Source: a virus
Taxonomy: Duplodnaviria > Caudoviricetes
IMG/VR virus record: IMGVR_UViG_3300036803_000072
Coordinates: 1 to 64,000 of that record
Direction: 5' to 3' (one strand)
Length of the DNA stretch: 64,000 nucleotides
The translations under genes were made by a program, and so were the position numbers. A model generated the notes under the pieces. The model had not been told where the DNA came from. It searched no databases and saw nothing but the letters and a program-made list of their open reading frames with translations. Below, one piece after another: positions 1-64,000 of the stretch (position 1 is its first letter; every line of letters starts with the position of its first letter).

Positions 1-1061
1 TGCCCGGCGCTTTTGGCCTGCTCCCATGCCCGGTTCATGAATGCCGTGGCCCGGCCAGAGTCGGTCATCTTATTCGACCAGGCCTGGAATTTAGTCGTCA
101 GTCGGTCGGCGCCATCGGCCATGGACCGGAACATCGGCAACGCGGAGAAGGCGAGATTGATAAAGACATTGAACACTCGCCCGAGAATGTTGCCCAGCAT
201 CGCGACAATGGGGTTGATGACTCGGAAGATGGTCCCTATCTGCCCCACCGTGCGCGCATTGGTGATCATTGCGCCGAAGTTCTTCGCGGCCGTAGCAAAC
301 GATCCGGCCATGCCGACCAGACCCGTCTTCAGGGTCGGCATTAACCGGTCGTGTATCTCCCTGTTGAATGCCTGGAGGCCGGGCACCATGGCCTGAGTGA
401 TCTCATAGCGCATCGCGCGAATGTCATTGGTCAACGGGCGCAGGATCGCCCCGACGTCCATGCCGGAGATCTTGAAAATGGCCATCATGCCGGCGCCTAG
501 GAACAGCGCCGGACCTAGCGCGCCCAGCACCCCTACCATCGGCGCCAGCCGGGCCACCGCCATCACGCCGCCAGCGGCCAGCGACGTGAGCATGCCCACG
601 ATCGCCTGACCGCCAGCGAGGATCGTGCCCCACTTAAACAGCATGGTTATCGGCTTGATGCCGCCGAGAGTTTTGCTCAGCTTGCCCAGCTTGCCGGCCA
701 GCTTGTCAATCGAGGTGTCGTCGGCACCCTTCTTACTGGCCTTCGTGGCGCTGTTAGTCGCGGCGGCCAGCGCGGTGAAACCGACGGCCCCGGCAGCGGC
801 TTTCGCGCCCGCACCGCTGGCGGCGCTACCGGCGGCATGCGCCACGGGGATGAACTGCCCCAGGGCGTTACGGGCGCGCTGAGTGCCCGACTTCCCCTGA
901 TCCATGCCAGTCTTGAGTTCTTCACCCGCCTTGAGCCCGGCGCGTCCCATTTCGTCGAGCTCGCGCTGCGTCTCTTTCAGGTGCGCGTCAGTGCTCTCCA
1001 GGGCACGGGCGAGCGACTCGTCGGACGCGGTGATCTTTAGATGTGCCTCATCCTCGGCCAC
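1..1061 (-). CDS. Tape measure protein, N-terminal part (runs off the window)
   Basis: Absent from the ORF track. GTG at 1061 follows GGAGGTGG. Reads MAEDEAHLKITASDESL...RARNALGQF, then Ala/Gly-rich amphipathic helices with no stop before the window edge. Lies directly downstream of the tail chaperone and tube genes. Confidence 0.75.
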   Translation of the reverse strand, partial: MAEDEAHLKITASDESLARALESTDAHLKETQRELDEMGRAGLKAGEELKTGMDQGKSGTQRARNALGQFIPVAHAAGSAASGAGAKAAAGAVGFTALAAATNSATKASKKGADDTSIDKLAGKLGKLSKTLGGIKPITMLFKWGTILAGGQAIVGMLTSLAAGGVMAVARLAPMVGVLGALGPALFLGAGMMAIFKISGMDVGAILRPLTNDIRAMRYEITQAMVPGLQAFNREIHDRLMPTLKTGLVGMAGSFATAAKNFGAMITNARTVGQIGTIFRVINPIVAMLGNILGRVFNVFINLAFSALPMFRSMADGADRLTTKFQAWSNKMTDSGRATAFMNRAWEQAKSAG

Positions 1062-1134
1062 CGCACCACCTCCTCGCCCATCGAGCCAGGGGTGATCGTG
1101 TCAGCGGGAGCGGGCGTAAACGGGCACGACACGC

Positions 1135-1382
1135 TCACCGACCGTCGGTATCGGACTGAGCCCGCTTCGCCGCCGCTTCCTCGCAGCGCACCACGTAGCG
1201 GGCCGCCGCGACCCGCACCAGCATCGGCCACTCGTCGCCGTCGTCAGCGAGCAAACTGACCGGGTCGACCCGGAAAATCCGGGCCACCGCCGCTGCCTCT
1301 TGGACCGCGCCCAAACCGGACAACCATTCGATGGTCGCCTCGCGGCGCGCGAACCGAGGGTGGACGCCGCCTACGTAGGGTC
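1135..1382 (-). CDS. Tail assembly chaperone extension, probably reached by -1 frameshift
   Basis: Open frame (YVGGVHPRFARREATIEWL...) overlaps the chaperone stop in the -1 frame, has no plausible start of its own, and sits between chaperone and tape measure. Confidence 0.5.
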
Positions 1383-1949
1383 CTCGTCGTCCTGCGGGTC
1401 GCCCGGCCTGCGGTCTCCGAACCCGCACGCGTTGATGAGCTCCTCGCCCGCACGGAGCACGTAGGCGTCCTGACGGCCGAACACGCGATGCACTGCCACC
1501 GCCACCTCGGTGGCGCCCAGTGCGGCCAGCAACTCGGGGTCATCGAACGTGCCCGTCATCGGCAGGTAGTCGCCGTCACCCTGGAGCACGCCGATCTCTT
1601 TGGTCTGCTCGCCGATGAGCAGGGCGTACATCACGACCTCGTCGATCTTGCGCGGGTCCGGGCGCATCTTCTTACGCTGCGCAGGTGGCAGCGCGGCGAT
1701 CTGGATGCGCTTCCAGTCGGATTGCTCCAGCTCCGTCGAGCACGTCAGGCGCAGGTGCTTACCAGGGCCGTAGAGGTAGTGGTCGGTGAACTCGGCCTCG
1801 GCCACCTCCTCGGACGCCTGCGCGGCGGCGCGCAAGTCGTCGAGAGTGGAGCTCACCTTGCCGTTAGCTACCGCTGTACCCGGCGTGTAGGGGTCGTCCA
1901 CGGCGCCCTGGGCGCCCAGCGGGTCATATCGGGTCGTGCCAGTACTCAT
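1371..1949 (-). CDS. Tail assembly chaperone
   Basis: ATG at 1949 with AGGAG RBS. Acidic protein ending DPT*. Positioned between tube and tape measure. Confidence 0.65.
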   Translation of the reverse strand: MSTGTTRYDPLGAQGAVDDPYTPGTAVANGKVSSTLDDLRAAAQASEEVAEAEFTDHYLYGPGKHLRLTCSTELEQSDWKRIQIAALPPAQRKKMRPDPRKIDEVVMYALLIGEQTKEIGVLQGDGDYLPMTGTFDDPELLAALGATEVAVAVHRVFGRQDAYVLRAGEELINACGFGDRRPGDPQDDEDPT

Positions 1950-2050
1950 GTTGGTCTCCTCACGGTTTACGGGCGATCCGGCGCCGACCTCGGCCCGTGA
2001 GGAGACGCCCACTCCGAGATCGGCCCGCATCGCCCGTTAAAGGCGATCGA

Positions 2051-2464
2051 TCAGGTCACGTCACCTACCGAGAACGTGAGCTCATAGGTGGCCGGATCGC
2101 CGCTGTTGGCGTCCACTTCCGGCAGCTTCACGGCCTTCAGCAGTGCGTTGGTGAACACGTCGGGCTTACCGCCGGGGGCGCGGGTCATGTCGCCGAGCAG
2201 CGGCACCTTGGTCACGACCGTGCGCAGAATCCCGACCTGCGCCTTCGCCGTGGTCAACAGCGAGCCGTCAGTGTCGGGATCGTAGGCGTTGGTCAGCACG
2301 ATGTCGCTGACTTCCGGCGGCGCGGCCAGCACATCGGGCACCGTGGCTCCGCCGTCGCGCCACTTCGTGGTGTTCGATGACTTTTCCCCGCCCGTCATCT
2401 TCGTGAACGTGCGGTTACCGAAAGCGGCGCAGGTGACCAGGAACTGGTAGCCGGCGGACTTCAT
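2051..2464 (-). CDS. Tail tube protein (contractile tail)
   Basis: 137 aa with FTKMTGGE...RDGG...IVLTNAYD pattern of gp19-like tubes; directly follows the sheath gene. Confidence 0.75.
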   Translation of the reverse strand: MKSAGYQFLVTCAAFGNRTFTKMTGGEKSSNTTKWRDGGATVPDVLAAPPEVSDIVLTNAYDPDTDGSLLTTAKAQVGILRTVVTKVPLLGDMTRAPGGKPDVFTNALLKAVKLPEVDANSGDPATYELTFSVGDVT

Positions 2465-2473
2465 AGGAGCCTC

Positions 2474-3937
2474 CTAGAACTGCCTGGTGACGCCGACCTT
2501 GGTGACGGTGAGCTCCAGCAGCACGGCCGTCGGGGAAACTCGCACAGCGACAGTGGCACGCACCCGGTTACCGGAGGCCACGTCGCGGGACGGATCGGTG
2601 GTGACCCGGTATCCGGGGTCCACCAGTACCGGCTGGCCACCAGAGTCAATGTCGATCCACGGGTACAGGCCACCCAGCGCCGCCATGGGCTGCACGATGT
2701 TGAGCAGCACGCCCTCGACTCGGGCTAGCAGGTGCCCGCGCGCGTCGATCGTGTCGAACGTCAACGGGTCGATGTTCTCTTGAGCGGCGACCACGATCCG
2801 ATTGATCACGTCGATACCCGTGAGCAGCCTCCAGTTGGGGAGGTCCTCGGACAGCGACCGCCACCCGTAGAGCCGGACCCCGCCGGTGACCGGGAGGATC
2901 GGGTTGACCTTCGCGTCCTCCAACGCGCCGCTGGTGACCAGGTCGAAGATCTGATCGGGGGCGACCACGCTGACCGACTTCGAGCGGTTACCGGCCGGTG
3001 CCTGCCACGGTCCCACGTTGCGGTGCGCCCGGGAGCGCGCCGCTGCCACGTACCCGTCGGGGGGGATGGTGTTCAGGCCACCGAAGGCGTCTCGGATCTG
3101 AACCCACGGCGCGAACAGTCCCGCGTACTCCGAGGCGTACGACGCGGCCAGGGTGGACAGCTGTGTGGTGCCGGCGCCGCGCGCCGAAACCAGGATGGCC
3201 ATGCGGTTGTGGGTGCGGGCGTGCGCGATCAGACCCGCATGGGTAGTGTCCCCGCCACCGGGGATCGCCACACAACCATCCCCGAACTGGGTACCGAAGC
3301 GATCCAGCGCGGCGACCAGCGCAGTGGAGTTGACCGAGGACCGGTCATCGGCACCGGCGGCCAACGCAACAGGGCTCCCGGTAACGGCCGGGTTGTTGTT
3401 GGGGGCGACGGTGACACTGGCCAGGTCGGTGGGCACCACCCATGCCGACCCGGACATCTTCGCAATGGCGTCCTGGGGGCTGACCAGGTTCGCGTACCGC
3501 TCCATCTCGATACCGAGGTAGGCGACCGAGACGGTGAACGTGTTGGGCACGGTGCCGGCGAGGATGGCGATCGTCACGTCCGAGGACCACGAGCCGGGGC
3601 CCTTCGCTGCGAAAGACAGCGTGGGCAACGGTGTGCCCGCGCGGTCGTTCAGGGGCGTGGCCAGGGCGCCGGAAGTGGCGGCCGGACCGACCACGCGGGC
3701 GATGTAGGCCTCGGCGCCGCCCTCGGCGAAGAACGTCGCGATGTCGTCATAGAGGTTGCCGTAGCTCGGTCGCGTCCCGTAGGTGGCCTCGAACTCCGCC
3801 ACACTGGTCACTCGGGTTACGGCAGTGGATGAACCGCGCGCGGCCAGGCCCACCACGAAATAGGACGCGGACGGCACAGGGAGGGGAAACAGCGATCCGG
3901 CTGCGGCGGTCCGAGTAACCGTGACGCCTACCGTCAT
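2474..3937 (-). CDS. Tail sheath protein
   Basis: Sheath motifs VTSVAEFEATYG, FFAEGG, PPDGYVAA, GPWQAPAG, KVNPI, VRLYGWRSL. Confidence 0.92.
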   Translation of the reverse strand: MTVGVTVTRTAAAGSLFPLPVPSASYFVVGLAARGSSTAVTRVTSVAEFEATYGTRPSYGNLYDDIATFFAEGGAEAYIARVVGPAATSGALATPLNDRAGTPLPTLSFAAKGPGSWSSDVTIAILAGTVPNTFTVSVAYLGIEMERYANLVSPQDAIAKMSGSAWVVPTDLASVTVAPNNNPAVTGSPVALAAGADDRSSVNSTALVAALDRFGTQFGDGCVAIPGGGDTTHAGLIAHARTHNRMAILVSARGAGTTQLSTLAASYASEYAGLFAPWVQIRDAFGGLNTIPPDGYVAAARSRAHRNVGPWQAPAGNRSKSVSVVAPDQIFDLVTSGALEDAKVNPILPVTGGVRLYGWRSLSEDLPNWRLLTGIDVINRIVVAAQENIDPLTFDTIDARGHLLARVEGVLLNIVQPMAALGGLYPWIDIDSGGQPVLVDPGYRVTTDPSRDVASGNRVRATVAVRVSPTAVLLELTVTKVGVTRQF

Positions 3938-3987
3938 TGCAACCTCCCGCGCGTCGACACGGGGCGGATCATCGCAGAGCGGGCGAG

Positions 3988-4194
3988 CTACTCCGGCCGC
4001 GACGCGCCGTCAGCCTCCGGCTCGCTGGACAGCTCCGCCAGGATGAGGTGGCCGTTGTCGACGGCGGCTTGCCCGACCTCATCGAGCTGGGCGGCTTCCA
4101 CGCGTTCCCCACCGCCGAGACTGTGCCCCTCGACGTCATAGACGACACCGGAGCGGTAGGGATTGACGAGAATCTGGACGGGTGTCTTAGGCAT
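3988..4194 (-). CDS. Small hypothetical tail/neck-module protein
   Basis: ATG overlaps the upstream stop; fills the gap before the sheath gene. Confidence 0.5.
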   Translation of the reverse strand: MPKTPVQILVNPYRSGVVYDVEGHSLGGGERVEAAQLDEVGQAAVDNGHLILAELSSEPEADGASRPE

Positions 4195-4843
4195 GGCTAG
4201 TCTCCACGGGTGGGTAGGGGAGCAGGGTGACGAACAGGTCAACCCCATTGAAAACGCCCCAGTCTTCACGAGTGGTGACGGCATCGGGATTGTATTCATG
4301 ATCAATCTCATAGGACAACAGTGCCGGTGCCCACACACGGGGGGAGCCACCGGCGCGTTTGATCCGGTAAGGCTCTCCATACTCCTCGGAGATCGTAGAA
4401 GTGTTGAGCAGGAACCCCGTGTTGCCCACTGCCGGTGGCACGGCCAGGGTGGGGTAGTCGAACAGGGAGTCTCGCACTGCGCCGGCTAACCGGTCACGAT
4501 CATCGAGTGCTTGTGTCCACTGGTCGGCGACAGCCCACACGTAGATACGCGCCGAGTATCGGTAGCGGTTGATGGCACTGCCACTGGGAGTGATGTCCAT
4601 GGTGCGGGTACGGGGCAGCAATCGCGGGGTGATGACCTCGATCCAGGTTTTCCCGCGCGCATCGAGCGCATTATCAGCCGTCTCCCCGGAAGTGATCATG
4701 TCGGCACCGGGGACGCTGCCCACATCGAGACCCCACAGGCTTGTCACGCGGGCAATCCGGGCCGGCAGGTCAGCTGTCAGCAGTGCGGCCACTCTGTCCC
4801 GGACAACCTTGACCCCGTGCTCGGGCTGGCTCGGCGAGCTCAT
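4187..4843 (-). CDS. Putative tail terminator / neck protein
   Basis: 218 aa; assignment from synteny between the virion morphogenesis gene and the sheath. Confidence 0.5.
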   Translation of the reverse strand: MSSPSQPEHGVKVVRDRVAALLTADLPARIARVTSLWGLDVGSVPGADMITSGETADNALDARGKTWIEVITPRLLPRTRTMDITPSGSAINRYRYSARIYVWAVADQWTQALDDRDRLAGAVRDSLFDYPTLAVPPAVGNTGFLLNTSTISEEYGEPYRIKRAGGSPRVWAPALLSYEIDHEYNPDAVTTREDWGVFNGVDLFVTLLPYPPVETSHA

Positions 4844-5187
4844 GCGGGCGCTTCCATCGGCGGCGGCTGGGCTCCGGCGACCTTATTGGCCAGCCACCGA
4901 GCGACCGCAGGTGACACCATCACCGCGATGAAGTCGTCCACGTGCTCCACGCACGGCTCGGCATAGACCAGTCGGCCCACCGAGATCCACGGCGCGTCCG
5001 CCGGAACGAGCCCGGTGTTGATCGCGGTCACGGCGTAGGCCGCCAACGACTGGTTGTTGAAAACTCCCAGGTAAGGATCGGTGGTGGTGGGTAGGTCACC
5101 GAACTGGGCGTAGAGGGTGGTGCCGAGGTTCGTCCCGGTGCGGGCATACCTCATGCTGTCAATGGTGAGGCTGACCGGCTCTGACAT
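4840..5187 (-). CDS. Hypothetical protein
   Basis: Coupled ORF inside the neck operon. Confidence 0.5.
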   Translation of the reverse strand: MSEPVSLTIDSMRYARTGTNLGTTLYAQFGDLPTTTDPYLGVFNNQSLAAYAVTAINTGLVPADAPWISVGRLVYAEPCVEHVDDFIAVMVSPAVARWLANKVAGAQPPPMEAPA

Positions 5188-5190
5188 GGT

Positions 5191-5685
5191 CTAACGCTCC
5201 AGCTTGATGATCCCGCCGCCATGGGGCACCCCATTCACGATCCAGCTCAACACGTACGCTCCGGCCGCTCCCTCGGCCGCCACCTGCCTCGCGTTCACCA
5301 ATGCTCGACGTGGCAGGTGCGCGCGCGGGGCTCCCCCTTGATGGAACTTCGCGTACGGCAGGTCCGTGCCGGCGTCGAGGGAATTATGGGTCACGTGCTC
5401 GACACCCAACGGACGGCGGGTCAACTCCCCGCGCAGTCTCGTGGTGCGCACCAGAGGATCGCTGAGCAGGCCGCTGCGGCGCTTCTCAATCCTGGTCGAC
5501 GCGGCCAGTCCGGGCCACGGGGTGCGCCACCGGCGTCCCTTGGAGCTGAACTGTTCAGCGTTGGTGAGAGCCCACCACACGAGCAGTTCCTGCCACGCAG
5601 GGGACAGGTCGGCGGCGCGCTCCCGCATCTGGTGCAGCTCGGCGCGCATCTCGGTCAGGCCACTCACATCGACGTCAATTCTCAT
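5191..5685 (-). CDS. Phage virion morphogenesis (Mu gpG-like) protein
   Basis: WPGLAASTRIEKRR, LVRTTRLR, AGTDLPYAKFHQGG and LPRRALV match the family pattern. Confidence 0.75.
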   Translation of the reverse strand: MRIDVDVSGLTEMRAELHQMRERAADLSPAWQELLVWWALTNAEQFSSKGRRWRTPWPGLAASTRIEKRRSGLLSDPLVRTTRLRGELTRRPLGVEHVTHNSLDAGTDLPYAKFHQGGAPRAHLPRRALVNARQVAAEGAAGAYVLSWIVNGVPHGGGIIKLER

Positions 5686-6278
5686 CAGCGCGCGAACACC
5701 CCCCGTGGCCGCTTGCGGGAACGCAGCATGAGTAGTTCGGCCTCAGTCCATTCTTCCTTCAGCGGGGGTGGCCCCTGGGCGTCGAGGTTGCGCGCCACCA
5801 CCGTGTCGTCGTGACGGTTGAGCATCGTGGCGCCGACTTTTTCGATGACCGCCCCGATGATGTCGGCTTTCGGTCCCCATCCGGCCAGGTGTTTCACCGA
5901 GACACGCCGCTGCCCTGCCCGGGAGTCGCCGAACGCGATGGAGAACGGCCGCGTGCTGTACCCGGCGTAACCGGGGTCCACGCAATACAGCCACGCCTCG
6001 TCACGCAGCTCGTAGGTCACCGGCAGGACGCCGCCGACCAGGTCGACACCGTCGATGGCGAGCACCTGATAGATCGGCATGGGGGTGGCGACCAGGCCCG
6101 AAGGCTGCAAGATCGGCACCGTGTCTACCCGCAGGGTCGGCTCCAGGGGCACGCCGAACCATCGGGCCAGCTCCTCTTCCCGTTTGCCGATCAGTGTCGC
6201 GCACGCCGCGCGCTGATCAGGCGACCACGGTGGGCTCGACAGATGATTGTTGACTTCGTCAACGGTGGTCAGCGGCAT
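5685..6278 (-). CDS. Head-tail adaptor/connector protein
   Basis: LTTVDEVNNHL N-terminus, VSVKHLAGW motif and synteny. Confidence 0.6.
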   Translation of the reverse strand: MPLTTVDEVNNHLSSPPWSPDQRAACATLIGKREEELARWFGVPLEPTLRVDTVPILQPSGLVATPMPIYQVLAIDGVDLVGGVLPVTYELRDEAWLYCVDPGYAGYSTRPFSIAFGDSRAGQRRVSVKHLAGWGPKADIIGAVIEKVGATMLNRHDDTVVARNLDAQGPPPLKEEWTEAELLMLRSRKRPRGVFAR

Positions 6279-6700
6279 CAGAGGTGGGCGACGACGATTC
6301 CGCCGCCGGGCTCGTTGACCGGCGTGGCGTCCTGCGGGGTCGCCGGGGCGTCATCGCCGCCGTAGGCCTTGTAGTGGGCGATGTTGACCAGCTGTCCGGC
6401 GTTCCACAGCAGCACAGTGGACGGCTGGCGCGCGCCGCGCGGGTACCAGGAGTGATAGGCGGCCTTCACGGTGCGCACGTAGTCTTCGCTGGTGGTGTGC
6501 CCAGCGACGAACGAGCCGGTCAGCGTGGCGGGCGCGTGGTTGCCGCCGCCGACGATGCCGGCCGCGCTGGGGGTCTGCGCTTCGGGCATCGGGACGACGC
6601 TGCCGTGTTTGGCGCTGCCGCCGTTCGCACGCCGTGCCTTGACCGCACTGGCAGCGTCGCCACTGCCCCCGGTGATGTCGGTATCAGTGTCTGCTGCCAT
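6278..6700 (-). CDS. Hypothetical virion protein
   Basis: Stop overlaps the adaptor ATG. Contains ED...LLWNAGQLV, similar to ED...KLFAAGQVV in 13957-14433. Confidence 0.55.
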   Translation of the reverse strand: MAADTDTDITGGSGDAASAVKARRANGGSAKHGSVVPMPEAQTPSAAGIVGGGNHAPATLTGSFVAGHTTSEDYVRTVKAAYHSWYPRGARQPSTVLLWNAGQLVNIAHYKAYGGDDAPATPQDATPVNEPGGGIVVAHL

Positions 6701-7716
6701 GCCGCCAACGGTAGAGCAGCGGCCACGCCGCCAGCGCCGCGCCACGCGGCGAGGTGCTCGACCAGCGACAGTCCACCGGGGGCGGCGAGGACACATCCGG
6801 TGAAGCACACGGGGTAGACGACGGCGAGCTCGAACCATCGCCCGGTCTTAAACGCTGGCTTGTAGACGCGCCCGGCGAAGTACGGCACCCAGTCGGGCGC
6901 GGTGATCGAGGGGATCTTCGTCTCCTGCCAGCGTTTGCCGGTGGCGGAGTCGATAAACGGGAACTTCCAGCAGATCCCGGACTCGGTCACGGAGTCGCCG
7001 AGCATGTGGGTAAGGATGCCGATGGCGACGAGCACACCCAGGACAGCGGCCCAGTCGGTGCGCAGCTCCGGTGTGTTCTTAGTGACCAGCCATGAGGCGC
7101 CGCTGCACACGACCAGCGATCCGGTGCGAACCCACTTGCCGGTGAAGCCACAGAACCGGGCGCCTTTGCGGACCAGCCAGTTGAAAACTCGGCCGGGTTG
7201 GGGGATCAGGCGGTTGAACACGTAGGCGCGGTGGGTGAGGAAGCGTCCGGCGATGTTGCCTTTGGGTTTGCCGTGCGGTGCGGTGGGAATGGCCAGGCCG
7301 CGCATTGCCCAGTGGGCGGAGATGGCGAGCACGGTCGTGGTGGCAGCGCGGGGCCAGGTCAGACACAGGACGGTGACCAGGCTGCCCATGACGACGGCGG
7401 CTGGCCAGGTGTGCGTAGGGCCTCGGTGGACGCGGGGCTTGTCGGCGGGGTCGGCTTCGGTGCGGGTGGCGTGGTAGATCAGGACGCACAGCCCGACGAT
7501 CGCCGGGTGCAGGATCCGTTGGGAGATCCAGCCTAGGGACGTGCTCACGGTGGATTTGGCGGTGTCGCAGTCGCACCACAGGGCCCAGCCGGCAACGATG
7601 ACGGCGGCGACGTGCGGGAACCACCAGGACCACTCGTGCCCGGTTACTGCCGAGTAGGTTAGGCAGGCGGTGTAGCCGACGTAGGCGCCCGAGAATGAGT
7701 GGCCTGAGCTCATCAT
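6520..7716 (-). CDS. Membrane-bound metal-dependent hydrolase (YdjM-like)
   Basis: GHSFSG, HRGPTHTW and THMLGD motifs with several TM segments; ATG 7716 has an RBS and the conserved promoter motif upstream. Confidence 0.7.
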   Translation of the reverse strand: MMSSGHSFSGAYVGYTACLTYSAVTGHEWSWWFPHVAAVIVAGWALWCDCDTAKSTVSTSLGWISQRILHPAIVGLCVLIYHATRTEADPADKPRVHRGPTHTWPAAVVMGSLVTVLCLTWPRAATTTVLAISAHWAMRGLAIPTAPHGKPKGNIAGRFLTHRAYVFNRLIPQPGRVFNWLVRKGARFCGFTGKWVRTGSLVVCSGASWLVTKNTPELRTDWAAVLGVLVAIGILTHMLGDSVTESGICWKFPFIDSATGKRWQETKIPSITAPDWVPYFAGRVYKPAFKTGRWFELAVVYPVCFTGCVLAAPGGLSLVEHLAAWRGAGGVAAALPLAAWQQTLIPTSPGAVATLPVRSRHGVRTAAAPNTAASSRCPKRRPPARPASSAAATTRPPR

Positions 7717-7738
7717 GCGCGTGCCCCTCTCGACGGCT

Positions 7739-7763
7739 GACCGGAACACGGGTCAGAGTATCA
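7739..7763 (-). promoter_or_regulatory. Conserved phage motif, extended -10 + TGTTCCGGTC
   Basis: TGA TACTCT gacccg TGTTCCGGTC upstream of the YdjM-like gene. Confidence 0.7.
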
Positions 7764-8072
7764 GGAGGTTGCGCGGTCGCCTACCATCGAATAGATGGCG
7801 GCAGGAGAGACGGCCTGGACGTTAGGTCCATCACCCAACGAACCCCCCGTGTTGCAGGCGCCATCGGTGCCCGATGACGACGAGGTCACGATCGCGGATC
7901 TCACAGCAGCCATCCCACTGCGCCTGTGGCCGCTATATCGAAGGGCCAAACATCGTGACAAACGACCTCTACCGCCTGCTCGCACGCGGCGCCTCACCTG
8001 AGATCCTGGTCGACCTCGACACCGCGATGTGCTGGATGCACGACCACTACGGGCTGTCGGCTGGACCGATCC

Positions 8073-8702
8073 TCAGCTCAGAACAATCGTCACATCCACC
8101 AGCGGCACCGCATCGGGCACAGGCGGACAGGGCGCAGGCGTAGCGGCCGGCGCGGGGGCGGTGGTGACTCCTCCCGCCCCCGCTGGTGGTGGAGGGACCA
8201 GCGCGGGAACCACCGACGGGGGCGGTGATGGGACCGGGCGCGGCGCGGGTCGCACTGGGTTGCGATGGATCGGCGCGGCCGGCGGACTCACCCTACGCGG
8301 CGGCGCGGGTATCGGCGCAGGGGTGAACGGGTAACAAACCAGGCCGTCCCGAACCTGCCCAGGTGGACACGGGGGTTGACAGGCCGCGTCGAGCTCGTGC
8401 CCGGGCGGGCATGGCGGCAGATTCGGCAGCGCGCGCGGCGGCGCGGCAGGGGGTGGTGGCGCTACTGGCGGCGGGGCCGGGGGCAGCACCTGGATCCCGG
8501 GGACCACGCATAGCAGGCCGGACAGCACCCGACCGGGCGGGCACGGTGGCGGCGGGGTGACGCACACCAGGCGGGGCGACAAAACCTGCCCCAGGGGGCA
8601 CGCCGGGTCGGCGGACACCGGCGCAGTGAGCACCGTCGTCCCGGCCGCCGGAATCAGCGCCCCGACGAACAGGGCAGCTAGGAGGGTTCGCTGATCACGC
8701 AT
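8073..8702 (-). CDS. Secreted Pro-rich protein with four CP(P/L)G cysteine repeats
   Basis: Signal peptide (AALFVGALIPAAG); repeats CPLGQVL, CPPGRVL, CPPGHEL, CPPGQVR. Confidence 0.65.
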   Translation of the reverse strand: MRDQRTLLAALFVGALIPAAGTTVLTAPVSADPACPLGQVLSPRLVCVTPPPPCPPGRVLSGLLCVVPGIQVLPPAPPPVAPPPPAAPPRALPNLPPCPPGHELDAACQPPCPPGQVRDGLVCYPFTPAPIPAPPRRVSPPAAPIHRNPVRPAPRPVPSPPPSVVPALVPPPPAGAGGVTTAPAPAATPAPCPPVPDAVPLVDVTIVLS

Positions 8703-8860
8703 CGGGCCTTCCCTCTGAAGTCGGCTGCTACGGCATCGGGGTCTTCATCCCAGATCCTTCCCGGACCGAACGGCATGATGCGTATCACGTCGTCGGGCGG
8801 TCGAGGATCCACCACGACCGAGAAGCGGTGTCCCCACAACTCGATGTCCATGCCCTGACC

Positions 8861-9481
8861 TTAGGCCGGCGGGTTGGGGACGAGAGCCATGAAAACGATG
8901 ATGTTGTCGTTGTAGCCGGTCTGGCCACCGACGAACTTGCCGGTGCACGAGATCAGGCGCAGCTCCGGCCCGACGGTGTCGCCGTAGACCACGCTGGCCG
9001 GGAACTGGGTTTTGGCGGTCTCCAGTACCCGGTAGGCGCTGAAGGTGAGGATCTTTCCGTTGGCCTCGGTGACGGTGGCAGTATCACCCACGGCCATCTT
9101 CGGCAGGTCGTAGAAGATCCCCTTTTGCTTCGCCCCGTCGATGTGCCCCACCACCACGGCCGGGCCGGGTTGACCAGGCACGACCCCGTTGGAGCACACC
9201 TTGCCGGGGTCGATGTCGACGACGCAGAAGTAGCTGGCCTGCTTCGGGTGCTTGACGTCAGGCACCTTCAGCGACCCGTCGGGCTCCAGGCCCAACGGGA
9301 TCAGGGTGGAATGCGCGTTGATCTTCGGGATGTCGATGCTGGCCGGCGGCACTCGGGGCGCCGGGGGCGGTGTCGGCGTGGTCGACGGACTGACGGTGAC
9401 ATGGGAGACGCCCCCGCCGGAAGGGGCACCACATCCGGCGAGGGCGAGACCCATGAACAGCAAGACGAGAATCCGCCTCAC
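8861..9481 (-). CDS. Class F sortase (lipoprotein)
   Basis: Lipobox LALAGC; GHID, LRLISC and GYNDNIIVF motifs (His, Cys and the Asn typical of class F). Confidence 0.88.
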   Translation of the reverse strand: MRRILVLLFMGLALAGCGAPSGGGVSHVTVSPSTTPTPPPAPRVPPASIDIPKINAHSTLIPLGLEPDGSLKVPDVKHPKQASYFCVVDIDPGKVCSNGVVPGQPGPAVVVGHIDGAKQKGIFYDLPKMAVGDTATVTEANGKILTFSAYRVLETAKTQFPASVVYGDTVGPELRLISCTGKFVGGQTGYNDNIIVFMALVPNPPA

Positions 9482-10252
9482 TTAACTACCGATGTAGCGG
9501 TCAGCCGGGTTGATCGAGCCGGCACTGGGTGCGCCGGCAGGGGCCTGGACGATCTCGCTGGGCCCCTGGACGATCGTCGGGCCGGGCACCACGATCGGCG
9601 CCGGAGGAGCCTCAGTCACCGTCGGCGCGGGGGTCACGACCGGCGTGGGCAGCGGCACGGGGGTGTCGGTGGGGGTCGGCGTCGGCGTGGGCGTCGGGAT
9701 GTTGCAGTTACCCAGGTCGACGCGCAGCCGGGCGAGCAGGGCGGTGTCACTGTTCTCGGCCCGCTGGTCGGCGACACACTTCGCGTCCGCAGCCCTCACG
9801 GCGGCCTTCGCGTTCTCCAGGTTGGTCTTAGCTGTGGCGATCGCCTGGTCTTCGGCATCGGTCGAGGTCTCAGTGGCCTCGCCAGCCTCATTGTCGGCCG
9901 CTACAGCGTCGTTATAGGCCTTCTGGGCGTCCGCCAGGTGCTGTCGCGCGGTCTGCGCTGCCTGGGTGTCGGTGCGCGCCGCCTTACGGTCGGTGCGGAC
10001 GTCGATGTCGGCGCGGACGATCAGGCCCGGCAAGTCGTTGCAGTTGGCGCCGACGCCTGCGTGTACTCGGGCGAGATTACCGACCCGGGCGTTGACGTTG
10101 ACCAGGTTGCCGTTGCCACGATTGCCGGTACCGTTGTCGCCGCAGGTGTTGTCCTGGCACGCGGTGGCCGACGCCGAGGCGGGGACCGCCAGGGCGAGCA
10201 CGGCGAAGGCGCTCGCCGCCACGCTGAGCAGGGCATTCTTCGGGCTGATCAC
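9482..10252 (-). CDS. Secreted coiled-coil / Pro-Thr-rich protein, possible sortase substrate
   Basis: Signal peptide ending ASA, Ala-rich coiled coil, (TP)n linker, C-terminal APAGAPSAGS; directly upstream of the sortase. Confidence 0.65.
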   Translation of the reverse strand: MISPKNALLSVAASAFAVLALAVPASASATACQDNTCGDNGTGNRGNGNLVNVNARVGNLARVHAGVGANCNDLPGLIVRADIDVRTDRKAARTDTQAAQTARQHLADAQKAYNDAVAADNEAGEATETSTDAEDQAIATAKTNLENAKAAVRAADAKCVADQRAENSDTALLARLRVDLGNCNIPTPTPTPTPTDTPVPLPTPVVTPAPTVTEAPPAPIVVPGPTIVQGPSEIVQAPAGAPSAGSINPADRYIGS

Positions 10253-10462
10253 TCTCGTACTCCTCGTGTTAAGGGTCCTGCCGCCTACCGGCTAGGAAAC
10301 TCACAGTGGATACACAGGTCACGGAAAGCTACTGCCCGTGCACTGCTGATCGCGGTGCGCCACGCTGATAGGACGCGCGTATACTGGGTAGGTTCCGGCG
10401 TCACCACAACGACAACCCCCATCAACCCGATGGTGGACGGTTGCGCCGGAACTCCTAACCCG

Positions 10463-10487
10463 TGGTAGGCTACGGTTCGTTCCGGTC
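10463..10487 (+). promoter_or_regulatory. Conserved phage motif, extended -10 + (C)GTTCCGGTC
   Basis: TGG TAGGCT acggtt CGTTCCGGTC, then GAGGAG RBS before 10506. Confidence 0.7.
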
Positions 10488-10505
10488 CGACCGTGAGGAG
10501 CCACG

Positions 10506-11249
10506 ATGGAAGAAAAACTGCTTGCCCGCGTTCGCGCCCTACTCGCGAAAGCCGAAGCCACCGACTACCCCGACGAGGCCGAAGCGTTCACCGCGAAGGC
10601 CGCCGAACTCATCGCGAAGTACGGCATCGACGAGGCCATGCTCGCCGCCGCCGGTGGACGCGCCGACGAGATCAAGCAAGTCAAGATCAATATCTCGGAT
10701 GCCTACAGCACAGAGAAGGCGATCCTGCTCGGTGGCATCGCCAACGCTCTACGCTGCCGCTGCGTCACCTACGCCTACAAGGGCAGCCGCACCGTTCTCT
10801 ATGCCCACGTCCTGGGCTACGGCGTCGACCTCGAACGTGTCGAGCTGCTCTACACCAGTCTGCTTTTTCAGGCCTCCAGCCAGGTCACCGAAGTCCGCCC
10901 CAGCTGGTACGACGATTCCAGCGTCAGGACCTACCGCAAGTCGTGGCTGATGGGTTTCGCCACCGCCGTGCAGAACCGTCTCACGGCAGCCGAAAACAAG
11001 GCCGCCGAACAGGCGCAGCGCGCAGCGACAGTCAGTGCCACAGGCACCGGTGCGCCGTCCACGGATCTCGTGCTGCTCGACCGGGTCGAGAAAGTTGATG
11101 CCGAGTACGACCGGCTCCATCCGAACCTCGAAGACCGCAAATACAGGGCCCGGCTCACCTCCGAGGGCTACAGCGGTGGGCACGCCGCCGGCCGCCGGGC
11201 CGACCTCGGAAACACCCGTCTCGGCGGTACCCGCACCGCCCTGAAGTGA
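10506..11249 (+). CDS. DUF2786 family protein
   Basis: Signature LARVRALLAKAEAT.YP.EAEAFTAKAAELIAKYGID; SWLMGFA. Confidence 0.85.
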   Translation: MEEKLLARVRALLAKAEATDYPDEAEAFTAKAAELIAKYGIDEAMLAAAGGRADEIKQVKINISDAYSTEKAILLGGIANALRCRCVTYAYKGSRTVLYAHVLGYGVDLERVELLYTSLLFQASSQVTEVRPSWYDDSSVRTYRKSWLMGFATAVQNRLTAAENKAAEQAQRAATVSATGTGAPSTDLVLLDRVEKVDAEYDRLHPNLEDRKYRARLTSEGYSGGHAAGRRADLGNTRLGGTRTALK

Positions 11250-11288
11250 CCATCCATTCCTATCGAAGGAGACCGATATACTGCCATT

Positions 11289-11459
11289 ATGGAGACAGTA
11301 AATTTCGACCCGCCGATACCCACTCCCTGTTACATTGCAATGATCACTGACGCGCAAGGGCGTTACAAGTTTGGAATTTATGACGTCAAAGAGAAGCAGC
11401 TACGAACCGTGTACCAGCTCAACGCGGAAGGAACCGCCTACGTCCCAGCGGAGGTATAG
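11289..11459 (+). CDS. Small hypothetical protein (56 aa)
   Basis: METVNFDPPIPTPCY... open to TAG 11457-11459; lower-GC segment; below the ORF-track cut-off. Confidence 0.35.
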   Translation: METVNFDPPIPTPCYIAMITDAQGRYKFGIYDVKEKQLRTVYQLNAEGTAYVPAEV

Positions 11460-11655
11460 TCGGTCCATGGAGTCACCACCCTGGGATATCATGCGCAGCT
11501 CAACCGCGATAGAAAGTTATCCGGGCGGTTTGCGCATCACCGTTGATGACGGACAGCACAAGGCAACGGTGGATCTCACACCCCGTGCCTGGGAAGTTTT
11601 CAAGGCGCGGGGCGATCTGGTCCTGGGGCTACCTACGCCGCCCCCGTGACAACGA

Positions 11656-11904
11656 CTATCGACTACCCGTGATAAACGTTACGGGCATGCTATAGTCTCC
11701 TATCTGGATCTGCATCTCGGTCTGTAGCTTAGACAGGGCGGATGACTGGTCGTCGGTAGAGAGTACGGCGTCACCGCTGGTGATGCTGCCCGAACTTGTT
11801 ACTGCATTGTTATCGTCCATAATGACGTACGAACCAGTAATGCGTAGCGCCCCGTTGAGGTCTGTGACGAAACTGGTGGGGATGATGAATGCGTAGTTGG
11901 CCAT
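11656..11904 (-). CDS. Small hypothetical protein of the fibre cassette
   Basis: ATG with GGAG RBS; follows the fibre gene. Confidence 0.55.
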   Translation of the reverse strand: MANYAFIIPTSFVTDLNGALRITGSYVIMDDNNAVTSSGSITSGDAVLSTDDQSSALSKLQTEMQIQIGDYSMPVTFITGSR

Positions 11905-11916
11905 TGCTATGCGCTC

Positions 11917-12591
11917 CTAAGGTAGCCACACGGAATAGTGCATCGGACTGCTCGGCGAAAGTGAACTCTCCAGGAAACTACTAGGTAGGTCGGACTGTCC
12001 TGTCATCCGGCCGGAAAGTCTTAGCGACATCGCCCATTCAGTTGCCACAACGGTAGCTGGCGCCAGTATTCCTGTGAGCGACGGTGTAGCCACACTGGTA
12101 ACAACTAGAATTGCGGACGCGTATCGCTGTCCGGCCACCTTGGCATAGGATGCCGATAATGTCCGCGTGTACGCAGTTCCGATCGCTGCCCAGAGGGTGG
12201 TGTCATTCGCAATCGACGCTACCAGCGTACCATTGCCGCTGCTATCGATCGTATATAACCCAATTCGACATAGAGTTGGTGTTGCCGCCGCTGCGGGAGA
12301 CCCGCATGACGTTCTAACCTGCGTAATTGTCTCCGACTTACGCGCGGTGAAGTAGGATAAACAAAATACACCGGTAATAAGTGAGGCGCCTTGAGTGTTT
12401 ATCAGTCGGCGAGAAAAATTCTCCTCACCTGTTGTCACGCCGTCCGCGACAGTGAGGGATCGCACGTCGGTGTACTGCTTCGTTGCGGCATGTAGATTAG
12501 CGGACGGGTCCGACGGGAGCAGTAGGTTGTCTCCCGACTGCACCTCTTGAATGCTGCCGCTGTATAAAGCTAATGCTTTTCTATCCGCCAT
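11917..12591 (-). CDS. Putative head/neck fibre protein
   Basis: N-terminal LPSDPSANLHAATKQYTD fibre-type motif followed by a beta-rich domain. Confidence 0.55.
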   Translation of the reverse strand: MADRKALALYSGSIQEVQSGDNLLLPSDPSANLHAATKQYTDVRSLTVADGVTTGEENFSRRLINTQGASLITGVFCLSYFTARKSETITQVRTSCGSPAAAATPTLCRIGLYTIDSSGNGTLVASIANDTTLWAAIGTAYTRTLSASYAKVAGQRYASAILVVTSVATPSLTGILAPATVVATEWAMSLRLSGRMTGQSDLPSSFLESSLSPSSPMHYSVWLP

Positions 12592-12592
12592 T

Positions 12593-13105
12593 TCACCCGG
12601 TCACAATGGGCGCGAATGGACGGAACTCGACTACAGTTGCCGATAAGGCGATGCCGATTCGCTGCACCGTCTGGCCGGCTGTACCGCTGGGTGCCGAGCC
12701 AGTTGCGGCGCCAGGCGTAGTAGCCGAGAGGAAAACGTCACCGGGTGTCATGCCCGTTACTTGAGTGTTCTGACCCGCAAGGTAGACGGTACCCATGGCG
12801 CCGGACGACACAGCCCCTAGCACAAACCCGTCGGCTTTCTTGCCCGTAGTCGACGCGTCCGCCTTCCTCGTATTCAAGGTGCCGGAGTTGTTATAGAGGC
12901 TGACAAAGTTGCCAGCGGACAGGGCTTCAGAGGCGAGGACACTGACCGTGTCAGCACCGATGCCGGTGGGCATCACCGTGGAATCTAGATGTCCACTACC
13001 GTCGAGAGCCACAATTTGTCCGGCATTGGCGCCCCCGGCGGAGGAGACCGTAGCAGCCTTCTCCGTGATAGTGCCGCTATTATTATACAGATACTTATCG
13101 GCCAT
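12593..13105 (-). CDS. Putative capsid cement / fibre-base protein (DUF2190-like fold)
   Basis: Gly/Ala/Ser-rich with ASEALSAG, RKADAS, ADGFVLGAV, VQRIGIAL motifs; similar to the C-terminus of 13116-13901. Confidence 0.55.
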   Translation of the reverse strand: MADKYLYNNSGTITEKAATVSSAGGANAGQIVALDGSGHLDSTVMPTGIGADTVSVLASEALSAGNFVSLYNNSGTLNTRKADASTTGKKADGFVLGAVSSGAMGTVYLAGQNTQVTGMTPGDVFLSATTPGAATGSAPSGTAGQTVQRIGIALSATVVEFRPFAPIVTG

Positions 13106-13115
13106 GCCGAGGCTC

Positions 13116-13901
13116 CTAGCTTAGACTAATAGATGGTTGTCTATCAAAGAATGCTGATCGAGGCCCAGTGGCATAACCAACCTGAGCTAAAAACAGGGCC
13201 GCTGGCGCTACGGGGACGGCCTGAGCGAGCACACCGTTTAGCCCGAGATACAAGGGACCGGAAGACCACGACCAGGTGGACTCATCCACCGGCCCGAAAG
13301 CTACCACCTCAACCGAGGCGCCGTCAGCGACAGCACCGAGGGTCATCCACAATGGCGCATTCACATGAGCGGCGTTGGTGTTGCTCGCGTAGCTCACCGT
13401 GCCATCGCCGTTGTCGGTCACCATCCTGTGACCGGACAGCGCACCCCGGGCAGTCGAGCTCAGAATGACTCCCCGACCGTTTCCCACAGTAGTGGGTTTC
13501 CAGGTGGAGCCGTCAAAGCCCAGGAACTGTCCCGCCGAAGCCCCGGCGGTAGTGACATCACTCAGCGAACCAAGGCTCATCCCCCCGGCTCCCGGCGAGG
13601 AGACGGGAACGATCAACCGATCTCGAAGTCGCTGTGTAGTCGGAGTATCAGCAACGGTGGCCGTGTATCTCGCCACCTCCAATTCCCGCACAACGTAGTA
13701 TGTCGTGCCCTCATAGGCTGACTGGGGAGGCAGATCTACCTGCCAACGCCCATTCCCGTCCGTGGTACCCACCCAGAAGGCTCCCGGGGGGGATTCTCGG
13801 TCACCGCTGGCCGACCACAAACCAACTAGCTCGACAGTCACCCGGCCGCCAACCACCGGATCACCTGCGGCATTGACCAGGACATTGGTCAACGTAGGCA
13901 T
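13116..13901 (-). CDS. Putative virion decoration/fibre protein
   Basis: N-terminal TTDGNGRWQVDLPP beta-sandwich, LGSLSDV...GQFLGFDGSTWKP fibre repeat, cement-like C-terminus. Confidence 0.55.
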   Translation of the reverse strand: MPTLTNVLVNAAGDPVVGGRVTVELVGLWSASGDRESPPGAFWVGTTDGNGRWQVDLPPQSAYEGTTYYVVRELEVARYTATVADTPTTQRLRDRLIVPVSSPGAGGMSLGSLSDVTTAGASAGQFLGFDGSTWKPTTVGNGRGVILSSTARGALSGHRMVTDNGDGTVSYASNTNAAHVNAPLWMTLGAVADGASVEVVAFGPVDESTWSWSSGPLYLGLNGVLAQAVPVAPAALFLAQVGYATGPRSAFFDRQPSISLS

Positions 13902-13919
13902 GTCTCACCGATCTGCGAA

Positions 13920-13949
13920 CGCCCGGCGCGGAGGGTGTCGCGCCGGGCG
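13920..13949 (-). terminator. GC-rich hairpin after the capsid/decoration genes
   Basis: Perfect 11-bp stem CGCCCGGCGCG / CGCGCCGGGCG with an 8-nt loop, starting 8 nt past the 13957 stop. Confidence 0.6.
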
Positions 13950-13956
13950 TCGCCCG

Positions 13957-14433
13957 TTAGACGTATGTGTAAGCGCCAGTCGCGGTCACGTTGCCGGCGT
14001 CATCATTGACCACCACATCGACCACACCCGTGGCATGCGACGCCGTCACACCGGTGATCGTGGAATCGTTCACGACCTTAAACGTGGTCAACGCGCCACC
14101 GCCCACCGTGGCACCGGTCGCCCCGGCGAAGTGCGTGCCCTTGATCGTCACCGCCGTGCCGCCAGCAGCAGCACCCGTCGCCGGTGAGATCGAGGCGATC
14201 GTCGCCGTCGGGTACAGGAAGTCCAGCTGGGACTGGTCGACCACCTGACCGGCCGCGAACAACTTGCGCCGCTCACCCTCGAACGTCTTGAAATTGTCCC
14301 GGTAAGGGTCGTAATTGTAGGCCTGATAGATGTCCTCATTGACGGTGACCTTCGTGCTGGGCACGGTGGTCACCTTCGCCTGCAAAGCCGACTTCGACAA
14401 CTTCGTCGTCCCATCGGCCGCGTAAATGGTCAT
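13957..14433 (-). CDS. Ig-like (IPT/TIG) head decoration protein
   Basis: PTATIASISPATGAAAGGTAVTIKGTHF...VVNDSTIT...GVVDVVV is an IPT/TIG pattern; directly after the capsid gene. Confidence 0.8.
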   Translation of the reverse strand: MTIYAADGTTKLSKSALQAKVTTVPSTKVTVNEDIYQAYNYDPYRDNFKTFEGERRKLFAAGQVVDQSQLDFLYPTATIASISPATGAAAGGTAVTIKGTHFAGATGATVGGGALTTFKVVNDSTITGVTASHATGVVDVVVNDDAGNVTATGAYTYV

Positions 14434-14464
14434 TCGATTATCCTCCTATCAAAGAATCGTTGGA

Positions 14465-15814
14465 TCAGGCACCGATAGCAGCGGCCAGGTTCACCTTCAC
14501 CATGGAAGCCGGGCGGTACACCGCAAGACCGAGCCTCTCCTCGGCCAGGACCACGATCGCGTTGCGGATAAAGAAGTCACTGTGCTGGTCGGCCGTGCGA
14601 ATGTTGGACTGCATCCGGTCGAACACCTGCGCACCCAGACCGAAAGCACCCAACAGGGCGGTACCTTCCGGGCACGCTGGGGTCGCCACAACCGGCATCT
14701 GCCACAGCGTCTTCTGTGCACCGGAGATGACCGACCCGGACACCAGGTAACGGCCCTGGTTGTCCTTGGTCAGCTCCATCTTCTCCCAGTCGTACGGGTG
14801 CACGACGATGCCCGTGGGGTCGTACTGGGCGAGCATCACGCGGGTGGCCGCACGGCGGATCGCGTCGACATAGGACTCGAACGCGGGCGGGGTGTAGGCG
14901 CCGGAGGGGAACAGCTGAATACCGGGCGTGTTGAAAATGCCGAGCAGGTTCTGACCCGTGCCGTCACCGAGCAGGATCTGCTCGTCTTCGACCAGGCGCA
15001 GGCCGTACATCAGGCGGGTGTCGATGATGCCGCGCAGCTGCGGCTCGTCATCGAGCACGTTGCGCGACGCAGGCACCCAGTGCGCCAGGGTGCGGATCGG
15101 AGTGGTCTTGATGTCGAAACGGATGTTGGATTTCGGCTTCAGACCGAAGTTGTCGCTAGGTGGGGTGCCTTCTCGTTCGGGCACCATCGCCGCTGCATTG
15201 TCGGCCGGGTCGACGAACCCCAACTCCTCAATGTATTCGATCATCACCGAGGAGGTGTTCATCTGCGGGAACAGGTCGCGCACCCGCCAGGTGAGCATCG
15301 GTGCGGTGACCATCGGGGCCCGCTGCACAGTGCCGAAACCGGGGTGCGTCACTACCCCGATGGAGCCGGAGTGCACGTCCTTGTACTGGACGCCGGAGGT
15401 GATCTCCATGTCCTCGACGGTGAACGCCCGGTCCATGAAGCCGGAGTCGCGGTGGCCCTTGAACTCCTCGGACTCAATGAACCGCTGACCGAGGGACTTC
15501 TGCTGCATCTGCGCCGGCACCATTTGCGCCGCGCCGCCTTGAGCCATCGCTACCGGCGCGGTGGCCGGGGCGTCGAGCCACGCGTCGAGCTCGCCCTTGC
15601 GTTCGATGGCGGTGACGGTCTTAAAGACGGTCTCGGCCTGATCGAGCAGACCCTTGTACTGAGTGAACGCCTCGGGCTTGACGTGCATGTTGCCGTCTTT
15701 GTCGAGCCACCCGGACGCGGTGATCTCATCCATCTTGCTGTTCAGAGACTTGATCTCTGCTCGACCACGTGAGACTAGGTCTTTGTCTTCGCGGTCGAGG
15801 ACTGGCGCTGTCAT
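14465..15814 (-). CDS. Major capsid protein, HK97 fold with N-terminal delta domain
   Basis: RTLAHWVPASRNVLDD, EDEQILLGDGTGQNLLGI, VVLAEERLGLAVYRP; ATG 15814 with GAGGAG RBS (ORF track starts upstream). Confidence 0.95.
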   Translation of the reverse strand: MTAPVLDREDKDLVSRGRAEIKSLNSKMDEITASGWLDKDGNMHVKPEAFTQYKGLLDQAETVFKTVTAIERKGELDAWLDAPATAPVAMAQGGAAQMVPAQMQQKSLGQRFIESEEFKGHRDSGFMDRAFTVEDMEITSGVQYKDVHSGSIGVVTHPGFGTVQRAPMVTAPMLTWRVRDLFPQMNTSSVMIEYIEELGFVDPADNAAAMVPEREGTPPSDNFGLKPKSNIRFDIKTTPIRTLAHWVPASRNVLDDEPQLRGIIDTRLMYGLRLVEDEQILLGDGTGQNLLGIFNTPGIQLFPSGAYTPPAFESYVDAIRRAATRVMLAQYDPTGIVVHPYDWEKMELTKDNQGRYLVSGSVISGAQKTLWQMPVVATPACPEGTALLGAFGLGAQVFDRMQSNIRTADQHSDFFIRNAIVVLAEERLGLAVYRPASMVKVNLAAAIGA

Positions 15815-15972
15815 GCGCTCTCCTCGTGCTCGGTGGGGGAGAGCACGGGGGCAGGCTGAGGCGAGCCCATCGTGCTCTGGACTCGCACCGGTCAGCACCA
15901 GGCGCGCGAGCAGGAGTAGATCACCGAAGGCGGAGATAGCGACGGCGACACGCCGGGCATTACCATGGGCCT

Positions 15973-16176
15973 ATGACAGTCAGGCGAATCGTTGCCGGTG
16001 TCGTACTGACAGCCGTGGCGGTGCTCGTTCCCGTGGCCACGGCGGTGCCGGCATCAGCAGCGTGCGGGGTCACCCCGGGGTTTTGTCCCAACTCGCCAGA
16101 CACCAGCAACCCGGACACCGGTGACATCACTCGGGAGAGCTACCCGGCCTGGCACACCGAAGCCGACTGGAGCTAG
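15973..16176 (+). CDS. Small secreted protein (moron, probably leaderless)
   Basis: Signal peptide ending ASA; TACCAT -10 box 6 nt before the ATG. Confidence 0.55.
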   Translation: MTVRRIVAGVVLTAVAVLVPVATAVPASAACGVTPGFCPNSPDTSNPDTGDITRESYPAWHTEADWS

Positions 16177-16427
16177 TCCAGTACGACACCCAGCACCGGT
16201 CTGGTGACCGCGTCGGTTATCTCCACCCGAATCCCATAAATGGTGGCCGTTCGTACGTCGCTGCCGGGCCACGGTGGCGGGAAGTCCTCGGGCACGTACA
16301 GGCGCAGGCAAGTGGGGGCCAGGTCCCCGATGCCGCAGCCCATCCCCGCAGTGAGCCGCGCCAGCACCGAGAGCAAGGTCAGCGACAGCTGATGCCACTG
16401 CGGCGCCATCACCATCGGCTCGGCCAT
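16173..16427 (-). CDS. Hypothetical protein
   Basis: 84-aa ORF between the polyprotein and capsid genes. Confidence 0.4.
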   Translation of the reverse strand: MAEPMVMAPQWHQLSLTLLSVLARLTAGMGCGIGDLAPTCLRLYVPEDFPPPWPGSDVRTATIYGIRVEITDAVTRPVLGVVLD

Positions 16428-16536
16428 TCAGCTCCAAATCTTGGATCAACTTGGATGGATCTTGGACGTAAAGAGACGGCCCCCTTGGAGCGAGGGCCGT
16501 CGGGCCCGGGCTGCTCACTCGGGCGTGGTACGACTT

Positions 16537-16734
16537 CTACCTTAGCCGGTCCGGGATGAAAGCCAACCCGATCGAATGCTTCCCATCTTCGGGGATCGGT
16601 GAACAGCACGCCGGGCACGGCATGCCCGCTCCGCCGCAGTAACAGGCCGCCGCGCAATCATGAAGATCACCCCACGGCTTGTCGGGGTGGTTCTCGCACA
16701 CGTGGGCCTGATCGTGACAGTTCTCGCAGTACAT
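16537..16734 (-). CDS. Small Cys/His-rich putative zinc-binding protein
   Basis: CENC, VCENH, CYC and CPAC motifs; ATG coupled to the polyprotein stop (TGATG). Confidence 0.6.
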   Translation of the reverse strand: MYCENCHDQAHVCENHPDKPWGDLHDCAAACYCGGAGMPCPACCSPIPEDGKHSIGLAFIPDRLR

Positions 16735-19700
16735 CAGCCCACCGTCGCCGCTGTGGGCTGCATCTGATACCCGGTGGCGGCCGTAACCCCGCGCGGACCG
16801 GCTTTCGACCCGCACGACGGGCACGCCGTGGCCTTGCTATCACTACCAACGGGGACCTGGACGTCGTTGCCGCAGGCCGCGCACGGCCACACCTTGTGCA
16901 TCACTCCGGAAGCGTCCATGACGTACCGGATGTCGGCGGCCACCGTGTCCGCGTAGGCCTCCTCATCGGGGTCCGGCTTGTCTTCCGGGTCCGGGGTGTC
17001 GGACCCCGACGCGGTTCGGGCCTTGATCTCCACGCCGAGCCGGGCGGCGCGCGACAAATCGAATGCGTCGATCACCATGTCTTCGATGGTCTTCTCCTCG
17101 GGCACGAGGTGACGCTTCCACACGGCGTCGATCGCCGCCTTGTCCGCCTCTTCTCCCTTGCGAGCCTCCGCCCGGCGGGCTTCCTGGCGCTTCTCCCGTT
17201 CGGTGTAGTTCAGCTTGTAGTCGGACGGGTCGTAGCTGTATCCGCTCCACCGTTGCTGAAGCTGACCACTCCCCGTGCCCCACGGCAGGTCCAGGGCCTG
17301 GAGGTCGGCGAGCAGCGCGGCCGGGTCATCCACTGTCCCGGTCATGCCGGCGGGGCGCACGCTGACCCCGTCGGTGGTCATGAACACCTTCAGGTCACTA
17401 GCGTCGCCCATCGCGCCGAGCGCCCCATCGGGCGACGCGTAGGCCTTCCCGGAGGCTTGCGGGTTGACGAACTTCTGCAACACCACCTTGCCGGCCTTGT
17501 TATAGGTGGAACGGCCCATGTTGCCCACCGCGCGGGCGGCCCTACTGCGGGCCGCTGACACGTTCTCGTCGGCCTGGGTTGCTACCGGCCCGGTCGGTGC
17601 GGCCGTGTTCACTCCGTCGGCTTGGAGTTTCGCCTCCAGCCGGGCCGACTCTGCCCGCGCGGCCTTCAGCTCATCGGTCTTCGGGAAGGCCATCCCCACG
17701 CGGGTCTTCATCTGCGCCACCTCTGAGCGCAGGTGCGCGGCCCGGTCGTGAAAGCGGTCGCGGCGGTTCTCGAAGCTGTGCAAGCTGTACTCGATCTTCG
17801 CGATGGTGCCGACACCCAGCTTATTGACGTCCTCTTGCGACATGCCGGTGATCACACCGGGCACGTCCTCAAAGTAGAGGTCGACGTGCATGCGCTGCTC
17901 GCGGCCCTGGTAGGGCTTCGCCATCAGCGTGTGGCCACCGATCTGGGCGACCTGCACCGGGCGGGGCGACCCGTAGGCGTACCGGGCCCGGTCGATGACG
18001 TCACCCAGCTTGGTCTTCAGCTCCGTGGCGGCGTCGGCGCGCTTAGTGACATCCACACCGGCGATGGTGGCCCGGAAGTGATCCCCGCCGATCTCCGTGC
18101 GCCTCTTGATCGCCGCATCCATCACTTTCGCGTCCGCGTCGGCCCCGGCGGCGTTAGCGGTGTAAGACACGATGTCTTTTTCGAGGTTGGTTTGGGTGCG
18201 CTTGTGCACCCGTTCCAATTTCGACAGCTTCGCCACCGACGAGTCGGCCTTCGCTTTGGCCATCAGGTCCATGTTGCCGGTGGCCAGGGCCTTGACCTCG
18301 TCATAGGACAGAGCGGTGTCGCCGACGTCCTCGATCTCCCGGGCGTCGAGGTTCCCGCGCATGATCTGCTCGATGAACTTTTGTTTACGGGCCAGGGTTT
18401 GCCACATGTAGGCGTCGAATGAGCCTTCGGTGACGTACCGGTAGATCCCCACCGTGGTATTGGTGTTGCCCTGGCGCATGATCCGGCCGTCGCGCTGTTC
18501 CACATCGGCGGGGCGCCACGGGGCGTCGAGATGGTGCAGGGCCACCGCACGGCGCTGCACGTTCGTGCCGACCCCCATCTTCTCCGAGGATCCGACGAGC
18601 ACGGAGATCGAGCCATTGCGGGCAGCGGCGAACATCTCCGCTTTCTGCACGTCGTTTTTCGCCTCGTGAATGAACCGCACCGACTTAGGGTCCATGCCCC
18701 GGGCGGCCAATTCGTCCCGCAGTTTCGCGTACGCGTTCCACTGCTCGGGATTGCCCGGTGTGCCCATGTCCAGGAACACCAGTTGCATCCCGCCGGGTGG
18801 CGGGTCGTCACCGGCATCAGGATTGTCGAGGTCTTTCGGCACGGGACGGTTTTTGTTGACCAGGTAGATCGCGTGGATCTTGTCGGCCGCGTCCTCGATC
18901 TTGCCCGTGGTGTGCTCGCCACCGACCAGGGCCATGCTCAGCGCGGCCTTGCGGCCATCACCGGAGATCTTGAGCATGTTGTCTTCCTCGGGCAGCACGG
19001 TGCGGTTGCGGACCGCCTCGGCCCGCTCGCCCAGCTGCGCCACGTAAGCCCGCAGCTCCTCCGAGGGCTGCACCGTGACGTTCTGCACCGCACCGGTCTC
19101 CAGGGCCGGGGTCGGCAGGTTCAGATCCTCAGCGGTCTTGATGTCGGCGAAGACGTGGAACAGGCGCAGCAGCTCAGGCACGTTGCGGAACTTCGCGAAT
19201 CGCGACGTCTGCCGGAAACCGATCCCCTCGGGCTTGAGCTCCATCTCCTCGACCACTTGACCGAATGTGGCCGCCCACTGGTCGAACGAATGGATGCCGG
19301 CCTCCTCTAGGAGGTCGGGGCGCATGAACCGTTGCATCACATACATTTGAGTGATGCTGTTGCGGATCGGGGTGCCGGTCGCGAACGTCGCCACCTTGCC
19401 CGACTGACTGCTAGCCCGCAGGTACTCCAATTTCATGTGCAGGTCGGTGGCCCGATCACTGCCCTCGATGGCGGCGCCCTGAATGTTGGACAGGGTCCGC
19501 AGGTTCGAGTACATGTGCGCCTCATCGACCATGACATGGTCGATGCCGGTCTGGTCGAAGCTGACCCCGACATCCTTCTGCTTGTCGAGCTTCTTTTTCA
19601 TCGCCTCCTCGGCGCGGATAACGGCCTTCTCCATTTTCTTGACCGTATTGTCGTGCGCCTTGCCCGACGCTGAGGAGGACTGCATGGCGAGCAGCTGGGC

Positions 19701-22700
19701 TCGCATCGTGGCGAGCTCGCGGTCGATGTAGGCCTTCTGCTGGTCTTTCGACATCGGGATGGCCTCGAACGCGCCCTGGGTGAGGATCACACAGTCCCAG
19801 TCGCCGGTGGCGGCGCGGGCAACGAACTCCCGGCGCCGGTCACCGTCGAGGTCTTTGGTGCCGGCGGCCAGGATCTTCGCCTGCGGGTAGGCCTCCAGGT
19901 ACTCGCGGGAGAACTGTTCGAGCATGTGGTTGGGGACCACGATGCTGGGCTTGTTGGCCAGGCCGAGCCGTTTGAGCTCGGCGCACCCCATGGCCATCTC
20001 TAGCGTCTTGCCGGCGCCCACCACGTGACCGAGTAGCGCGGCCGGTTCGGACACGATCCGTTCCACGGCCGCCACCTGGTGCGGGCGCGGCACTTTGGCG
20101 TCCGACATGCCGGGGAAGGCGCGTTCGGTGCCGTCGTAGCTGCGCAGCACGATCGCATTGAACCGATCGTTGTAGACGCCCTGAAGGCGCCGGGCGCGTG
20201 CCGGGTCCTCCCACAGCCACTCGCTGAAGCGTTCCTGGATCTCCTCGCCCTTCGCCTGGGCGGCCAGGGTGTCTTCGAGGTTCGGGTAGGACTTGCCATC
20301 GATGGTGTCAACGACCTTGATAGGTCGCTGCTCCAGCATCGCTTGCACGAGCTCGCCGAAAGACTTGCGGTCCGTGCCCCACTGCTCGGTGGCCGCCTTA
20401 CCGTAGGACGGGGCGTCCACCGTCCAGATGCCACCACCGGAGGTGGCCACGTTCACACCGGAGTAGCGATCACTCCCGACGCCCAGCATCTCCTCGATGA
20501 ACGCTTTGATGTCGGTCGGGCCGATCCACGCCGCGCCGAGCCGGCCGTCGATCTCGGCCGCACCGAGGTCCTCGGGTACGACTTTCTCCAGGGCCTTGAC
20601 GTTGGCCTCGAAGCGCGGGTCGTGCTCCGCTGCGGCTTTGGCGACAGCCAGCTTGCGGCGTACGTTGCCGGACAGGTAGGCCGCTGCCGGCTCCAGGGAA
20701 CCAGCCTCTTGCACAGACTCGCCGACGGTGGACAGGTCTACGTCACCGGCAGTGAGATGGGTGTCGACCAGCAGTCCGCGCGCTTCGGCGTCGGCGGCCA
20801 CGGCGGCGTTGGTTTCGGCGTCCGACAGCGGCGGCTGCTCGAAGATCAGGTCACCGAGTTGCGTGCGAGCACCAGCCTCATCGGTGCCCAGCATTTTCGC
20901 GATCGCCGGTAGGTCCACCCGACCGTAGGTGTCCATCGACAGGGCCAGCGCGTCTTTCGGATTGTCCGCCGTGGTCGGGATGACCCTCGGTGCGACCGTC
21001 CGCTTAGTGAAGATGCTGGTCTTGTGACCCTTGCCGGTCTCCGGGTCGTAGGTTTCCAGCGCGCGCACAGTCGCCGACATCGGGTCGCGGCGGAACCCAC
21101 CCTGACCGGGGGTGTTGCGGGCCCCGATCTTGCTCAGGGTGTAGCGGTTGATCGGCCCGTAGCGTTTCGCGTACGCGTCGTACTGGGCATTGAGGTCGGC
21201 CCGGAGTTGCTTGATCTCCGGTGTGTTCGACACCGACGCGGCCTCAGCGGCGAGCAGTGAGGCCAGGGTGTCGCGCATGCCCATCAGGCCGCGCAACTCC
21301 TCTTTCTGCTTCTCCGGCACCTCGAACGGGACGGCGGCGCCGCCGTTGGCCTGAGTGAAGTTGCCGTCGGCGTCGACCCCGATGTGCCCCTCGTGCCGGG
21401 AGGTGTCCGGGTCGACGAGTGCCCCGTCACCGGCCAGGCGCGGGCTGGACGTCAGGCCCTGTTCTTTCGCGGCGTCGGTGATCCGGGCCAGCGCGTCAGG
21501 CAGATCGGCCATGGACTTGTCACCGATCACCCGGATCTCGCCGGTGCCGTACTGGCCGGGCTCGGCGTGCAGCTCACCGAGGATCTGATCGGGGTGCTCG
21601 GTAAAGTAGTCGTTGACCGGGACTGTCTCGCCGTCGATCTCCCGCTCGCTGGAGTTGATCCAGCCTTGCGGGGTTTGTGGTTCCGCACCCGGCTCCCGGC
21701 GCCGGAAAATGAGAATGTCCTCGATGACCGACGTGCCCGACGCGCGCTGATGGCTACCGGTGGGCAGGCGCACCGCGCCGAGCAGGTCACCCTTCTCGGC
21801 CAGGCGCTTGCGCGCCGCGCTGCCCTTGGAGTCCAGGGTGTAGCGGGAGGTCAGGACGGCGACGATGCCGCCGGGTTTGGTCAGGTCCAGGGATTTGGCG
21901 ATGAAATGGTTGTGGATCGAGTCACCGGCGCGGTTGTGCAGCCGGTCGGTGAGCTTGAAGTCCCCGAAGGGGACGTTGCCGATGGTGGCGTCGAAGTGGC
22001 CGGTGGGGATGCGGGTGTCGGCGAAGGACTCGTTGCGGATGGTGGCGTTGGGGTACAGGGCGTGGGCGATGGCGGCGGTGGTGGAGTCGAGCTCCACCCC
22101 GACCATGTCGACGTTGCTCGGTGCGAAGCCGATGAAGTTGCCCGACCCGCTGCCCGGCTCCAACACCCGACCCCCGTCACTGAGGCCGAGATCCTGCACT
22201 GCCTTCCACATGGCCTGTACGGCGGTGGCGTCGGTGTAGTGGGCATTGAGGGTGTTGCGCTTGGCCTCGTTCCACTCCGAGTCGGACAGCAGGCCGCGCA
22301 GCTTGTCGCGGTCGGCCGCGTACTCGGGCTTCAGATCGTCGAAGACCTCAGGCAGGCCACCCCATCCGGCCCACCGGGCGAGGATCGCCTGCTCCTCGGG
22401 CGTGGCGGGGCGCTTGTCTTTTTGCAGCTCCCGCAGGGTTTCCAGGGCGGCGAGGTTGGCGTCGAGCTTCGCTTTCTTACCGGCGGGCGCGAGATCATCC
22501 ATGCCACCGGGCTGGAATGACTGGGCGGCGTCGGGGATGGCGTCGACCGCGCCCGGTGTGGCTTCAGGCTGGGCTAGGTCAGGTTCGCCGGCCGGGGCGG
22601 CACTACCGGCATCGCTTCCCGCTGGCTGGCCGTCTGTTCCTGTGTCGCTTGATCCATCAGGAGTTGGAAGTCGCTCAGGGCCTCGGTCAGTTCGTTGTCC

Positions 22701-25700
22701 TCCGGTGTCGGTTTCTGCGGGGGCATGCTCGGGTCCGGTGTCGCCACCGGCGGGTAGTCGCTGTCCGGCCAGTCCGGGGGCGGTGAGCTCATCAGCGTTT
22801 CCCGCATCACCAGTTCGGTCGCTGCCTGCTCCGCTGCTTTCAGGCGTCCCAGCTTCTGGCTGAACGTCTCGTCGGGCGGGTCGGTCCCCGCCAGCGCGTC
22901 GGCCACCTGCTGTATCTCCTGCTGCGCCCGGTCGCCCAGCTGGCCGAAGTACGTCGCCTTGTCCGCGATCTTGTCGTAGATCTGTGGCAGGTACTGCTGG
23001 TACCACTGGGCTACCCTCGTCGCCAGTGGCCCCATGGTGGGCGTCGTCATGGGCCGATTGTGCACCCTGATCGGCGAGTCGCCAGTTGGCTTCGCTGTCG
23101 CGTTTCGCATCGACTTCTTTCAGGATCTCGTCTACGGCGTCGTCGTCATCAGCGGCGAGCAGTCGAGCCTCTAGGGCGTGACACTCTTCCGGGTCACCGT
23201 CGACCCCCATTTCTCGCAACGCTTTGCGCAGCTTCAGCCGGTGCCCGTCGCGCACGGCATCGATGGCATCGTGCCGTGCATCGAGGTAGCCGTCCTGAAG
23301 TGAGGGTCGCCCCGACTCGTCAATGACGCGGGCAACATCGACTTTCGGCGCCGTTCCGGTCGTACTGGGTAAGGCGATCAAACCGAGGCGCCGCGCTTCC
23401 GGCGCCGCTTCGATCTCGGTAGCGCGCTCACGGGGATTGTCGTGGCCCATGGTTCGCAGGGCGCGCACGAGGGCGCCGTGGTCACCGGAGCGCGCGGCGG
23501 CTACAGCTGCGGCGTGGGCGTCTTGGATGGCGCTGTGCGCGTCGGCGGCTTCCCCGTTGGCCTGATCGCGGGCTGAAGCGTTGGCCTGCCGGGCGGTGCG
23601 GCGCTCGGTCGAGTCGGCGGGGGGGCCGGTCCGGTCGGCGGCGCCGGGCTTGACGGCGCCCATGCGGGCACGGTGCGCGTCGTAAGCGTCCGGCGCGGGC
23701 TTCACCTTGCCGGCGGTCTCCCGGCGGCGCAGCTCCGTCTCGACGGAGCCGAGCAGGGCCTTGATCCGATCCCGTTCGATGCGCTTAGCGACCCGACGCA
23801 CTTTGGCGTTCGCGTTGCGCTTGACGCGGCGTTCCTCGCGCAACCCGCCAGCGGCGGCGAACAGCATGCCGGGCTTGAGCTCCCCGCGCGCGATGGCGCC
23901 GTGGATGTCGTCCCCGATGACCCTATGAAGGTCATTGAACGCTTTGCTGTCGGCCGGGACGCGGCGCAACAACTTCGCCAAACGGTCCGCCGCTGCCTTC
24001 ACCGCAGCGGGGTCGGAGTCTTTCGTATTGAGCAGGTCACCGAGGTCTTCGGCGGCCCCGGCGACACCGGGGCGCAATTTCGGGCCGGTATCCTCACCCT
24101 GCCCGGCCGGGTCGGAAGTCGCCCCCGACCCCCCCGACCCGGCCGGGGCCTTCAGCGATGTACCGGCCTCGCGCTTGCGGGCGGTGTCGCGGCGAGCCAG
24201 CTCCGTCTGGAGAGCCAGTTCGTCGGTGAGATCTTTTTGGGTGGTGTGCAGCTGCGGCGTGGTCTGTCCGACTAGTGCCGCTTCGCCCGCTTGCAAGGCG
24301 GCTTCGACGCGGTCTTGCCGGGCGGCGACCTCCTCCGTAACCTCGATCGTGCCGTCGGGGTCTTCGCTGATACCCAACGCCTTATCCCGGACCTCGGCGG
24401 CGCGGTCTTGCACGTCGGGTGGCACGGGCACCGCGTCGGTGGGGATCTCCGACGCGGGCCTGCCTTGCGGCTGCACAGCGGCGACGGCGGCGCGCTTGCG
24501 CTTCTCATCCCCGAAGATCTTCTCGGCCATCTTCGAGTCGGAATACTCAGTCGAGGTCTTCGGCAGATTGTTTCCCCGTGCACGGGCGTGCCGCGCTTCC
24601 GCTGCCGCGTGCTCGGCTTCGAGCTGGTCGTCGGTCAGCTTCTCCGGCGCATTCATGTTGCCGGTGGGCACGTACGGGCCATCAGCGCGGGTGCCGCCAC
24701 CGGGCTTGCCGACCTGCTCACGGGCGTGCTGCTCGACGGTGGCCTGATCATCGGGCTGCGGGGTGCCGGTAGTGATCCGGGAATGCGCCGCCTGGGCGGC
24801 CTGATCGGTCACCGGGACGGCGGCCGGTGCGTTCACCCCGGGCGGCGCGTTCGGCGGCGCACCGGGCTTACTGGGGGGCGGGGCGACACCGCCGGGCGCT
24901 TGCCCCGGCTTACCCGCGCCAGCGGCGGGGTTCGCCGCGTTGGCGATCTTGTCGAGGCGTTGCTGCGCCACCTCGGTGGGCAGCACGAGCAGGGTGGCGG
25001 CAACGTCGTGCGGATCCTGGTCTTTGCTCAAACCCATCCGGGTCAGGGCGTCGGCGAGCTCATCGCGGTTGCCGTCACTGATCGCGCCCTCGGCGTCGTA
25101 CCGGGCCTGGGCGGCGTCCGCCGATGGCATGCCTTTCGGTGCCGGGGTCGCGCCCAGGGCGGTGCCGATCGTGGCGGCCTGGGAATGCTTGGTGATGATC
25201 GCGGTAACCGAGTCCTGGTCGGCCTTCCTCGCCGCCGGGTCCGCCCACCGCTTCTTACGGGCCGCCATGTCATCCCAGGGGATGCCGAGACCGGCGATCT
25301 CGGTCAGCGCAGCCTCGACCTGATCAGGCGGGGTGTCGGTCGGCAGCATCGGCAGGGGTGAGCCGTTGGCCGTGTCGACGATCACCCAGCCCTTGCCGTT
25401 GTTCACGGCCGCGATCTGGGAGTCCGGGGAGGCGAGCACGTTGGCGCCGGGACGGGTGAACTGGGCGAGCATGTTGGCGCTGGCGATCGCGCCGACACTG
25501 GCGACACCGCCGGGGGTGGTGTCGACGGCCTTCAGCTCGGAGATCCGCTCACCGAGGTGCGCGATCGCAGTAGCGGAGGCGTCGGTCGCACCGGACGTGT
25601 GACCGGGCAGCGCGTGACCGCCTGGTCGGTCACCGGGCGGGGGTGGTGGGCCGGCGGCGTTCGCACCCGAAGGTCGCTGTCCGGTGACCGGATGGGTGAG

Positions 25701-26513
25701 TTTGTGGCTGTCCTGCGCCGCGACGGTGGTGTGACGGATCTCGTCGTCGGTGGCGGGTCGGTCCAGGCCATGGGGTTTCGTGCCGGGCCTGATCGGCGTG
25801 CCGATAGGCATGCCCCAGAACTTCGCGTCGCGAACAGTACGCACTTTGACTTCGATCCCCTCGACGGTGGCTAGACCGGAACGAGGGTCATCGTACCACG
25901 TGTCGCCGTCGGCGGTCTCCGTTTGGAGGGATTTCACTCCAGTCAGATGTGCGAGCCGATGCGCGCCGTGCAATACCTGAGAAAACTCATACACATCGTA
26001 GTCGCTGAGGTAGCGTTTCCCGCCGCGCATTTTCGCGCCGCCGGGCCGCACCTTATAGCCAATCGAGAATGACTGCTCGGGACCGTAGAACTTCGCGTTC
26101 TCATAGGCGTCCCGGCCCGCCGTAGTGGCCAAGTTGTAGCGGGCCTTAACGAGCAGTCCGCCAGCGTTGGCGGGCCACGGGGCACCGTCGGGGGTCGTCT
26201 TCGGTAGCCGATCGTCGCCAGGCATGAGCTCAACCGCCCATTCCGCGCGCGAGACCGGGACCTTCCAGTCGTGCGAGTCGACACCCTTAGGCTTCAGCCG
26301 CTTGACGGCCACACCCAGGGAACCGGGCACGATGACGTCACCGACCTCATCGCCGACGCCGGACACCGCAACCAGCGCGGTGATGGTGCCCTCTTTGTCG
26401 TCATGGCCGATGACCCCGGTCATCGGTGAGGACGTCTCGCCCGTCGGCAGCGCCTTCCACTCCAGCTGACCGATGTCAGCCGGGCACGTGTCGAGGTCTT
26501 CGGTGGTGGTCAC
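16734..26513 (-). CDS. 3259-aa head polyprotein: HK97-type prohead protease + DarB-like N6-adenine methyltransferase + SNF2-type helicase
   Basis: Protease about 25930-26410 (GDVIVPGS, SHDW, SFSIGY, YEFSQV). MTase about 21600-22480 (RWAGWGG, NAHYT, VLEPGSGSG, IGNVPFG). Helicase about 18350-20100 (GAGKT, DEAH, ATGTP, QRDGRIMRQGN). Confidence 0.9.
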   Translation of the reverse strand: MTTTEDLDTCPADIGQLEWKALPTGETSSPMTGVIGHDDKEGTITALVAVSGVGDEVGDVIVPGSLGVAVKRLKPKGVDSHDWKVPVSRAEWAVELMPGDDRLPKTTPDGAPWPANAGGLLVKARYNLATTAGRDAYENAKFYGPEQSFSIGYKVRPGGAKMRGGKRYLSDYDVYEFSQVLHGAHRLAHLTGVKSLQTETADGDTWYDDPRSGLATVEGIEVKVRTVRDAKFWGMPIGTPIRPGTKPHGLDRPATDDEIRHTTVAAQDSHKLTHPVTGQRPSGANAAGPPPPPGDRPGGHALPGHTSGATDASATAIAHLGERISELKAVDTTPGGVASVGAIASANMLAQFTRPGANVLASPDSQIAAVNNGKGWVIVDTANGSPLPMLPTDTPPDQVEAALTEIAGLGIPWDDMAARKKRWADPAARKADQDSVTAIITKHSQAATIGTALGATPAPKGMPSADAAQARYDAEGAISDGNRDELADALTRMGLSKDQDPHDVAATLLVLPTEVAQQRLDKIANAANPAAGAGKPGQAPGGVAPPPSKPGAPPNAPPGVNAPAAVPVTDQAAQAAHSRITTGTPQPDDQATVEQHAREQVGKPGGGTRADGPYVPTGNMNAPEKLTDDQLEAEHAAAEARHARARGNNLPKTSTEYSDSKMAEKIFGDEKRKRAAVAAVQPQGRPASEIPTDAVPVPPDVQDRAAEVRDKALGISEDPDGTIEVTEEVAARQDRVEAALQAGEAALVGQTTPQLHTTQKDLTDELALQTELARRDTARKREAGTSLKAPAGSGGSGATSDPAGQGEDTGPKLRPGVAGAAEDLGDLLNTKDSDPAAVKAAADRLAKLLRRVPADSKAFNDLHRVIGDDIHGAIARGELKPGMLFAAAGGLREERRVKRNANAKVRRVAKRIERDRIKALLGSVETELRRRETAGKVKPAPDAYDAHRARMGAVKPGAADRTGPPADSTERRTARQANASARDQANGEAADAHSAIQDAHAAAVAAARSGDHGALVRALRTMGHDNPRERATEIEAAPEARRLGLIALPSTTGTAPKVDVARVIDESGRPSLQDGYLDARHDAIDAVRDGHRLKLRKALREMGVDGDPEECHALEARLLAADDDDAVDEILKEVDAKRDSEANWRLADQGAQSAHDDAHHGATGDEGSPVVPAVPATDLRQDRGQGDVLRPAGRPGAAGDTAGGRRAGGDRPARRDVQPEAGTPESSGAGSDRTGDAGNADELTAPGLAGQRLPAGGDTGPEHAPAETDTGGQRTDRGPERLPTPDGSSDTGTDGQPAGSDAGSAAPAGEPDLAQPEATPGAVDAIPDAAQSFQPGGMDDLAPAGKKAKLDANLAALETLRELQKDKRPATPEEQAILARWAGWGGLPEVFDDLKPEYAADRDKLRGLLSDSEWNEAKRNTLNAHYTDATAVQAMWKAVQDLGLSDGGRVLEPGSGSGNFIGFAPSNVDMVGVELDSTTAAIAHALYPNATIRNESFADTRIPTGHFDATIGNVPFGDFKLTDRLHNRAGDSIHNHFIAKSLDLTKPGGIVAVLTSRYTLDSKGSAARKRLAEKGDLLGAVRLPTGSHQRASGTSVIEDILIFRRREPGAEPQTPQGWINSSEREIDGETVPVNDYFTEHPDQILGELHAEPGQYGTGEIRVIGDKSMADLPDALARITDAAKEQGLTSSPRLAGDGALVDPDTSRHEGHIGVDADGNFTQANGGAAVPFEVPEKQKEELRGLMGMRDTLASLLAAEAASVSNTPEIKQLRADLNAQYDAYAKRYGPINRYTLSKIGARNTPGQGGFRRDPMSATVRALETYDPETGKGHKTSIFTKRTVAPRVIPTTADNPKDALALSMDTYGRVDLPAIAKMLGTDEAGARTQLGDLIFEQPPLSDAETNAAVAADAEARGLLVDTHLTAGDVDLSTVGESVQEAGSLEPAAAYLSGNVRRKLAVAKAAAEHDPRFEANVKALEKVVPEDLGAAEIDGRLGAAWIGPTDIKAFIEEMLGVGSDRYSGVNVATSGGGIWTVDAPSYGKAATEQWGTDRKSFGELVQAMLEQRPIKVVDTIDGKSYPNLEDTLAAQAKGEEIQERFSEWLWEDPARARRLQGVYNDRFNAIVLRSYDGTERAFPGMSDAKVPRPHQVAAVERIVSEPAALLGHVVGAGKTLEMAMGCAELKRLGLANKPSIVVPNHMLEQFSREYLEAYPQAKILAAGTKDLDGDRRREFVARAATGDWDCVILTQGAFEAIPMSKDQQKAYIDRELATMRAQLLAMQSSSASGKAHDNTVKKMEKAVIRAEEAMKKKLDKQKDVGVSFDQTGIDHVMVDEAHMYSNLRTLSNIQGAAIEGSDRATDLHMKLEYLRASSQSGKVATFATGTPIRNSITQMYVMQRFMRPDLLEEAGIHSFDQWAATFGQVVEEMELKPEGIGFRQTSRFAKFRNVPELLRLFHVFADIKTAEDLNLPTPALETGAVQNVTVQPSEELRAYVAQLGERAEAVRNRTVLPEEDNMLKISGDGRKAALSMALVGGEHTTGKIEDAADKIHAIYLVNKNRPVPKDLDNPDAGDDPPPGGMQLVFLDMGTPGNPEQWNAYAKLRDELAARGMDPKSVRFIHEAKNDVQKAEMFAAARNGSISVLVGSSEKMGVGTNVQRRAVALHHLDAPWRPADVEQRDGRIMRQGNTNTTVGIYRYVTEGSFDAYMWQTLARKQKFIEQIMRGNLDAREIEDVGDTALSYDEVKALATGNMDLMAKAKADSSVAKLSKLERVHKRTQTNLEKDIVSYTANAAGADADAKVMDAAIKRRTEIGGDHFRATIAGVDVTKRADAATELKTKLGDVIDRARYAYGSPRPVQVAQIGGHTLMAKPYQGREQRMHVDLYFEDVPGVITGMSQEDVNKLGVGTIAKIEYSLHSFENRRDRFHDRAAHLRSEVAQMKTRVGMAFPKTDELKAARAESARLEAKLQADGVNTAAPTGPVATQADENVSAARSRAARAVGNMGRSTYNKAGKVVLQKFVNPQASGKAYASPDGALGAMGDASDLKVFMTTDGVSVRPAGMTGTVDDPAALLADLQALDLPWGTGSGQLQQRWSGYSYDPSDYKLNYTEREKRQEARRAEARKGEEADKAAIDAVWKRHLVPEEKTIEDMVIDAFDLSRAARLGVEIKARTASGSDTPDPEDKPDPDEEAYADTVAADIRYVMDASGVMHKVWPCAACGNDVQVPVGSDSKATACPSCGSKAGPRGVTAATGYQMQPTAATVG
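22574..23050 (-). CDS. Nested same-strand, out-of-frame gene (TnpV-like small protein)
   Basis: Protein-like sequence WYQQYLPQIY...YFGQLG...LAGTDPPDETF.QKLGRL; codons end almost entirely in G/C in this frame, while the polyprotein frame here is A/T-ending and low-complexity. Confidence 0.6.
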   Translation of the reverse strand: MTTPTMGPLATRVAQWYQQYLPQIYDKIADKATYFGQLGDRAQQEIQQVADALAGTDPPDETFSQKLGRLKAAEQAATELVMRETLMSSPPPDWPDSDYPPVATPDPSMPPQKPTPEDNELTEALSDFQLLMDQATQEQTASQREAMPVVPPRPANLT

Positions 26514-28264
26514 CCGGTCACCGGCGCGTCGAACAGGTTCGGCTCCGCCATCTCCGCACCGTCCACTGTGGCCGTTCCGGAAACGTCCGCGACGTCCTCC
26601 ATTGTGGATTCAGGCGCGGGGTCGGCGATCATTCGAGCCCCTAGGGCGGCGTGCTGGGCGGTGGCCAACAGGTCAGCCGTAGTGTCGTCGGCGTCACCCT
26701 GGGCGTCGTCAGGGATGTCGCCCAGCTGCTCCTCCAGGGCGGCGAGGTAGTCGGCCACGTAGGGCTCATCGAAGACCTGACCCCAGTCGTCGACCCCGGC
26801 GTGCAGCGCGGCGAGCTCGGCGTCGGTGTCATCTATCGCCATCGCCACGGCCTTGATCTCGACATCTTCGGGCCAGACCAGGGCCTTCGCACCCACTACG
26901 CGGCCCATGTTCATCGACCGGCCGACGTTGCCGCGCGCGGTGTGCGCGTACTTACCGGGCCATTCACCCGTGGCCATCTTGTGAATGTTCGCGGTGAGTC
27001 CATTAAGAACGCGCGGGGAATGCACATACTTAGCCAGGTGCCGGCGCAGGCGCTTGAAATCCCCGCCGCTACCCGGACGCCATTTTGCGCGTCCTTTCCC
27101 GTAAGCCCAGTAATTGCGCAGTTTCGCCGCACGCGGATCCGGTGAAGCGATCTTCACCTCGACGTCGTCTTCGAGAGACTTCTCGCCGGGCTTGTCGGGC
27201 TCGCCGGAGTCGTCGTCACCGTCGTGGTCGGGATCCAGGGCGTCGATACGGTCGTGGATGACCTGTGGGGCGTACAGCCGGTGCGCTTCGGACTTCAGGT
27301 GCGCCTTGAGCTTGTGCTTGTCCCCCGGTCGGGCGTCATGGAACTTATCGATCTCGTCTTTCAGGTCCTCGGAGTTCTGCACCGGGTGACGGTTGGTGCG
27401 CCCGTCTAAGGTGTGCCCGGTCTTGCGCAGCCCGTTGCGCTCGTGCCCGGACATGGCCCGCTTGACCTCGATGTCGTCGACATCATCGGCCTCGACGCTC
27501 TCGGCGCGTTTGGCTTCGATCTCACCCGCGCGGTCGCGCATGTCGCCGGCCCACGCGGCACCCACGTCCCCGCAATGTTCGGCCACCCAGTCCACGCCGC
27601 GCGAGTTAAGGGCCTTGCCCTCAGCGACCAGGGCGGCGACCGGGCCGGGCAGAATCGCGGCCACCTCGCACACCACCTGCGGCGGGGTGAAAGTGACCTC
27701 ACCGGACTTCGTTTCGGTGATCACGGGTGCCTCCTGATTGCCGAGCGGTATGTCGAGCACGTCGCCGGCCAGGGCCAGGCGCAGCGTGCCGAAGCGAACG
27801 GGGCCGGTGTAGGTCTGCGCCGAGACTCCAGCTGCTGAGTCGTCGGGGTCCACGGCCACCGTGACGTGAGGCAGGAATGGTTCGTGTTGCGGTGGCGGGT
27901 CGGGGTAGTCGTCATAGGTGCTGGTCGTCCAGCTCGCCCACGTGCGCAGCGCACCCAGTCCCGGTGCGTCGCTGACCATGAGCACGAGACAGGGGGTGCG
28001 GTCACCGTCGGGCCCGCCATCGGGATTGAACAGCGCGGGTCCGATGATCCGGGCGTCCACCGGATCGAGACTCGGTGCGGATGCGGTCACCAGCTGGCGG
28101 AGCCGGTCACCGGCACTGGCAGGCCAGGTGGTGACGTCATCACCGAGATAGAGCAGGGTCAGGTGCAGTTCGCTGGCCGGCTCGCCACCGTCCAGCGCCA
28201 GAACGGCAGGGTTGTCGGGGACCAGTGCAAGCATACCGCCGGTGTGCTGCGGGCTATCGACCAT
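26510..28264 (-). CDS. 2H phosphoesterase (2'-5' RNA ligase-like) fused to several small head-associated domains
   Basis: Two HxT motifs (LHLTLLYLG, FLPHVTVA) in the first ~175 aa, followed by modules separated by ExK motifs; stop overlaps the polyprotein start. Confidence 0.8.
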   Translation of the reverse strand: MVDSPQHTGGMLALVPDNPAVLALDGGEPASELHLTLLYLGDDVTTWPASAGDRLRQLVTASAPSLDPVDARIIGPALFNPDGGPDGDRTPCLVLMVSDAPGLGALRTWASWTTSTYDDYPDPPPQHEPFLPHVTVAVDPDDSAAGVSAQTYTGPVRFGTLRLALAGDVLDIPLGNQEAPVITETKSGEVTFTPPQVVCEVAAILPGPVAALVAEGKALNSRGVDWVAEHCGDVGAAWAGDMRDRAGEIEAKRAESVEADDVDDIEVKRAMSGHERNGLRKTGHTLDGRTNRHPVQNSEDLKDEIDKFHDARPGDKHKLKAHLKSEAHRLYAPQVIHDRIDALDPDHDGDDDSGEPDKPGEKSLEDDVEVKIASPDPRAAKLRNYWAYGKGRAKWRPGSGGDFKRLRRHLAKYVHSPRVLNGLTANIHKMATGEWPGKYAHTARGNVGRSMNMGRVVGAKALVWPEDVEIKAVAMAIDDTDAELAALHAGVDDWGQVFDEPYVADYLAALEEQLGDIPDDAQGDADDTTADLLATAQHAALGARMIADPAPESTMEDVADVSGTATVDGAEMAEPNLFDAPVTG

Positions 28265-28763
28265 GGACGCTCGTCCCGCTCAGGTCGGGGCTGGCACACA
28301 GCGACCCGTCGGTGTGGACGCCTCGGAGGCTGTCGCCCATCCGGTGGCCCGCTTCGGGGCAGGAGTAGCAGCACAGTTCAGAGGGCGGTTCGCAGTTCCT
28401 GCCGTGTGAGTCGCAGCAACGCTCGCGGTTCACCACCGTGAGTGGCAGCACGGTGCGCACGTCGGCGTGGAACGCGCACACCGGGTCCAAGCTGTAGCGG
28501 CCCGGATCCGGGGCGTCGTCGTACCAGGGGTAGCCGGAGCAGATCGGCGGCCGGTCGTCATAAGCGGTGCACGTGCGGGCGTGCTGGTCGAACTTCGCGC
28601 AGCGCACCAGGTACACGGTGGTGCCGTCTACGTCTTTCCCGAGGTGAGTCACCGTCCAGTGCTCTCGGGCGAATGGACCGGAGGGGCCTCGCATGTCGTC
28701 GGGGTGCCGCTTCAGGCGCACCGGATCGCAACAGGCCCCACAGCCGGGTGGGCATTCAGTCAC
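28254..28763 (-). CDS. YkgJ-family Cys-cluster protein
   Basis: C.PGCGACC, C..FD...RTCTAYDDRP.IC..YP. Confidence 0.8.
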   Translation of the reverse strand: MTECPPGCGACCDPVRLKRHPDDMRGPSGPFAREHWTVTHLGKDVDGTTVYLVRCAKFDQHARTCTAYDDRPPICSGYPWYDDAPDPGRYSLDPVCAFHADVRTVLPLTVVNRERCCDSHGRNCEPPSELCCYSCPEAGHRMGDSLRGVHTDGSLCASPDLSGTSVHGR

Positions 28764-28992
28764 AGGCGTCCCCCAGCATGTGCCAGGTACCGGCCGCCAT
28801 CCCCGCGTCGTAGGCGCACTCGTTGTGGTGACTGCCCGTAGGGGTGATGACGAAAAAGTTCCACATGGTGCCGCCCAGATGCTCCACAGCGATCGCGGGG
28901 CGACAGCGGGGCCGGTAGACCTGAGTGCCGTCGGCGAGGATCGGACTGCCGTGAGCCCGATAGTGCACCCAGTGACCGATGGCTAACAGCAC
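28756..28992 (-). CDS. Conserved actinophage-type hypothetical protein
   Basis: VHYRAHGSP...CRPAI...TPTG...GTWH pattern; overlaps the start of the downstream gene. Confidence 0.6.
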   Translation of the reverse strand: MLLAIGHWVHYRAHGSPILADGTQVYRPRCRPAIAVEHLGGTMWNFFVITPTGSHHNECAYDAGMAAGTWHMLGDACD

Positions 28993-29201
28993 GCAGGCAT
29001 GGTGTCAGGCTCGACGGCCAGGGTCCGCCATGGCGCGCCGCGACACCTGGAAACCGCATTCAGCGGGTGTTACACTCGCCCCTGTCACAGGTTGGGACAG
29101 TTGGAGTCGAGGGAAACCTCCTCTGGCATCTCCTCTGGTGGCCGGAACCGGGACCGCCCGCTTCCCACTTCGGTGGGGGCGGGCGGTTCGCGTTGTGGGG
29201 G

Positions 29202-29951
<750 letters not shown>

Positions 29952-29958
<7 letters not shown>

Positions 29959-30920
29959 AAACCCACCATGTCACGGACCAGCTGGAAAGCCCTGAGCTGT
30001 GCGGTGGCCAGGTTGCCGGAAGTCAGGGCCCGGCGGGCGCGAGCGACACCGAGGCTACCCTCAGTCCTTTTGATGCCCTGGTAGTGCTCCCCGAACTCCA
30101 GGATGGCCTGGTAGGCACCCCATGCGGTGTTCCTGATGGGTTCCTGAGTGGGTGAGGAGTAGATCTGCTGGAGCAGATCGATGCGCTTGTTGCTGCGGGT
30201 CTTCGCCGACTTCGAGTCACCGCCCAGCGGGTAGAGCCGTTCGACGATCTTGGTGAACTCGTCGGCGGTGACCTTGCGGGCGAGCATCTGTTCACCCTGG
30301 ACGGCCATCTGACGCATGCTGCCGACGGCGGCGGTGAGAACCTGCTCAGCTGCCGCTGTGCGCGCGGGAGCGGAGCTGGTGTGCCGGATGATCACCTTGA
30401 AATTGTCTTCGGCCATTACCTGCGGTTGCTGGTTGGCGCAGTAGAGGCGAGTGGCGGTGGGGGCGAGCACGTTGGAGGAGACCCCATGGGCCATGAAGGC
30501 GACGAGTCGGGCTTCGACCGGGTCGATACCGCCGATAGAGATCTTCTCCGGTAACAGCATGGCGATGTAGGCACGGGCACCGCCGATGCCGTAGGCGCGG
30601 ACGTCCAGAGCTGCGGCGGACTCGAAGGTCGCGCCGGTGGCTGCGGCGACCGCGTCGAGGGTGTCGCAGACCTCCTCGTACTGCACGACGGTGAAGCCTT
30701 GCCCGACGGTGATGTTAGGCAAGGGTTCGCCTTGCGCGTCTTCCAGTGCGTACTGGCCTTCGATGACCCGGCCTCGTTCAGTCATCAGGGGGACTTTGGT
30801 GACGTTCATGCCGGCGAGCTTGGAGTCGATCAGCGCCTGGCGCGCGCTGCCGGATCCGCTGACGTCAGTACCGAGAACGGTGTAGGCGTTGGCGTGGGGT
30901 GCTTCGATCGCTGTGGTCAT
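29952..30920 (-). CDS. DUF932 (phage/plasmid-like) protein
   Basis: VGQGFTVVQYEE, AYIAMLLP, TATRLYCANQ, VIIRHT, NTAWGAYQAI.EF; ATG 30920 with an RBS. Confidence 0.85.
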
Positions 30921-30995
30921 GGGGATCTCCTGTGGTCGGAACGGCGCAGCTGGCCAATACTGAGGAGTGTAGCGTAGCCACGCAACTGTGTCACC

Positions 30996-31020
30996 TGCTA
31001 CACTTAGCAGTGTTCCGGTA
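30996..31020 (+). promoter_or_regulatory. Conserved phage motif heading the dnaE operon
   Basis: TGC TACACT tagcag TGTTCCGGTA, then GAGGAGG RBS. Confidence 0.7.
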
Positions 31021-31037
31021 CTGATCGAGGAGGCATC

Positions 31038-31211
31038 ATGCGCATCGAAACACTGTCCATGTTCGGTGGCCTGGGCGCGCTGGCCGCCCTCATGGTCATG
31101 GCTATCGTCGCCCTGCGCGTCGACGACGAGCCACCGCCGTTCGTCTACCTCGTCGGGCTCGTTCTCACTGTCGCCGCAATGGTCCTGTTCACGGGGGCGG
31201 GCATCCGATGA
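31038..31211 (+). CDS. Small two-TM membrane protein (57 aa)
   Basis: GAGGAGG RBS; MRIETLSMFGGLGALAALMV...; below the ORF-track cut-off. Confidence 0.55.
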   Translation: MRIETLSMFGGLGALAALMVMAIVALRVDDEPPPFVYLVGLVLTVAAMVLFTGAGIR

Positions 31212-31529
31212 GGACCTGCGCACGCGTAATCGATGACCAGTACTGCGGCCGATCATTCGACACGAGCCGCCGCATCACCGTCACAACCTCAGCGGTAGCC
31301 AGAGCGGACCTCGAATACGTGGTCGACCTGTGCTTGGAGCACGGCATCGAGTACGACCGGGACCACCTGTGACTTGCGGGGTCTGCCACCGGCTGCTCGA
31401 TCAACCTGGAGTGCCTGAATCGCGAGACTGCGGCGGCGACTGCCGGGGCTGCATCCGTGCGGCTGAGGATCACGTCGAGGGCTGCCCAGACCCGTCTTGC
31501 TGTGGCGACTGCCAAGAAACGGAGAGCGA

Positions 31530-31751
31530 ATGAGCGACCCCGGCCCTGTCAACGGGCATCAGTTCCACTTCGCGGTCACCGTCCAGGGGTCCTATCAGAT
31601 CGTCGGCGACCCGCAGCACTACGACTGCGAACCCGACCCGGAAGCCGACCCGTTCACCCTCACCGTGCGAGCCTGGTGTCTCGCCGACGCCTGCCGGATG
31701 GCCGCTGAAGTGCCGTTCGGTGACTGGACACATTCTGGTGATGCGGAATGA
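31530..31751 (+). CDS. Hypothetical protein
   Basis: GGAG RBS, ATG 31530, stop coupled to the next gene. Confidence 0.5.
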   Translation: MSDPGPVNGHQFHFAVTVQGSYQIVGDPQHYDCEPDPEADPFTLTVRAWCLADACRMAAEVPFGDWTHSGDAE

Positions 31752-32059
31752 AATACCATTCCGGCAACTACGTCGGCGCTGACGAGATCGGTGCGTGGCT
31801 TGGCCGCTCCGGTGCGTGGATTCGACTGCTGCGACAGCAAGACAGCAAATACGCAATTCCCTGCCCCGTGCCACTGCCCGAACCGGACATGCTCACCGAG
31901 AAGCGCCGCCGACGCGGGGAAAGCATCGCGTTGTGGCGTCGTGATCGCCTGCCCGAGTTTGAGGAGTGGTTCCGGGCGCACGTCCGCACGCTGGCCGAGC
32001 AGGAGATCGCCACCATGGAAGCCAACGTGGCCCGCATGAAGCAGACGGAGACATCGTGA
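31748..32059 (+). CDS. Small putative HTH DNA-binding protein
   Basis: YVGADEIGAWLGRS...P.PD...LWRRD.L.EFEEW resembles excisionase/MerR-like winged HTH; coupled to dnaE. Confidence 0.55.
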   Translation: MKYHSGNYVGADEIGAWLGRSGAWIRLLRQQDSKYAIPCPVPLPEPDMLTEKRRRRGESIALWRRDRLPEFEEWFRAHVRTLAEQEIATMEANVARMKQTETS

Positions 32060-35000
32060 CCAGCTCGTTTGTTCATTGCCACGTCCATTCGGACTGCTCC
32101 ATGCTCGACGGCGCCGCCCGACTGCCCGACCTGATGACCGAAGCAGTCCGGCTCGGCATGCCCGCACTGGCCATCACCGACCACGGCAACGTCTTCGGCG
32201 CCTACGACTTCTGGAAAGCGGCCCGCGCCGCCGGCATCAACCCGATCATCGGCATGGAAGGCTACGTCGCCCCCGGCTCCCGGCACGAACGCACCCGCGC
32301 CACCCTGGACGGGACGACGGTCGATGACTCGAACCCCGGCGAGATGTACACCCACATGACGTTGCTCGCCGAGACCACCGAGGGCATGGGCAACCTGTTT
32401 CGACTGTCGTCACTGGCCAGCCTGGAAGGCTTCTACTACAAACCGCGCATGGACCGGGAGCTGCTCGAAACCTACTCGAAGGGGATCATCGCCACCACCG
32501 GATGCCCATCCGGGGAGGTCAACCGCCTCTTGCAGCGCGGCGACTATAAAGCCGCATGCCAGGCCGCCAGCGACTACCGCGACATCTTCGGGGCCGAGAA
32601 CTACTACTGCGAGCTCATGGATCACGGCATCGATGTCGAGCGCGGCGTCAAGCGAGACCTGATGCGACTCGCCCATGATCTGAACCTGCCGCTGCTGGCG
32701 ACCAACGACCTGCACTACGTGCGCGCACAGGACGCGAAGCCACACGACGCACTGCTGTGTGTCCAGACTAAGAAGACCATCGCCGACCAGAACAGGTTCC
32801 GTTTCGAGGGGCAGGAGTTCTACCTAAAGTCCGCCGAACAGATGCGGGCACTGTTCGATGACGGCGACTTCCCGGGGGCGTGCGACAACACGCTCGCCAT
32901 CGCGGCCCGCTGCCACGTCGAGTTCGACGAGGGCGCCGACCTCATGCCCCGGTTCCCGGTACCTGATGGCGAGACCGAGGCCAGCTGGCTTCTCAAGGAA
33001 GTTAACCTCGGTCTCGCCCGTCGCCTTCCCCGCGACGTCCCCGCAGAATACCGCGCCCGGCTCGATGCCGAGCTCGACCTGATTCTGCGCATGGGCTACT
33101 CCGGTTACTTCCTGGTCACCGCCGACTTGATCCGTCACGCGAAGTCCATCGGCATCCGCGTCGGACCCGGTCGTGGCTCTGTCGTCGGCTCCCTGGTCGC
33201 CTACGCCCTGGGCATCACCGAACTGGACCCGATCGTTCACCGTCTGCTGTTCGAGCGGTTCCTGAACCCGGAGCGACCCTCGACGCCCGACATCGACCTC
33301 GACTTCGACGAACGCCGCCGAGGCGAAGTGATCGACTATGTTACCGGCAAATACGGTGCCGACCGGGTCGCCCAGATCGTCACCTACTCCACGATCAAAG
33401 CCCGCGCGGCGGTGAAAGACGCAGCGAAAGTCCTGCACGGGGCAGCCGGTTTCGCCCTCGCCGACCGGATCAGCAAGGCCATGCCCCCGCCGATCATGGG
33501 CAAGGACATCCCGTTGACCGGCATCTTCGACCCCGACCACAAGCGGTACGGCGAGTCGGCCGCCGTGCGCGCCCTGTACGACAACGACGCGCAGGTCAAA
33601 GAGGTCATCGACACGGCGCGCGGACTGGAGGGCCTGAAGCGGCAGTGGGGAGTGCACGCCGCTGGTGTCATCGTTTCCCGCCTCCCCCTGCTCGATGTTG
33701 TCCCCATCCACCGGCGCCCAGCCGACGGGGCGATCATCACTCAGTTCGACATGTGGGCGTGCGAAGCCCTCGGTCTGGTCAAAATGGACTTCCTGGGTTT
33801 ACGGAACCTGACGATCATTGACGATTGCCTGGCGGGGATCGCAGCCAGCGGCAAACCCGTCCCCCTACTGGAGACCTTGCCGCTGGATGACCCCGGCGTC
33901 TACCAGCTGCTCGCGCGCGGCGACACCCTGGGCGTCTTCCAGCTCGACAGCGGCCCCATCCGTGACCTACTGCGCAAGATGGGGCCAACCCACTTCGGGG
34001 ACATCTCCGCCTGCAACGCCCTGTACCGGCCCGGGCCGATGGCGGCCAACGCGCACAACGACTACGCCGACCGGAAAAATCACCGACAGCCGGTCAAACC
34101 CATCCACCCGGAGCTCGCCGAGCCACTGGCCGACATCCTCGACGAAACCTATGGCCTGATTGTCTACCAGGAGCAGGTACTGGCCATCGCCCAACGGGTC
34201 GCCGGGTACTCCCTGGGGCGGGCGGATCTGCTGCGCAAGGCGATGGGTAAAAAGATCCGGGCGGTGCTCGACCGAGAATACGGGCCCTTCGCTGACGGCA
34301 TGGCGGCCTCCGGCTACTCCCCAGGCGCTGTCAAGGCGCTGTGGGACATCCTGATCCCGTTCTCCGACTACGCGTTCAACCGAGCCCATACCGCAGCCTA
34401 CGGGCTGATCGGCTACTGGACGGCGTACCTGAAAGTGCATCACCCTGTGGAATACATGGCGGCCCTGCTCACCAGTGTCGGTGACGACAAAGACCGCAGC
34501 GCGATCTACCTGGCGGAGTGCCGCCACATGGGCATCACCGTGCTGGTGCCCGATGTGAACGCCTCGGGTGCGCACTTCACTGCCGACGGCGTCGACATCC
34601 GCTTCGGCCTCTCGGCGGTGCGCAACGTCGGGGCGGGCGCGGTCGAAGCGATCATCGCCGGTCGAGTCGACGGCCCGTACACCAGCATCGCCGACTTCCT
34701 GCGCCGAGTACCCGCTTCGGCGTGCAACAAGGGCGCGGTCGAGTCCCTGATCAAAGCGGGCGCGTTCGACTCCCTGGGATACGCACGCTGCGGCCTGCAC
34801 GGTGCGTGCGCGGCGGTGATCGCAGCCGCGCGACCGAAAGGCAAACGGGCCGGGCAGGGTGACCTGTTCGCCGAAGGCGCGTTCGACGTCGACATTCCCA
34901 CCGCACAGTGGGACACCCCGGTCCAGCTCGCCCACGAGCGCGACATGCTCGGCCTCTACGTCTCCGCCCACCCCCTCGACAGCGTTGCCCCGATGCTGGC

Positions 35001-35535
35001 GACACAAGGGGGCACGCCCATCACCGCGATCCTCGACGGCACCGTGCCCGGCGGCGGGGAAGCGGTCGTGACCGGCATGCTCACCGACGTCAAGCGCGGG
35101 GTGACCAGGGGCAAGGGCGAACCGTGGGCGAAAGCGCGACTGGAGGACCTGGCGGCCGGCATTGAGGTGCTGTTCTTCCCGAAAACCTATGCGGTGGTCG
35201 GTGAGCACGTGACCGATGACGCGATTGTGGTGCTCAAGGTGAAGGTGTCGACGAAAGATGATCGGATCGCTCTGTTCGTCACCGACCTGATCGTGCCGGA
35301 ACTACCGACGTCGAGCGCAGTGCCGCCGCTGGAGTTGGGGATCGCCGCCGGTGACTGCACACCGAAACTGTTGGCGCAGCTTACGACAGCACTGGCGGCC
35401 AACCCAGGGAATAGTGAGGTGTGGCTGCGGCTGGCCGGACCGGGCGGAGTTCACCGGCTGCGCCTGCCGGGGGGGCTGCGGGTCGATCCGTCGGTGGCCC
35501 GGAATATAGGTCACCTTCCTGTATCAATCGGATGA
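32056..35535 (+). CDS. dnaE: DNA polymerase III alpha subunit
   Basis: PHP domain HCHVHSDCSMLDG, GPGRGS, catalytic PDIDLDF, HAAGV, KMDFLGL, YAFNRAH, clamp-binding QGDLF and OB fold; GTG 32056 with GGAG RBS; no intein. Confidence 0.97.
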   Translation: MTSSFVHCHVHSDCSMLDGAARLPDLMTEAVRLGMPALAITDHGNVFGAYDFWKAARAAGINPIIGMEGYVAPGSRHERTRATLDGTTVDDSNPGEMYTHMTLLAETTEGMGNLFRLSSLASLEGFYYKPRMDRELLETYSKGIIATTGCPSGEVNRLLQRGDYKAACQAASDYRDIFGAENYYCELMDHGIDVERGVKRDLMRLAHDLNLPLLATNDLHYVRAQDAKPHDALLCVQTKKTIADQNRFRFEGQEFYLKSAEQMRALFDDGDFPGACDNTLAIAARCHVEFDEGADLMPRFPVPDGETEASWLLKEVNLGLARRLPRDVPAEYRARLDAELDLILRMGYSGYFLVTADLIRHAKSIGIRVGPGRGSVVGSLVAYALGITELDPIVHRLLFERFLNPERPSTPDIDLDFDERRRGEVIDYVTGKYGADRVAQIVTYSTIKARAAVKDAAKVLHGAAGFALADRISKAMPPPIMGKDIPLTGIFDPDHKRYGESAAVRALYDNDAQVKEVIDTARGLEGLKRQWGVHAAGVIVSRLPLLDVVPIHRRPADGAIITQFDMWACEALGLVKMDFLGLRNLTIIDDCLAGIAASGKPVPLLETLPLDDPGVYQLLARGDTLGVFQLDSGPIRDLLRKMGPTHFGDISACNALYRPGPMAANAHNDYADRKNHRQPVKPIHPELAEPLADILDETYGLIVYQEQVLAIAQRVAGYSLGRADLLRKAMGKKIRAVLDREYGPFADGMAASGYSPGAVKALWDILIPFSDYAFNRAHTAAYGLIGYWTAYLKVHHPVEYMAALLTSVGDDKDRSAIYLAECRHMGITVLVPDVNASGAHFTADGVDIRFGLSAVRNVGAGAVEAIIAGRVDGPYTSIADFLRRVPASACNKGAVESLIKAGAFDSLGYARCGLHGACAAVIAAARPKGKRAGQGDLFAEGAFDVDIPTAQWDTPVQLAHERDMLGLYVSAHPLDSVAPMLATQGGTPITAILDGTVPGGGEAVVTGMLTDVKRGVTRGKGEPWAKARLEDLAAGIEVLFFPKTYAVVGEHVTDDAIVVLKVKVSTKDDRIALFVTDLIVPELPTSSAVPPLELGIAAGDCTPKLLAQLTTALAANPGNSEVWLRLAGPGGVHRLRLPGGLRVDPSVARNIGHLPVSIG

Positions 35536-35701
35536 GCTGCGGCATCAGGATAGTGTCGACCATCCGAGCGAAATGCCATTCCTCGCACCATCTTTGCGCG
35601 CTCCTGACCATCATCGGCCCGTTGGGAGCCTTCAGCCAGACCTCCTCACTGGGCGGAAGGTCATGGAAGGGGCACTCCTGTGCCTCGTCAGACGTGGTCA
35701 T
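35381..35701 (-). CDS. Hypothetical protein
   Basis: ATGA-coupled to the MuF stop; its 3' end overlaps the dnaE 3' end in antisense. Confidence 0.4.
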   Translation of the reverse strand: MTTSDEAQECPFHDLPPSEEVWLKAPNGPMMVRSAQRWCEEWHFARMVDTILMPQLIRLIQEGDLYSGPPTDRPAAPPAGAAGELRPVRPAAATPHYSLGWPPVLS

Positions 35702-38025
35702 GCTGCCAGGGTAGGCGCCACCACAGGCTGCGCCACCACCTGACCGGCGCTGACCGAGGCGACAGCCAGGGTCACTCCGGCTGTCAAGATCACCGCGCCG
35801 CCCAGCACACCGACGGCCATGCCGGCAGGGATCGCCACGGCCAACACGGTCGCCCCCGCGACGGCCGGGGGTGCCAGGGCCAGGGCCAGGGCGCCCGGCC
35901 AGGACAGCTGTTGACCGGGCTCCACCGGGACGGAATCCATGCGTCGGTAGGCGACCACAGGGGCGGGCACGGTCACCTGCGGTGCCGCTGCCGCGTGCAA
36001 CTCCGGCGCCCCCTCGGTCCAGCCGTCCTGGCGCTGGGCCAGGAGTTGCCGTGCGGCAGCCGGCGTGCCGGCCTTCACCAGGGCCAGGGCCTTGCGTTTG
36101 TCCACCGACGGCGGCGCGAAGATCAGAGAGCATCGGCAGTTGCGTGATACTATGCCCTCTGCTAAGTAAACCCCTGTTCCGGTCTGGAGGGTATAAACGT
36201 GGCCACTGAACGCGCTCCGGTGAATCTCGATCACCTCATCGAGCTCTACCGATCCGGCCAGAGTCCGGCAAGCATCGGCGAGCAGCTCGGCATACCGGGC
36301 CCCACCGTCCGAGGTCAACTGGTCCGCGCTGGCGAACCCTTGCGTGGTCGTGGAAGCGCGTGGCGTCATCGCAAGGGTTTCCAGGTGCTCGATGCCGAGA
36401 AGTTGGCCGCTCGCTATCTCGCAGGCGAGTCGGAGCAGGCGATCGCTCACAGCCTCGGCATCTCTCGCGGAGTCGTCCGACGCCACCTCCTCGGAGCCGG
36501 TATCCAGCCGCGCGGTCGAGGTGACGCAATGCGTGTCCGCTGGTCTGGCCTGGATGATGCTGGGCGCACTGCCTTGGTGGCTGATGCCCACGCCGCTACT
36601 CGCGGCATCCCGCAGTCCGAGCTGCATCGCAGCAGAATCGCCACCGGACGTAGAGACCTCGAATGCTTCACTTCGCCATGGGAGACCGCTCTGGGAATCA
36701 TGCTGGCGGAACGAGGCATGGCGACCGAACCGCAGCGGGCGGTCGGTCGCTACAACATCGACCTCGCCTGTTGGCCGGTCGCCGTAGAAGTCCACCGCCA
36801 CACGGCCTATCCGCCGTGCTGGCAGGCCAGCGCCGATCGCATCATGCACCTTCTCGATCAGGGCTGGCGAACCCTCTACGTGTGGATCAGTCCCCGCCGA
36901 GACGTTCTGACCCCGGCGTGCGCCGACCACATAGTCACCCTCGTGCAACTCGCCCAGTCCAACCCAGCCTCGTTCGGTGAGTATCGGGTGATTCGGAGTA
37001 CCGGTGAGGATGCGACCCGACGTAGTGCAGATAGTGACAACGTCGCCGACATAGGGAGCCCGGAATGATCCCTCGACATCCGGCGCGCTCACCTCAGTTC
37101 CGGCGATAAAGCAGTTCGCCACCTCCCGGATACCTTCCGGGAGCACGGCGGGGTCGGCGGGGAACCGCAGCCGGAACGCCCCGACCTGAAACTTCCCGTC
37201 CACCGGACGGACCTGTCCATCGGCCGTGCGATGGGTCTCCCGGACCCTGGGATCACGCTTGGACAGCCACTGGGTGTGGGTGACGCCCATGGCACGGGCA
37301 GCAGCCAGAGCAGCGTCACCGGCCAGCGCGGTCGCTAGAGTGCGGCCATACATCAGCAACCAGTTCCCGCCGCGCCGCTGCGCCTCCAAGATTCGATCTA
37401 TGACCTGATCGAGGCTCTCCGCACTGGAGTCTGCCGCCAGAATCTCTCGGCGGATATCTCTGGCGTGACGTTCTGCGACATCCGCCATGGCAGCTACGGC
37501 CGAGTCCACCGCCGCTTCGACAGTCGCCCGGTCGAACGCAGCGAGCCCAACGTTGGGGCGACCGAGGGACTTCGCGACTCCGCCAGCAGCGTCGGCGACG
37601 ATACGCAAGCCGACGGGGCGGACCGCCTTACCGATCTCGTCGACAGTCCGCTCGGGCAGGATGTAGGTAGCGTCAAGGGTTTTGTACTCCAGCCCGGCCC
37701 CCTGTCCTGTAAGAGAGTCCAGCCCACCCCCTTGAGATACTTCGACCCCGACTTTCACCTGATCAGACCAGAATCTGGTGTGCTTGCGTGCCTTGGGGCC
37801 ACGCAGGCGCGCCTCCACTACACCGGCCACACGCTCGTTGTAGGACTTAATAACTGATTCCATCAGTTCCACAGCCCGGTCGACCCGGGCGGCGCCATCG
37901 TCAGCCAGCTTGTCCCGGATCTCCCCATGCGGCGGGTCCGGCAGCGCCTCGTGCACCATCGCGGTAGCTAGCGGGAGGGCGGGCAGCTCATCGGCGCCCA
38001 GAGGGTCGCGCGCGGCCCTGCTCAC
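35698..38025 (-). CDS. MuF-like minor head protein containing an intein
   Basis: QWLSKRDPRVRETH...DG...FQVG...LRFPADP...AN|CRC MuF signature split by the intein; adjacent to the portal. Confidence 0.88.
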   Translation of the reverse strand: MSRAARDPLGADELPALPLATAMVHEALPDPPHGEIRDKLADDGAARVDRAVELMESVIKSYNERVAGVVEARLRGPKARKHTRFWSDQVKVGVEVSQGGGLDSLTGQGAGLEYKTLDATYILPERTVDEIGKAVRPVGLRIVADAAGGVAKSLGRPNVGLAAFDRATVEAAVDSAVAAMADVAERHARDIRREILAADSSAESLDQVIDRILEAQRRGGNWLLMYGRTLATALAGDAALAAARAMGVTHTQWLSKRDPRVRETHRTADGQVRPVDGKFQVGAFRLRFPADPAVLPEGIREVANCFIAGTEVSAPDVEGSFRAPYVGDVVTICTTSGRILTGTPNHPILTERGWVGLGELHEGDYVVGARRGQNVSAGTDPHVEGSPALIEKVHDAIGAGLPARRIGRVAVDFYGDRPTGEVDVVATDRPLRFGRHASFRQHDSQSGLPWRSEAFEVSTSGGDSAAMQLGLRDAASSGVGISHQGSAPSIIQARPADTHCVTSTARLDTGSEEVASDDSARDAEAVSDRLLRLACEIASGQLLGIEHLETLAMTPRASTTTQGFASADQLTSDGGARYAELLADACRTLAGSVELDEVIEIHRSAFSGHVYTLQTGTGVYLAEGIVSRNCRCSLIFAPPSVDKRKALALVKAGTPAAARQLLAQRQDGWTEGAPELHAAAAPQVTVPAPVVAYRRMDSVPVEPGQQLSWPGALALALAPPAVAGATVLAVAIPAGMAVGVLGGAVILTAGVTLAVASVSAGQVVAQPVVAPTLAA
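36160..36190 (+). promoter_or_regulatory. Phage motif variant + RBS for the antisense endonuclease
   Basis: TGC TAAGTA aacccc TGTTCCGGTC, then GGAGG (36186-90) 8 nt before GTG 36199. A second extended -10, TGaTACTAT, lies at 36145-53. Confidence 0.6.
36199..37068 (+). CDS. HTH-repeat + DUF559/Vsr-like PD-(D/E)xK endonuclease, nested antisense in the intein
   Basis: Two HTH repeats (LYRSGQS...LGI...VRGQL; YLAGES...LGISRGVVRRHL) and E..L..ML.E.G....Q..VGRYNIDLA...VAVEVH; strong RBS. Confidence 0.85.
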   Translation: MATERAPVNLDHLIELYRSGQSPASIGEQLGIPGPTVRGQLVRAGEPLRGRGSAWRHRKGFQVLDAEKLAARYLAGESEQAIAHSLGISRGVVRRHLLGAGIQPRGRGDAMRVRWSGLDDAGRTALVADAHAATRGIPQSELHRSRIATGRRDLECFTSPWETALGIMLAERGMATEPQRAVGRYNIDLACWPVAVEVHRHTAYPPCWQASADRIMHLLDQGWRTLYVWISPRRDVLTPACADHIVTLVQLAQSNPASFGEYRVIRSTGEDATRRSADSDNVADIGSPE

Positions 38026-39679
38026 CCTCCAGCTCTAGGACTTTGGTTTGCGCCCCGGCCAGTTGCCCGCCGCCGCGATCGGCTTGCACGAGCGCCCGCT
38101 GGCCACCGGCACTGCCGTCGGCCGGGTCGGCGTTGGGGTCGCCATCGGACGGAATGTCCTGCCCGGAGCCCATGAGATCAGCGGACGGGTCGACCCCGAA
38201 ACCGGGCGGTAGGGAGTTGGGCACCCCGACCCCGCCGGGTAGCGAACCGGCGGCCGGCGGCGCGGGTGGCTGGCCACCCATGGGGGCTTTGCCCGCAGCA
38301 TCGGCGTCCCCATCGTGGGCGGGCTGATCGTCGGCGATGGCCAGGCGACCGGCCGGGATCCACAGCACACGGGAACCGGGAACGTCCCACGGGTCGAGCT
38401 CTTTGACTTCCCGGTACTCATCGATGGTGATGGCGCCACGGTCTAGGTCGGCAGCGGCCCGGTCCTCTCGCGCGCGCTTGTAGCGGCCGAGCACCCACAC
38501 GTCGGATACGTCGTGGGCGAGATAGGAGTCATCATCGAACCCACCGGGGGTGATGACGTCGAGCTGGGCATCGAGTAGCCGGAACAGGGGGAGCATGCCG
38601 TGCTCCCACGCTTTGGCGTAGTCGGCGTCGGCGTTATCGAAGGTCTGGCCTGATGAATCGGAGACGACGGACTCGGGGAGGCCGAACGCGACGCAGATCT
38701 CGCGTTTCGTCCGGTCCATGGTGTCGCCCCACTGGGTGTCCCGTGGGTGGCCGGAGGTGTCGATCCAGGAGACTTCGTCGGCTTCGATGACGACGGTGCG
38801 GGCGCCGGAAACGTCGGGGCCCCCGTTGAAACGGTGCTCCAGCATGTCCGCGTAGGCGTCTTCGATGGGGCCCTTGACGGCGGCGATACCGCCGGGGCGG
38901 CCGTCTTCCATCATGAAACGGCGGTTGTAGAGCCGAGCGTACTTATCGAGGTCCGCGCTCAGCCCGGCGGCCTCCATGGGCGACATGCCGCGCTCGAAGA
39001 TCGTGGGATGGGGGGAGCGCACCCACACGATGCCGCTGGGTTGGTCTTCAGGTGTGGCGTCCGGGTCGAACGGGGGGCGCCATTGCCACATCGGGGAGCC
39101 GTCGGCTACGGCGGTGGTGATGCGAAACGATTCGATGGGGGTGACGACGCCGCGCTCGTTCGGATCACTGGGGTTGATCTTGCGGCGACCGGGCACCGGC
39201 AGTACTCGATCGGGGTCCAAGAGGTACACCGAATGGATGCCGCCACCGCGCGATCGGACGGCTTCGACGAACACGCCCCGGCTCGACAGCATGAACTGGG
39301 CGATCAGCCGGTGCCGGAAGATCTGGGCAACTTCCCATTCGTTGGCGCGCCGATTCAGCCTGCGCAGTAACCGGACCTGGTCGCGACTGAGCTGCCCCGG
39401 CTCAATGATCGGGCCGGTGTCAGGATCCTCCCGGCGCAGCACGATACGTCGAGCCCGTTCGTTGGCCGCGACAAACTCGACGCACCGGAAAATGTAGGGG
39501 TTGAGGGTGTACCCCTCGGTGACCGCACGGTCGGTGTTCCACTCGGTCTGGTAGGGCTGACCGGGAACGATGTAGCCGCGCGGGCCGGACACGATGCGGG
39601 AATCCAGGCCGCCCTGGGACGTAGCGCCGGTGGCGAATCGCTGACGCAGGGCGGGGAACCACTTCGCGCTGCGGGCCAC
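37988..39679 (-). CDS. Portal protein (HK97 family)
   Basis: YIFRCV, VYLLDPDRV, GMSPMEAA, EDGRPGGI, REICVAFGLP, TFDNA, ITIDEYR; GTG 39679 follows GGAGGTG (alternative start 39718). Confidence 0.92.
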   Translation of the reverse strand: MARSAKWFPALRQRFATGATSQGGLDSRIVSGPRGYIVPGQPYQTEWNTDRAVTEGYTLNPYIFRCVEFVAANERARRIVLRREDPDTGPIIEPGQLSRDQVRLLRRLNRRANEWEVAQIFRHRLIAQFMLSSRGVFVEAVRSRGGGIHSVYLLDPDRVLPVPGRRKINPSDPNERGVVTPIESFRITTAVADGSPMWQWRPPFDPDATPEDQPSGIVWVRSPHPTIFERGMSPMEAAGLSADLDKYARLYNRRFMMEDGRPGGIAAVKGPIEDAYADMLEHRFNGGPDVSGARTVVIEADEVSWIDTSGHPRDTQWGDTMDRTKREICVAFGLPESVVSDSSGQTFDNADADYAKAWEHGMLPLFRLLDAQLDVITPGGFDDDSYLAHDVSDVWVLGRYKRAREDRAAADLDRGAITIDEYREVKELDPWDVPGSRVLWIPAGRLAIADDQPAHDGDADAAGKAPMGGQPPAPPAAGSLPGGVGVPNSLPPGFGVDPSADLMGSGQDIPSDGDPNADPADGSAGGQRALVQADRGGGQLAGAQTKVLELEGEQGRARPSGRR

Positions 39680-39739
39680 GCTCACCTCCGTAAAGATCGG
39701 GCGAGCCAATCTAGCCACGGACAGTGTCGTGAAATGGGG

Positions 39740-39772
39740 CGACGCGCCGGGCGGGGGATGCCCGGCGCGTCG
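39740..39772. repeat. 13-bp perfect inverted repeat upstream of the portal gene
   Basis: CGACGCGCCGGGC / GCCCGGCGCGTCG with a 7-nt loop. Confidence 0.55.
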
Positions 39773-39824
39773 AGGGGTGATTGCGGTGGAGCCATCGGCA
39801 GTGGTGTGACCGATACGACCGATC

Positions 39825-40145
39825 TTAGCCCTTACCGTCTAGCGATGCGTCCCAGTAGCCGAGAACGCGGGCGAGGTAGCCGGAAAACACGGCGACGAGC
39901 AGGCCCACCGCCGGTATCCCTCCGAGTGTCCATAGTGACCAGACGGCCACAGCGACGGCGACTACGGTCAGGAGGACCGCCCCCAGTTCTCTAGCTAACG
40001 GGCGAAGACTTCGATCTGTCGGGGCCGCCGCTGGTTGCGGGGTGGGATCGGTCTGGCGACTAACGCGGCCACCATCATCAACAACTCTGGGCGCAGCGGT
40101 AGGTGCACCGTGCCATGCCACGTGGTCAGTCTCAGTACTCCGCAC
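39825..40145 (-). CDS. Small two-TM membrane protein preceding the portal (true start probably downstream)
   Basis: Hydrophobic LGAVLLTVVAVAVAVWSLW...VGLLVAVFSGYL. Confidence 0.5.
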   Translation of the reverse strand: MRSTETDHVAWHGAPTAAPRVVDDGGRVSRQTDPTPQPAAAPTDRSLRPLARELGAVLLTVVAVAVAVWSLWTLGGIPAVGLLVAVFSGYLARVLGYWDASLDGKG

Positions 40146-40255
40146 TTCGCGCCTCTCAAAGCGTGGTGCCTACCTGATCTCGTCGTCTCTCGTGCCACTT
40201 GCTTCCGTGCCCTTCCAGTCGTGTGCCCCCGACGGTCGGACCCGCAACACCGAGA

Positions 40256-40280
40256 AGCCCCAACCTTAGAGGCTGGGGCT
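40256..40280 (-). terminator. Hairpin terminator ending the sigma-factor operon
   Basis: On the minus strand AGCCCCAGCC-TCTAA-GGTTGGGGCT forms a 10-bp stem (one G-U), downstream of 40343. Confidence 0.55.
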
Positions 40281-40342
40281 GCCGGCTAGATTAGCTACGG
40301 GCATCGAGCCAGTGAACCACGCGAGTGCAAGTGCGAACGAGA

Positions 40343-40609
40343 TTACGCGGGGCGCGTCTCGTCGCGGGCCGCAGTCAGCCTCTCGGCGTGGAGCAGTGCG
40401 ACCACCTCGTTGAGGGACTTCTCCACGGCGCGAGCTTGATCAGCCATCTGACGGAGTACGCGGGCGGCGACGGTCAGTGTTTCGGCGTGCTGCGCCAGGG
40501 CCACGGCGGCGTCATCGAGGTCGTTGGCGCGTGCGTACAGCGTGGCCATCTCTCGCAGGGTGCTGACTTGCGCTGCCCGTACGAGGTCGCGCGCGAGGCT
40601 ACTATCCAT
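40343..40609 (-). CDS. Small helical hypothetical protein
   Basis: ATG with GGGAG RBS; coiled-coil character. Confidence 0.55.
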   Translation of the reverse strand: MDSSLARDLVRAAQVSTLREMATLYARANDLDDAAVALAQHAETLTVAARVLRQMADQARAVEKSLNEVVALLHAERLTAARDETRPA

Positions 40610-40759
40610 CCTGGTCTCCCTCTAGTTGTTCCATCAGGGCGTCGCGCTCCGTTTGAAGGGCGCGGCGAGCCTGGTCGGTTTGGGCGTCGGCGTAGTCCAG
40701 CGCCCGTAGGCCGGCTTTGATCTGATCGAGGCGCTGCGGCATGGTCAGCACGGCGGTAC

Positions 40760-41380
40760 TCATCGGATCGCCTCGGGCACTCGCCTACGCATGGCCAGCA
40801 TCGCCCGATGCTGGAGGGCCTTGATGCGGCCGGTGTCGCCGCCCATGATCTCCCGGGTCTCCTCGATGGAAAGATCGCGGAAGTGGCGCAGGATCATCAC
40901 CTCGCGCTGCTGCTCGCTGAGCGTGTCCAGAGCCTCGATCACCTGAGCGACACCTTCTTTTTGGATTGTTCGATGCTCGGGATCGTAGAACGGTTCCGAG
41001 TATTCGTCGTGCACGCCGAGCATGTCCGAGCAGCAGATCTCGTTAACGGTGGACGACTTCTTGAAATAATCGAGCATGATGTTGCGAGCGATGGTGATGA
41101 ACCACGCGCCGACTGTCTTGCCGATGTTGTGCAGGGAATGGATATTTTTCAGTCCCCGCAGGAACGTCTCGGAGGCGAGGTCTTCCACTACCACGTTATC
41201 GTTTTGCATACGGAACCGTAGATAAAGGCGTACTGAGGTGTGGTAGCGGGACCACAGGTCGCCGTACGCGTCCGTGTCGCCGCTCTGCGCCCGGTAGACC
41301 AGCACCCAGGATTCGCGCTCGAAATCGGGGTCGAGCTCTCGCTGGGCGGGCTCGGGCCGGTTAATGGCCGGGGCGCTCAT
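40760..41380 (-). CDS. ECF sigma factor, BldN-like
   Basis: LV.RAQ.GD..AY..L..RY, EDLASETFLRGL, GAWFITIARN...DYFK, QQREV.ILR.F..LS.EET..IMG...G.IKALQHRA. Confidence 0.9.
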   Translation of the reverse strand: MSAPAINRPEPAQRELDPDFERESWVLVYRAQSGDTDAYGDLWSRYHTSVRLYLRFRMQNDNVVVEDLASETFLRGLKNIHSLHNIGKTVGAWFITIARNIMLDYFKKSSTVNEICCSDMLGVHDEYSEPFYDPEHRTIQKEGVAQVIEALDTLSEQQREVMILRHFRDLSIEETREIMGGDTGRIKALQHRAMLAMRRRVPEAIR

Positions 41381-41670
41381 CGGATCGTCCCGGCGGCAAC
41401 CCACTCGCCGGAGTCGCACAGCGCGGGCTGACCGCCGTCGATCTCGCACTGCTCGAAAGCCCGCGCATTGGTGTGGAAGTTGCGGCAGGTGGGGCACCAG
41501 CAGTCGGAGCAGACGTGGTCGCCGTCGTCGGTAAGCCCGTCGTAGCCGCGCGGGTCGCAGGTGGCCAGGCGACCCTCGAAACGGTCACTGATCACTGCCG
41601 TGACGCTGTTGGCGCAGCCGACGCACGGTGCAAGGGAGCACACGAGGCGGTCAGCGGGGATGGTTGACAC
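41377..41670 (-). CDS. Small Cys-rich hypothetical protein
   Basis: GAGGAGG RBS; CVGC, CSDC and CPTC motifs; coupled to the sigma gene. Confidence 0.55.
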   Translation of the reverse strand: MSTIPADRLVCSLAPCVGCANSVTAVISDRFEGRLATCDPRGYDGLTDDGDHVCSDCWCPTCRNFHTNARAFEQCEIDGGQPALCDSGEWVAAGTIR

Positions 41671-41765
41671 AGGAGCCTCCTCTAGGAGATCGACCGGAAC
41701 GCTGTCCACCGTACCACACTCCTCATGGCTGTCCAGCTATCCGTACAGGTTGTACGCTGCCGGTC

Positions 41766-42014
41766 ATGGCAATCACTGTGACCCGTTCATGGACCGACGA
41801 TCTGCAAGACGCGCGAGAGCGCATGAGAGAGGCGCGCAAAGCCCTAGAGGATTTGTCCGCTCACCTGGATGCACTAGCGGGGAACCCGACGCGAGGGCAC
41901 GCCTACCAGGTCTCCCGCACCGCGATCCTCGCAAAGACCCTGGTTAAGGAGACCTGCGAACACGGGCATCGGGCCGTCGCCGACTACCTGGGAAACCCCG
42001 CCAACCACGACTAG
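41766..42014 (+). CDS. Small helical hypothetical protein
   Basis: ATG 41766, divergent from the sigma operon. Confidence 0.5.
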   Translation: MAITVTRSWTDDLQDARERMREARKALEDLSAHLDALAGNPTRGHAYQVSRTAILAKTLVKETCEHGHRAVADYLGNPANHD

Positions 42015-42141
42015 GCTGCCCGCGTGGATGGGACCTGCCCGCGCTGTCATCGCCCGCGCTACGTGGTGTGTTCGCCCTACGTTGGCGCGATGGGCTGGTG
42101 CCCCTGCCGTCCAGACGGAGCGCAGCTATGGCCGGAGCTAG

Positions 42142-42975
42142 TCAGAGCTCAGTCTCATACAGCAACGAATAAGACGCGGCCTCGACCACGGTGACAGAGA
42201 ACTCCACCGCCCGCTGCCCGGCATAGAACACCCGCTCCACCTCCAGAACGCCGCTGGTGGTCTCAATACCCAGCGCGCGGCGCTCTAGCGGAGTCGGCGC
42301 CCGCCAACGGGCCTCCTCCCGCACGCGGGTGACCTCTTGCCCGATGCTGTAGAGCTCGGCGATAGTCCCACCGGGCCACGGCTGGCGCTTCGGATCAGCC
42401 ACCGGAGTGTTCTCCACCAGCGGTAGCGGGATCACCGAAGTCTGTAGCTGCACCGTCACGCCATGCACACGCTTGACCAGCTGCCTGCGCAGCACCCACC
42501 AACTGGTACCCGTCGTCGGCCCCAGTTCGAGCCGGTTCGCTTCCTTCGGCGAGGCGAGAACCTCCTCATACGCGGTGCCCACCCCGTAGGCCGACCAGTC
42601 GACACCGTGATCCTCGGTGAATGCCGAGGAGTCCGGATGTACACCGCCGTTGGCCCGGATCTTCTCCAGGGCCTCGGCGTAGCGGCTCGTGGTCATCCGA
42701 CGCACCTGCCGTTGCGCGGCTACTCGCGCGGGACGCCCGGTGCGCTTAACGAGTAGGCCTTCAGCGACCAGGGTGGACAGCGCGTGGCGCACGGTGTTGC
42801 GGTGCAGCCCGGATGCCTCAGCGAGATCAGCCTCGGCCGGTAGCGCCTCGTGCGGACCCAGGTCGCCGGACGCGATGGCGTCCCGCAGCACCGTCGCGAG
42901 CTGCTGATACAGCGCCCCGCCGGTTTCGTCGTACGGGTTTACCCGCGCCCGCACTGTCTCTAGGTCCAATGGCAC
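42142..42975 (-). CDS. GntR/HutC-family repressor with UTRA domain (KorSA/TraR-like)
   Basis: YQQLA..LR..I..G...P...LPAE..L....G..R.TVR.AL..L..EGL, plus C-terminal UTRA; leaderless (TATGAT 6 nt before GTG). Confidence 0.9.
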   Translation of the reverse strand: MPLDLETVRARVNPYDETGGALYQQLATVLRDAIASGDLGPHEALPAEADLAEASGLHRNTVRHALSTLVAEGLLVKRTGRPARVAAQRQVRRMTTSRYAEALEKIRANGGVHPDSSAFTEDHGVDWSAYGVGTAYEEVLASPKEANRLELGPTTGTSWWVLRRQLVKRVHGVTVQLQTSVIPLPLVENTPVADPKRQPWPGGTIAELYSIGQEVTRVREEARWRAPTPLERRALGIETTSGVLEVERVFYAGQRAVEFSVTVVEAASYSLLYETEL

Positions 42976-43016
42976 GGGTGCATCATAGCGCAGCTGTGCA
43001 GCTATCCACCTATACC

Positions 43017-43030
43017 GCTGTACGTACAGC
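43017..43030. promoter_or_regulatory. Putative GntR operator
   Basis: Perfect 14-bp palindrome GCTGTACGTACAGC (TGTA-N2-TACA core, HutC-type) between the divergent repressor and tra genes. Confidence 0.7.
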
Positions 43031-43120
43031 AGGGTGTACTCTGATCAAACCGCGCCTGCCGGGCGGGTGAACTGGCTTCCGCGCCTGGCAGGCGCCACCA
43101 ACGAGAGAGAGGAGACGCCG

Positions 43121-44017
43121 ATGGGCGCGCATCAGTCCGTCAGCCACGCGACTGATGCGCGCCTACTCGATCGTTGGACCCGCACCGGTGTCGCCGTCGC
43201 GGTCGCTCCCCTGTTGCCGTGGGGCGCGGTGCACGTCTTCCTACTCGCCGCCGCGTGCGGCATCCCCTCGTGGGTGGCTTGGATTCCCGCTCTGTCGACC
43301 ACGGGCGTGATGATCGCCTCGACCCGGCTGGCGCTCCAGCACAAGCTCGACCGCCACACCCGCGCGCTGGCCAAATACCTCTCCTGGTTCGCGATCACCC
43401 TCGACGCCCTGGTGTCGGGCATCTACCACGTGCTGCCCGTCCACCTCACGCCGAGCGCAGTCGTGATCTTCACCGTCGCCATCCTCCCCGCGATCATGGG
43501 CGGACTGCTGTGGCACATCCGGTCACTAGCCGGGGCGCAGGAATCCCGCGCAGCCGCCGAGGCAGCAGAGGCGGCCATCGCTGCGCAGACCGCTACGGCC
43601 GAGCTCGATGCGCAACGTCAAGCCCTCGCCCTCCAGGCCAGCGCCGACGAACAGCGCCGTCTCGACGAACTCAATCACGCGCAACAGATCGCAGACATCC
43701 GCAAGCAAGCGGCGCACGCCGCCGAACGTGAGCAGGCCGCCCGCAAGCGAGTCGCCGACGCGGTCACCGCGCCGAGCAAGCCACACCTCGTGCCCGACCC
43801 TCCGGCCGGGCCGGTGGACGCGCTGGGGCGCCCGGCGAAGGCGTCTCCGAAGCGGGACAAGGCCCTGCGCTACCTGATTGCCCAGGCAGGACGCCTCGAC
43901 GAGGTCACCGCCGCTGAGGTCGATCGACACATCGAGTCCAAGGGCTACGCCCGTAAGTACCTGACCGAATGGAAGGCCGGCGTGCGGACGCACGTCACGA
44001 ACAAGGGTGCCGCGTGA
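43121..44017 (+). CDS. Spd-like membrane spread protein (DUF2637-like)
   Basis: Four N-terminal TM helices, coiled coil and a C-terminal helical domain; AGGAG RBS; first gene of the tra operon. Confidence 0.6.
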   Translation: MGAHQSVSHATDARLLDRWTRTGVAVAVAPLLPWGAVHVFLLAAACGIPSWVAWIPALSTTGVMIASTRLALQHKLDRHTRALAKYLSWFAITLDALVSGIYHVLPVHLTPSAVVIFTVAILPAIMGGLLWHIRSLAGAQESRAAAEAAEAAIAAQTATAELDAQRQALALQASADEQRRLDELNHAQQIADIRKQAAHAAEREQAARKRVADAVTAPSKPHLVPDPPAGPVDALGRPAKASPKRDKALRYLIAQAGRLDEVTAAEVDRHIESKGYARKYLTEWKAGVRTHVTNKGAA

Positions 44018-45162
44018 TGGCCACAAAGACAGATACCTCACTGGAGAAGGCCCTAGCTGCCGCGCTGAAGGCGGCCGGGGTCAAGTCCACCGGAAGCAAG
44101 ACCAAGCGCAAGCCGTTCGGCAAGGGCCGGGTAGGGCGACTGTGGCGCAAAGAGCGGGAGGGCTGGAAGGAACGCAAGGCGGCCCGCAAAGGCAACCGCG
44201 AACCGAAGATCAAGACGCGTCGGGCGCGGTTCGCCGAACGTTTCAAGGCCCGCGTCGAACGCCTGCGGTACGGCAGCGCGCACTGCGGCAACTGCGGGGC
44301 CCGCATGTCCGGCAAAGACGCCGCCGGGCACGCCTGCGGGGGCAAGTCCAGCCCCGAGAAGTTCACCAAGATGAAGGCCCAGCTGCGTGACGTCGCCCGC
44401 AAGGAAGTCAAGCGCCAGGGCACCAACCGAGAGGCGAGGCGCGACCACCGCCAGGCCCGCAAAGACACCATGACCCGACCGGCACGGGTCGCGGACACGG
44501 TGATCCGACGTACCGCGCTGGTCGCCGGTTTCGCGGGCCGGTGCACCGAGTGCAACTCGATCATCCGCAACCACGAGGCGACCACCCACAAATGCTGGTC
44601 GGCCGAGCGCACGGCGGGCACCGACAGCCGGGCTGACAACACCACCCAGCCGGGCGGCAAGAGGCTCGGCACCGACAACGCAACCCAGCCCAACCCGGCT
44701 CCGGCAACCAGCAACGGCGCGACACCACCGGCGACACAACCCAACAGGAAGGCAGGACCAGCTATGACCAGTCCCAACGGCAAGGGTGGTGGCGGTGGCC
44801 CGTCCGGGCACGCCCAGGCCATCGCCCAGGCCATGCACAACTGGGCGCAGAACGTGCCCGGTACGCACTCCGAGATGGAAGCCGACATGCGCTCCATGCA
44901 GTGGCTGTTCGCCTCGGCCATGCCCTCCGCCATTCAGGCACGCGGGCAGGCGATGCTCGCGAAGCAGTTCCACCCGGAGTGCATCCGTCCCCTGATCGGG
45001 GTGGAAACCAACTGCGCCCAGGCCGGCGCCGGCTTCATGGAGTGCTACATGGCGATCACCACCATGTACAAGGCGCTGCTGGAGCACTACGCGGCCGGAA
45101 CCCCCGACCCCGGCCGCACCTACCTGTCCGACGGCCGTGTCCCGGCCGGCGCGACCGCGTAA
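44017..45162 (+). CDS. TraA-like accessory transfer protein
   Basis: TGATG coupling; basic N-terminus, two CxxC...H.C zinc motifs, helical C-terminus; lies just before traB. Confidence 0.5.
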   Translation: MATKTDTSLEKALAAALKAAGVKSTGSKTKRKPFGKGRVGRLWRKEREGWKERKAARKGNREPKIKTRRARFAERFKARVERLRYGSAHCGNCGARMSGKDAAGHACGGKSSPEKFTKMKAQLRDVARKEVKRQGTNREARRDHRQARKDTMTRPARVADTVIRRTALVAGFAGRCTECNSIIRNHEATTHKCWSAERTAGTDSRADNTTQPGGKRLGTDNATQPNPAPATSNGATPPATQPNRKAGPAMTSPNGKGGGGGPSGHAQAIAQAMHNWAQNVPGTHSEMEADMRSMQWLFASAMPSAIQARGQAMLAKQFHPECIRPLIGVETNCAQAGAGFMECYMAITTMYKALLEHYAAGTPDPGRTYLSDGRVPAGATA

Positions 45163-45183
45163 GAAAGGAAAGGCAAGACCACC

Positions 45184-47313
45184 ATGACTAAGCGCGTCGG
45201 TCACGCCCCGGCGATCACCTCGGAGCAGAGCTGGGGTGATTGGTATAACGCCAATCGTCTCCTGCTCAACCCGCTCGTTACGGGGACGGTCGTCGGGCTG
45301 GCCGGCGTGGTCAACGCGCTGATCCTGCCGTTGTGGCCGCACACCGTCCTGTGGGTGGGGATCGGGCTACTCGTCGCCCTGTTCACGACGGTGAATCTGA
45401 AGGACCGGGGGCAGCGCGCGTTCTATCGGGCGTTCTTTGTGGCTACCGCCGCATGGTTTTTCGCGCTCGAAACGTCACTAGCGGCCAACCACTGGCGGGC
45501 GTTCGTTGTGGGCTGGTTGTGCGCCACCCTGGTCGGCTGCGGCGGGTATTGGACCGACCAGCGGGTGCGCTCAAAGATCCGACTGTCGGATGATGAGGCG
45601 GCATGGCCGGACCTGGCGGCGAGCATCGGCATCCCGAAAGCATGGATCACTCCGAAGAAAACGACCGAGTCGGGCTACTCCCGGCGTTTGTCGTGGCCCC
45701 GGGGTACCTACCAGATCTCGCGCATCAAGGGCCTCTCCGAGGCACTGGAGAACGCGCTCGGTATCCCGCACGGGCAGATGCGTCTCATGCCGGTGAAGGA
45801 CAAAGACGAGAATATCGACTCGGGCTCCATCGATATTGTGGTGAACACCAACGCCGCATCCCGTAAGGCACCGGTGCCGTTCACCGTGCCCACCATGCGC
45901 CACATCACCGACCCGATGAACGTCGGCCCCTATGAGGACGGCGAGGACTGTGAGGTCTGCTGGTACACAAAGGGCTACGGCGGTATTCACACTCTGGCGG
46001 CCGGCATCACCCGCTCCGGCAAGTCCGGCCTGTATCACCTGATGCTCGCCGAAACTGCGGCGTGCACGGATGTGGTGCGTCTCGGTATCGACGCTAAAGG
46101 CGGCATGGCGCTGCGCCCGTGGGCGCCGATGTTCGAGTGGCTGGTCTGTGGCCGCAACTCCAAGGCTCAAGAGGAGCAGGCGGCGATGCTGGAATGGCTC
46201 GACGCCGAAATGATGGAGCGAGAGACCTACGCGGCCGAGAAAGGCTGGGACGTGTGGCGGGTGTCCAGGAAACACCCGTTGATCATCCTCTATATCGATG
46301 AGGTCAAAGAAGTCCTCGGCATGAAGCTGGAGAACTTCACCGCCCTAGAACTGGTGGGGAAGATCGGCACGATGGGTACCGGTGTCGGTGTCCTGTTGTG
46401 CCTAGCCACCCAGCACCCAACGTTGGAGGCGTTGGCGTCGAGCCAGATCCAGGCCAACATCGGTCGGCGGTTCTGTTTCCGGGTAGAGCGGGTGGCACAC
46501 CAGTACGTGATCCTGCCTAAGGGCACCGACATTGACGCCACGTTCCCGGACAAGCCGTCAGGCGATAAGGGCGCGGGGCACTGCTTCCTCAATGACGGCG
46601 GTTCGATGAAGCCGATGTCACTGCGTGTTCGCCACGTCAACCGGGGCAAGATCCGGGGCATCGTGGAGGAGTACTGGGAGTCGAAGTGCCCGATGCGGCC
46701 ACTGAACACGAAGGTGCGGGTAGACGCGTGGGATGACCGCAAGCGTTGGACGCTAGCGGATCTGCCCCGGCCGGAAGACGAGGACGCGGATGAGATCTGG
46801 GAGGACGAGGGGCCCGAGATCGTGCCCGAGGATGACGACGTGCCGGGCACGGCGGGACTGTTCGATGAGACTGTGACCGTGACTCAACCGGGTCCGGGAA
46901 AGGTGACTGAGACCGTGACTGTGGACGGGAATGAGAGGGTGACTGAGATGGTGACTGAGACGAACGAGCAGGTACCGGCGGGTGTGGATATCGACTTCGA
47001 GACGCTGCTGACGCCGCGCACACCGGAGGACGCGAGGATCCTGGCGAAGGCCCAGGCCGACTTCGCGGAGGAGATGGCGGAGTGGCCGACGGAGAAGGCA
47101 CGGACCGAGTTCTGGCGCGTGTTCGGTTTGGCGGGCTCGGACGGGATCCGGGTGGGCAAGCTCGCGGAACTGTGCCACCGGTCCACGTCGTGGGCCAGTG
47201 AGGAGCTGCGGGTGGCTCGTGAGGCGGGCCTGTTGGTGCCGGCAGCGACGAAGGGCTACTACCGGATCGCCCCCGGTGCGGAGATTCCCACCGCCCGCGC
47301 TCACGCTGAGTAG
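45184..47313 (+). CDS. traB: TraB, FtsK/SpoIIIE-family conjugative DNA translocase
   Basis: N-terminal TM helices, Walker A GITRSGKS, Walker B ILYIDE, LATQHP, C-terminal winged helix; AAGGAAAGG RBS. Confidence 0.88.
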   Translation: MTKRVGHAPAITSEQSWGDWYNANRLLLNPLVTGTVVGLAGVVNALILPLWPHTVLWVGIGLLVALFTTVNLKDRGQRAFYRAFFVATAAWFFALETSLAANHWRAFVVGWLCATLVGCGGYWTDQRVRSKIRLSDDEAAWPDLAASIGIPKAWITPKKTTESGYSRRLSWPRGTYQISRIKGLSEALENALGIPHGQMRLMPVKDKDENIDSGSIDIVVNTNAASRKAPVPFTVPTMRHITDPMNVGPYEDGEDCEVCWYTKGYGGIHTLAAGITRSGKSGLYHLMLAETAACTDVVRLGIDAKGGMALRPWAPMFEWLVCGRNSKAQEEQAAMLEWLDAEMMERETYAAEKGWDVWRVSRKHPLIILYIDEVKEVLGMKLENFTALELVGKIGTMGTGVGVLLCLATQHPTLEALASSQIQANIGRRFCFRVERVAHQYVILPKGTDIDATFPDKPSGDKGAGHCFLNDGGSMKPMSLRVRHVNRGKIRGIVEEYWESKCPMRPLNTKVRVDAWDDRKRWTLADLPRPEDEDADEIWEDEGPEIVPEDDDVPGTAGLFDETVTVTQPGPGKVTETVTVDGNERVTEMVTETNEQVPAGVDIDFETLLTPRTPEDARILAKAQADFAEEMAEWPTEKARTEFWRVFGLAGSDGIRVGKLAELCHRSTSWASEELRVAREAGLLVPAATKGYYRIAPGAEIPTARAHAE
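46867..46960 (+). repeat. GTGACTGAGA-type repeats inside traB
   Basis: GGTGACTGAGA at 46902, 46938 and 46950, plus GTGAC variants; encodes a VTET/ETVT linker. Confidence 0.7.
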
Positions 47314-47322
47314 TGGTGCCTA

Positions 47323-47474
47323 CTGGCGAGTCGAACTCGCCAGTGGACGCCAGACCTCGCCAGTCGGGCACCCCGCGCAGCTCCCACCTTAGGGATACTT
47401 CGCGGGGTGCCCAGAGGTCGCCAGGAGGCACCAGACCTCACCAACCCTCACCAGAGGTCGCCAGGAGGCACCAG
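47323..47474 (+). repeat. clt-like array: ten 8-bp repeats with 10-bp period, plus inverted repeats
   Basis: CCAG cores at 47340, 47350, 47360 and 47411-47471 in steps of 10 (one CCAA); inverted copy at 47323-30; 12-bp IR 47366-77/47401-12. Confidence 0.8.
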
Positions 47475-47507
47475 CGACCCGCTACCCACTGAGACGAGTG
47501 GTTACAG

Positions 47508-47816
47508 ATGGTTACCATGCAGGCGGTTGCCGAGCAGAGCTCCGGCGGCGGCACAGGCGGGCTGATCCTGCTCGCCCTCGGTGCCCTGCTGTGGTGGTTC
47601 GTCAAAGTGCAGCGCGACCCGTTGCGGCTGTGCCAGAAGTGCAAGGGCAAGCCACCGGGGGACGGACGGGGCAACTTCCACCACTGCCGCCGCTGCGGTG
47701 GCAACGCCCGGGTACTCAAACCGTCGGCGTGGGCACTGATGAAGGCAGGCGTCCCGGTGCCGCGTGCACGGAGCTCGAAGCAGCATCCGTTCCGCGTGCC
47801 TAAGGACGGCGAGTAG
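47508..47816 (+). CDS. Small TM + DnaJ-type zinc-finger protein
   Basis: TM helix, then CQKCKG...CRRCGG; the kind of gene seen next to actinomycete tra genes. Confidence 0.7.
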   Translation: MVTMQAVAEQSSGGGTGGLILLALGALLWWFVKVQRDPLRLCQKCKGKPPGDGRGNFHHCRRCGGNARVLKPSAWALMKAGVPVPRARSSKQHPFRVPKDGE

Positions 47817-48165
47817 ACGCGAGTCCGGTTCCCAAAGGTGACTGTGCCCCACCTCCAGACGCGGGGGGTGGGGCACAGTCCTGGGTGGTTCAGTCACGCT
47901 CACAGTCACTCCACGATCTCTACGGGCACGCCTGGGTGGTGCTGTTCAGTCCCTGTCGGCGGCGCGCTGATTCTGGTCACCGTAGTAGTGGTAGTAGTCG
48001 GCGTGGTCGGTGTTGCCGGCAGCTTCCGCCTGATCGCCGGCTGCATTCCAGTAGTCCGCCCAGTCCTGACGGGAAGAGATTCCTAGCCGGGCGGCGTAGT
48101 CACCAGAGTTGCTTTTCATGGTCGGTCTCCTTATAGGTCGAATGGATAGCGTTCTTAATTACGGG

Positions 48166-48564
48166 TCACCACGGGTCGTAGTCCCCGAACTCGGCCACCA
48201 ACTCATCCCAGCTGACCATGCACCCCCCGACCTCGATCCCGGTAGGTGCACCGGTGCCGTTGTCGTAGGTCATGTGGTACAGCAGGTGATAGGCGTACTC
48301 CAGGGTGTACCCCTCAGCCGCGTCGCTGGTCATGGGTTCGCGGTACCGCTTGTAATGCAGGACCACCAGTACCCGTGGGTAGGACAGGTGCTTTTCCAGC
48401 GCGACGAGTCGCATTCTCCACTGGTCGATCTGCTTATGACAGAGGTCGATCTGTTGCGTCAGGTCGAAGTTGGGGTCTTTGAGTTGCTCTGCCACGATCA
48501 CAGCATGGGTGTAGGCCATCCAGTCGGTTTCGCCGATGGGGGAAGTCGTGGCCACGTCAGTCAC
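48166..48564 (-). CDS. Hypothetical protein
   Basis: 132-aa ORF with phage-like composition. Confidence 0.5.
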   Translation of the reverse strand: MTDVATTSPIGETDWMAYTHAVIVAEQLKDPNFDLTQQIDLCHKQIDQWRMRLVALEKHLSYPRVLVVLHYKRYREPMTSDAAEGYTLEYAYHLLYHMTYDNGTGAPTGIEVGGCMVSWDELVAEFGDYDPW

Positions 48565-48749
48565 TTACCGGGTAAAGGTTGGCGAGCTCCCAACGCGTCA
48601 TCTCCAAGCGTTCGGCCATAACGGCGTCGGATTCGTATCCGCCTCCGGTGTCTGGGTTCCACCAGGAGTGGTCGCCTACGGGGACGGCGTTGTCTGCGGG
48701 TTTGTCGCCTCTGGTCATGGTCAGTCTCCCGAGGATCGAGGGGTAGCGG

Positions 48750-49307
48750 TCATTCGGCAGCGCGGATCGCGGCGATGATGGCCGGGAGGGCTTTCTCGAT
48801 GGCGGTCATGCTCAGGTCGAGGTGGTGGTCGTCTTCGGTTTTCGCGAAAGCGTCGGAGAGGTCCCAGGCGATCATCTTGGCGTCGGCGCCTTCGGGGAGT
48901 GCGTCTGCTTTGGCGGGAATGTAGTCAACGGCCTCAAACCAGCGCATGCCGGCGCCGTGAAGATTGATCGCCCAATTGGCGGCATCATCACTATCGGCGA
49001 AGACGCAGACGGCTCTGGTGTCCCGGCCGGGTTCATCGAGGAGTGCGACGTAGAGCTTAGGTGTGGGGTACATCTGTTCGAGGCAGTGTTCGATGTTCTC
49101 GCCGCACTCGATGGTCAAGTCGAGAAGACGTGGAGCGTCGACGGTGCCGAGGAGTTTGGCAGCAACACGGAGGAACGTGTCGCTCACTTCACCGTAGGCG
49201 CCGCCGGACTGATAGGCGAAATCCTGGGTGTGGGCAGCGTTGCAGGCCATCAGCGCGTCGCGAAGGGACTGGAGGACGGCGATGTCGGCGGGGTCGATGC
49301 GGGTCAT
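48750..49307 (-). CDS. Hypothetical protein
   Basis: GAGGAG RBS; follows the conserved motif at 49329-53. Confidence 0.65.
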   Translation of the reverse strand: MTRIDPADIAVLQSLRDALMACNAAHTQDFAYQSGGAYGEVSDTFLRVAAKLLGTVDAPRLLDLTIECGENIEHCLEQMYPTPKLYVALLDEPGRDTRAVCVFADSDDAANWAINLHGAGMRWFEAVDYIPAKADALPEGADAKMIAWDLSDAFAKTEDDHHLDLSMTAIEKALPAIIAAIRAAE

Positions 49308-49328
49308 GGCGGGGTCTCCTCTTCAGTG

Positions 49329-49353
49329 GACCGGAACACCCCAGACGCTACCA
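49329..49353 (-). promoter_or_regulatory. Conserved phage motif
   Basis: TGG TAGCGT ctgggg TGTTCCGGTC. Confidence 0.7.
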
Positions 49354-49374
49354 GGTACCGCGTAGGTGCGCAAC

Positions 49375-49875
49375 TCACACCTTGACGGCGCTCGCCGGGG
49401 CACTCCCATCCCGCACCAAACGCGCCGCATGCACCTCGATCAGCTTCCATCTCGGGGTGAGCAGCTGTTGCGCCCGAGATCGCGCCATTGCCAGCGAGAT
49501 CGGCGGTCGCCGGCCCCCGTAGTCCCGGAACATCTTCATATCCCCGGTCGCGCCCGCTTCCGCGTCACCCATGGCTTTGTCGAAACCGTCCCCCTTATAG
49601 AGGACGTGCCACATGGCCTCACCGACCTGCCCACCGACGCATGCGATGAGCCAGCCCGGCATCATCTCCGGCGAGATCTTCTCCATCTCGCATTTCGTGA
49701 CCCCGGCGACGCCCTCACCGACCATCCATACGTGCGTCTCGCCGGGTTGGAATCCGGCGAGCACGTCGAGAACCGCGTGGGACGCCTCGTGCACACCACC
49801 CCTGGTGAGCTGATGGGCGCGTAGGACGCCGTCGAAGTACTCGAAGCCGGGCAGGCCGGACCAGTGCTCACTCAT
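49375..49875 (-). CDS. HExxH metallopeptidase-like protein (M41-like)
   Basis: VHEASHAVL...IACVGGQVGE...ATGDM...A..LL...W. Confidence 0.65.
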   Translation of the reverse strand: MSEHWSGLPGFEYFDGVLRAHQLTRGGVHEASHAVLDVLAGFQPGETHVWMVGEGVAGVTKCEMEKISPEMMPGWLIACVGGQVGEAMWHVLYKGDGFDKAMGDAEAGATGDMKMFRDYGGRRPPISLAMARSRAQQLLTPRWKLIEVHAARLVRDGSAPASAVKV

Positions 49876-50057
49876 GTCTGCCTGTCCAGTGGCTGGATCA
49901 AGGTCATGCAGTGATTGGTGACGTCCTCGCCTTTCACGTTGCGCATACAGTCCCCCTCATGGATGTGCGTGCGAAGGCGGTGGTGGTACCAGTGTTCGCC
50001 GGTTATCGGCTCGTGGCAGCCGCCGCAGAGTGGGAGTGGGCGTTCAGTGTTCGTCAT
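49872..50057 (-). CDS. Small Cys/His-rich protein
   Basis: CGGC...H...C; coupled to neighbours. Confidence 0.5.
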   Translation of the reverse strand: MTNTERPLPLCGGCHEPITGEHWYHHRLRTHIHEGDCMRNVKGEDVTNHCMTLIQPLDRQT

Positions 50058-50608
50058 TCCCTTGACCCTCCTGTAGTCAGTTCGTTGAGTCGCGACATCA
50101 TGGCCTCCTCGGTCTTGCAGGTGGCATCAGCGAACGTAGGCGACTCCTCGGCACGGGGCTGCTCACCGGGGTGCACGCAGGAGACGACGAGGTAGCGGCC
50201 GTCGGTGCGCTGGTAGTGGTTGAAAGCCATGCCGTAGGCCTGCCGGGGCCCGTGGGCGTGCCAGCGGCCGGAGTAGCACTGCCCGTTGCCTATGAACATG
50301 CCGCACACCGTCCATAGGCTGGCTTCGGGGTAGCGGCGGATCTCCTCGGCCTCGTCGACTTCCTGGTCGGCGTAGTCCAGACGAGGCGCGCGGGTGATGT
50401 CGTGCCCGTGGTGCATGGTGCAGAGCAGGACATCAGTGGTGAACTGGCCGATGGCCAGGCCCTCCCGGTCGACCTGGAGCTCGACGAACTCTTGCGCCAC
50501 GGCGGCGTCGAGCTCGGCGAGCTCCACCTGATAGAACGCGGTCTGCCAGGCCTGCCACTCTCTGGTGAGGTCGGCGAGCAGGCAGCACAGGGTCACGGGG
50601 TAACTCAT
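50054..50608 (-). CDS. Hypothetical protein
   Basis: Coupled ORF in the minus-strand array. Confidence 0.55.
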   Translation of the reverse strand: MSYPVTLCCLLADLTREWQAWQTAFYQVELAELDAAVAQEFVELQVDREGLAIGQFTTDVLLCTMHHGHDITRAPRLDYADQEVDEAEEIRRYPEASLWTVCGMFIGNGQCYSGRWHAHGPRQAYGMAFNHYQRTDGRYLVVSCVHPGEQPRAEESPTFADATCKTEEAMMSRLNELTTGGSRE

Positions 50609-51450
50609 CGCCGGCCGCCGCTAGAACCGCCGGAGCGACCACTGCTACCGCTACTGCCACCTGAGCGACCACTGCTCGATCCGGAACTGGATCCGGTGTA
50701 GGACTTGCTTCCCCCGGTGTAGGTCTTATCAATACCGGGACTGGTATTGCTGTTCTTGGTCTTCGGGGTGGTCGTGCCGGGCTTGCTGGTCGGTGCGTCG
50801 CCGGCCGCCGAACCAGGCGTGACGTTGGTGCCCTTGAATGCGGACTTAGGTGCGGTGGCGCCGGTGTAGGTCTTGCCACTGGCGGTCTTGTAGCCGCCGG
50901 TCTTCGGGTTGGCCGCTGCCGCCTTCTCTTGTGCCGCGTATTTAGTATTGGTGGGCTGCACAACGGTGGTGTGATAGTTGTTCACGGTCGTGATCCGGGT
51001 GACCGGTGCGTGGCCGTACCCGTAGTAGGTGCCGGGGTAGCGCGACCACGCGGGCCCGATATGCCGGTAGTAGTAGCCGTCGCTGTAGTAGTAGTCCGAG
51101 TGACCCAGGCCGAAGCGGAACATGGCACCGAGGGCGAACCAGTCCGCGTCGCTCATGCCCGTTTGGCGTACTGGCTGGGTGGTGGGCATGGCGAAGTCGC
51201 AGGCCCGCAGGCCCGACCCGTCGGTCTCGTGCGGGTTGTTCACCCAGGGGGCGCACTTCTCACCGGTGGTGGGGTTGGTGAACGCGGTGGGCGCGATGGT
51301 CTGGTCATCGTTGGTGGCGGAGTCGCATGCGGCGGCCGAGGGGGCGATGACGGCGACGGCGATCAGGGCTAGTAGGAGGGCTTTGAGTCGGGCGGGAATG
51401 TTCATGGCAGATCCTTCGGGGTGTGCTGGGTGACGAGGGTCTGGAGCCAC
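50605..51450 (-). CDS. Putative lipoprotein with Gly/Ser-rich tail (true start probably MNIPAR)
   Basis: Signal peptide ending SAAAC, Tyr-rich middle, SGSSSGRSGG repeats. Confidence 0.6.
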   Translation of the reverse strand: MAPDPRHPAHPEGSAMNIPARLKALLLALIAVAVIAPSAAACDSATNDDQTIAPTAFTNPTTGEKCAPWVNNPHETDGSGLRACDFAMPTTQPVRQTGMSDADWFALGAMFRFGLGHSDYYYSDGYYYRHIGPAWSRYPGTYYGYGHAPVTRITTVNNYHTTVVQPTNTKYAAQEKAAAANPKTGGYKTASGKTYTGATAPKSAFKGTNVTPGSAAGDAPTSKPGTTTPKTKNSNTSPGIDKTYTGGSKSYTGSSSGSSSGRSGGSSGSSGRSGGSSGGRR

Positions 51451-51713
51451 TCGGGCAGCGAATCACCGACACCACCGGGCCAGTAGGTGTTCTCACATCG
51501 ACCTAGTCCGTCGGTACCGTCTTTCCACCGTCGGGGGCCGAAGATCGCGACCTGCTCGGCGGACCAGTCGCCCGCGTCGAATCGGTATTCGATGCAGATA
51601 GCGTCGGGCCGGAACATGGCCAATCCGTAGAGCCTGTGAACAGGTGGCGCGTCGACGAGGTCGGCGGTGAGCTCCCGCTTATAGCGAGGGTTGGTGAGCG
51701 TGACGTCGGGCAT
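51402..51713 (-). CDS. Hypothetical protein
   Basis: GAGGAG RBS after the motif at 51737-61. Confidence 0.6.
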   Translation of the reverse strand: MPDVTLTNPRYKRELTADLVDAPPVHRLYGLAMFRPDAICIEYRFDAGDWSAEQVAIFGPRRWKDGTDGLGRCENTYWPGGVGDSLPEWLQTLVTQHTPKDLP

Positions 51714-51736
51714 GGCAGAAGTCTCCTCACATCATG

Positions 51737-51761
51737 GACCGGAACACAAGCCAGGCTACCA
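51737..51761 (-). promoter_or_regulatory. Conserved phage motif
   Basis: TGG TAGCCT ggcttg TGTTCCGGTC. Confidence 0.7.
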
Positions 51762-52262
51762 CTGTCGTGGCTGATGGTACAGCGGAATTAGCGCAGGGCG
51801 ATCCAAATCCCCAGGACGCCGCCCAGAGCGCCCGCCAGCACCAGCAGGACGGCGATCAGGATGGCCAACCACGGGCTCGGCTGAGACGCTTCCTGGTTCG
51901 CGGCGACGTCGAGCAGTGCGGGGTGCGGTACGGCGTCGATCTCAGCGCGCCAGCCGGCGAGCAGAGTGGCCAACTCGTCGCGCCCGGCGTGCGCAGCCGG
52001 GTCGTCGAGCAGGGCGTCGTCGGAGATGAGGGGGTCGAGCCGGTCGCGCAGGGCCCGATCGGTGATGTCGTCGGTCATGACCGGGCCACCTTGACCAGTG
52101 CGACAGCGACAGCGATGAGGACCAGCGGCACGACCAGCATGCCGAGGAAGACTAGGGCAGCGGCCACAGCCATTGCCGTCAACAGGCCGTTGAGCAGGTA
52201 GATCATGAACTCCTCCTAGAGTTGACCGGAACACTAGGAGTATCGCCGCTGGTCGCGGGCTG

Positions 52263-52505
52263 TTACCGGTCGCCGCCATCGAAAAAGCGGCGTACGTAAC
52301 CAGCCTCTACGGCTGGAGCCGTGTGTCGATCACACACGCCGAATGGTGTATCACCCACGAAGATGTAACCGCTGACTGCCCCCTCGTGAGGTCGCCCACA
52401 GACGCAGCGATACTCCATGGCCTCACCGAGGCAGGCTTCGCGGAGCTGGTCTGCGGTCAGCTGCTGGGCTTGCTCAATAGCAGCGATAAATTCGTCTGGT
52501 GTCAC
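52263..52505 (-). CDS. Small Cys-containing hypothetical protein
   Basis: CVC...CDRH motif, similar to the C-terminus of 53630-53983. Confidence 0.5.
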   Translation of the reverse strand: MTPDEFIAAIEQAQQLTADQLREACLGEAMEYRCVCGRPHEGAVSGYIFVGDTPFGVCDRHTAPAVEAGYVRRFFDGGDR

Positions 52506-52518
52506 GCGGGGACACCTG

Positions 52519-53106
52519 TTACCGGGTCGCCTTGTGGCGGTCCTGGCAGGTTTGGCACATGTCGCCCAGGACGGTGAAGGGGAACTCAGGGGCCACGGCG
52601 TAGTCGCCCACGGAGCATTCCGACTCGCGGACCCGGGCCTCGATCGTGCCCGATAGCTCGTGCCGGCAGTCGCTGTAGCGGTGCAGCCGGAACTCTGGAG
52701 TGCGGAAGCGGTAGTCGTGCCACAGGGTCACGACCGCTTCCGGGTCTGCTTGTGTTTCGCCGTACCGCCGGTCGGCGCACGCTACGCAGTACTCCTCCGA
52801 GTCGCGCAGCTCGGCCAGCACTTCGGCCTTCGCTGACTCATGCGCGTCACTCCGGTCGCCGTCCTCTCGGATCGCTTCCTGATGCTGGAGCAGCGTGTCG
52901 CGGTAGTCGTCGAGCAGCGTTGCCACGGTGTCGTAGTCGTAGAGGGCTTGACTGCCCAGTGGAGGCGCTTCCACGGTCCAGTCGTGCACACCTCGGTGGT
53001 CGGCCAGGGTGCGGCGCCAGCGACCGCTCAAGGCGGGGCAGTAGATGTAGACCCCGGAGTGCTCACCTTCGGGTACCCAGCGGACTGCGGGCGGGTCGGT
53101 GCTCAC
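52519..53106 (-). CDS. Hypothetical protein
   Basis: Coupled ORF with CVAC and CQTC motifs. Confidence 0.55.
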   Translation of the reverse strand: MSTDPPAVRWVPEGEHSGVYIYCPALSGRWRRTLADHRGVHDWTVEAPPLGSQALYDYDTVATLLDDYRDTLLQHQEAIREDGDRSDAHESAKAEVLAELRDSEEYCVACADRRYGETQADPEAVVTLWHDYRFRTPEFRLHRYSDCRHELSGTIEARVRESECSVGDYAVAPEFPFTVLGDMCQTCQDRHKATR

Positions 53107-53633
53107 AGCGTCACCGTCGCTTCGGGGTCAAAGGTGCCCCATCCGTGTCCGGCGCCCTTGTGCTCGCGTAGCGCAGCGGCGATGCGGCGTCCGACGTCGG
53201 TGAGGGCGTAGGTGGCGCGGGTCATCAGCTCGGCTTCGACTAGTCCGGTGATCAAGGTGCCTGCGGGTGGCTGCGGCATGGTGACGGTGACCAACCCTTC
53301 GGCGATCATGTCGTCGAGGCAGTCGTAGTCGTCGTGGTGTTCGGCTTCACCGTCCCTGAGGCGGGTGGGGTAGGCGCGGCCATCCCCACAGCCGAAAATG
53401 TTGGCGCGGCGTTTGGCGAGCAGCATGGCCGGGTGGCGATCACCGTGGCAGCGCATGTGGTCGTGGCTGAGCTTGCCGTGGTGGTCGACGATGCGGACCT
53501 CCAGGTAGGCCAGCGTCGACCAGTGGTCCTTCCCCCAACGCTCCATGGGGATACGTTCGCCGGTCGGGACGTACTCGGCAGGACCGTTGGACAGGCCATA
53601 GGCGGCCAGGATGTCGAGAACGGGGTTACTCAT
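53103..53633 (-). CDS. Conserved phage hypothetical protein
   Basis: WGKDHWSTLAY, YPTRL and HDDYDCLDD motifs with a winged-helix-like tail. Confidence 0.65.
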   Translation of the reverse strand: MSNPVLDILAAYGLSNGPAEYVPTGERIPMERWGKDHWSTLAYLEVRIVDHHGKLSHDHMRCHGDRHPAMLLAKRRANIFGCGDGRAYPTRLRDGEAEHHDDYDCLDDMIAEGLVTVTMPQPPAGTLITGLVEAELMTRATYALTDVGRRIAAALREHKGAGHGWGTFDPEATVTL

Positions 53634-53983
53634 AGCGTCACCTCTTTCGGCAGGTCGTGGACGGTGAGGTCAGAGCTGTGAGCCGCAGGGGCGTGGCGTT
53701 CGCAGATGCCGTAGTGGCTGCCGCGACAGGTGTAGTAGCCGATGACCGGATCGGTGCAGTTGCGGTACCAGCGGCACGGACTGTTGACGATGCTCATGAA
53801 GCGGTCGCGTTCCTTGAGTAGGTCAGCGAGCACGTATGCCTGAGTGGTCAGCGCGCGACGCTCACCGGGGAGCATGGTGGCGATGATCTCCCGGGCGGTG
53901 TCGATATCGCCCTCGATCACAGCGAGCAGGGCGTTGGCCTCAGTGAAATTGGTCGGGTAGCGGCTCATGCCCATCTCACCCAC
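53630..53983 (-). CDS. Hypothetical protein
   Basis: Coupled ORF with a Cys/His C-terminus. Confidence 0.5.
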   Translation of the reverse strand: MGEMGMSRYPTNFTEANALLAVIEGDIDTAREIIATMLPGERRALTTQAYVLADLLKERDRFMSIVNSPCRWYRNCTDPVIGYYTCRGSHYGICERHAPAAHSSDLTVHDLPKEVTL

Positions 53984-54306
53984 TCTGGTGGGTGGAAGTG
54001 GCAGTCCTCATCGCCTTCAACATCGGTGTAGAACAGTTCGCTGGTGATGTAGTCGCGGGTGGCGGTGCCGGGCCAGGTGGTGCCGTCGCCGTAGTCGCAG
54101 TAGATGGTGACCGGCTCACCGCTGCCGGGGGCGACGTCGTCGGGGAGGCTCCAGTGGTCGGAACGGTTGCCGGAAGCGTTGTCCGCGTCCCAGGGTTCTG
54201 TCATGGTGGCGAACAGCCGGGGCAGGAGGCGGTCACTGCTGCCGATGTAAAGGCCGTACCGGATGGTGCCGTCAGGGAAAAGGACGGCGACGGATGCTCG
54301 GGCCAT
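53965..54306 (-). CDS. Hypothetical protein
   Basis: ATG 54306 with GAGGAG RBS; FPDGTIRYGLY motif. Confidence 0.55.
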   Translation of the reverse strand: MARASVAVLFPDGTIRYGLYIGSSDRLLPRLFATMTEPWDADNASGNRSDHWSLPDDVAPGSGEPVTIYCDYGDGTTWPGTATRDYITSELFYTDVEGDEDCHFHPPEWVRWA

Positions 54307-54529
54307 TATCGTCTCCTCGGGACGCGGGCCAACCGGCGTGCACCGCGCCGCAGCTGCCGGTGTTCGAGGTAGGCCCAGGCGGCGCAGACCACGGCAGCGT
54401 AAGTGAACGCGGTCGACGGATAGCCGAAAATAAAGAACACCACGAACAGCACGAATGCGGGCAAAGTCAGCACGACAGCAACCCACACGGCGATCGCGAT
54501 GGGCAGGGCAAAGATCCGGGCGAGGATTC

Positions 54530-55288
54530 TCATGCTTCCCAGCTCTCGGTTCCCCGGACGAAGTGCACGATCCGGGCCAGGCCGCCGGTGACGGCATTGG
54601 CGGCCTGAGCGATAAGAACGACGGCGATCAGCCAGCACACGAGGGCGACACCGAGAGTGACGAGGTCGTGTGCCCGGAAGTTCAGGTGACCGGCGGGATC
54701 GTAGGTGGCGTGGCCCAGGACATCGCGGAACCACAGGTAGATGACGAACACCAGGAAGGTGAGTAGGGCAGCGAGGGTGGCCATGCTGAAGGCGACGTCG
54801 GCGGGGCGCCAGTCGCGGGGCATGGTGTCCTGCGCCCACTCGGTTCCGCAGGTGGGGCAGAAGTACCACTGGGCGGGGGCGTAGTCGCGGCCTTCGAGGC
54901 CAGCCTCGGCGCGGCATTCGGGGCAGCCCGCGATAACGATGTCGTCGGAGATCTGTGCTTCGACGCGCTGCGCGTGGAACTCGCAGAGCCATTCGTCGCC
55001 GACCTCGCGGGCGCCGGGGGCGCGGCAGCCGTAGGAGTGTCCAGCGGTGTCATTCCAGCCCTGGTCGCAGCGGTAGGTGCCGGGTGCCCAATTCCAGCCG
55101 TGGGCGAGCTCGGGACGGGAGATGAGGGGCGTGGCGGTGGGCGTGTATGCGGCTACGTAAGTCATGGCCGGGTTTCCTTCGAGGTCGGTGGGGATCATGA
55201 TGGGCCGGAACGTGGTGTGAACACCGAGGCGGGCGAACTGTTCGTCATTCATGGCGGTCACCAGTCGAAACAAGTGATGTGGTTGCAC
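54530..55288 (-). CDS. Zinc-ribbon + membrane hypothetical protein
   Basis: CPEC and CPTC motifs, then two TM helices. Confidence 0.5.
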   Translation of the reverse strand: MQPHHLFRLVTAMNDEQFARLGVHTTFRPIMIPTDLEGNPAMTYVAAYTPTATPLISRPELAHGWNWAPGTYRCDQGWNDTAGHSYGCRAPGAREVGDEWLCEFHAQRVEAQISDDIVIAGCPECRAEAGLEGRDYAPAQWYFCPTCGTEWAQDTMPRDWRPADVAFSMATLAALLTFLVFVIYLWFRDVLGHATYDPAGHLNFRAHDLVTLGVALVCWLIAVVLIAQAANAVTGGLARIVHFVRGTESWEA

Positions 55289-55575
55289 TTGCTGTTCGGG
55301 TCCGCGAAGTGTGCCTTCATCTCGCGAGAGAGCCGGGCGTCTTTCTCCGCCCGGCTCTGGCCGAAACCCTCGCGGGGTGCGTCGCCGTCGTCGAGCTCGA
55401 TGCAGCGAGGGCAGTCGGTGACGCGGCGGAAGCCGAACGGACCGGCGTGGTTGTGCTGGGTGCGGCCTTCGGCGTTGAGCTCGTCGCGGCGTTGATCGCA
55501 GCGGGGACAGTCGCCGGGGGCCTCTAGGGCGCCGAAGTCATTGTTGGGGTGATTATGTCGCAGTTTGGCGGCCAT
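55258..55575 (-). CDS. Small protein with a duplicated HNH..FG..CPRC motif
   Basis: Two copies of HNH(x)nFG(x)nDCPRC; follows the motif at 55595-619. Confidence 0.6.
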   Translation of the reverse strand: MAAKLRHNHPNNDFGALEAPGDCPRCDQRRDELNAEGRTQHNHAGPFGFRRVTDCPRCIELDDGDAPREGFGQSRAEKDARLSREMKAHFADPNSKCNHITCFDW

Positions 55576-55585
55576 GATGGGCCTC

Positions 55586-55843
55586 TCACTCGGATACCGG
55601 AACATCGCCCACGGTACCAGGCATCATGTCGGGTGTCCAGCGCCACGACGGCAACAGGCTCCACAGGCTCGACACGTCCCCGTCGGCGATGCGCGCCGCC
55701 GCCCGGTACGCGGCGGCCTCCACCATGAGGATCGTCCGTGCCTCGGCCATCGGGCCCGTCTCGGGCAGGCGGTCGGCGTACTCCTCGCGGCCGGCGGCGA
55801 CCGCTCGCAGGATCGCCACCACATCGAGCGGGCCCTCGGTCAC
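55586..55843 (-). CDS. Hypothetical protein, paralogous to the middle of 62226-62849
   Basis: Shared LR..A.GREEY...L..EAAA.R.AA.I..GD.S.LW.LLP.WR. Confidence 0.65.
   Translation of the reverse strand: MTEGPLDVVAILRAVAAGREEYADRLPETGPMAEARTILMVEAAAYRAAARIADGDVSSLWSLLPSWRWTPDMMPGTVGDVPVSE
55595..55619 (-). promoter_or_regulatory. Conserved phage motif
   Basis: TGG TACCGT gggcga TGTTCCGGTA. Confidence 0.7.
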
Positions 55844-56467
55844 AGCGCAACCCCAGGAGTGAACAGGGTTACGCCGACCGGCTCACCGAGAGCCAGCAGC
55901 TCCGACAGCTCACCAGGGAAAGTAGCGAGCACGTCCGGGGTCGCGTACAGCGCCACTTTCCGCAGCGCCCGGGACGGTGTGTAGGGCTCGCGGCGCTGGA
56001 GGATCAACTGCCGAAGCTCGCCCATCAGTCGCTCAATCTCCCGCACGCCCACAGCGGTACGGGAGGCGATGCGACTGCACGGCGCGGCAGGCTCACCGAC
56101 GAGGTGCAGGCACCACAGCACCGTGGTCTCCGCTTCGACTTCAGCGCGGATCTGCTCGAAACCGGTCACAGTGCACCGTCCCGGCAGGCCACGCAAAAGG
56201 CGTCCGGTGTGCAACGCACGGCGACCCGCAGTGCCCGCAGAGTGAGGTAGTCCGGTGACCCCTCCCAGCGCAACAGCACCAGGCCGATGACCTCCCCCGC
56301 CTTGCCAGGGATCCTCGCGAGCAGAGCGAGCCACCAGGCGGCCCGGTGTTGATTGCGGTGGGCGCTGTACCATGCAAGGTCAGTGGGGGACTTGAGGTGC
56401 ATGATGAGCCCGCAGCACCGGATGCGGAGCTGGAGTGCTCTCACTGTGTAGAACATTGCCTCGCCTT

Positions 56468-57010
56468 TCAGAGGATCACGGTCACGATGGCCGCGACGAA
56501 CAGCCAGAAGATGTGCCACCACTGATCAAGCACGTAGGCACCGGTGCCTAGGGACGGATTGTCCCAGGACACTGGGGCCGTCTCCGCGTCGACAGCGAGC
56601 CGCAACTGCACCGACTCCCGGCCGTGAGTATCGGTGAATCTCGCTGCCCGCACCGGGCGCGGCATACCGAGCCGGTAGAAGCTGCCCTTGCCGAGCCGAT
56701 CGCAGAATCGGGCCAAAGTGAACCGCCGATCGGCCCAGTAGTGGGTTACCCCGCTGACTGCCTGCCCGGCGAGCACGCCGGCCACCGTCAACTGGAGACC
56801 GCAGACCGCGCTGATCGCGAGCAGGAACGCGGCGGCGGTCATGATGTAGACCCCGACGTGCGTCCCGCACGCGGCGGCGCCTAAGCGTCCGGGCTTGCCT
56901 TTCGTGGCGGCCTGGTAGTCGGTTTGCAGCCAGTGGTCGGCGAGCCCGTGCGCGACATAGAGGGCGATGAACACGACGGCGAAGGCGCCAGGATCTGCGG
57001 GTACGAACAT
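56468..57010 (-). CDS. DUF3307 family membrane protein
   Basis: AHGLADHWLQT...H...SGVTHYWAD...LDQWWH. Confidence 0.8.
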   Translation of the reverse strand: MFVPADPGAFAVVFIALYVAHGLADHWLQTDYQAATKGKPGRLGAAACGTHVGVYIMTAAAFLLAISAVCGLQLTVAGVLAGQAVSGVTHYWADRRFTLARFCDRLGKGSFYRLGMPRPVRAARFTDTHGRESVQLRLAVDAETAPVSWDNPSLGTGAYVLDQWWHIFWLFVAAIVTVIL

Positions 57011-57019
57011 CGGGCGCTC

Positions 57020-57250
57020 CTAGAGCGGGTTGAGCCAGCTCAACGGAATGTACGGCCCCCAGTCGGGGCCACCGAACTGGAAACCGATCAGGTGGTAGAC
57101 GGAGACCGTGACAATGCTGATCGCCTGCCCGCCAGCGGGATACCGGTACTGCCCACTGATGTGGAGCGTCAGCGCGGCGGCGATGATCCCCACCGCCAGG
57201 GCAACCCATCCGGCCTTCGATCCTCGGACGGGTGGTCGTTTCGATGTCAT
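57020..57250 (-). CDS. Small membrane protein
   Basis: One TM helix; AAGG RBS. Confidence 0.5.
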   Translation of the reverse strand: MTSKRPPVRGSKAGWVALAVGIIAAALTLHISGQYRYPAGGQAISIVTVSVYHLIGFQFGGPDWGPYIPLSWLNPL

Positions 57251-57429
57251 GGCTGGTCCTTACCTTCCTGGATTGGTGTTCAGGGCAAGAGCGATAGCGG
57301 ACAGAACGATTGCGCTGACCAGGCAACGGGCAGCGAGATTGTGCATGCCGTTGTCACTGAGCACGAGGGCGATGAATATGCAGGTGGGTAGGCCGATGGC
57401 GGCGAACCGGGCGAGTGGGCTCCAAGGGT

Positions 57430-58113
57430 TCATGCGGCCATCTCCAAGGACTCGGCCCGACGCCGATGGATCGAGGTGGCGATACCGGCGAGCACGAGCG
57501 CGGTGGCGGCGAGGTTCATCGAGAAGTGCCACCAGACGCGGTAGCTGGCGGCAACCCAGTCGGGCATCAGGTAGGGGGCGAAACCGAACAGGGTGGACAC
57601 GCCGACCGGATGGTGCCAGATCAGCATGGTCGCGGTGAGGCACACGTGCTCGACCATGTGGAAGGCCTGAAGCTGGAAGGCCCAGCGGATCCAGCGGTTG
57701 TCGGTGCGCTGGTACCAGGCGCACACCCCTAGGAAGAAGATCCAGTTGCCGACGAAGTGGGTGAGCTCCATGCCGACGGCCATGTCGCCGGAGTGCCCGG
57801 TGATGGCGGCGAACCCGTGATCGGAGAACTGAAACAGCCACGACATCCACGGTGCGGCGTGCGGGTTGGCCCACCAGGCTTTGACCTGCTCCCAGTGTTC
57901 GTAGAGGTGGTACAGCTGGAAGATGGTCGCGGCCCAGGCCAGCCAGCGCAGTAGGTCCACGGAGTGCTCGGTGATGTGCGGGTGGAAGCTGCCCCAGCGG
58001 TCCAGGAAGTAGGCGTAGCCGAACCACACGGTGATCGCGATCAAAACGAAGATCATCATGAAGGCGCCGATGCCGGAAACGAAGTCATACAGCGCCGAGG
58101 TGACCATGTTCAT
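57430..58113 (-). CDS. Multi-TM His-rich membrane protein (DUF6008-like)
   Basis: FQLYHLYEH, MELTHFVGNWIF, QAFHMVEHV motifs. Confidence 0.6.
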   Translation of the reverse strand: MNMVTSALYDFVSGIGAFMMIFVLIAITVWFGYAYFLDRWGSFHPHITEHSVDLLRWLAWAATIFQLYHLYEHWEQVKAWWANPHAAPWMSWLFQFSDHGFAAITGHSGDMAVGMELTHFVGNWIFFLGVCAWYQRTDNRWIRWAFQLQAFHMVEHVCLTATMLIWHHPVGVSTLFGFAPYLMPDWVAASYRVWWHFSMNLAATALVLAGIATSIHRRRAESLEMAA

Positions 58114-58469
58114 GACCGCACGTCCCTACGGGCGTGCGCGCGCTGAAGATGCCGGTGCGCGCGCTTCAAGCGCCCAGTGGCACCGAGACCGCAGACGGCC
58201 AGTCCGGCGCTGAACCACGTGATCACGTCGAGCACCGAGGCCCAGCGGCCGAACCATTGCTGCTGGATCTGTTCGACGTACATGGCGATGCCGAACAGGT
58301 GGTAGATCAGGATCGCGATGATGGCGGCCGGAGTGAGTACATAGAGGGCGGCGATGTAGTTCTCTGGGTTGGCCCGGGGATTCCATGCCGAGGGTTCCGG
58401 GTACTGCTCGACCGGGTCGGGTGCCAGGGTCAGCGGGGATGGATGGTCGACGGGGTCTGGTGTGGGCAT
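58110..58469 (-). CDS. Two-TM membrane protein
   Basis: First gene after the motif at 58494-518. Confidence 0.55.
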   Translation of the reverse strand: MPTPDPVDHPSPLTLAPDPVEQYPEPSAWNPRANPENYIAALYVLTPAAIIAILIYHLFGIAMYVEQIQQQWFGRWASVLDVITWFSAGLAVCGLGATGRLKRAHRHLQRAHARRDVRS

Positions 58470-58493
58470 GGATGTCTCGTCTCATCGAAGGGT

Positions 58494-58518
58494 GACCGGA
58501 ACAGGTCTTAGACTATCA
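58494..58518 (-). promoter_or_regulatory. Conserved phage motif
   Basis: TGA TAGTCT aagacc TGTTCCGGTC. Confidence 0.7.
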
Positions 58519-59511
58519 CGTGCCGCGTAGTCTGCGGAGCTGCCTTTTGCCGAGCTCCGTCAACCGCACACGGCGCCTGCGCCAGCGACCCCCGCGATCA
58601 ATCTTGACCCAGCCACGCGCGATCGCCGTGTTCAGCGCCGCGCTGTAGTCGAGGTCGCGCTCCAGGGGTTGAGTCTCGACGTTAGCAAGAACCTGGTGCA
58701 GGGTGGCCGGTCCGAAGTCCGGGACCGCCTCGTCGAGCCATGCCAGCTGGTCGCCGCTGTCAGGTGACGGCACATTCTCGATGCCCCGCCACGTCGGCTG
58801 TGACCACGCGTGCGTGCTCCACACGGCGGCCTGCTCAGCTGCCGCTCTCGTCTCGACTGCCGCTCTCATCTCATCCGAATACAAACGGACCACGAACTGC
58901 TCATTGGCCGGCAAAGTAAAGACATCTTCGGACTCGTCAACGGGTACTTCGCCGGACCGGGGTGGGCGGAAGCGGGCCTGGAAGTTCCGGATGCTCTCAT
59001 CGAGCTGGGCCAGCCAGTCCTGGACCTGGTCGGATCCACCCGGTTCCGACGTGACCCGCCACCCCAACGAGGACTCGGCAGGCACGCCGTAGGCGTCGGT
59101 GATTCGCTGACTGATCAGTTCGCGCTGCGCTTCGATGTCGCGACGGAATATCCGAGCCGGATATTGGAGGGGGAAAGTCGGACAATAATCGTCACGGGGC
59201 ACTGTGCGGCACCCGTACTCGTCGGGGAAGCCGGCGGCCTGCGCCTGGGCGAACGTCCGATATTTCGGGGTCGGGAGATGGTCGAGGCTCTCGTCGAGGT
59301 AGTCCTGGGCGGCGAACTCCGATGAGCAGTCGATCAGCGGGGCGCCGATACCGAGCACAGCGGACCAAGCGGCGGGCGCGGCGTCGGGGCGCCGGCAGAT
59401 CCAGCCGTCCGGTACGCGGCGCCACAGGTCGAGGTCGCGGTCGCGTACGGCGGTGATCTCGGGGCCGGGTTCGGGGTCACCGGTGGTGAAGGTGCGGCAC
59501 TGGTCGGTCAT
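58516..59511 (-). CDS. Hypothetical multi-module protein with a winged-helix-like C-terminus
   Basis: ATG 59511 with GGAG RBS; VRDRD.D.W N-terminal module; VRLTELG at the C-terminus. Confidence 0.55.
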   Translation of the reverse strand: MTDQCRTFTTGDPEPGPEITAVRDRDLDLWRRVPDGWICRRPDAAPAAWSAVLGIGAPLIDCSSEFAAQDYLDESLDHLPTPKYRTFAQAQAAGFPDEYGCRTVPRDDYCPTFPLQYPARIFRRDIEAQRELISQRITDAYGVPAESSLGWRVTSEPGGSDQVQDWLAQLDESIRNFQARFRPPRSGEVPVDESEDVFTLPANEQFVVRLYSDEMRAAVETRAAAEQAAVWSTHAWSQPTWRGIENVPSPDSGDQLAWLDEAVPDFGPATLHQVLANVETQPLERDLDYSAALNTAIARGWVKIDRGGRWRRRRVRLTELGKRQLRRLRGT

Positions 59512-59789
59512 GACTTCTCTCCGTGCATCCGTGAGTACGCATAGGCGTGCCAACGATCTTTATTGGAGCCGTCGATCGGTGGCCCGTCATCGGGTGGTCC
59601 GGTAGTCGTCTCGACCCCGGTGCACTCGAAGCACGTCTCGCCCTCGTCGACTTTCGCCAGTGCGAGCTCGGCGAGCTGTTCGTAGGTCGCATCATGCGGT
59701 GCTTCGATCACGACCGTCACCTCCAGCTCTTGCCGCAGGGTCACTTTGTGTCGCATGACGGCCTCCGATGCTTCGCTTCGGCCTTGCAC
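59508..59789 (-). CDS. Hypothetical protein
   Basis: Coupled ORF (probable start MRHKVTL). Confidence 0.5.
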   Translation of the reverse strand: MQGRSEASEAVMRHKVTLRQELEVTVVIEAPHDATYEQLAELALAKVDEGETCFECTGVETTTGPPDDGPPIDGSNKDRWHAYAYSRMHGEKS

Positions 59790-60127
59790 AGGCGGTCCAG
59801 GCGCCGCGCCGCTGCACCCAGCTCGGTCAACGCTTCCGGGGTGAGGCCACCCAGGTACTGCTGGGCGCGGGTCTTGTCGGTGGTCGCGTCGAACGCGTCA
59901 ACGAACGCGTCGAGGATCTCCTCAGGTAGCCGCAGTTCGGTGTCGTCGTCATCCGAGTCAACGATCAGGTCCAGGATCGCAGTGTCGGGCACGATGGTGT
60001 CGCATGCCCAGTCCAGGACTGTGTAGACCGATACGGCGCTGGTGCCGTGCCGACTTTCGGTCAGAGTGAGGGCGTGCAGCTTGTCGCGCATGGCCTGGAT
60101 CTCAGTAGGCGCTCGCATCCCGGTCAT
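59741..60127 (-). CDS. Hypothetical protein
   Basis: TGATG-coupled to 60127-60468. Confidence 0.5.
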   Translation of the reverse strand: MTGMRAPTEIQAMRDKLHALTLTESRHGTSAVSVYTVLDWACDTIVPDTAILDLIVDSDDDDTELRLPEEILDAFVDAFDATTDKTRAQQYLGGLTPEALTELGAAARRLDRLCKAEAKHRRPSCDTK

Positions 60128-60468
60128 CAGTGCATCTCGACTTCCCAGGGGGCGCGGTGGGCGTCCACTTTTTCTAAATCCACCTGAGCCTGCTCGATGG
60201 CTTTGCCCAGCGCGGTGTGCAGTTCGCGGGCAGTGTGCAGGTCGAAACGCAGACTGCGGGTGGTTAGCCAGTCGCCAGCCTTGCTGTATCCCTTGATCCA
60301 CACACGGGCGTAGGTGCCGCGCACCGAAGTACCGCCGACACCGCCTTCCACAGTGTGCGGACGCAGGTTGTGGTCGAAAAACACGTCTTGATCACCTTTG
60401 CCGAACAACCACCGCACTCGGCGGGGCAGCGCGGCGACAGTCTTAGGATCGAGGTCCATGAGTCGCAT
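60127..60468 (-). CDS. Hypothetical protein
   Basis: 113-aa ORF in the array. Confidence 0.55.
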   Translation of the reverse strand: MRLMDLDPKTVAALPRRVRWLFGKGDQDVFFDHNLRPHTVEGGVGGTSVRGTYARVWIKGYSKAGDWLTTRSLRFDLHTARELHTALGKAIEQAQVDLEKVDAHRAPWEVEMH

Positions 60469-60485
60469 TAGTTAGTCCATTCCCT

Positions 60486-61478
60486 CTAGTGCGGTTCGCA
60501 TTCCGTGCAGTCGTCGGGGTCGCAGATCCCAGCCTCGTGAGCGGAGGACGCAGGACGTGGCCCCTCCTCGGGGCGCAGCTCGCGCCACTCAACCCCGCTT
60601 TTCGCGAACCACAACGGCGGCAAACTCAAGCTGCCGTTGTCATGGATCCGGCACCACTCCTGGTAGACGAACTGAAGATGGATCTCCTCATCCTCCGAAA
60701 GGGGGTGCCGGACAACGATCTCCCGATCACTGGGCGCCGATTCCATCGGCCGCCAGGTCAACGGCGACTCACCCCATGGCGTTGTCCAGCGCACGAGGGC
60801 ACGAACCAGCGGCTGGTCTTCCAGCCATTCGACGTCCGGCGTGTCCCACTGCCGCTCGCATTCAGCCTCGAACGCGTCGCGGGCCATGTCTCCGCTCGGG
60901 CCAGAGGTAGACGCGTACGACCAGTCCTCCCGCAGCTTCAACTGCTCCGCCCGACGGCGCAGGAAGTCGAGCAAAGCCAGGCGGTGCGAGTGGGTCATGT
61001 CGGCGAGTCGGATCGGCTCGGTTGCGGGATTATCGGACTGGATCCGGGCGCGCCACCAGTGCGACTGCTTAAGCAGGTCCGATATGCCGACCCGCGCCGG
61101 TGGCGGGCCGAGCTCGTCAACCTGGTCGACCTGGTCGTCGTCATAGAAGCTGGCCTCGAACGCCCAACGCCGGGCGGCCACGATCTCGGCGCGTTCGGCG
61201 ACCTCCTGCGCTTCCAGCGGTGTCCAGGTGGTGCGAATGTCGAAGTACGCACCCTCGACAGCGTCGCCGTCGACCTCCCGGTGCACGTTGGCGCCGTTGA
61301 CCAGGCCCTGGGAGTCGCGCAGATAGTCAGTGTTGCGTTTGACGCTCCACCCTTCGGTGACTTTCGCAACAGCGTCGGCGATCATTGCCCGGCGGGAGTC
61401 GGTCTTGGCATTCAGGGCGTCGCCGAGCGCCGCACTGAGTTCGGTGCGGAATTGGTCAATCGGCTTGGAGCGTTTCAT
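60486..61478 (-). CDS. Hypothetical multi-module protein
   Basis: Contains IRLADMT..HR...L.FL and WRPMESAP.D modules. Confidence 0.6.
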   Translation of the reverse strand: MKRSKPIDQFRTELSAALGDALNAKTDSRRAMIADAVAKVTEGWSVKRNTDYLRDSQGLVNGANVHREVDGDAVEGAYFDIRTTWTPLEAQEVAERAEIVAARRWAFEASFYDDDQVDQVDELGPPPARVGISDLLKQSHWWRARIQSDNPATEPIRLADMTHSHRLALLDFLRRRAEQLKLREDWSYASTSGPSGDMARDAFEAECERQWDTPDVEWLEDQPLVRALVRWTTPWGESPLTWRPMESAPSDREIVVRHPLSEDEEIHLQFVYQEWCRIHDNGSLSLPPLWFAKSGVEWRELRPEEGPRPASSAHEAGICDPDDCTECEPH

Positions 61479-61999
61479 GATTCGTCCCTCGCTTTCAGCG
61501 CGGCGGCGATGATCTCTTGGAAAACGCCCCGGTTCAACACCAGTGCGAAGCCCTCGTGATTGGCAGCGACACGCAGCGCGGCAGTGACCATGTCAGGGGT
61601 CACTGCCGGCTCGGTCGGCTCAACGTGAACACTGAGGAACACGCCCTGGTGGATTTGGCCGATGTGATTGACCACTCTCGGGTTGTCACCGTTCAGCGGC
61701 ATCATGATCACCACTAGATCGCCCCCGACCTCAGGCATGGCGTAAGTGGCGTGCAGGTGATCGAGCCCGGCACTGACCAGAGCCCTCACACGCGGGCCGG
61801 TGACCGGTCCAAGACGACGGGAACTGGACGGGGCCATGTCGAGCCGGCCCAGCTGGCGCCACGCGTCGGTCGCGGATGTGGCGAACACGATCAGAGAGCC
61901 TTGCTTGACGTGCGGTGGCCGTCCTAAGGCGGCGAGCACGTCGCGGGGCAGGAACGCGTTGCCGGGGTCGCGGTAACCGTAGGCGGTGATCTTTTTCAT
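61475..61999 (-). CDS. Hypothetical protein
   Basis: ATG coupled to the upstream stop; VT.DMV.AA C-terminal module. Confidence 0.55.
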   Translation of the reverse strand: MKKITAYGYRDPGNAFLPRDVLAALGRPPHVKQGSLIVFATSATDAWRQLGRLDMAPSSSRRLGPVTGPRVRALVSAGLDHLHATYAMPEVGGDLVVIMMPLNGDNPRVVNHIGQIHQGVFLSVHVEPTEPAVTPDMVTAALRVAANHEGFALVLNRGVFQEIIAAALKARDES

Positions 62000-62229
62000 G
62001 ACCCGTTCGACTTTCTGATCGCGGGGATGATGTCGCAGATGAAGGCGTAGCCGACGACGAATCCGCAGAAGGCCGCCGACCATGGCTTGCCGGTGGTGGC
62101 GGCGATGGCACCGAGAACGATGAAGATCAGAATGCCGATGCCGACGAACCAGGGGGACGCGGGCTTGCGCAGCCAGACGAGCAGTCCGCGTCCCGCGTCC
62201 TTGAGAGATTGACGGCCGGACATGGTCAC
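61996..62229 (-). CDS. Small two-TM membrane protein
   Basis: Hydrophobic; coupled on both sides. Confidence 0.55.
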   Translation of the reverse strand: MTMSGRQSLKDAGRGLLVWLRKPASPWFVGIGILIFIVLGAIAATTGKPWSAAFCGFVVGYAFICDIIPAIRKSNGS

Positions 62230-62849
62230 CCTTCCTGAGCTTCGAGAGCGGCCCTGATGGCGTCGCGCAGGGTGGTGAGGATGTCTGGCCCGTCACCGGC
62301 TTGGCGCCATGATTCGTACGCCTGCTGATAGACAGCGTGGGCGGCTTCGACCATGGCGTCGGTGACTTCGAGCTCGGGCTCGGACTTGCCGTCCAGGCGG
62401 TCGCACAGCTGGGCTAGCTGTTCGGCCTCGGCGTCGAGTCGCCAGGTGGGCAGTAGGCGCCACAGCCCGGACGTGTCGCCCTCGACGATGATGGCGGCGG
62501 AGCGGAACGCGGCGGCCTCGGTGCGCAGAATGTCGCGTTGCGCGTCGGGGGTATTGCTGGTGATGTACTCCTCGCGGCCGTCGGCGATGATGCGCAGTAG
62601 GCAAGCAAGATCGTCGCGCGTGCCCCCTCCTGAGTCGGGGATCGTTTCGATCCTGGTGACGTGCCCGTATTCGCGCTGCGCCTGTTCGCGGGCGGCGGCC
62701 TCGTCGTTGGCCATGGCGAGGTAGGTGTGGTGCTCGCCGGTGACGTCGGTGCACTGCACTTCCGGGGCGAGCGGGCAGGCCCCGGTGACTTTGGCACGCG
62801 GATTGTGGGCGGGGTTGCGGGGCAGTTTGACGGTGACGAGGAAGAACAT
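62226..62849 (-). CDS. Three-module hypothetical protein
   Basis: C...C.D.TGEHH N-terminus, GREEY module, VTDAMVEAA module. Confidence 0.6.
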   Translation of the reverse strand: MFFLVTVKLPRNPAHNPRAKVTGACPLAPEVQCTDVTGEHHTYLAMANDEAAAREQAQREYGHVTRIETIPDSGGGTRDDLACLLRIIADGREEYITSNTPDAQRDILRTEAAAFRSAAIIVEGDTSGLWRLLPTWRLDAEAEQLAQLCDRLDGKSEPELEVTDAMVEAAHAVYQQAYESWRQAGDGPDILTTLRDAIRAALEAQEG

Positions 62850-63045
62850 GGTCACCAGTCCTCGCCGCACTCGATGATGCTGGCCAGGACGGCGGCGGAG
62901 CGGACGGCGCTACGGCCGCGACGCTGGCCACGGTGCGAGCCGGCGGCGGAAGACCGACGGCGCTCCTGGACCTCGACGACGGGACGGGGGACGGGGCGGG
63001 TTGCGAGTGCGCTAGACACGGGGGACTCTCCTAAACTCGGTATCG

Positions 63046-63070
63046 GACCGGAACAAGGCAGAGCCTACCA
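63046..63070 (-). promoter_or_regulatory. Conserved phage motif
   Basis: TGG TAGGCT ctgcct TGTTCCGGTC, then AGGAG RBS. Confidence 0.7.
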
Positions 63071-63161
63071 CGTACCCCGGGTGTGGCGTCAAGCATCGGG
63101 TTCGCCACGCCGACGCGACAACGCCCGGCCCCTTGCGGGTACCGGGCGCTACGCTGCGCGG

Positions 63162-63317
63162 ATGATCGGACTCGTCATCGTGCTATTGGTGCTCTGGGCT
63201 GCGTTGGCCATCATCGGCCTCACGGTCAAAGCCCTGTTCTGGCTGTTCATCGTGGGCGCGGTGCTGTTCGTGCTCACGATCCTCGGTGGCGCGGTCGGAC
63301 ACTCCCGCAAGGGCTAG
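63162..63317 (+). CDS. Small hydrophobic membrane protein (leaderless)
   Basis: MIGLVIVLLVLW...; TACGCT -10 box 6 nt before the ATG. Confidence 0.6.
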   Translation: MIGLVIVLLVLWAALAIIGLTVKALFWLFIVGAVLFVLTILGGAVGHSRKG

Positions 63318-63328
63318 AGGACACCCCG

Positions 63329-63583
63329 CTACGGCTTCTCAGCCTTCCTTACGATGCCGCTGAGGTGCTCAGGGATCAGGTTGTCCAGGGCGAGATGCGC
63401 CCGTACGTCGCTGGCGACGGCGTTGGCGTTGTGCCCGGTGCCGTACTCGGCGTCCCAGCCGGCGACGTCGACCTCGACGGTGCCTCCTACGCGGATCCGG
63501 ATTCCATTGCCCTGTCCTTGTCTGTGGTCGGGATGAAAAGTACGGTCAGAATCTCTTGTATCGACGGTGCTGAGAGTTCTCAT
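63329..63583 (-). CDS. Hypothetical protein
   Basis: IRVGGTVEVDV..W..EYG motif; start uncertain. Confidence 0.5.
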   Translation of the reverse strand: MRTLSTVDTRDSDRTFHPDHRQGQGNGIRIRVGGTVEVDVAGWDAEYGTGHNANAVASDVRAHLALDNLIPEHLSGIVRKAEKP

Positions 63584-63770
63584 AGAGAATGAATGCCACC
63601 CAAATCGCCAGTGTCGCCCCGATAACACAGAGCTCCGCAATGGAGCCGCCCAGTCCCCACAACACGACCTCTCCCGCAAGCACTAGAGCGGCCAGAATTG
63701 TGAGGTCGCGCTGAGCTCTACGATGGATCTTGTCGAGGTTGCGGTGATAGCGGACGTCATAATCTTTCAT
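63546..63770 (-). CDS. Small membrane protein
   Basis: Two hydrophobic segments; AAGGG RBS. Confidence 0.5.
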   Translation of the reverse strand: MKDYDVRYHRNLDKIHRRAQRDLTILAALVLAGEVVLWGLGGSIAELCVIGATLAIWVAFILYENSQHRRYKRF

Positions 63771-64000
63771 GGCGACCCTTCGAGAAAGTGAGTTAGCGGA
63801 TCGGGTCGGGGTCGCCGTCGAGGAGACCGTCGTCAACCGTCTCGGTCTCCGGCAGGATCACCAGGTAGTCGGTCAACTCGCGGCAGGTCCCCATCAGCGG
63901 GTCATCCCAGCGCACGCGGCAGGCCTTCGGGCCGTACGTGCCGACGATCAGGCCGGTGACGCTGGCGTAGCCCTGGTAGTGGGTGCGGTGCCCGATGAGG

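Follow-up and report, generated by a model that had tools for sequence, protein, structure and literature searches.

We identified, adjoining the head genes of a contractile-tailed soil phage, a gene module in which sequence comparison supports a parts list of the kor/traR-spd-traB-clt type. We hold it somewhat better than an even chance that this module is a working dsDNA translocation system of the TraR-TraB-clt type, which is part of the core gene set of one clade of soil myoviruses and pumps phage dsDNA between compartments or hyphae. A plasmid-type conjugation module in a contractile-tailed phage had been proposed in an earlier note on this DNA. Homology, layout and the comparison with plasmids bear out its parts list and the reading as such a module, whereas the further suggestion of the note, spread both as virions and by hyphal conjugation, is a hypothesis. 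The idea is less unprecedented than the note implied, as Streptomyces pZL12/phiZL12, a plasmid which forms virions and has a conjugal tra locus, is cited in two reports (PMC4487206, PMC3583192).

Organization of the module and its phage setting

The window, i.e. the whole stretch of 64,000 nucleotides that was analysed, is part of a soil virus contig of 77 kb that is ~64% complete. The module (positions 42142-47880) consists, in this order, of a divergent GntR/UTRA repressor gene, a DUF2637-type gene (gene A), a zinc-finger gene (gene B), the gene for a TraB-like translocase, a repeat array and a small membrane zinc-ribbon gene, and every feature that the earlier note had described was located at its place (Table 1). 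The claimed phage setting was recovered as well: genes for portal, MuF, major head, sheath and tube proteins were found in the same contig by Pfam or PHROG matches. A terminase gene was seen in relatives only; the window contig has none because it is cut, probably inside the tape-measure gene. With portal, head, sheath and tube genes in the contig and the terminase in relatives, the carrier is a contractile-tail phage. The minus-strand genes that converge on the module are separated from it by a hairpin, which is the probable terminator and right edge of the module. An Rfam search of positions 41400-48300 and a promoter consensus scan gave no match, and terminator matches were uninformative.

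Table 1. Features of the module and of the surrounding phage genes (positions in the window).
Feature	Position	Strand	Basis and remarks
Tail tube	2051-2464	-	phrog_5102 3.8e-27
Tail sheath	2474-3937	-	phrog_23 2e-32; contractile tail
Major head protein	14465..15898	-	phrog_10 1.2e-50
MuF-like head morphogenesis protein with intein	35698..38025	-	phrog_15127 1.7e-45; Pfam Intein_splicing 1.1e-5
Portal protein	37988..39718	-	Pfam Phage_portal 3e-29 and PHROG portal matches; adjoins the module in all relatives (synteny)
GntR-family repressor with UTRA effector domain (TraR/KorA-like)	42142..42975	-	Pfam GntR 6.1e-16, UTRA 2e-11
Divergent promoter/operator region (putative)	42976..43120	.	Palindrome scan: perfect 14-bp palindrome GCTGTACGTACAGC at 43017-43030; box GCTGTGCAGCTATCC at 42994-43008
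Gene A, membrane protein of the DUF2637 type (Spd-type as judged from family and context)	43121..44017	+	Family alignment; DUF2637 matches; hhalign; hydropathy
Gene B, basic zinc-finger protein	44017..45162	+	Translation; family alignment; start overlaps gene A stop
TraB-like FtsK/SpoIIIE-family dsDNA translocase, 709 aa	45184..47313	+	NCBIfam, hhalign, model, Foldseek, tree, dN/dS
clt-like array	47323..47474	+	Directly after traB stop codon; repeats in 10-bp phase
Small protein, one membrane helix and zinc ribbon (CxxC...CxxC)	47508..47816	+	Conserved in close lineage; hydropathy
Hairpin, 17-bp stem	47840..47880	.	Inverted repeat, 94% complementary

The repressor gene is transcribed divergently from the transfer operon. 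The HTH of the repressor is 32% identical to that of KorA of pIJ101, and the protein is conserved in the relatives at 53-57% or 27-42% identity. Relatives have their own dyads with a GTAC core at the site equivalent to the palindrome in Table 1, e.g. GTACACCCGGTGTAC in two of them (L005 and L006), and we infer that the repressor binds this palindrome region. The divergent GntR-UTRA repressor with a putative operator that had been read from the letters is in agreement with both the Pfam matches and the palindrome. With a divergent GntR/UTRA gene and a palindrome in between, the layout is of the kil-kor type, and the plasmids are arranged alike.

Gene A encodes hydrophobic segments (modelled as four membrane helices), a coiled-coil or low-complexity linker and a small C-terminal HTH-like domain. 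The Pfam domain DUF2637 is matched by four of the nine members of the gene A family (best 2.3e-19), and hhalign of the family to the DUF2637 protein that plasmid CP109424 encodes in its traB operon gave 95.8% (E 6.7e-9). No similarity was found between gene A and SpdB of pIJ101, and a lead from gene A to the SpdB_N and HTH_SpdB_C families (Atlas) had a score of <0.9. The name Spd-like, given to this membrane gene in the earlier note, appears supported only in the sense of a DUF2637 protein of plasmid transfer/spread operons, and not in the sense of a relative of pIJ101 SpdB. The gene A ORF has an alternative start at 43034.

Gene B encodes two CxxC...HxC zinc-finger motifs, of which C90, C93 and H105 are invariant in the alignment, a linker rich in Pro and Thr, and a helical C-terminal domain that is conserved. 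A family search gave no match, NCBIfam gave none in nine members, and the similarity to plasmid TraA found by hhalign was weak (probability 19%) and restricted to the C-terminal domain. The earlier TraA-like label of gene B is not supported by these results; judged from its alignment, gene B is a real, conserved zinc-finger gene without a recognised family. The TM-zinc-finger gene proposed to follow the array was found as described in Table 1.

The TraB-like translocase and the repeat array

The TraB-like protein is composed of N-terminal membrane helices, an alpha/beta motor, a disordered linker and a C-terminal winged helix. The Walker A motif GITRSGKS is located at residue 274, and D372/E373 are invariant. 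Hydrophobic helices were found at residues ~25-101 by hydropathy and helices were modelled at 30-148, in a region that aligns with the N-terminus of plasmid TraB, and the protein is predicted to have an N-terminal membrane association domain. The modelled winged helix consists of helices 636-653, 657-664 and 668-680 and a beta hairpin (684-695) with a pLDDT of ~75-86, and this domain aligns with the C-terminus of plasmid TraB, including its R-S-x-S-W motif. The intact TraB with TM, Walker A/B and winged helix that the note had reported is in this respect well founded. In the L005/L006 pair, the only one without saturation, the dN/dS was 0.14 (TraB) and 0.15 (small gene), and both genes are under purifying selection in this pair.

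The NCBIfam model plasmid_TraB (NF041214) matched residues 77-698 of the window protein over model positions 61-635 of 639 (E 1.1e-23, 83.7 bits), whereas FtsK or EccC models gave only ~15 bits, and in relatives the plasmid_TraB model matched end to end with up to 149.6 bits. As the equivalog cut-off of NF041214 is 800 bits, a score of 84 does not guarantee a function equivalent to that of plasmid TraB, and the protein is, by its sequence, a remote homologue of plasmid TraB and not an equivalog. Tra of pIJ101 is a proven conjugative translocase, and this functional protein gave no match at all to the NF041214 model. Alignment to annotated plasmid TraB by hhalign gave 99.1% over 601 columns, with the membrane part and the winged helix included. 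Profile matches in the PDB were to FtsK, and the model matched the FtsK motor in Foldseek with E 3e-16 and a target TM of 0.61-0.68. A quick tree placed the phage proteins as the sister group of the named plasmid TraB clade, nearer to it than pIJ101 Tra. A packaging ATPase was ruled out as the identity of the protein, as a T4-like terminase is present elsewhere in the relatives.

The repeat array is composed of a left block (47323-47363) with one inverted and three direct 8-mers, a centre (47366-47412) that forms a hairpin with a conserved loop element, and a right block (47417-47474) with six direct 8-mers. The clt-like array named in the earlier note could in this way be resolved into nine direct 8-mers in 10-bp phase and one inverted copy, an architecture shared with Streptomyces plasmids. 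Exact 7-mer enrichment is too crude for degenerate repeats, and the count of the specific motif TC[GA]CCAG was taken as the valid statistic. This motif occurs six times in 200 bp at the array and at most twice in any other 200-bp segment, with 52 matches in the full 77 kb (29 on the plus and 23 on the minus strand). FtsK and SpoIIIE, with KOPS and SRS, have in common with the TraB-like protein the fold of a hexameric motor and a winged helix that reads words of 8 bp, but their words are skewed genome-wide, whereas the phage has one local array and nearly as many motif copies on one strand as on the other; the TraB-like protein is also short and of the plasmid type, unlike FtsK/SpoIIIE. A two-block array after traB is present in all phage relatives and in the Streptomyces plasmids as well, each with its own motif. 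The motif differs by lineage and, in five pairs, tracks helix 3, the recognition helix of the winged-helix domain. The clt of plasmids consists of direct 8-bp repeats recognised by the cognate TraB, and from the sequences we infer that the phage array is recognised by the TraB winged helix.

Conservation in related soil phages

The module adjoins the portal gene in 16 other viral contigs from different metagenomes, with identical order and position. These relatives were found by an alignment-based search of IMG/VR viral contigs, where a single-protein locus search gave nothing. Wherever the portal identity was 42% or more and the flanking DNA sufficed, the relatives have the module, with the exception of L093, which has an unrecognisable P-loop protein in the place of TraB, while none of the relatives with at most 38% portal identity has it. 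The TraB ORF is intact in every relative other than L093, and the divergence of the module is parallel to that of portal and MuF. As judged from this synteny, the module is a clade-wide ancestral phage trait and not a passenger.

Terminase is present in four relatives, of which three are 100% complete and carry terminal repeats and one is 92% complete, and no integrase, serine recombinase, resolvase, ParA or ParB was detected in them (ParB_N, AAA_31 and CbiA-type ParA were searched). The window contig has no tyrosine or serine recombinase and no flanking repeat around the module. An ICE bounded by att sites and an integrase, which the earlier note had named as the contrary case, was found neither in the contig nor in these four relatives. 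A single 38-kb Logan contig from the source run covers the region with zero differences, contigs of a second sample together cover portal, module and right-hand genes at 7-9x, and the stretch is covered at even depth in independent soil runs, indicating that the assembly is not chimeric. No RNA run was listed among the public runs that contain the stretch.

A DNA search of the module against cultured phages gave no match, alignment of TraB against 185,579 species genomes gave no relative, and 72,556 plasmids gave remote motor-domain matches only. The clade consists of large (~100-120 kb) soil myoviruses that are known from metagenomes only, no cultured member having been found, and very probably have actinomycete hosts. 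The host assignment is based on the GC content of 66%, on best matches to elements of Streptomyces, Kitasatospora and Gordonia, and on a WhiB gene in one relative.

Proposed DNA transfer and competing explanations

By analogy with the plasmid systems, the pump most likely moves phage dsDNA across hyphal septa or between hyphae. The GntR/UTRA repressor would keep the operon down from the dyad in the divergent promoter region, as in the kil-kor logic of plasmids, and upon release gene A, gene B and the TraB-like translocase would be made. At cross-walls or hyphal contacts, TraB hexamers residing in the membrane would load through their winged helices on the phased 8-mer array just after traB, and the FtsK-like motor would pump unprocessed phage dsDNA into the neighbouring compartment or hypha, where this DNA would start an infection without a virion or receptor. 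The phage genome is presumably the cargo, its DNA crossing septa or cell envelopes, and the analogy suggests that the genome may be passed from cell to cell without virions. As the phage is apparently non-lysogenic, transmission from one hyphal compartment to another is no less likely than donor-recipient mating. It is quite possible, although we would put it somewhat short of an even chance, that apparently virulent large phages use a conjugation machine in their infection cycle to send naked dsDNA through cross-walls or touching hyphae. Against the proposed transfer it can be said that a genome of 100-120 kb in the course of replication and packaging is an unusual cargo, that the TraB score is far below the equivalog cut-off, that L093 has no recognisable TraB, that gene B is, by sequence comparison, without a known counterpart and gene A unrelated to the studied SpdB, and that the two-block array also looks like a pac site by analogy.

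If the proposal is correct, phage spread in mycelial bacteria would no longer depend on adsorption alone. Receptor loss, adsorption blocks and containment in hyphal compartments could be circumvented, and current ideas on plaque growth, host range and gene flow among soil actinomycetes would have to be revised. In multicellular bacteria, viruses would then also spread independently of virions and receptors, and the long-unexplained FtsK-like genes of actinophages would be accounted for; the finding offers these genes a concrete, testable mechanism with a defined cis site. Here a conjugation module has co-evolved with head genes over deep divergence, and this clearly exemplifies a crossing of the phage/plasmid boundary towards the phage side.

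The transfer loci of Streptomyces plasmids (pSVH1 type; pSSPS4.7a, CP109424, CP108819 and pCQ3) have, like the module, a divergent GntR repressor, a TraB composed of membrane anchor, FtsK motor and winged helix, a pair of direct 8-mer blocks that flank a central element immediately behind traB, and a DUF2637 membrane protein in the operon. The identity between their TraB and the phage protein is only ~22-27%. The plasmid order is GntR(-) / traA traB ... DUF2637, whereas in the phage module the DUF2637 gene is located before traB and a zinc-finger protein is encoded where plasmids have TraA. Unlike these loci, the phage carrier is ~100-120 kb in size with head and contractile-tail genes and no Int. 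The korA-tra(kilA)-spd-clt region of pIJ101 resembles the module in its divergent GntR-type KorA (HTH 32%) and FtsK-like Tra (motor 26%), but the TraB clade lies nearer to the phage proteins than this Tra does, and the SpdB of pIJ101 is unrelated to gene A. The clt of pIJ101 sits near korB according to one report (PMC3583192).

The same machine could serve an extrachromosomal prophage of the pZL12 kind, in which TraB and clt conjugate the plasmid form from hypha to hypha and virions are made on induction only. We regard this as unlikely. It would fit the terminal repeats with which relatives assemble, compatible with circles, the lack of an integrase and a tight repressor whose effector domain suits a quiescent state. 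However, the four relatives that are 92-100% complete have no ParA, ParB or serine recombinase, and the searches of species genomes and plasmids gave no close relative, while Gilgamesh-like elements, by contrast, do occur as isolate plasmids. The elements pZL12 (compared by description) and pSLE1 carry ParA/ParB and a repA locus and are plasmids of isolates, whereas the clade is without ParA/ParB and known from metagenomes only.

Quite unlikely is also a role of the translocase on phage DNA within one infection cycle, whether in pulling in the genome after its first segment, in membrane anchoring or segregation, or in pumping DNA into forming spores. The requirements of such a role are the same (membrane anchor, FtsK motor, one sequence-specific loading site), the module lies beside head genes, and FtsK-like genes are, according to two reports, common in actinophages with no role assigned (bioRxiv 10.1101/2024.02.16.580700; PMC11536984). 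The nearest relatives of the protein are nevertheless conjugative TraB and not FtsK or SpoIIIE, the operon has a DUF2637 protein typical of plasmid transfer/spread operons and a repressor of the kil-kor type, and a repressed gene could not assist its own genome in entering the cell, except when carried on the segment injected first. Cultured actinophages (Streptomyces phage Gilgamesh with gp10, cluster BE, e.g. Wofford, and Mycobacterium phages Omega and Thibault) encode FtsK/SpoIIIE ATPases, as the window does, but these proteins resemble the TraB-like protein in the motor domain only (24-29%). The portal of Gilgamesh is 31% identical to that of the window, and Gilgamesh has a tyrosine integrase; the contexts checked in Gilgamesh and a Gilgamesh-like plasmid contain no adjacent GntR gene, DUF2637 partner or post-gene repeat array.

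It is improbable that the array is a pac site or a plain regulatory site for the small gene, with the TraB-like protein being a leftover or serving some other function. The pac site of P1 consists of two short-repeat blocks around a conserved central element, and the relatives are probably headful packagers, as their terminase is T4-like and near-identical genomes among them differ in their ends. Yet the same architecture follows traB in Streptomyces plasmids of 10-17 kb without packaging genes. In the close lineage the central element resembles a -10 region upstream of the small gene, but the distant lineage has no gene following the array in this orientation. These readings are difficult to reconcile with a motif that co-varies with the TraB winged helix, and with a TraB ORF that is intact except in L093 and has the low dN/dS given above in the one unsaturated pair.

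A separate ICE or plasmid fragment within the phage, or an assembly chimera, is very improbable and was rejected: the closest named relatives of all parts are on plasmids, but there is no integrase, resolvase or flanking repeat, and the clade-wide synteny beside the portal, with divergence parallel to portal and MuF, is accompanied by independent assemblies that agree across the region.

Gene content of the module and its phage surroundings

The window covers the first 64 kb of a linear IMG/VR virus contig of 77,313 bp with 66% G+C and a completeness of ~64% (CheckV). Since one ORF is truncated by the contig start and no terminase was found within the 77 kb, the contig represents only part of a larger contractile-tailed phage and is probably cut in the tape-measure gene. 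The earlier note described a TraB-type conjugation module in this phage. All parts that it named were found and are intact, except that the label 'TraA-like' is not supported for gene B, for which no TraA signal past a 19% hhalign match was obtained. As a side observation, giant proteins such as the 3,259-aa DarB-like protein are typical of conjugative elements too. The DUF932 family is frequent on conjugative plasmids and ICEs, and the DUF932 gene is a second plasmid-flavoured gene amid the head genes.

Features of the contig (window positions, except for the last entry)
Feature	Position	Strand	Evidence or remarks
ORF of >353 codons	3-1061	-	just after tail chaperone; runs off contig start
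Tail assembly chaperone, tail tube, tail sheath	1371-3937	-	profile searches
Neck protein			profile searches
Major head protein	14465-15898	-	profile searches
DarB-like antirestriction/methyltransferase/helicase	16734-26513	-	single 3,259-aa ORF; phrog_10089 E 0, phrog_11801 9e-197
Gene after DarB-like ORF	26510-28264	-	matches head maturation protease and RNA ligase
DUF932 protein	29952-31256	-	Pfam 2.6e-30
DnaE-type Pol III alpha	31966-35535	+	full gene, opposite strand, between structural genes
MuF head protein with intein	35698-38025	-	Pfam Intein_splicing 1.1e-5
Portal	37988-39718	-	profile searches
Sigma factor			profile searches
Two small ORFs	41767-42014, 42024-42194	+	3' of second operator-like box; converge on repressor gene
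GntR+UTRA repressor	42142-42975	-	divergent from plus-strand operon
Gene A	43121-44017		hydrophobic segments, linker, small C-terminal HTH-like domain
Gene B	44017-45162		start on gene A stop codon; two CxxC...HxC motifs, conserved C-terminal domain
TraB-like translocase	45184-47313		709 aa; hydrophobic N-terminal helices, Walker A GITRSGKS, invariant D372/E373
Small protein	after repeat array		102 aa; one membrane helix and zinc ribbon
Peptidase M50 (site-2 protease family)	contig 68348-69148 (L001:8348-9148)	-	beyond window; Pfam 9.8e-23

A palindrome scan of the 145-bp divergent region next to the repressor gene identified the perfect palindrome GCTGTACGTACAGC. The operator-like box has a second copy at 41729-41760 (GCTGTCCAGCTATCC followed by GTACAGGTTGTAC), and the two small ORFs 3' of it, the second of which is Cys-rich, may belong to the same regulon. 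The hydrophobic segments of the gene A product can be read as four membrane helices. Of nine proteins in the gene A family, four matched DUF2637 (best 2.3e-19), and the family profile matched a plasmid DUF2637 protein at 95.8%; gene A is unrelated to SpdB of plasmid pIJ101. A strong hairpin lies 3' of the gene encoding the 102-aa protein. In small Streptomyces plasmids a minus-strand GntR gene is followed by traA, traB, a hypothetical gene and DUF2637, and in a 60-kb plasmid by three small genes, an FtsK-like gene and, further on, DUF2637. The korA gene of pIJ101 is likewise divergent from tra.

Relationship of the translocase to plasmid TraB

In the AlphaFold model of the translocase, an alpha/beta core is joined by a disordered linker to a C-terminal winged helix of three helices plus a hairpin. 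The core was placed on the FtsK motor by Foldseek (E 3e-16, target TM 0.61-0.68, ~400 columns), with TcpA, a conjugative coupling protein, and EccC as the next matches, and Pfam gave a sub-threshold FtsK_SpoIIIE match only. The NCBIfam model plasmid_TraB matched residues 77-698 (model 61-635 of 639, E 1.1e-23, 84 bits), compared to ~15 bits for the FtsK and EccC models, and slower-evolving relatives matched it end to end with 93-150 bits. Because its score is far under the equivalog cut-off of plasmid_TraB, the translocase is best classified as a remote TraB homologue and not as an equivalog. FtsK-like genes on 50-kb prophage-like contigs preferred the EccC/FtsK models over plasmid_TraB, and in gp10 of phage Gilgamesh the TraB model matched the motor only. 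The alignment of a profile of 24 family members with the annotated TraB of plasmid pSSPS4.7a (99.1% probability, 601 columns) extended from the membrane portion through the winged helix. A quick maximum-likelihood tree grouped the phage proteins together (aLRT 91), their sister being the named plasmid TraB clade (86), with pIJ101 Tra and the Gilgamesh pair further out and the prophage FtsK-like proteins as outgroup. Because of its long branches and midpoint root, all that this tree shows is that the phage proteins lie within the span of conjugative translocases.

Within the disordered linker, in-frame 12-nt repeats resembling GTGACTGAGACC (46866-46960) encode the run TVTVTQ...TETVTV. Inverted copies are found at 47887-47909, past the module terminator.

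The repeat array downstream of the translocase gene

The 194-bp spacer 3' of the translocase stop codon contains nine direct copies and one inverted copy of the 8-mer [C/G]TCGCCAG and variants, in strict 10-bp phase and arranged in two blocks flanking a hairpin with a 12-bp stem. The whole contig has 52 copies of TC[GA]CCAG; the 200 bp of the array account for 6, and no other 200-bp window contains more than two. Direct 8-bp repeats within clt regions are recognised by the cognate TraB (Thoma et al., PMC4447253). The DNA directly 3' of traB in Streptomyces plasmids has two blocks of direct 8-mers flanking a central element, with the motifs CCGCACA (six copies), CCTGACAC (six copies) and CTGACA (five copies). 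This design matches that of the phage array and is the most telling point of the plasmid comparison. The array also recalls a pac site, as in that of P1 a conserved centre is flanked by two repeat blocks, but a pac site is made less likely by the occurrence of this design in plasmids without packaging genes.

A recognition sequence for the TraB-like protein would agree with the variation among related viral loci, in which the motif at the array site differs by lineage: CTCCGGA in L002 and L003, CCAGAAC in L004, (C/A)(G/A)TCCA(G/A)C in L005 and L006, GTCCGG in L008 and L009, ACCGTCCA in L010 and CGTCCAGT in L012. In an alignment of phage and plasmid winged helices, helix 3 has a common R-(S/K)-x-S-W start followed by variable residues. 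Similar helices go with similar motifs (plasmids CP109424/CP108819/pCQ3; L010/L012; L008/L009; L004/L005; L005/L006) and unlike helices with unlike motifs, a qualitative correspondence that would be predicted for a TraB/TRS pair. The centre of the array (47366-47412) contains a short element, which reads CCTTAGGGATACT in the window, where it lies in the hairpin loop, CCTGTAGATACT in L012 and CCTTAGGTAATG in pCQ3 (L063 ~8040-8075). This element is similar across both phage lineages (L004, L005, L006, L008-L012) and pCQ3 while the flanking 8-mers change, and may be a promoter, a host-factor site or a start point of translocation.

Conservation, origin and possible role of the module

The protein database contained ~25 metagenomic relatives with 31-85% identity. 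IMG/VR was scanned by alignment and then with a portal alignment, yielding 54 portal-related loci. The module adjoins the portal in all loci with a portal at least 42% identical to that of the window and enough DNA on that side, and was found in none of ~12 loci with a portal identity of 38% or less, the Gordonia phage GMA6 type among them. TraB is present in 16 contigs, and in two further contigs the sequence ends past GntR and gene A. L093 keeps GntR and gene A next to its portal, and an 814-aa P-loop protein (3777-6221, minus strand; Walker A GGTRFGKT at residue 298) without detectable TraB similarity takes the place of TraB, being either a replacement or a case of extreme divergence. The closer lineage has the same order of GntR, gene A, gene B, TraB, array and small gene, with identities of 32-57% in the module versus 63-75% in MuF and the portal. 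The deeper lineage is arranged as DarB-like, MuF, portal, (GntR), gene A, gene B, TraB and array. In L005/L006, the sole unsaturated pair, TraB gave a dN/dS of 0.14 and the small gene one of 0.15. The module is thus an ancient component of this phage clade that has been kept under selection.

Four relatives were searched over their whole records, three of them (101-121 kb) being 100% complete and bearing terminal repeats and the fourth 92% complete. A packaging motor was rejected as the function of the TraB-like protein, as each of the four has a T4-like terminase at a distant site. Neither tyrosine integrase, serine recombinase, ParB nor a ParA-type ATPase was found in the four, and the lack of both recombinases in such complete records led us to reject an inserted ICE. 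The module stretch is present in four soil metagenome runs from four studies. An assembly chimera is dismissed by a single 38-kb Logan contig from the probable source run, which spans 35348-53000 with zero differences, and by contigs of 7-9x in a second sample that tile portal, module and right-hand genes, one of which joins the TraB end, array, small gene and next genes. Save for the 'TraA-like' label, the observation of the earlier note is confirmed, and its interpretation is supported in part: the machine is present, conserved and the phage's own.

Many actinophages have annotated FtsK-like genes, whose role is left open by the authors (bioRxiv 10.1101/2024.02.16.580700, PMC11536984). In the two contexts examined, Gilgamesh and one Gilgamesh-like plasmid, the FtsK-like gene lacks a repressor, DUF2637 partner or array. 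Gilgamesh-like elements of 125-132 kb occur as 'plasmids' of Streptomyces isolates (CP108533, recorded as circular, CP122459, CP107821, CP070374, CP108441, CP109288 and CP107934; portal ~33-35% identical to that of the window), at least three of which (CP108533, CP122459, CP108441) have the Gilgamesh-type FtsK-like gene, and resemble extrachromosomal forms of Gilgamesh-like phages (Gilgamesh NC_073461). pZL12 is a Streptomyces plasmid with a tra locus that also forms virions (cited in PMC4487206 and PMC3583192). Because of pZL12, an element spreading both by virions and by conjugation, as the earlier note proposed, is not new in principle; new is that a complete TraR / DUF2637 / TraB / clt-like cassette forms a core module that defines a clade of large myoviruses. 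Among the myoviruses of this clade, no lysogeny or plasmid-maintenance genes were seen and no cultured or isolate-borne member was found. The most likely reading, which we favour with modest confidence, is that the machine would move the phage genome from one cell or compartment to another. An actinomycete is the probable host, as suggested by the G+C content, the best hits and the presence of a WhiB gene in one relative.
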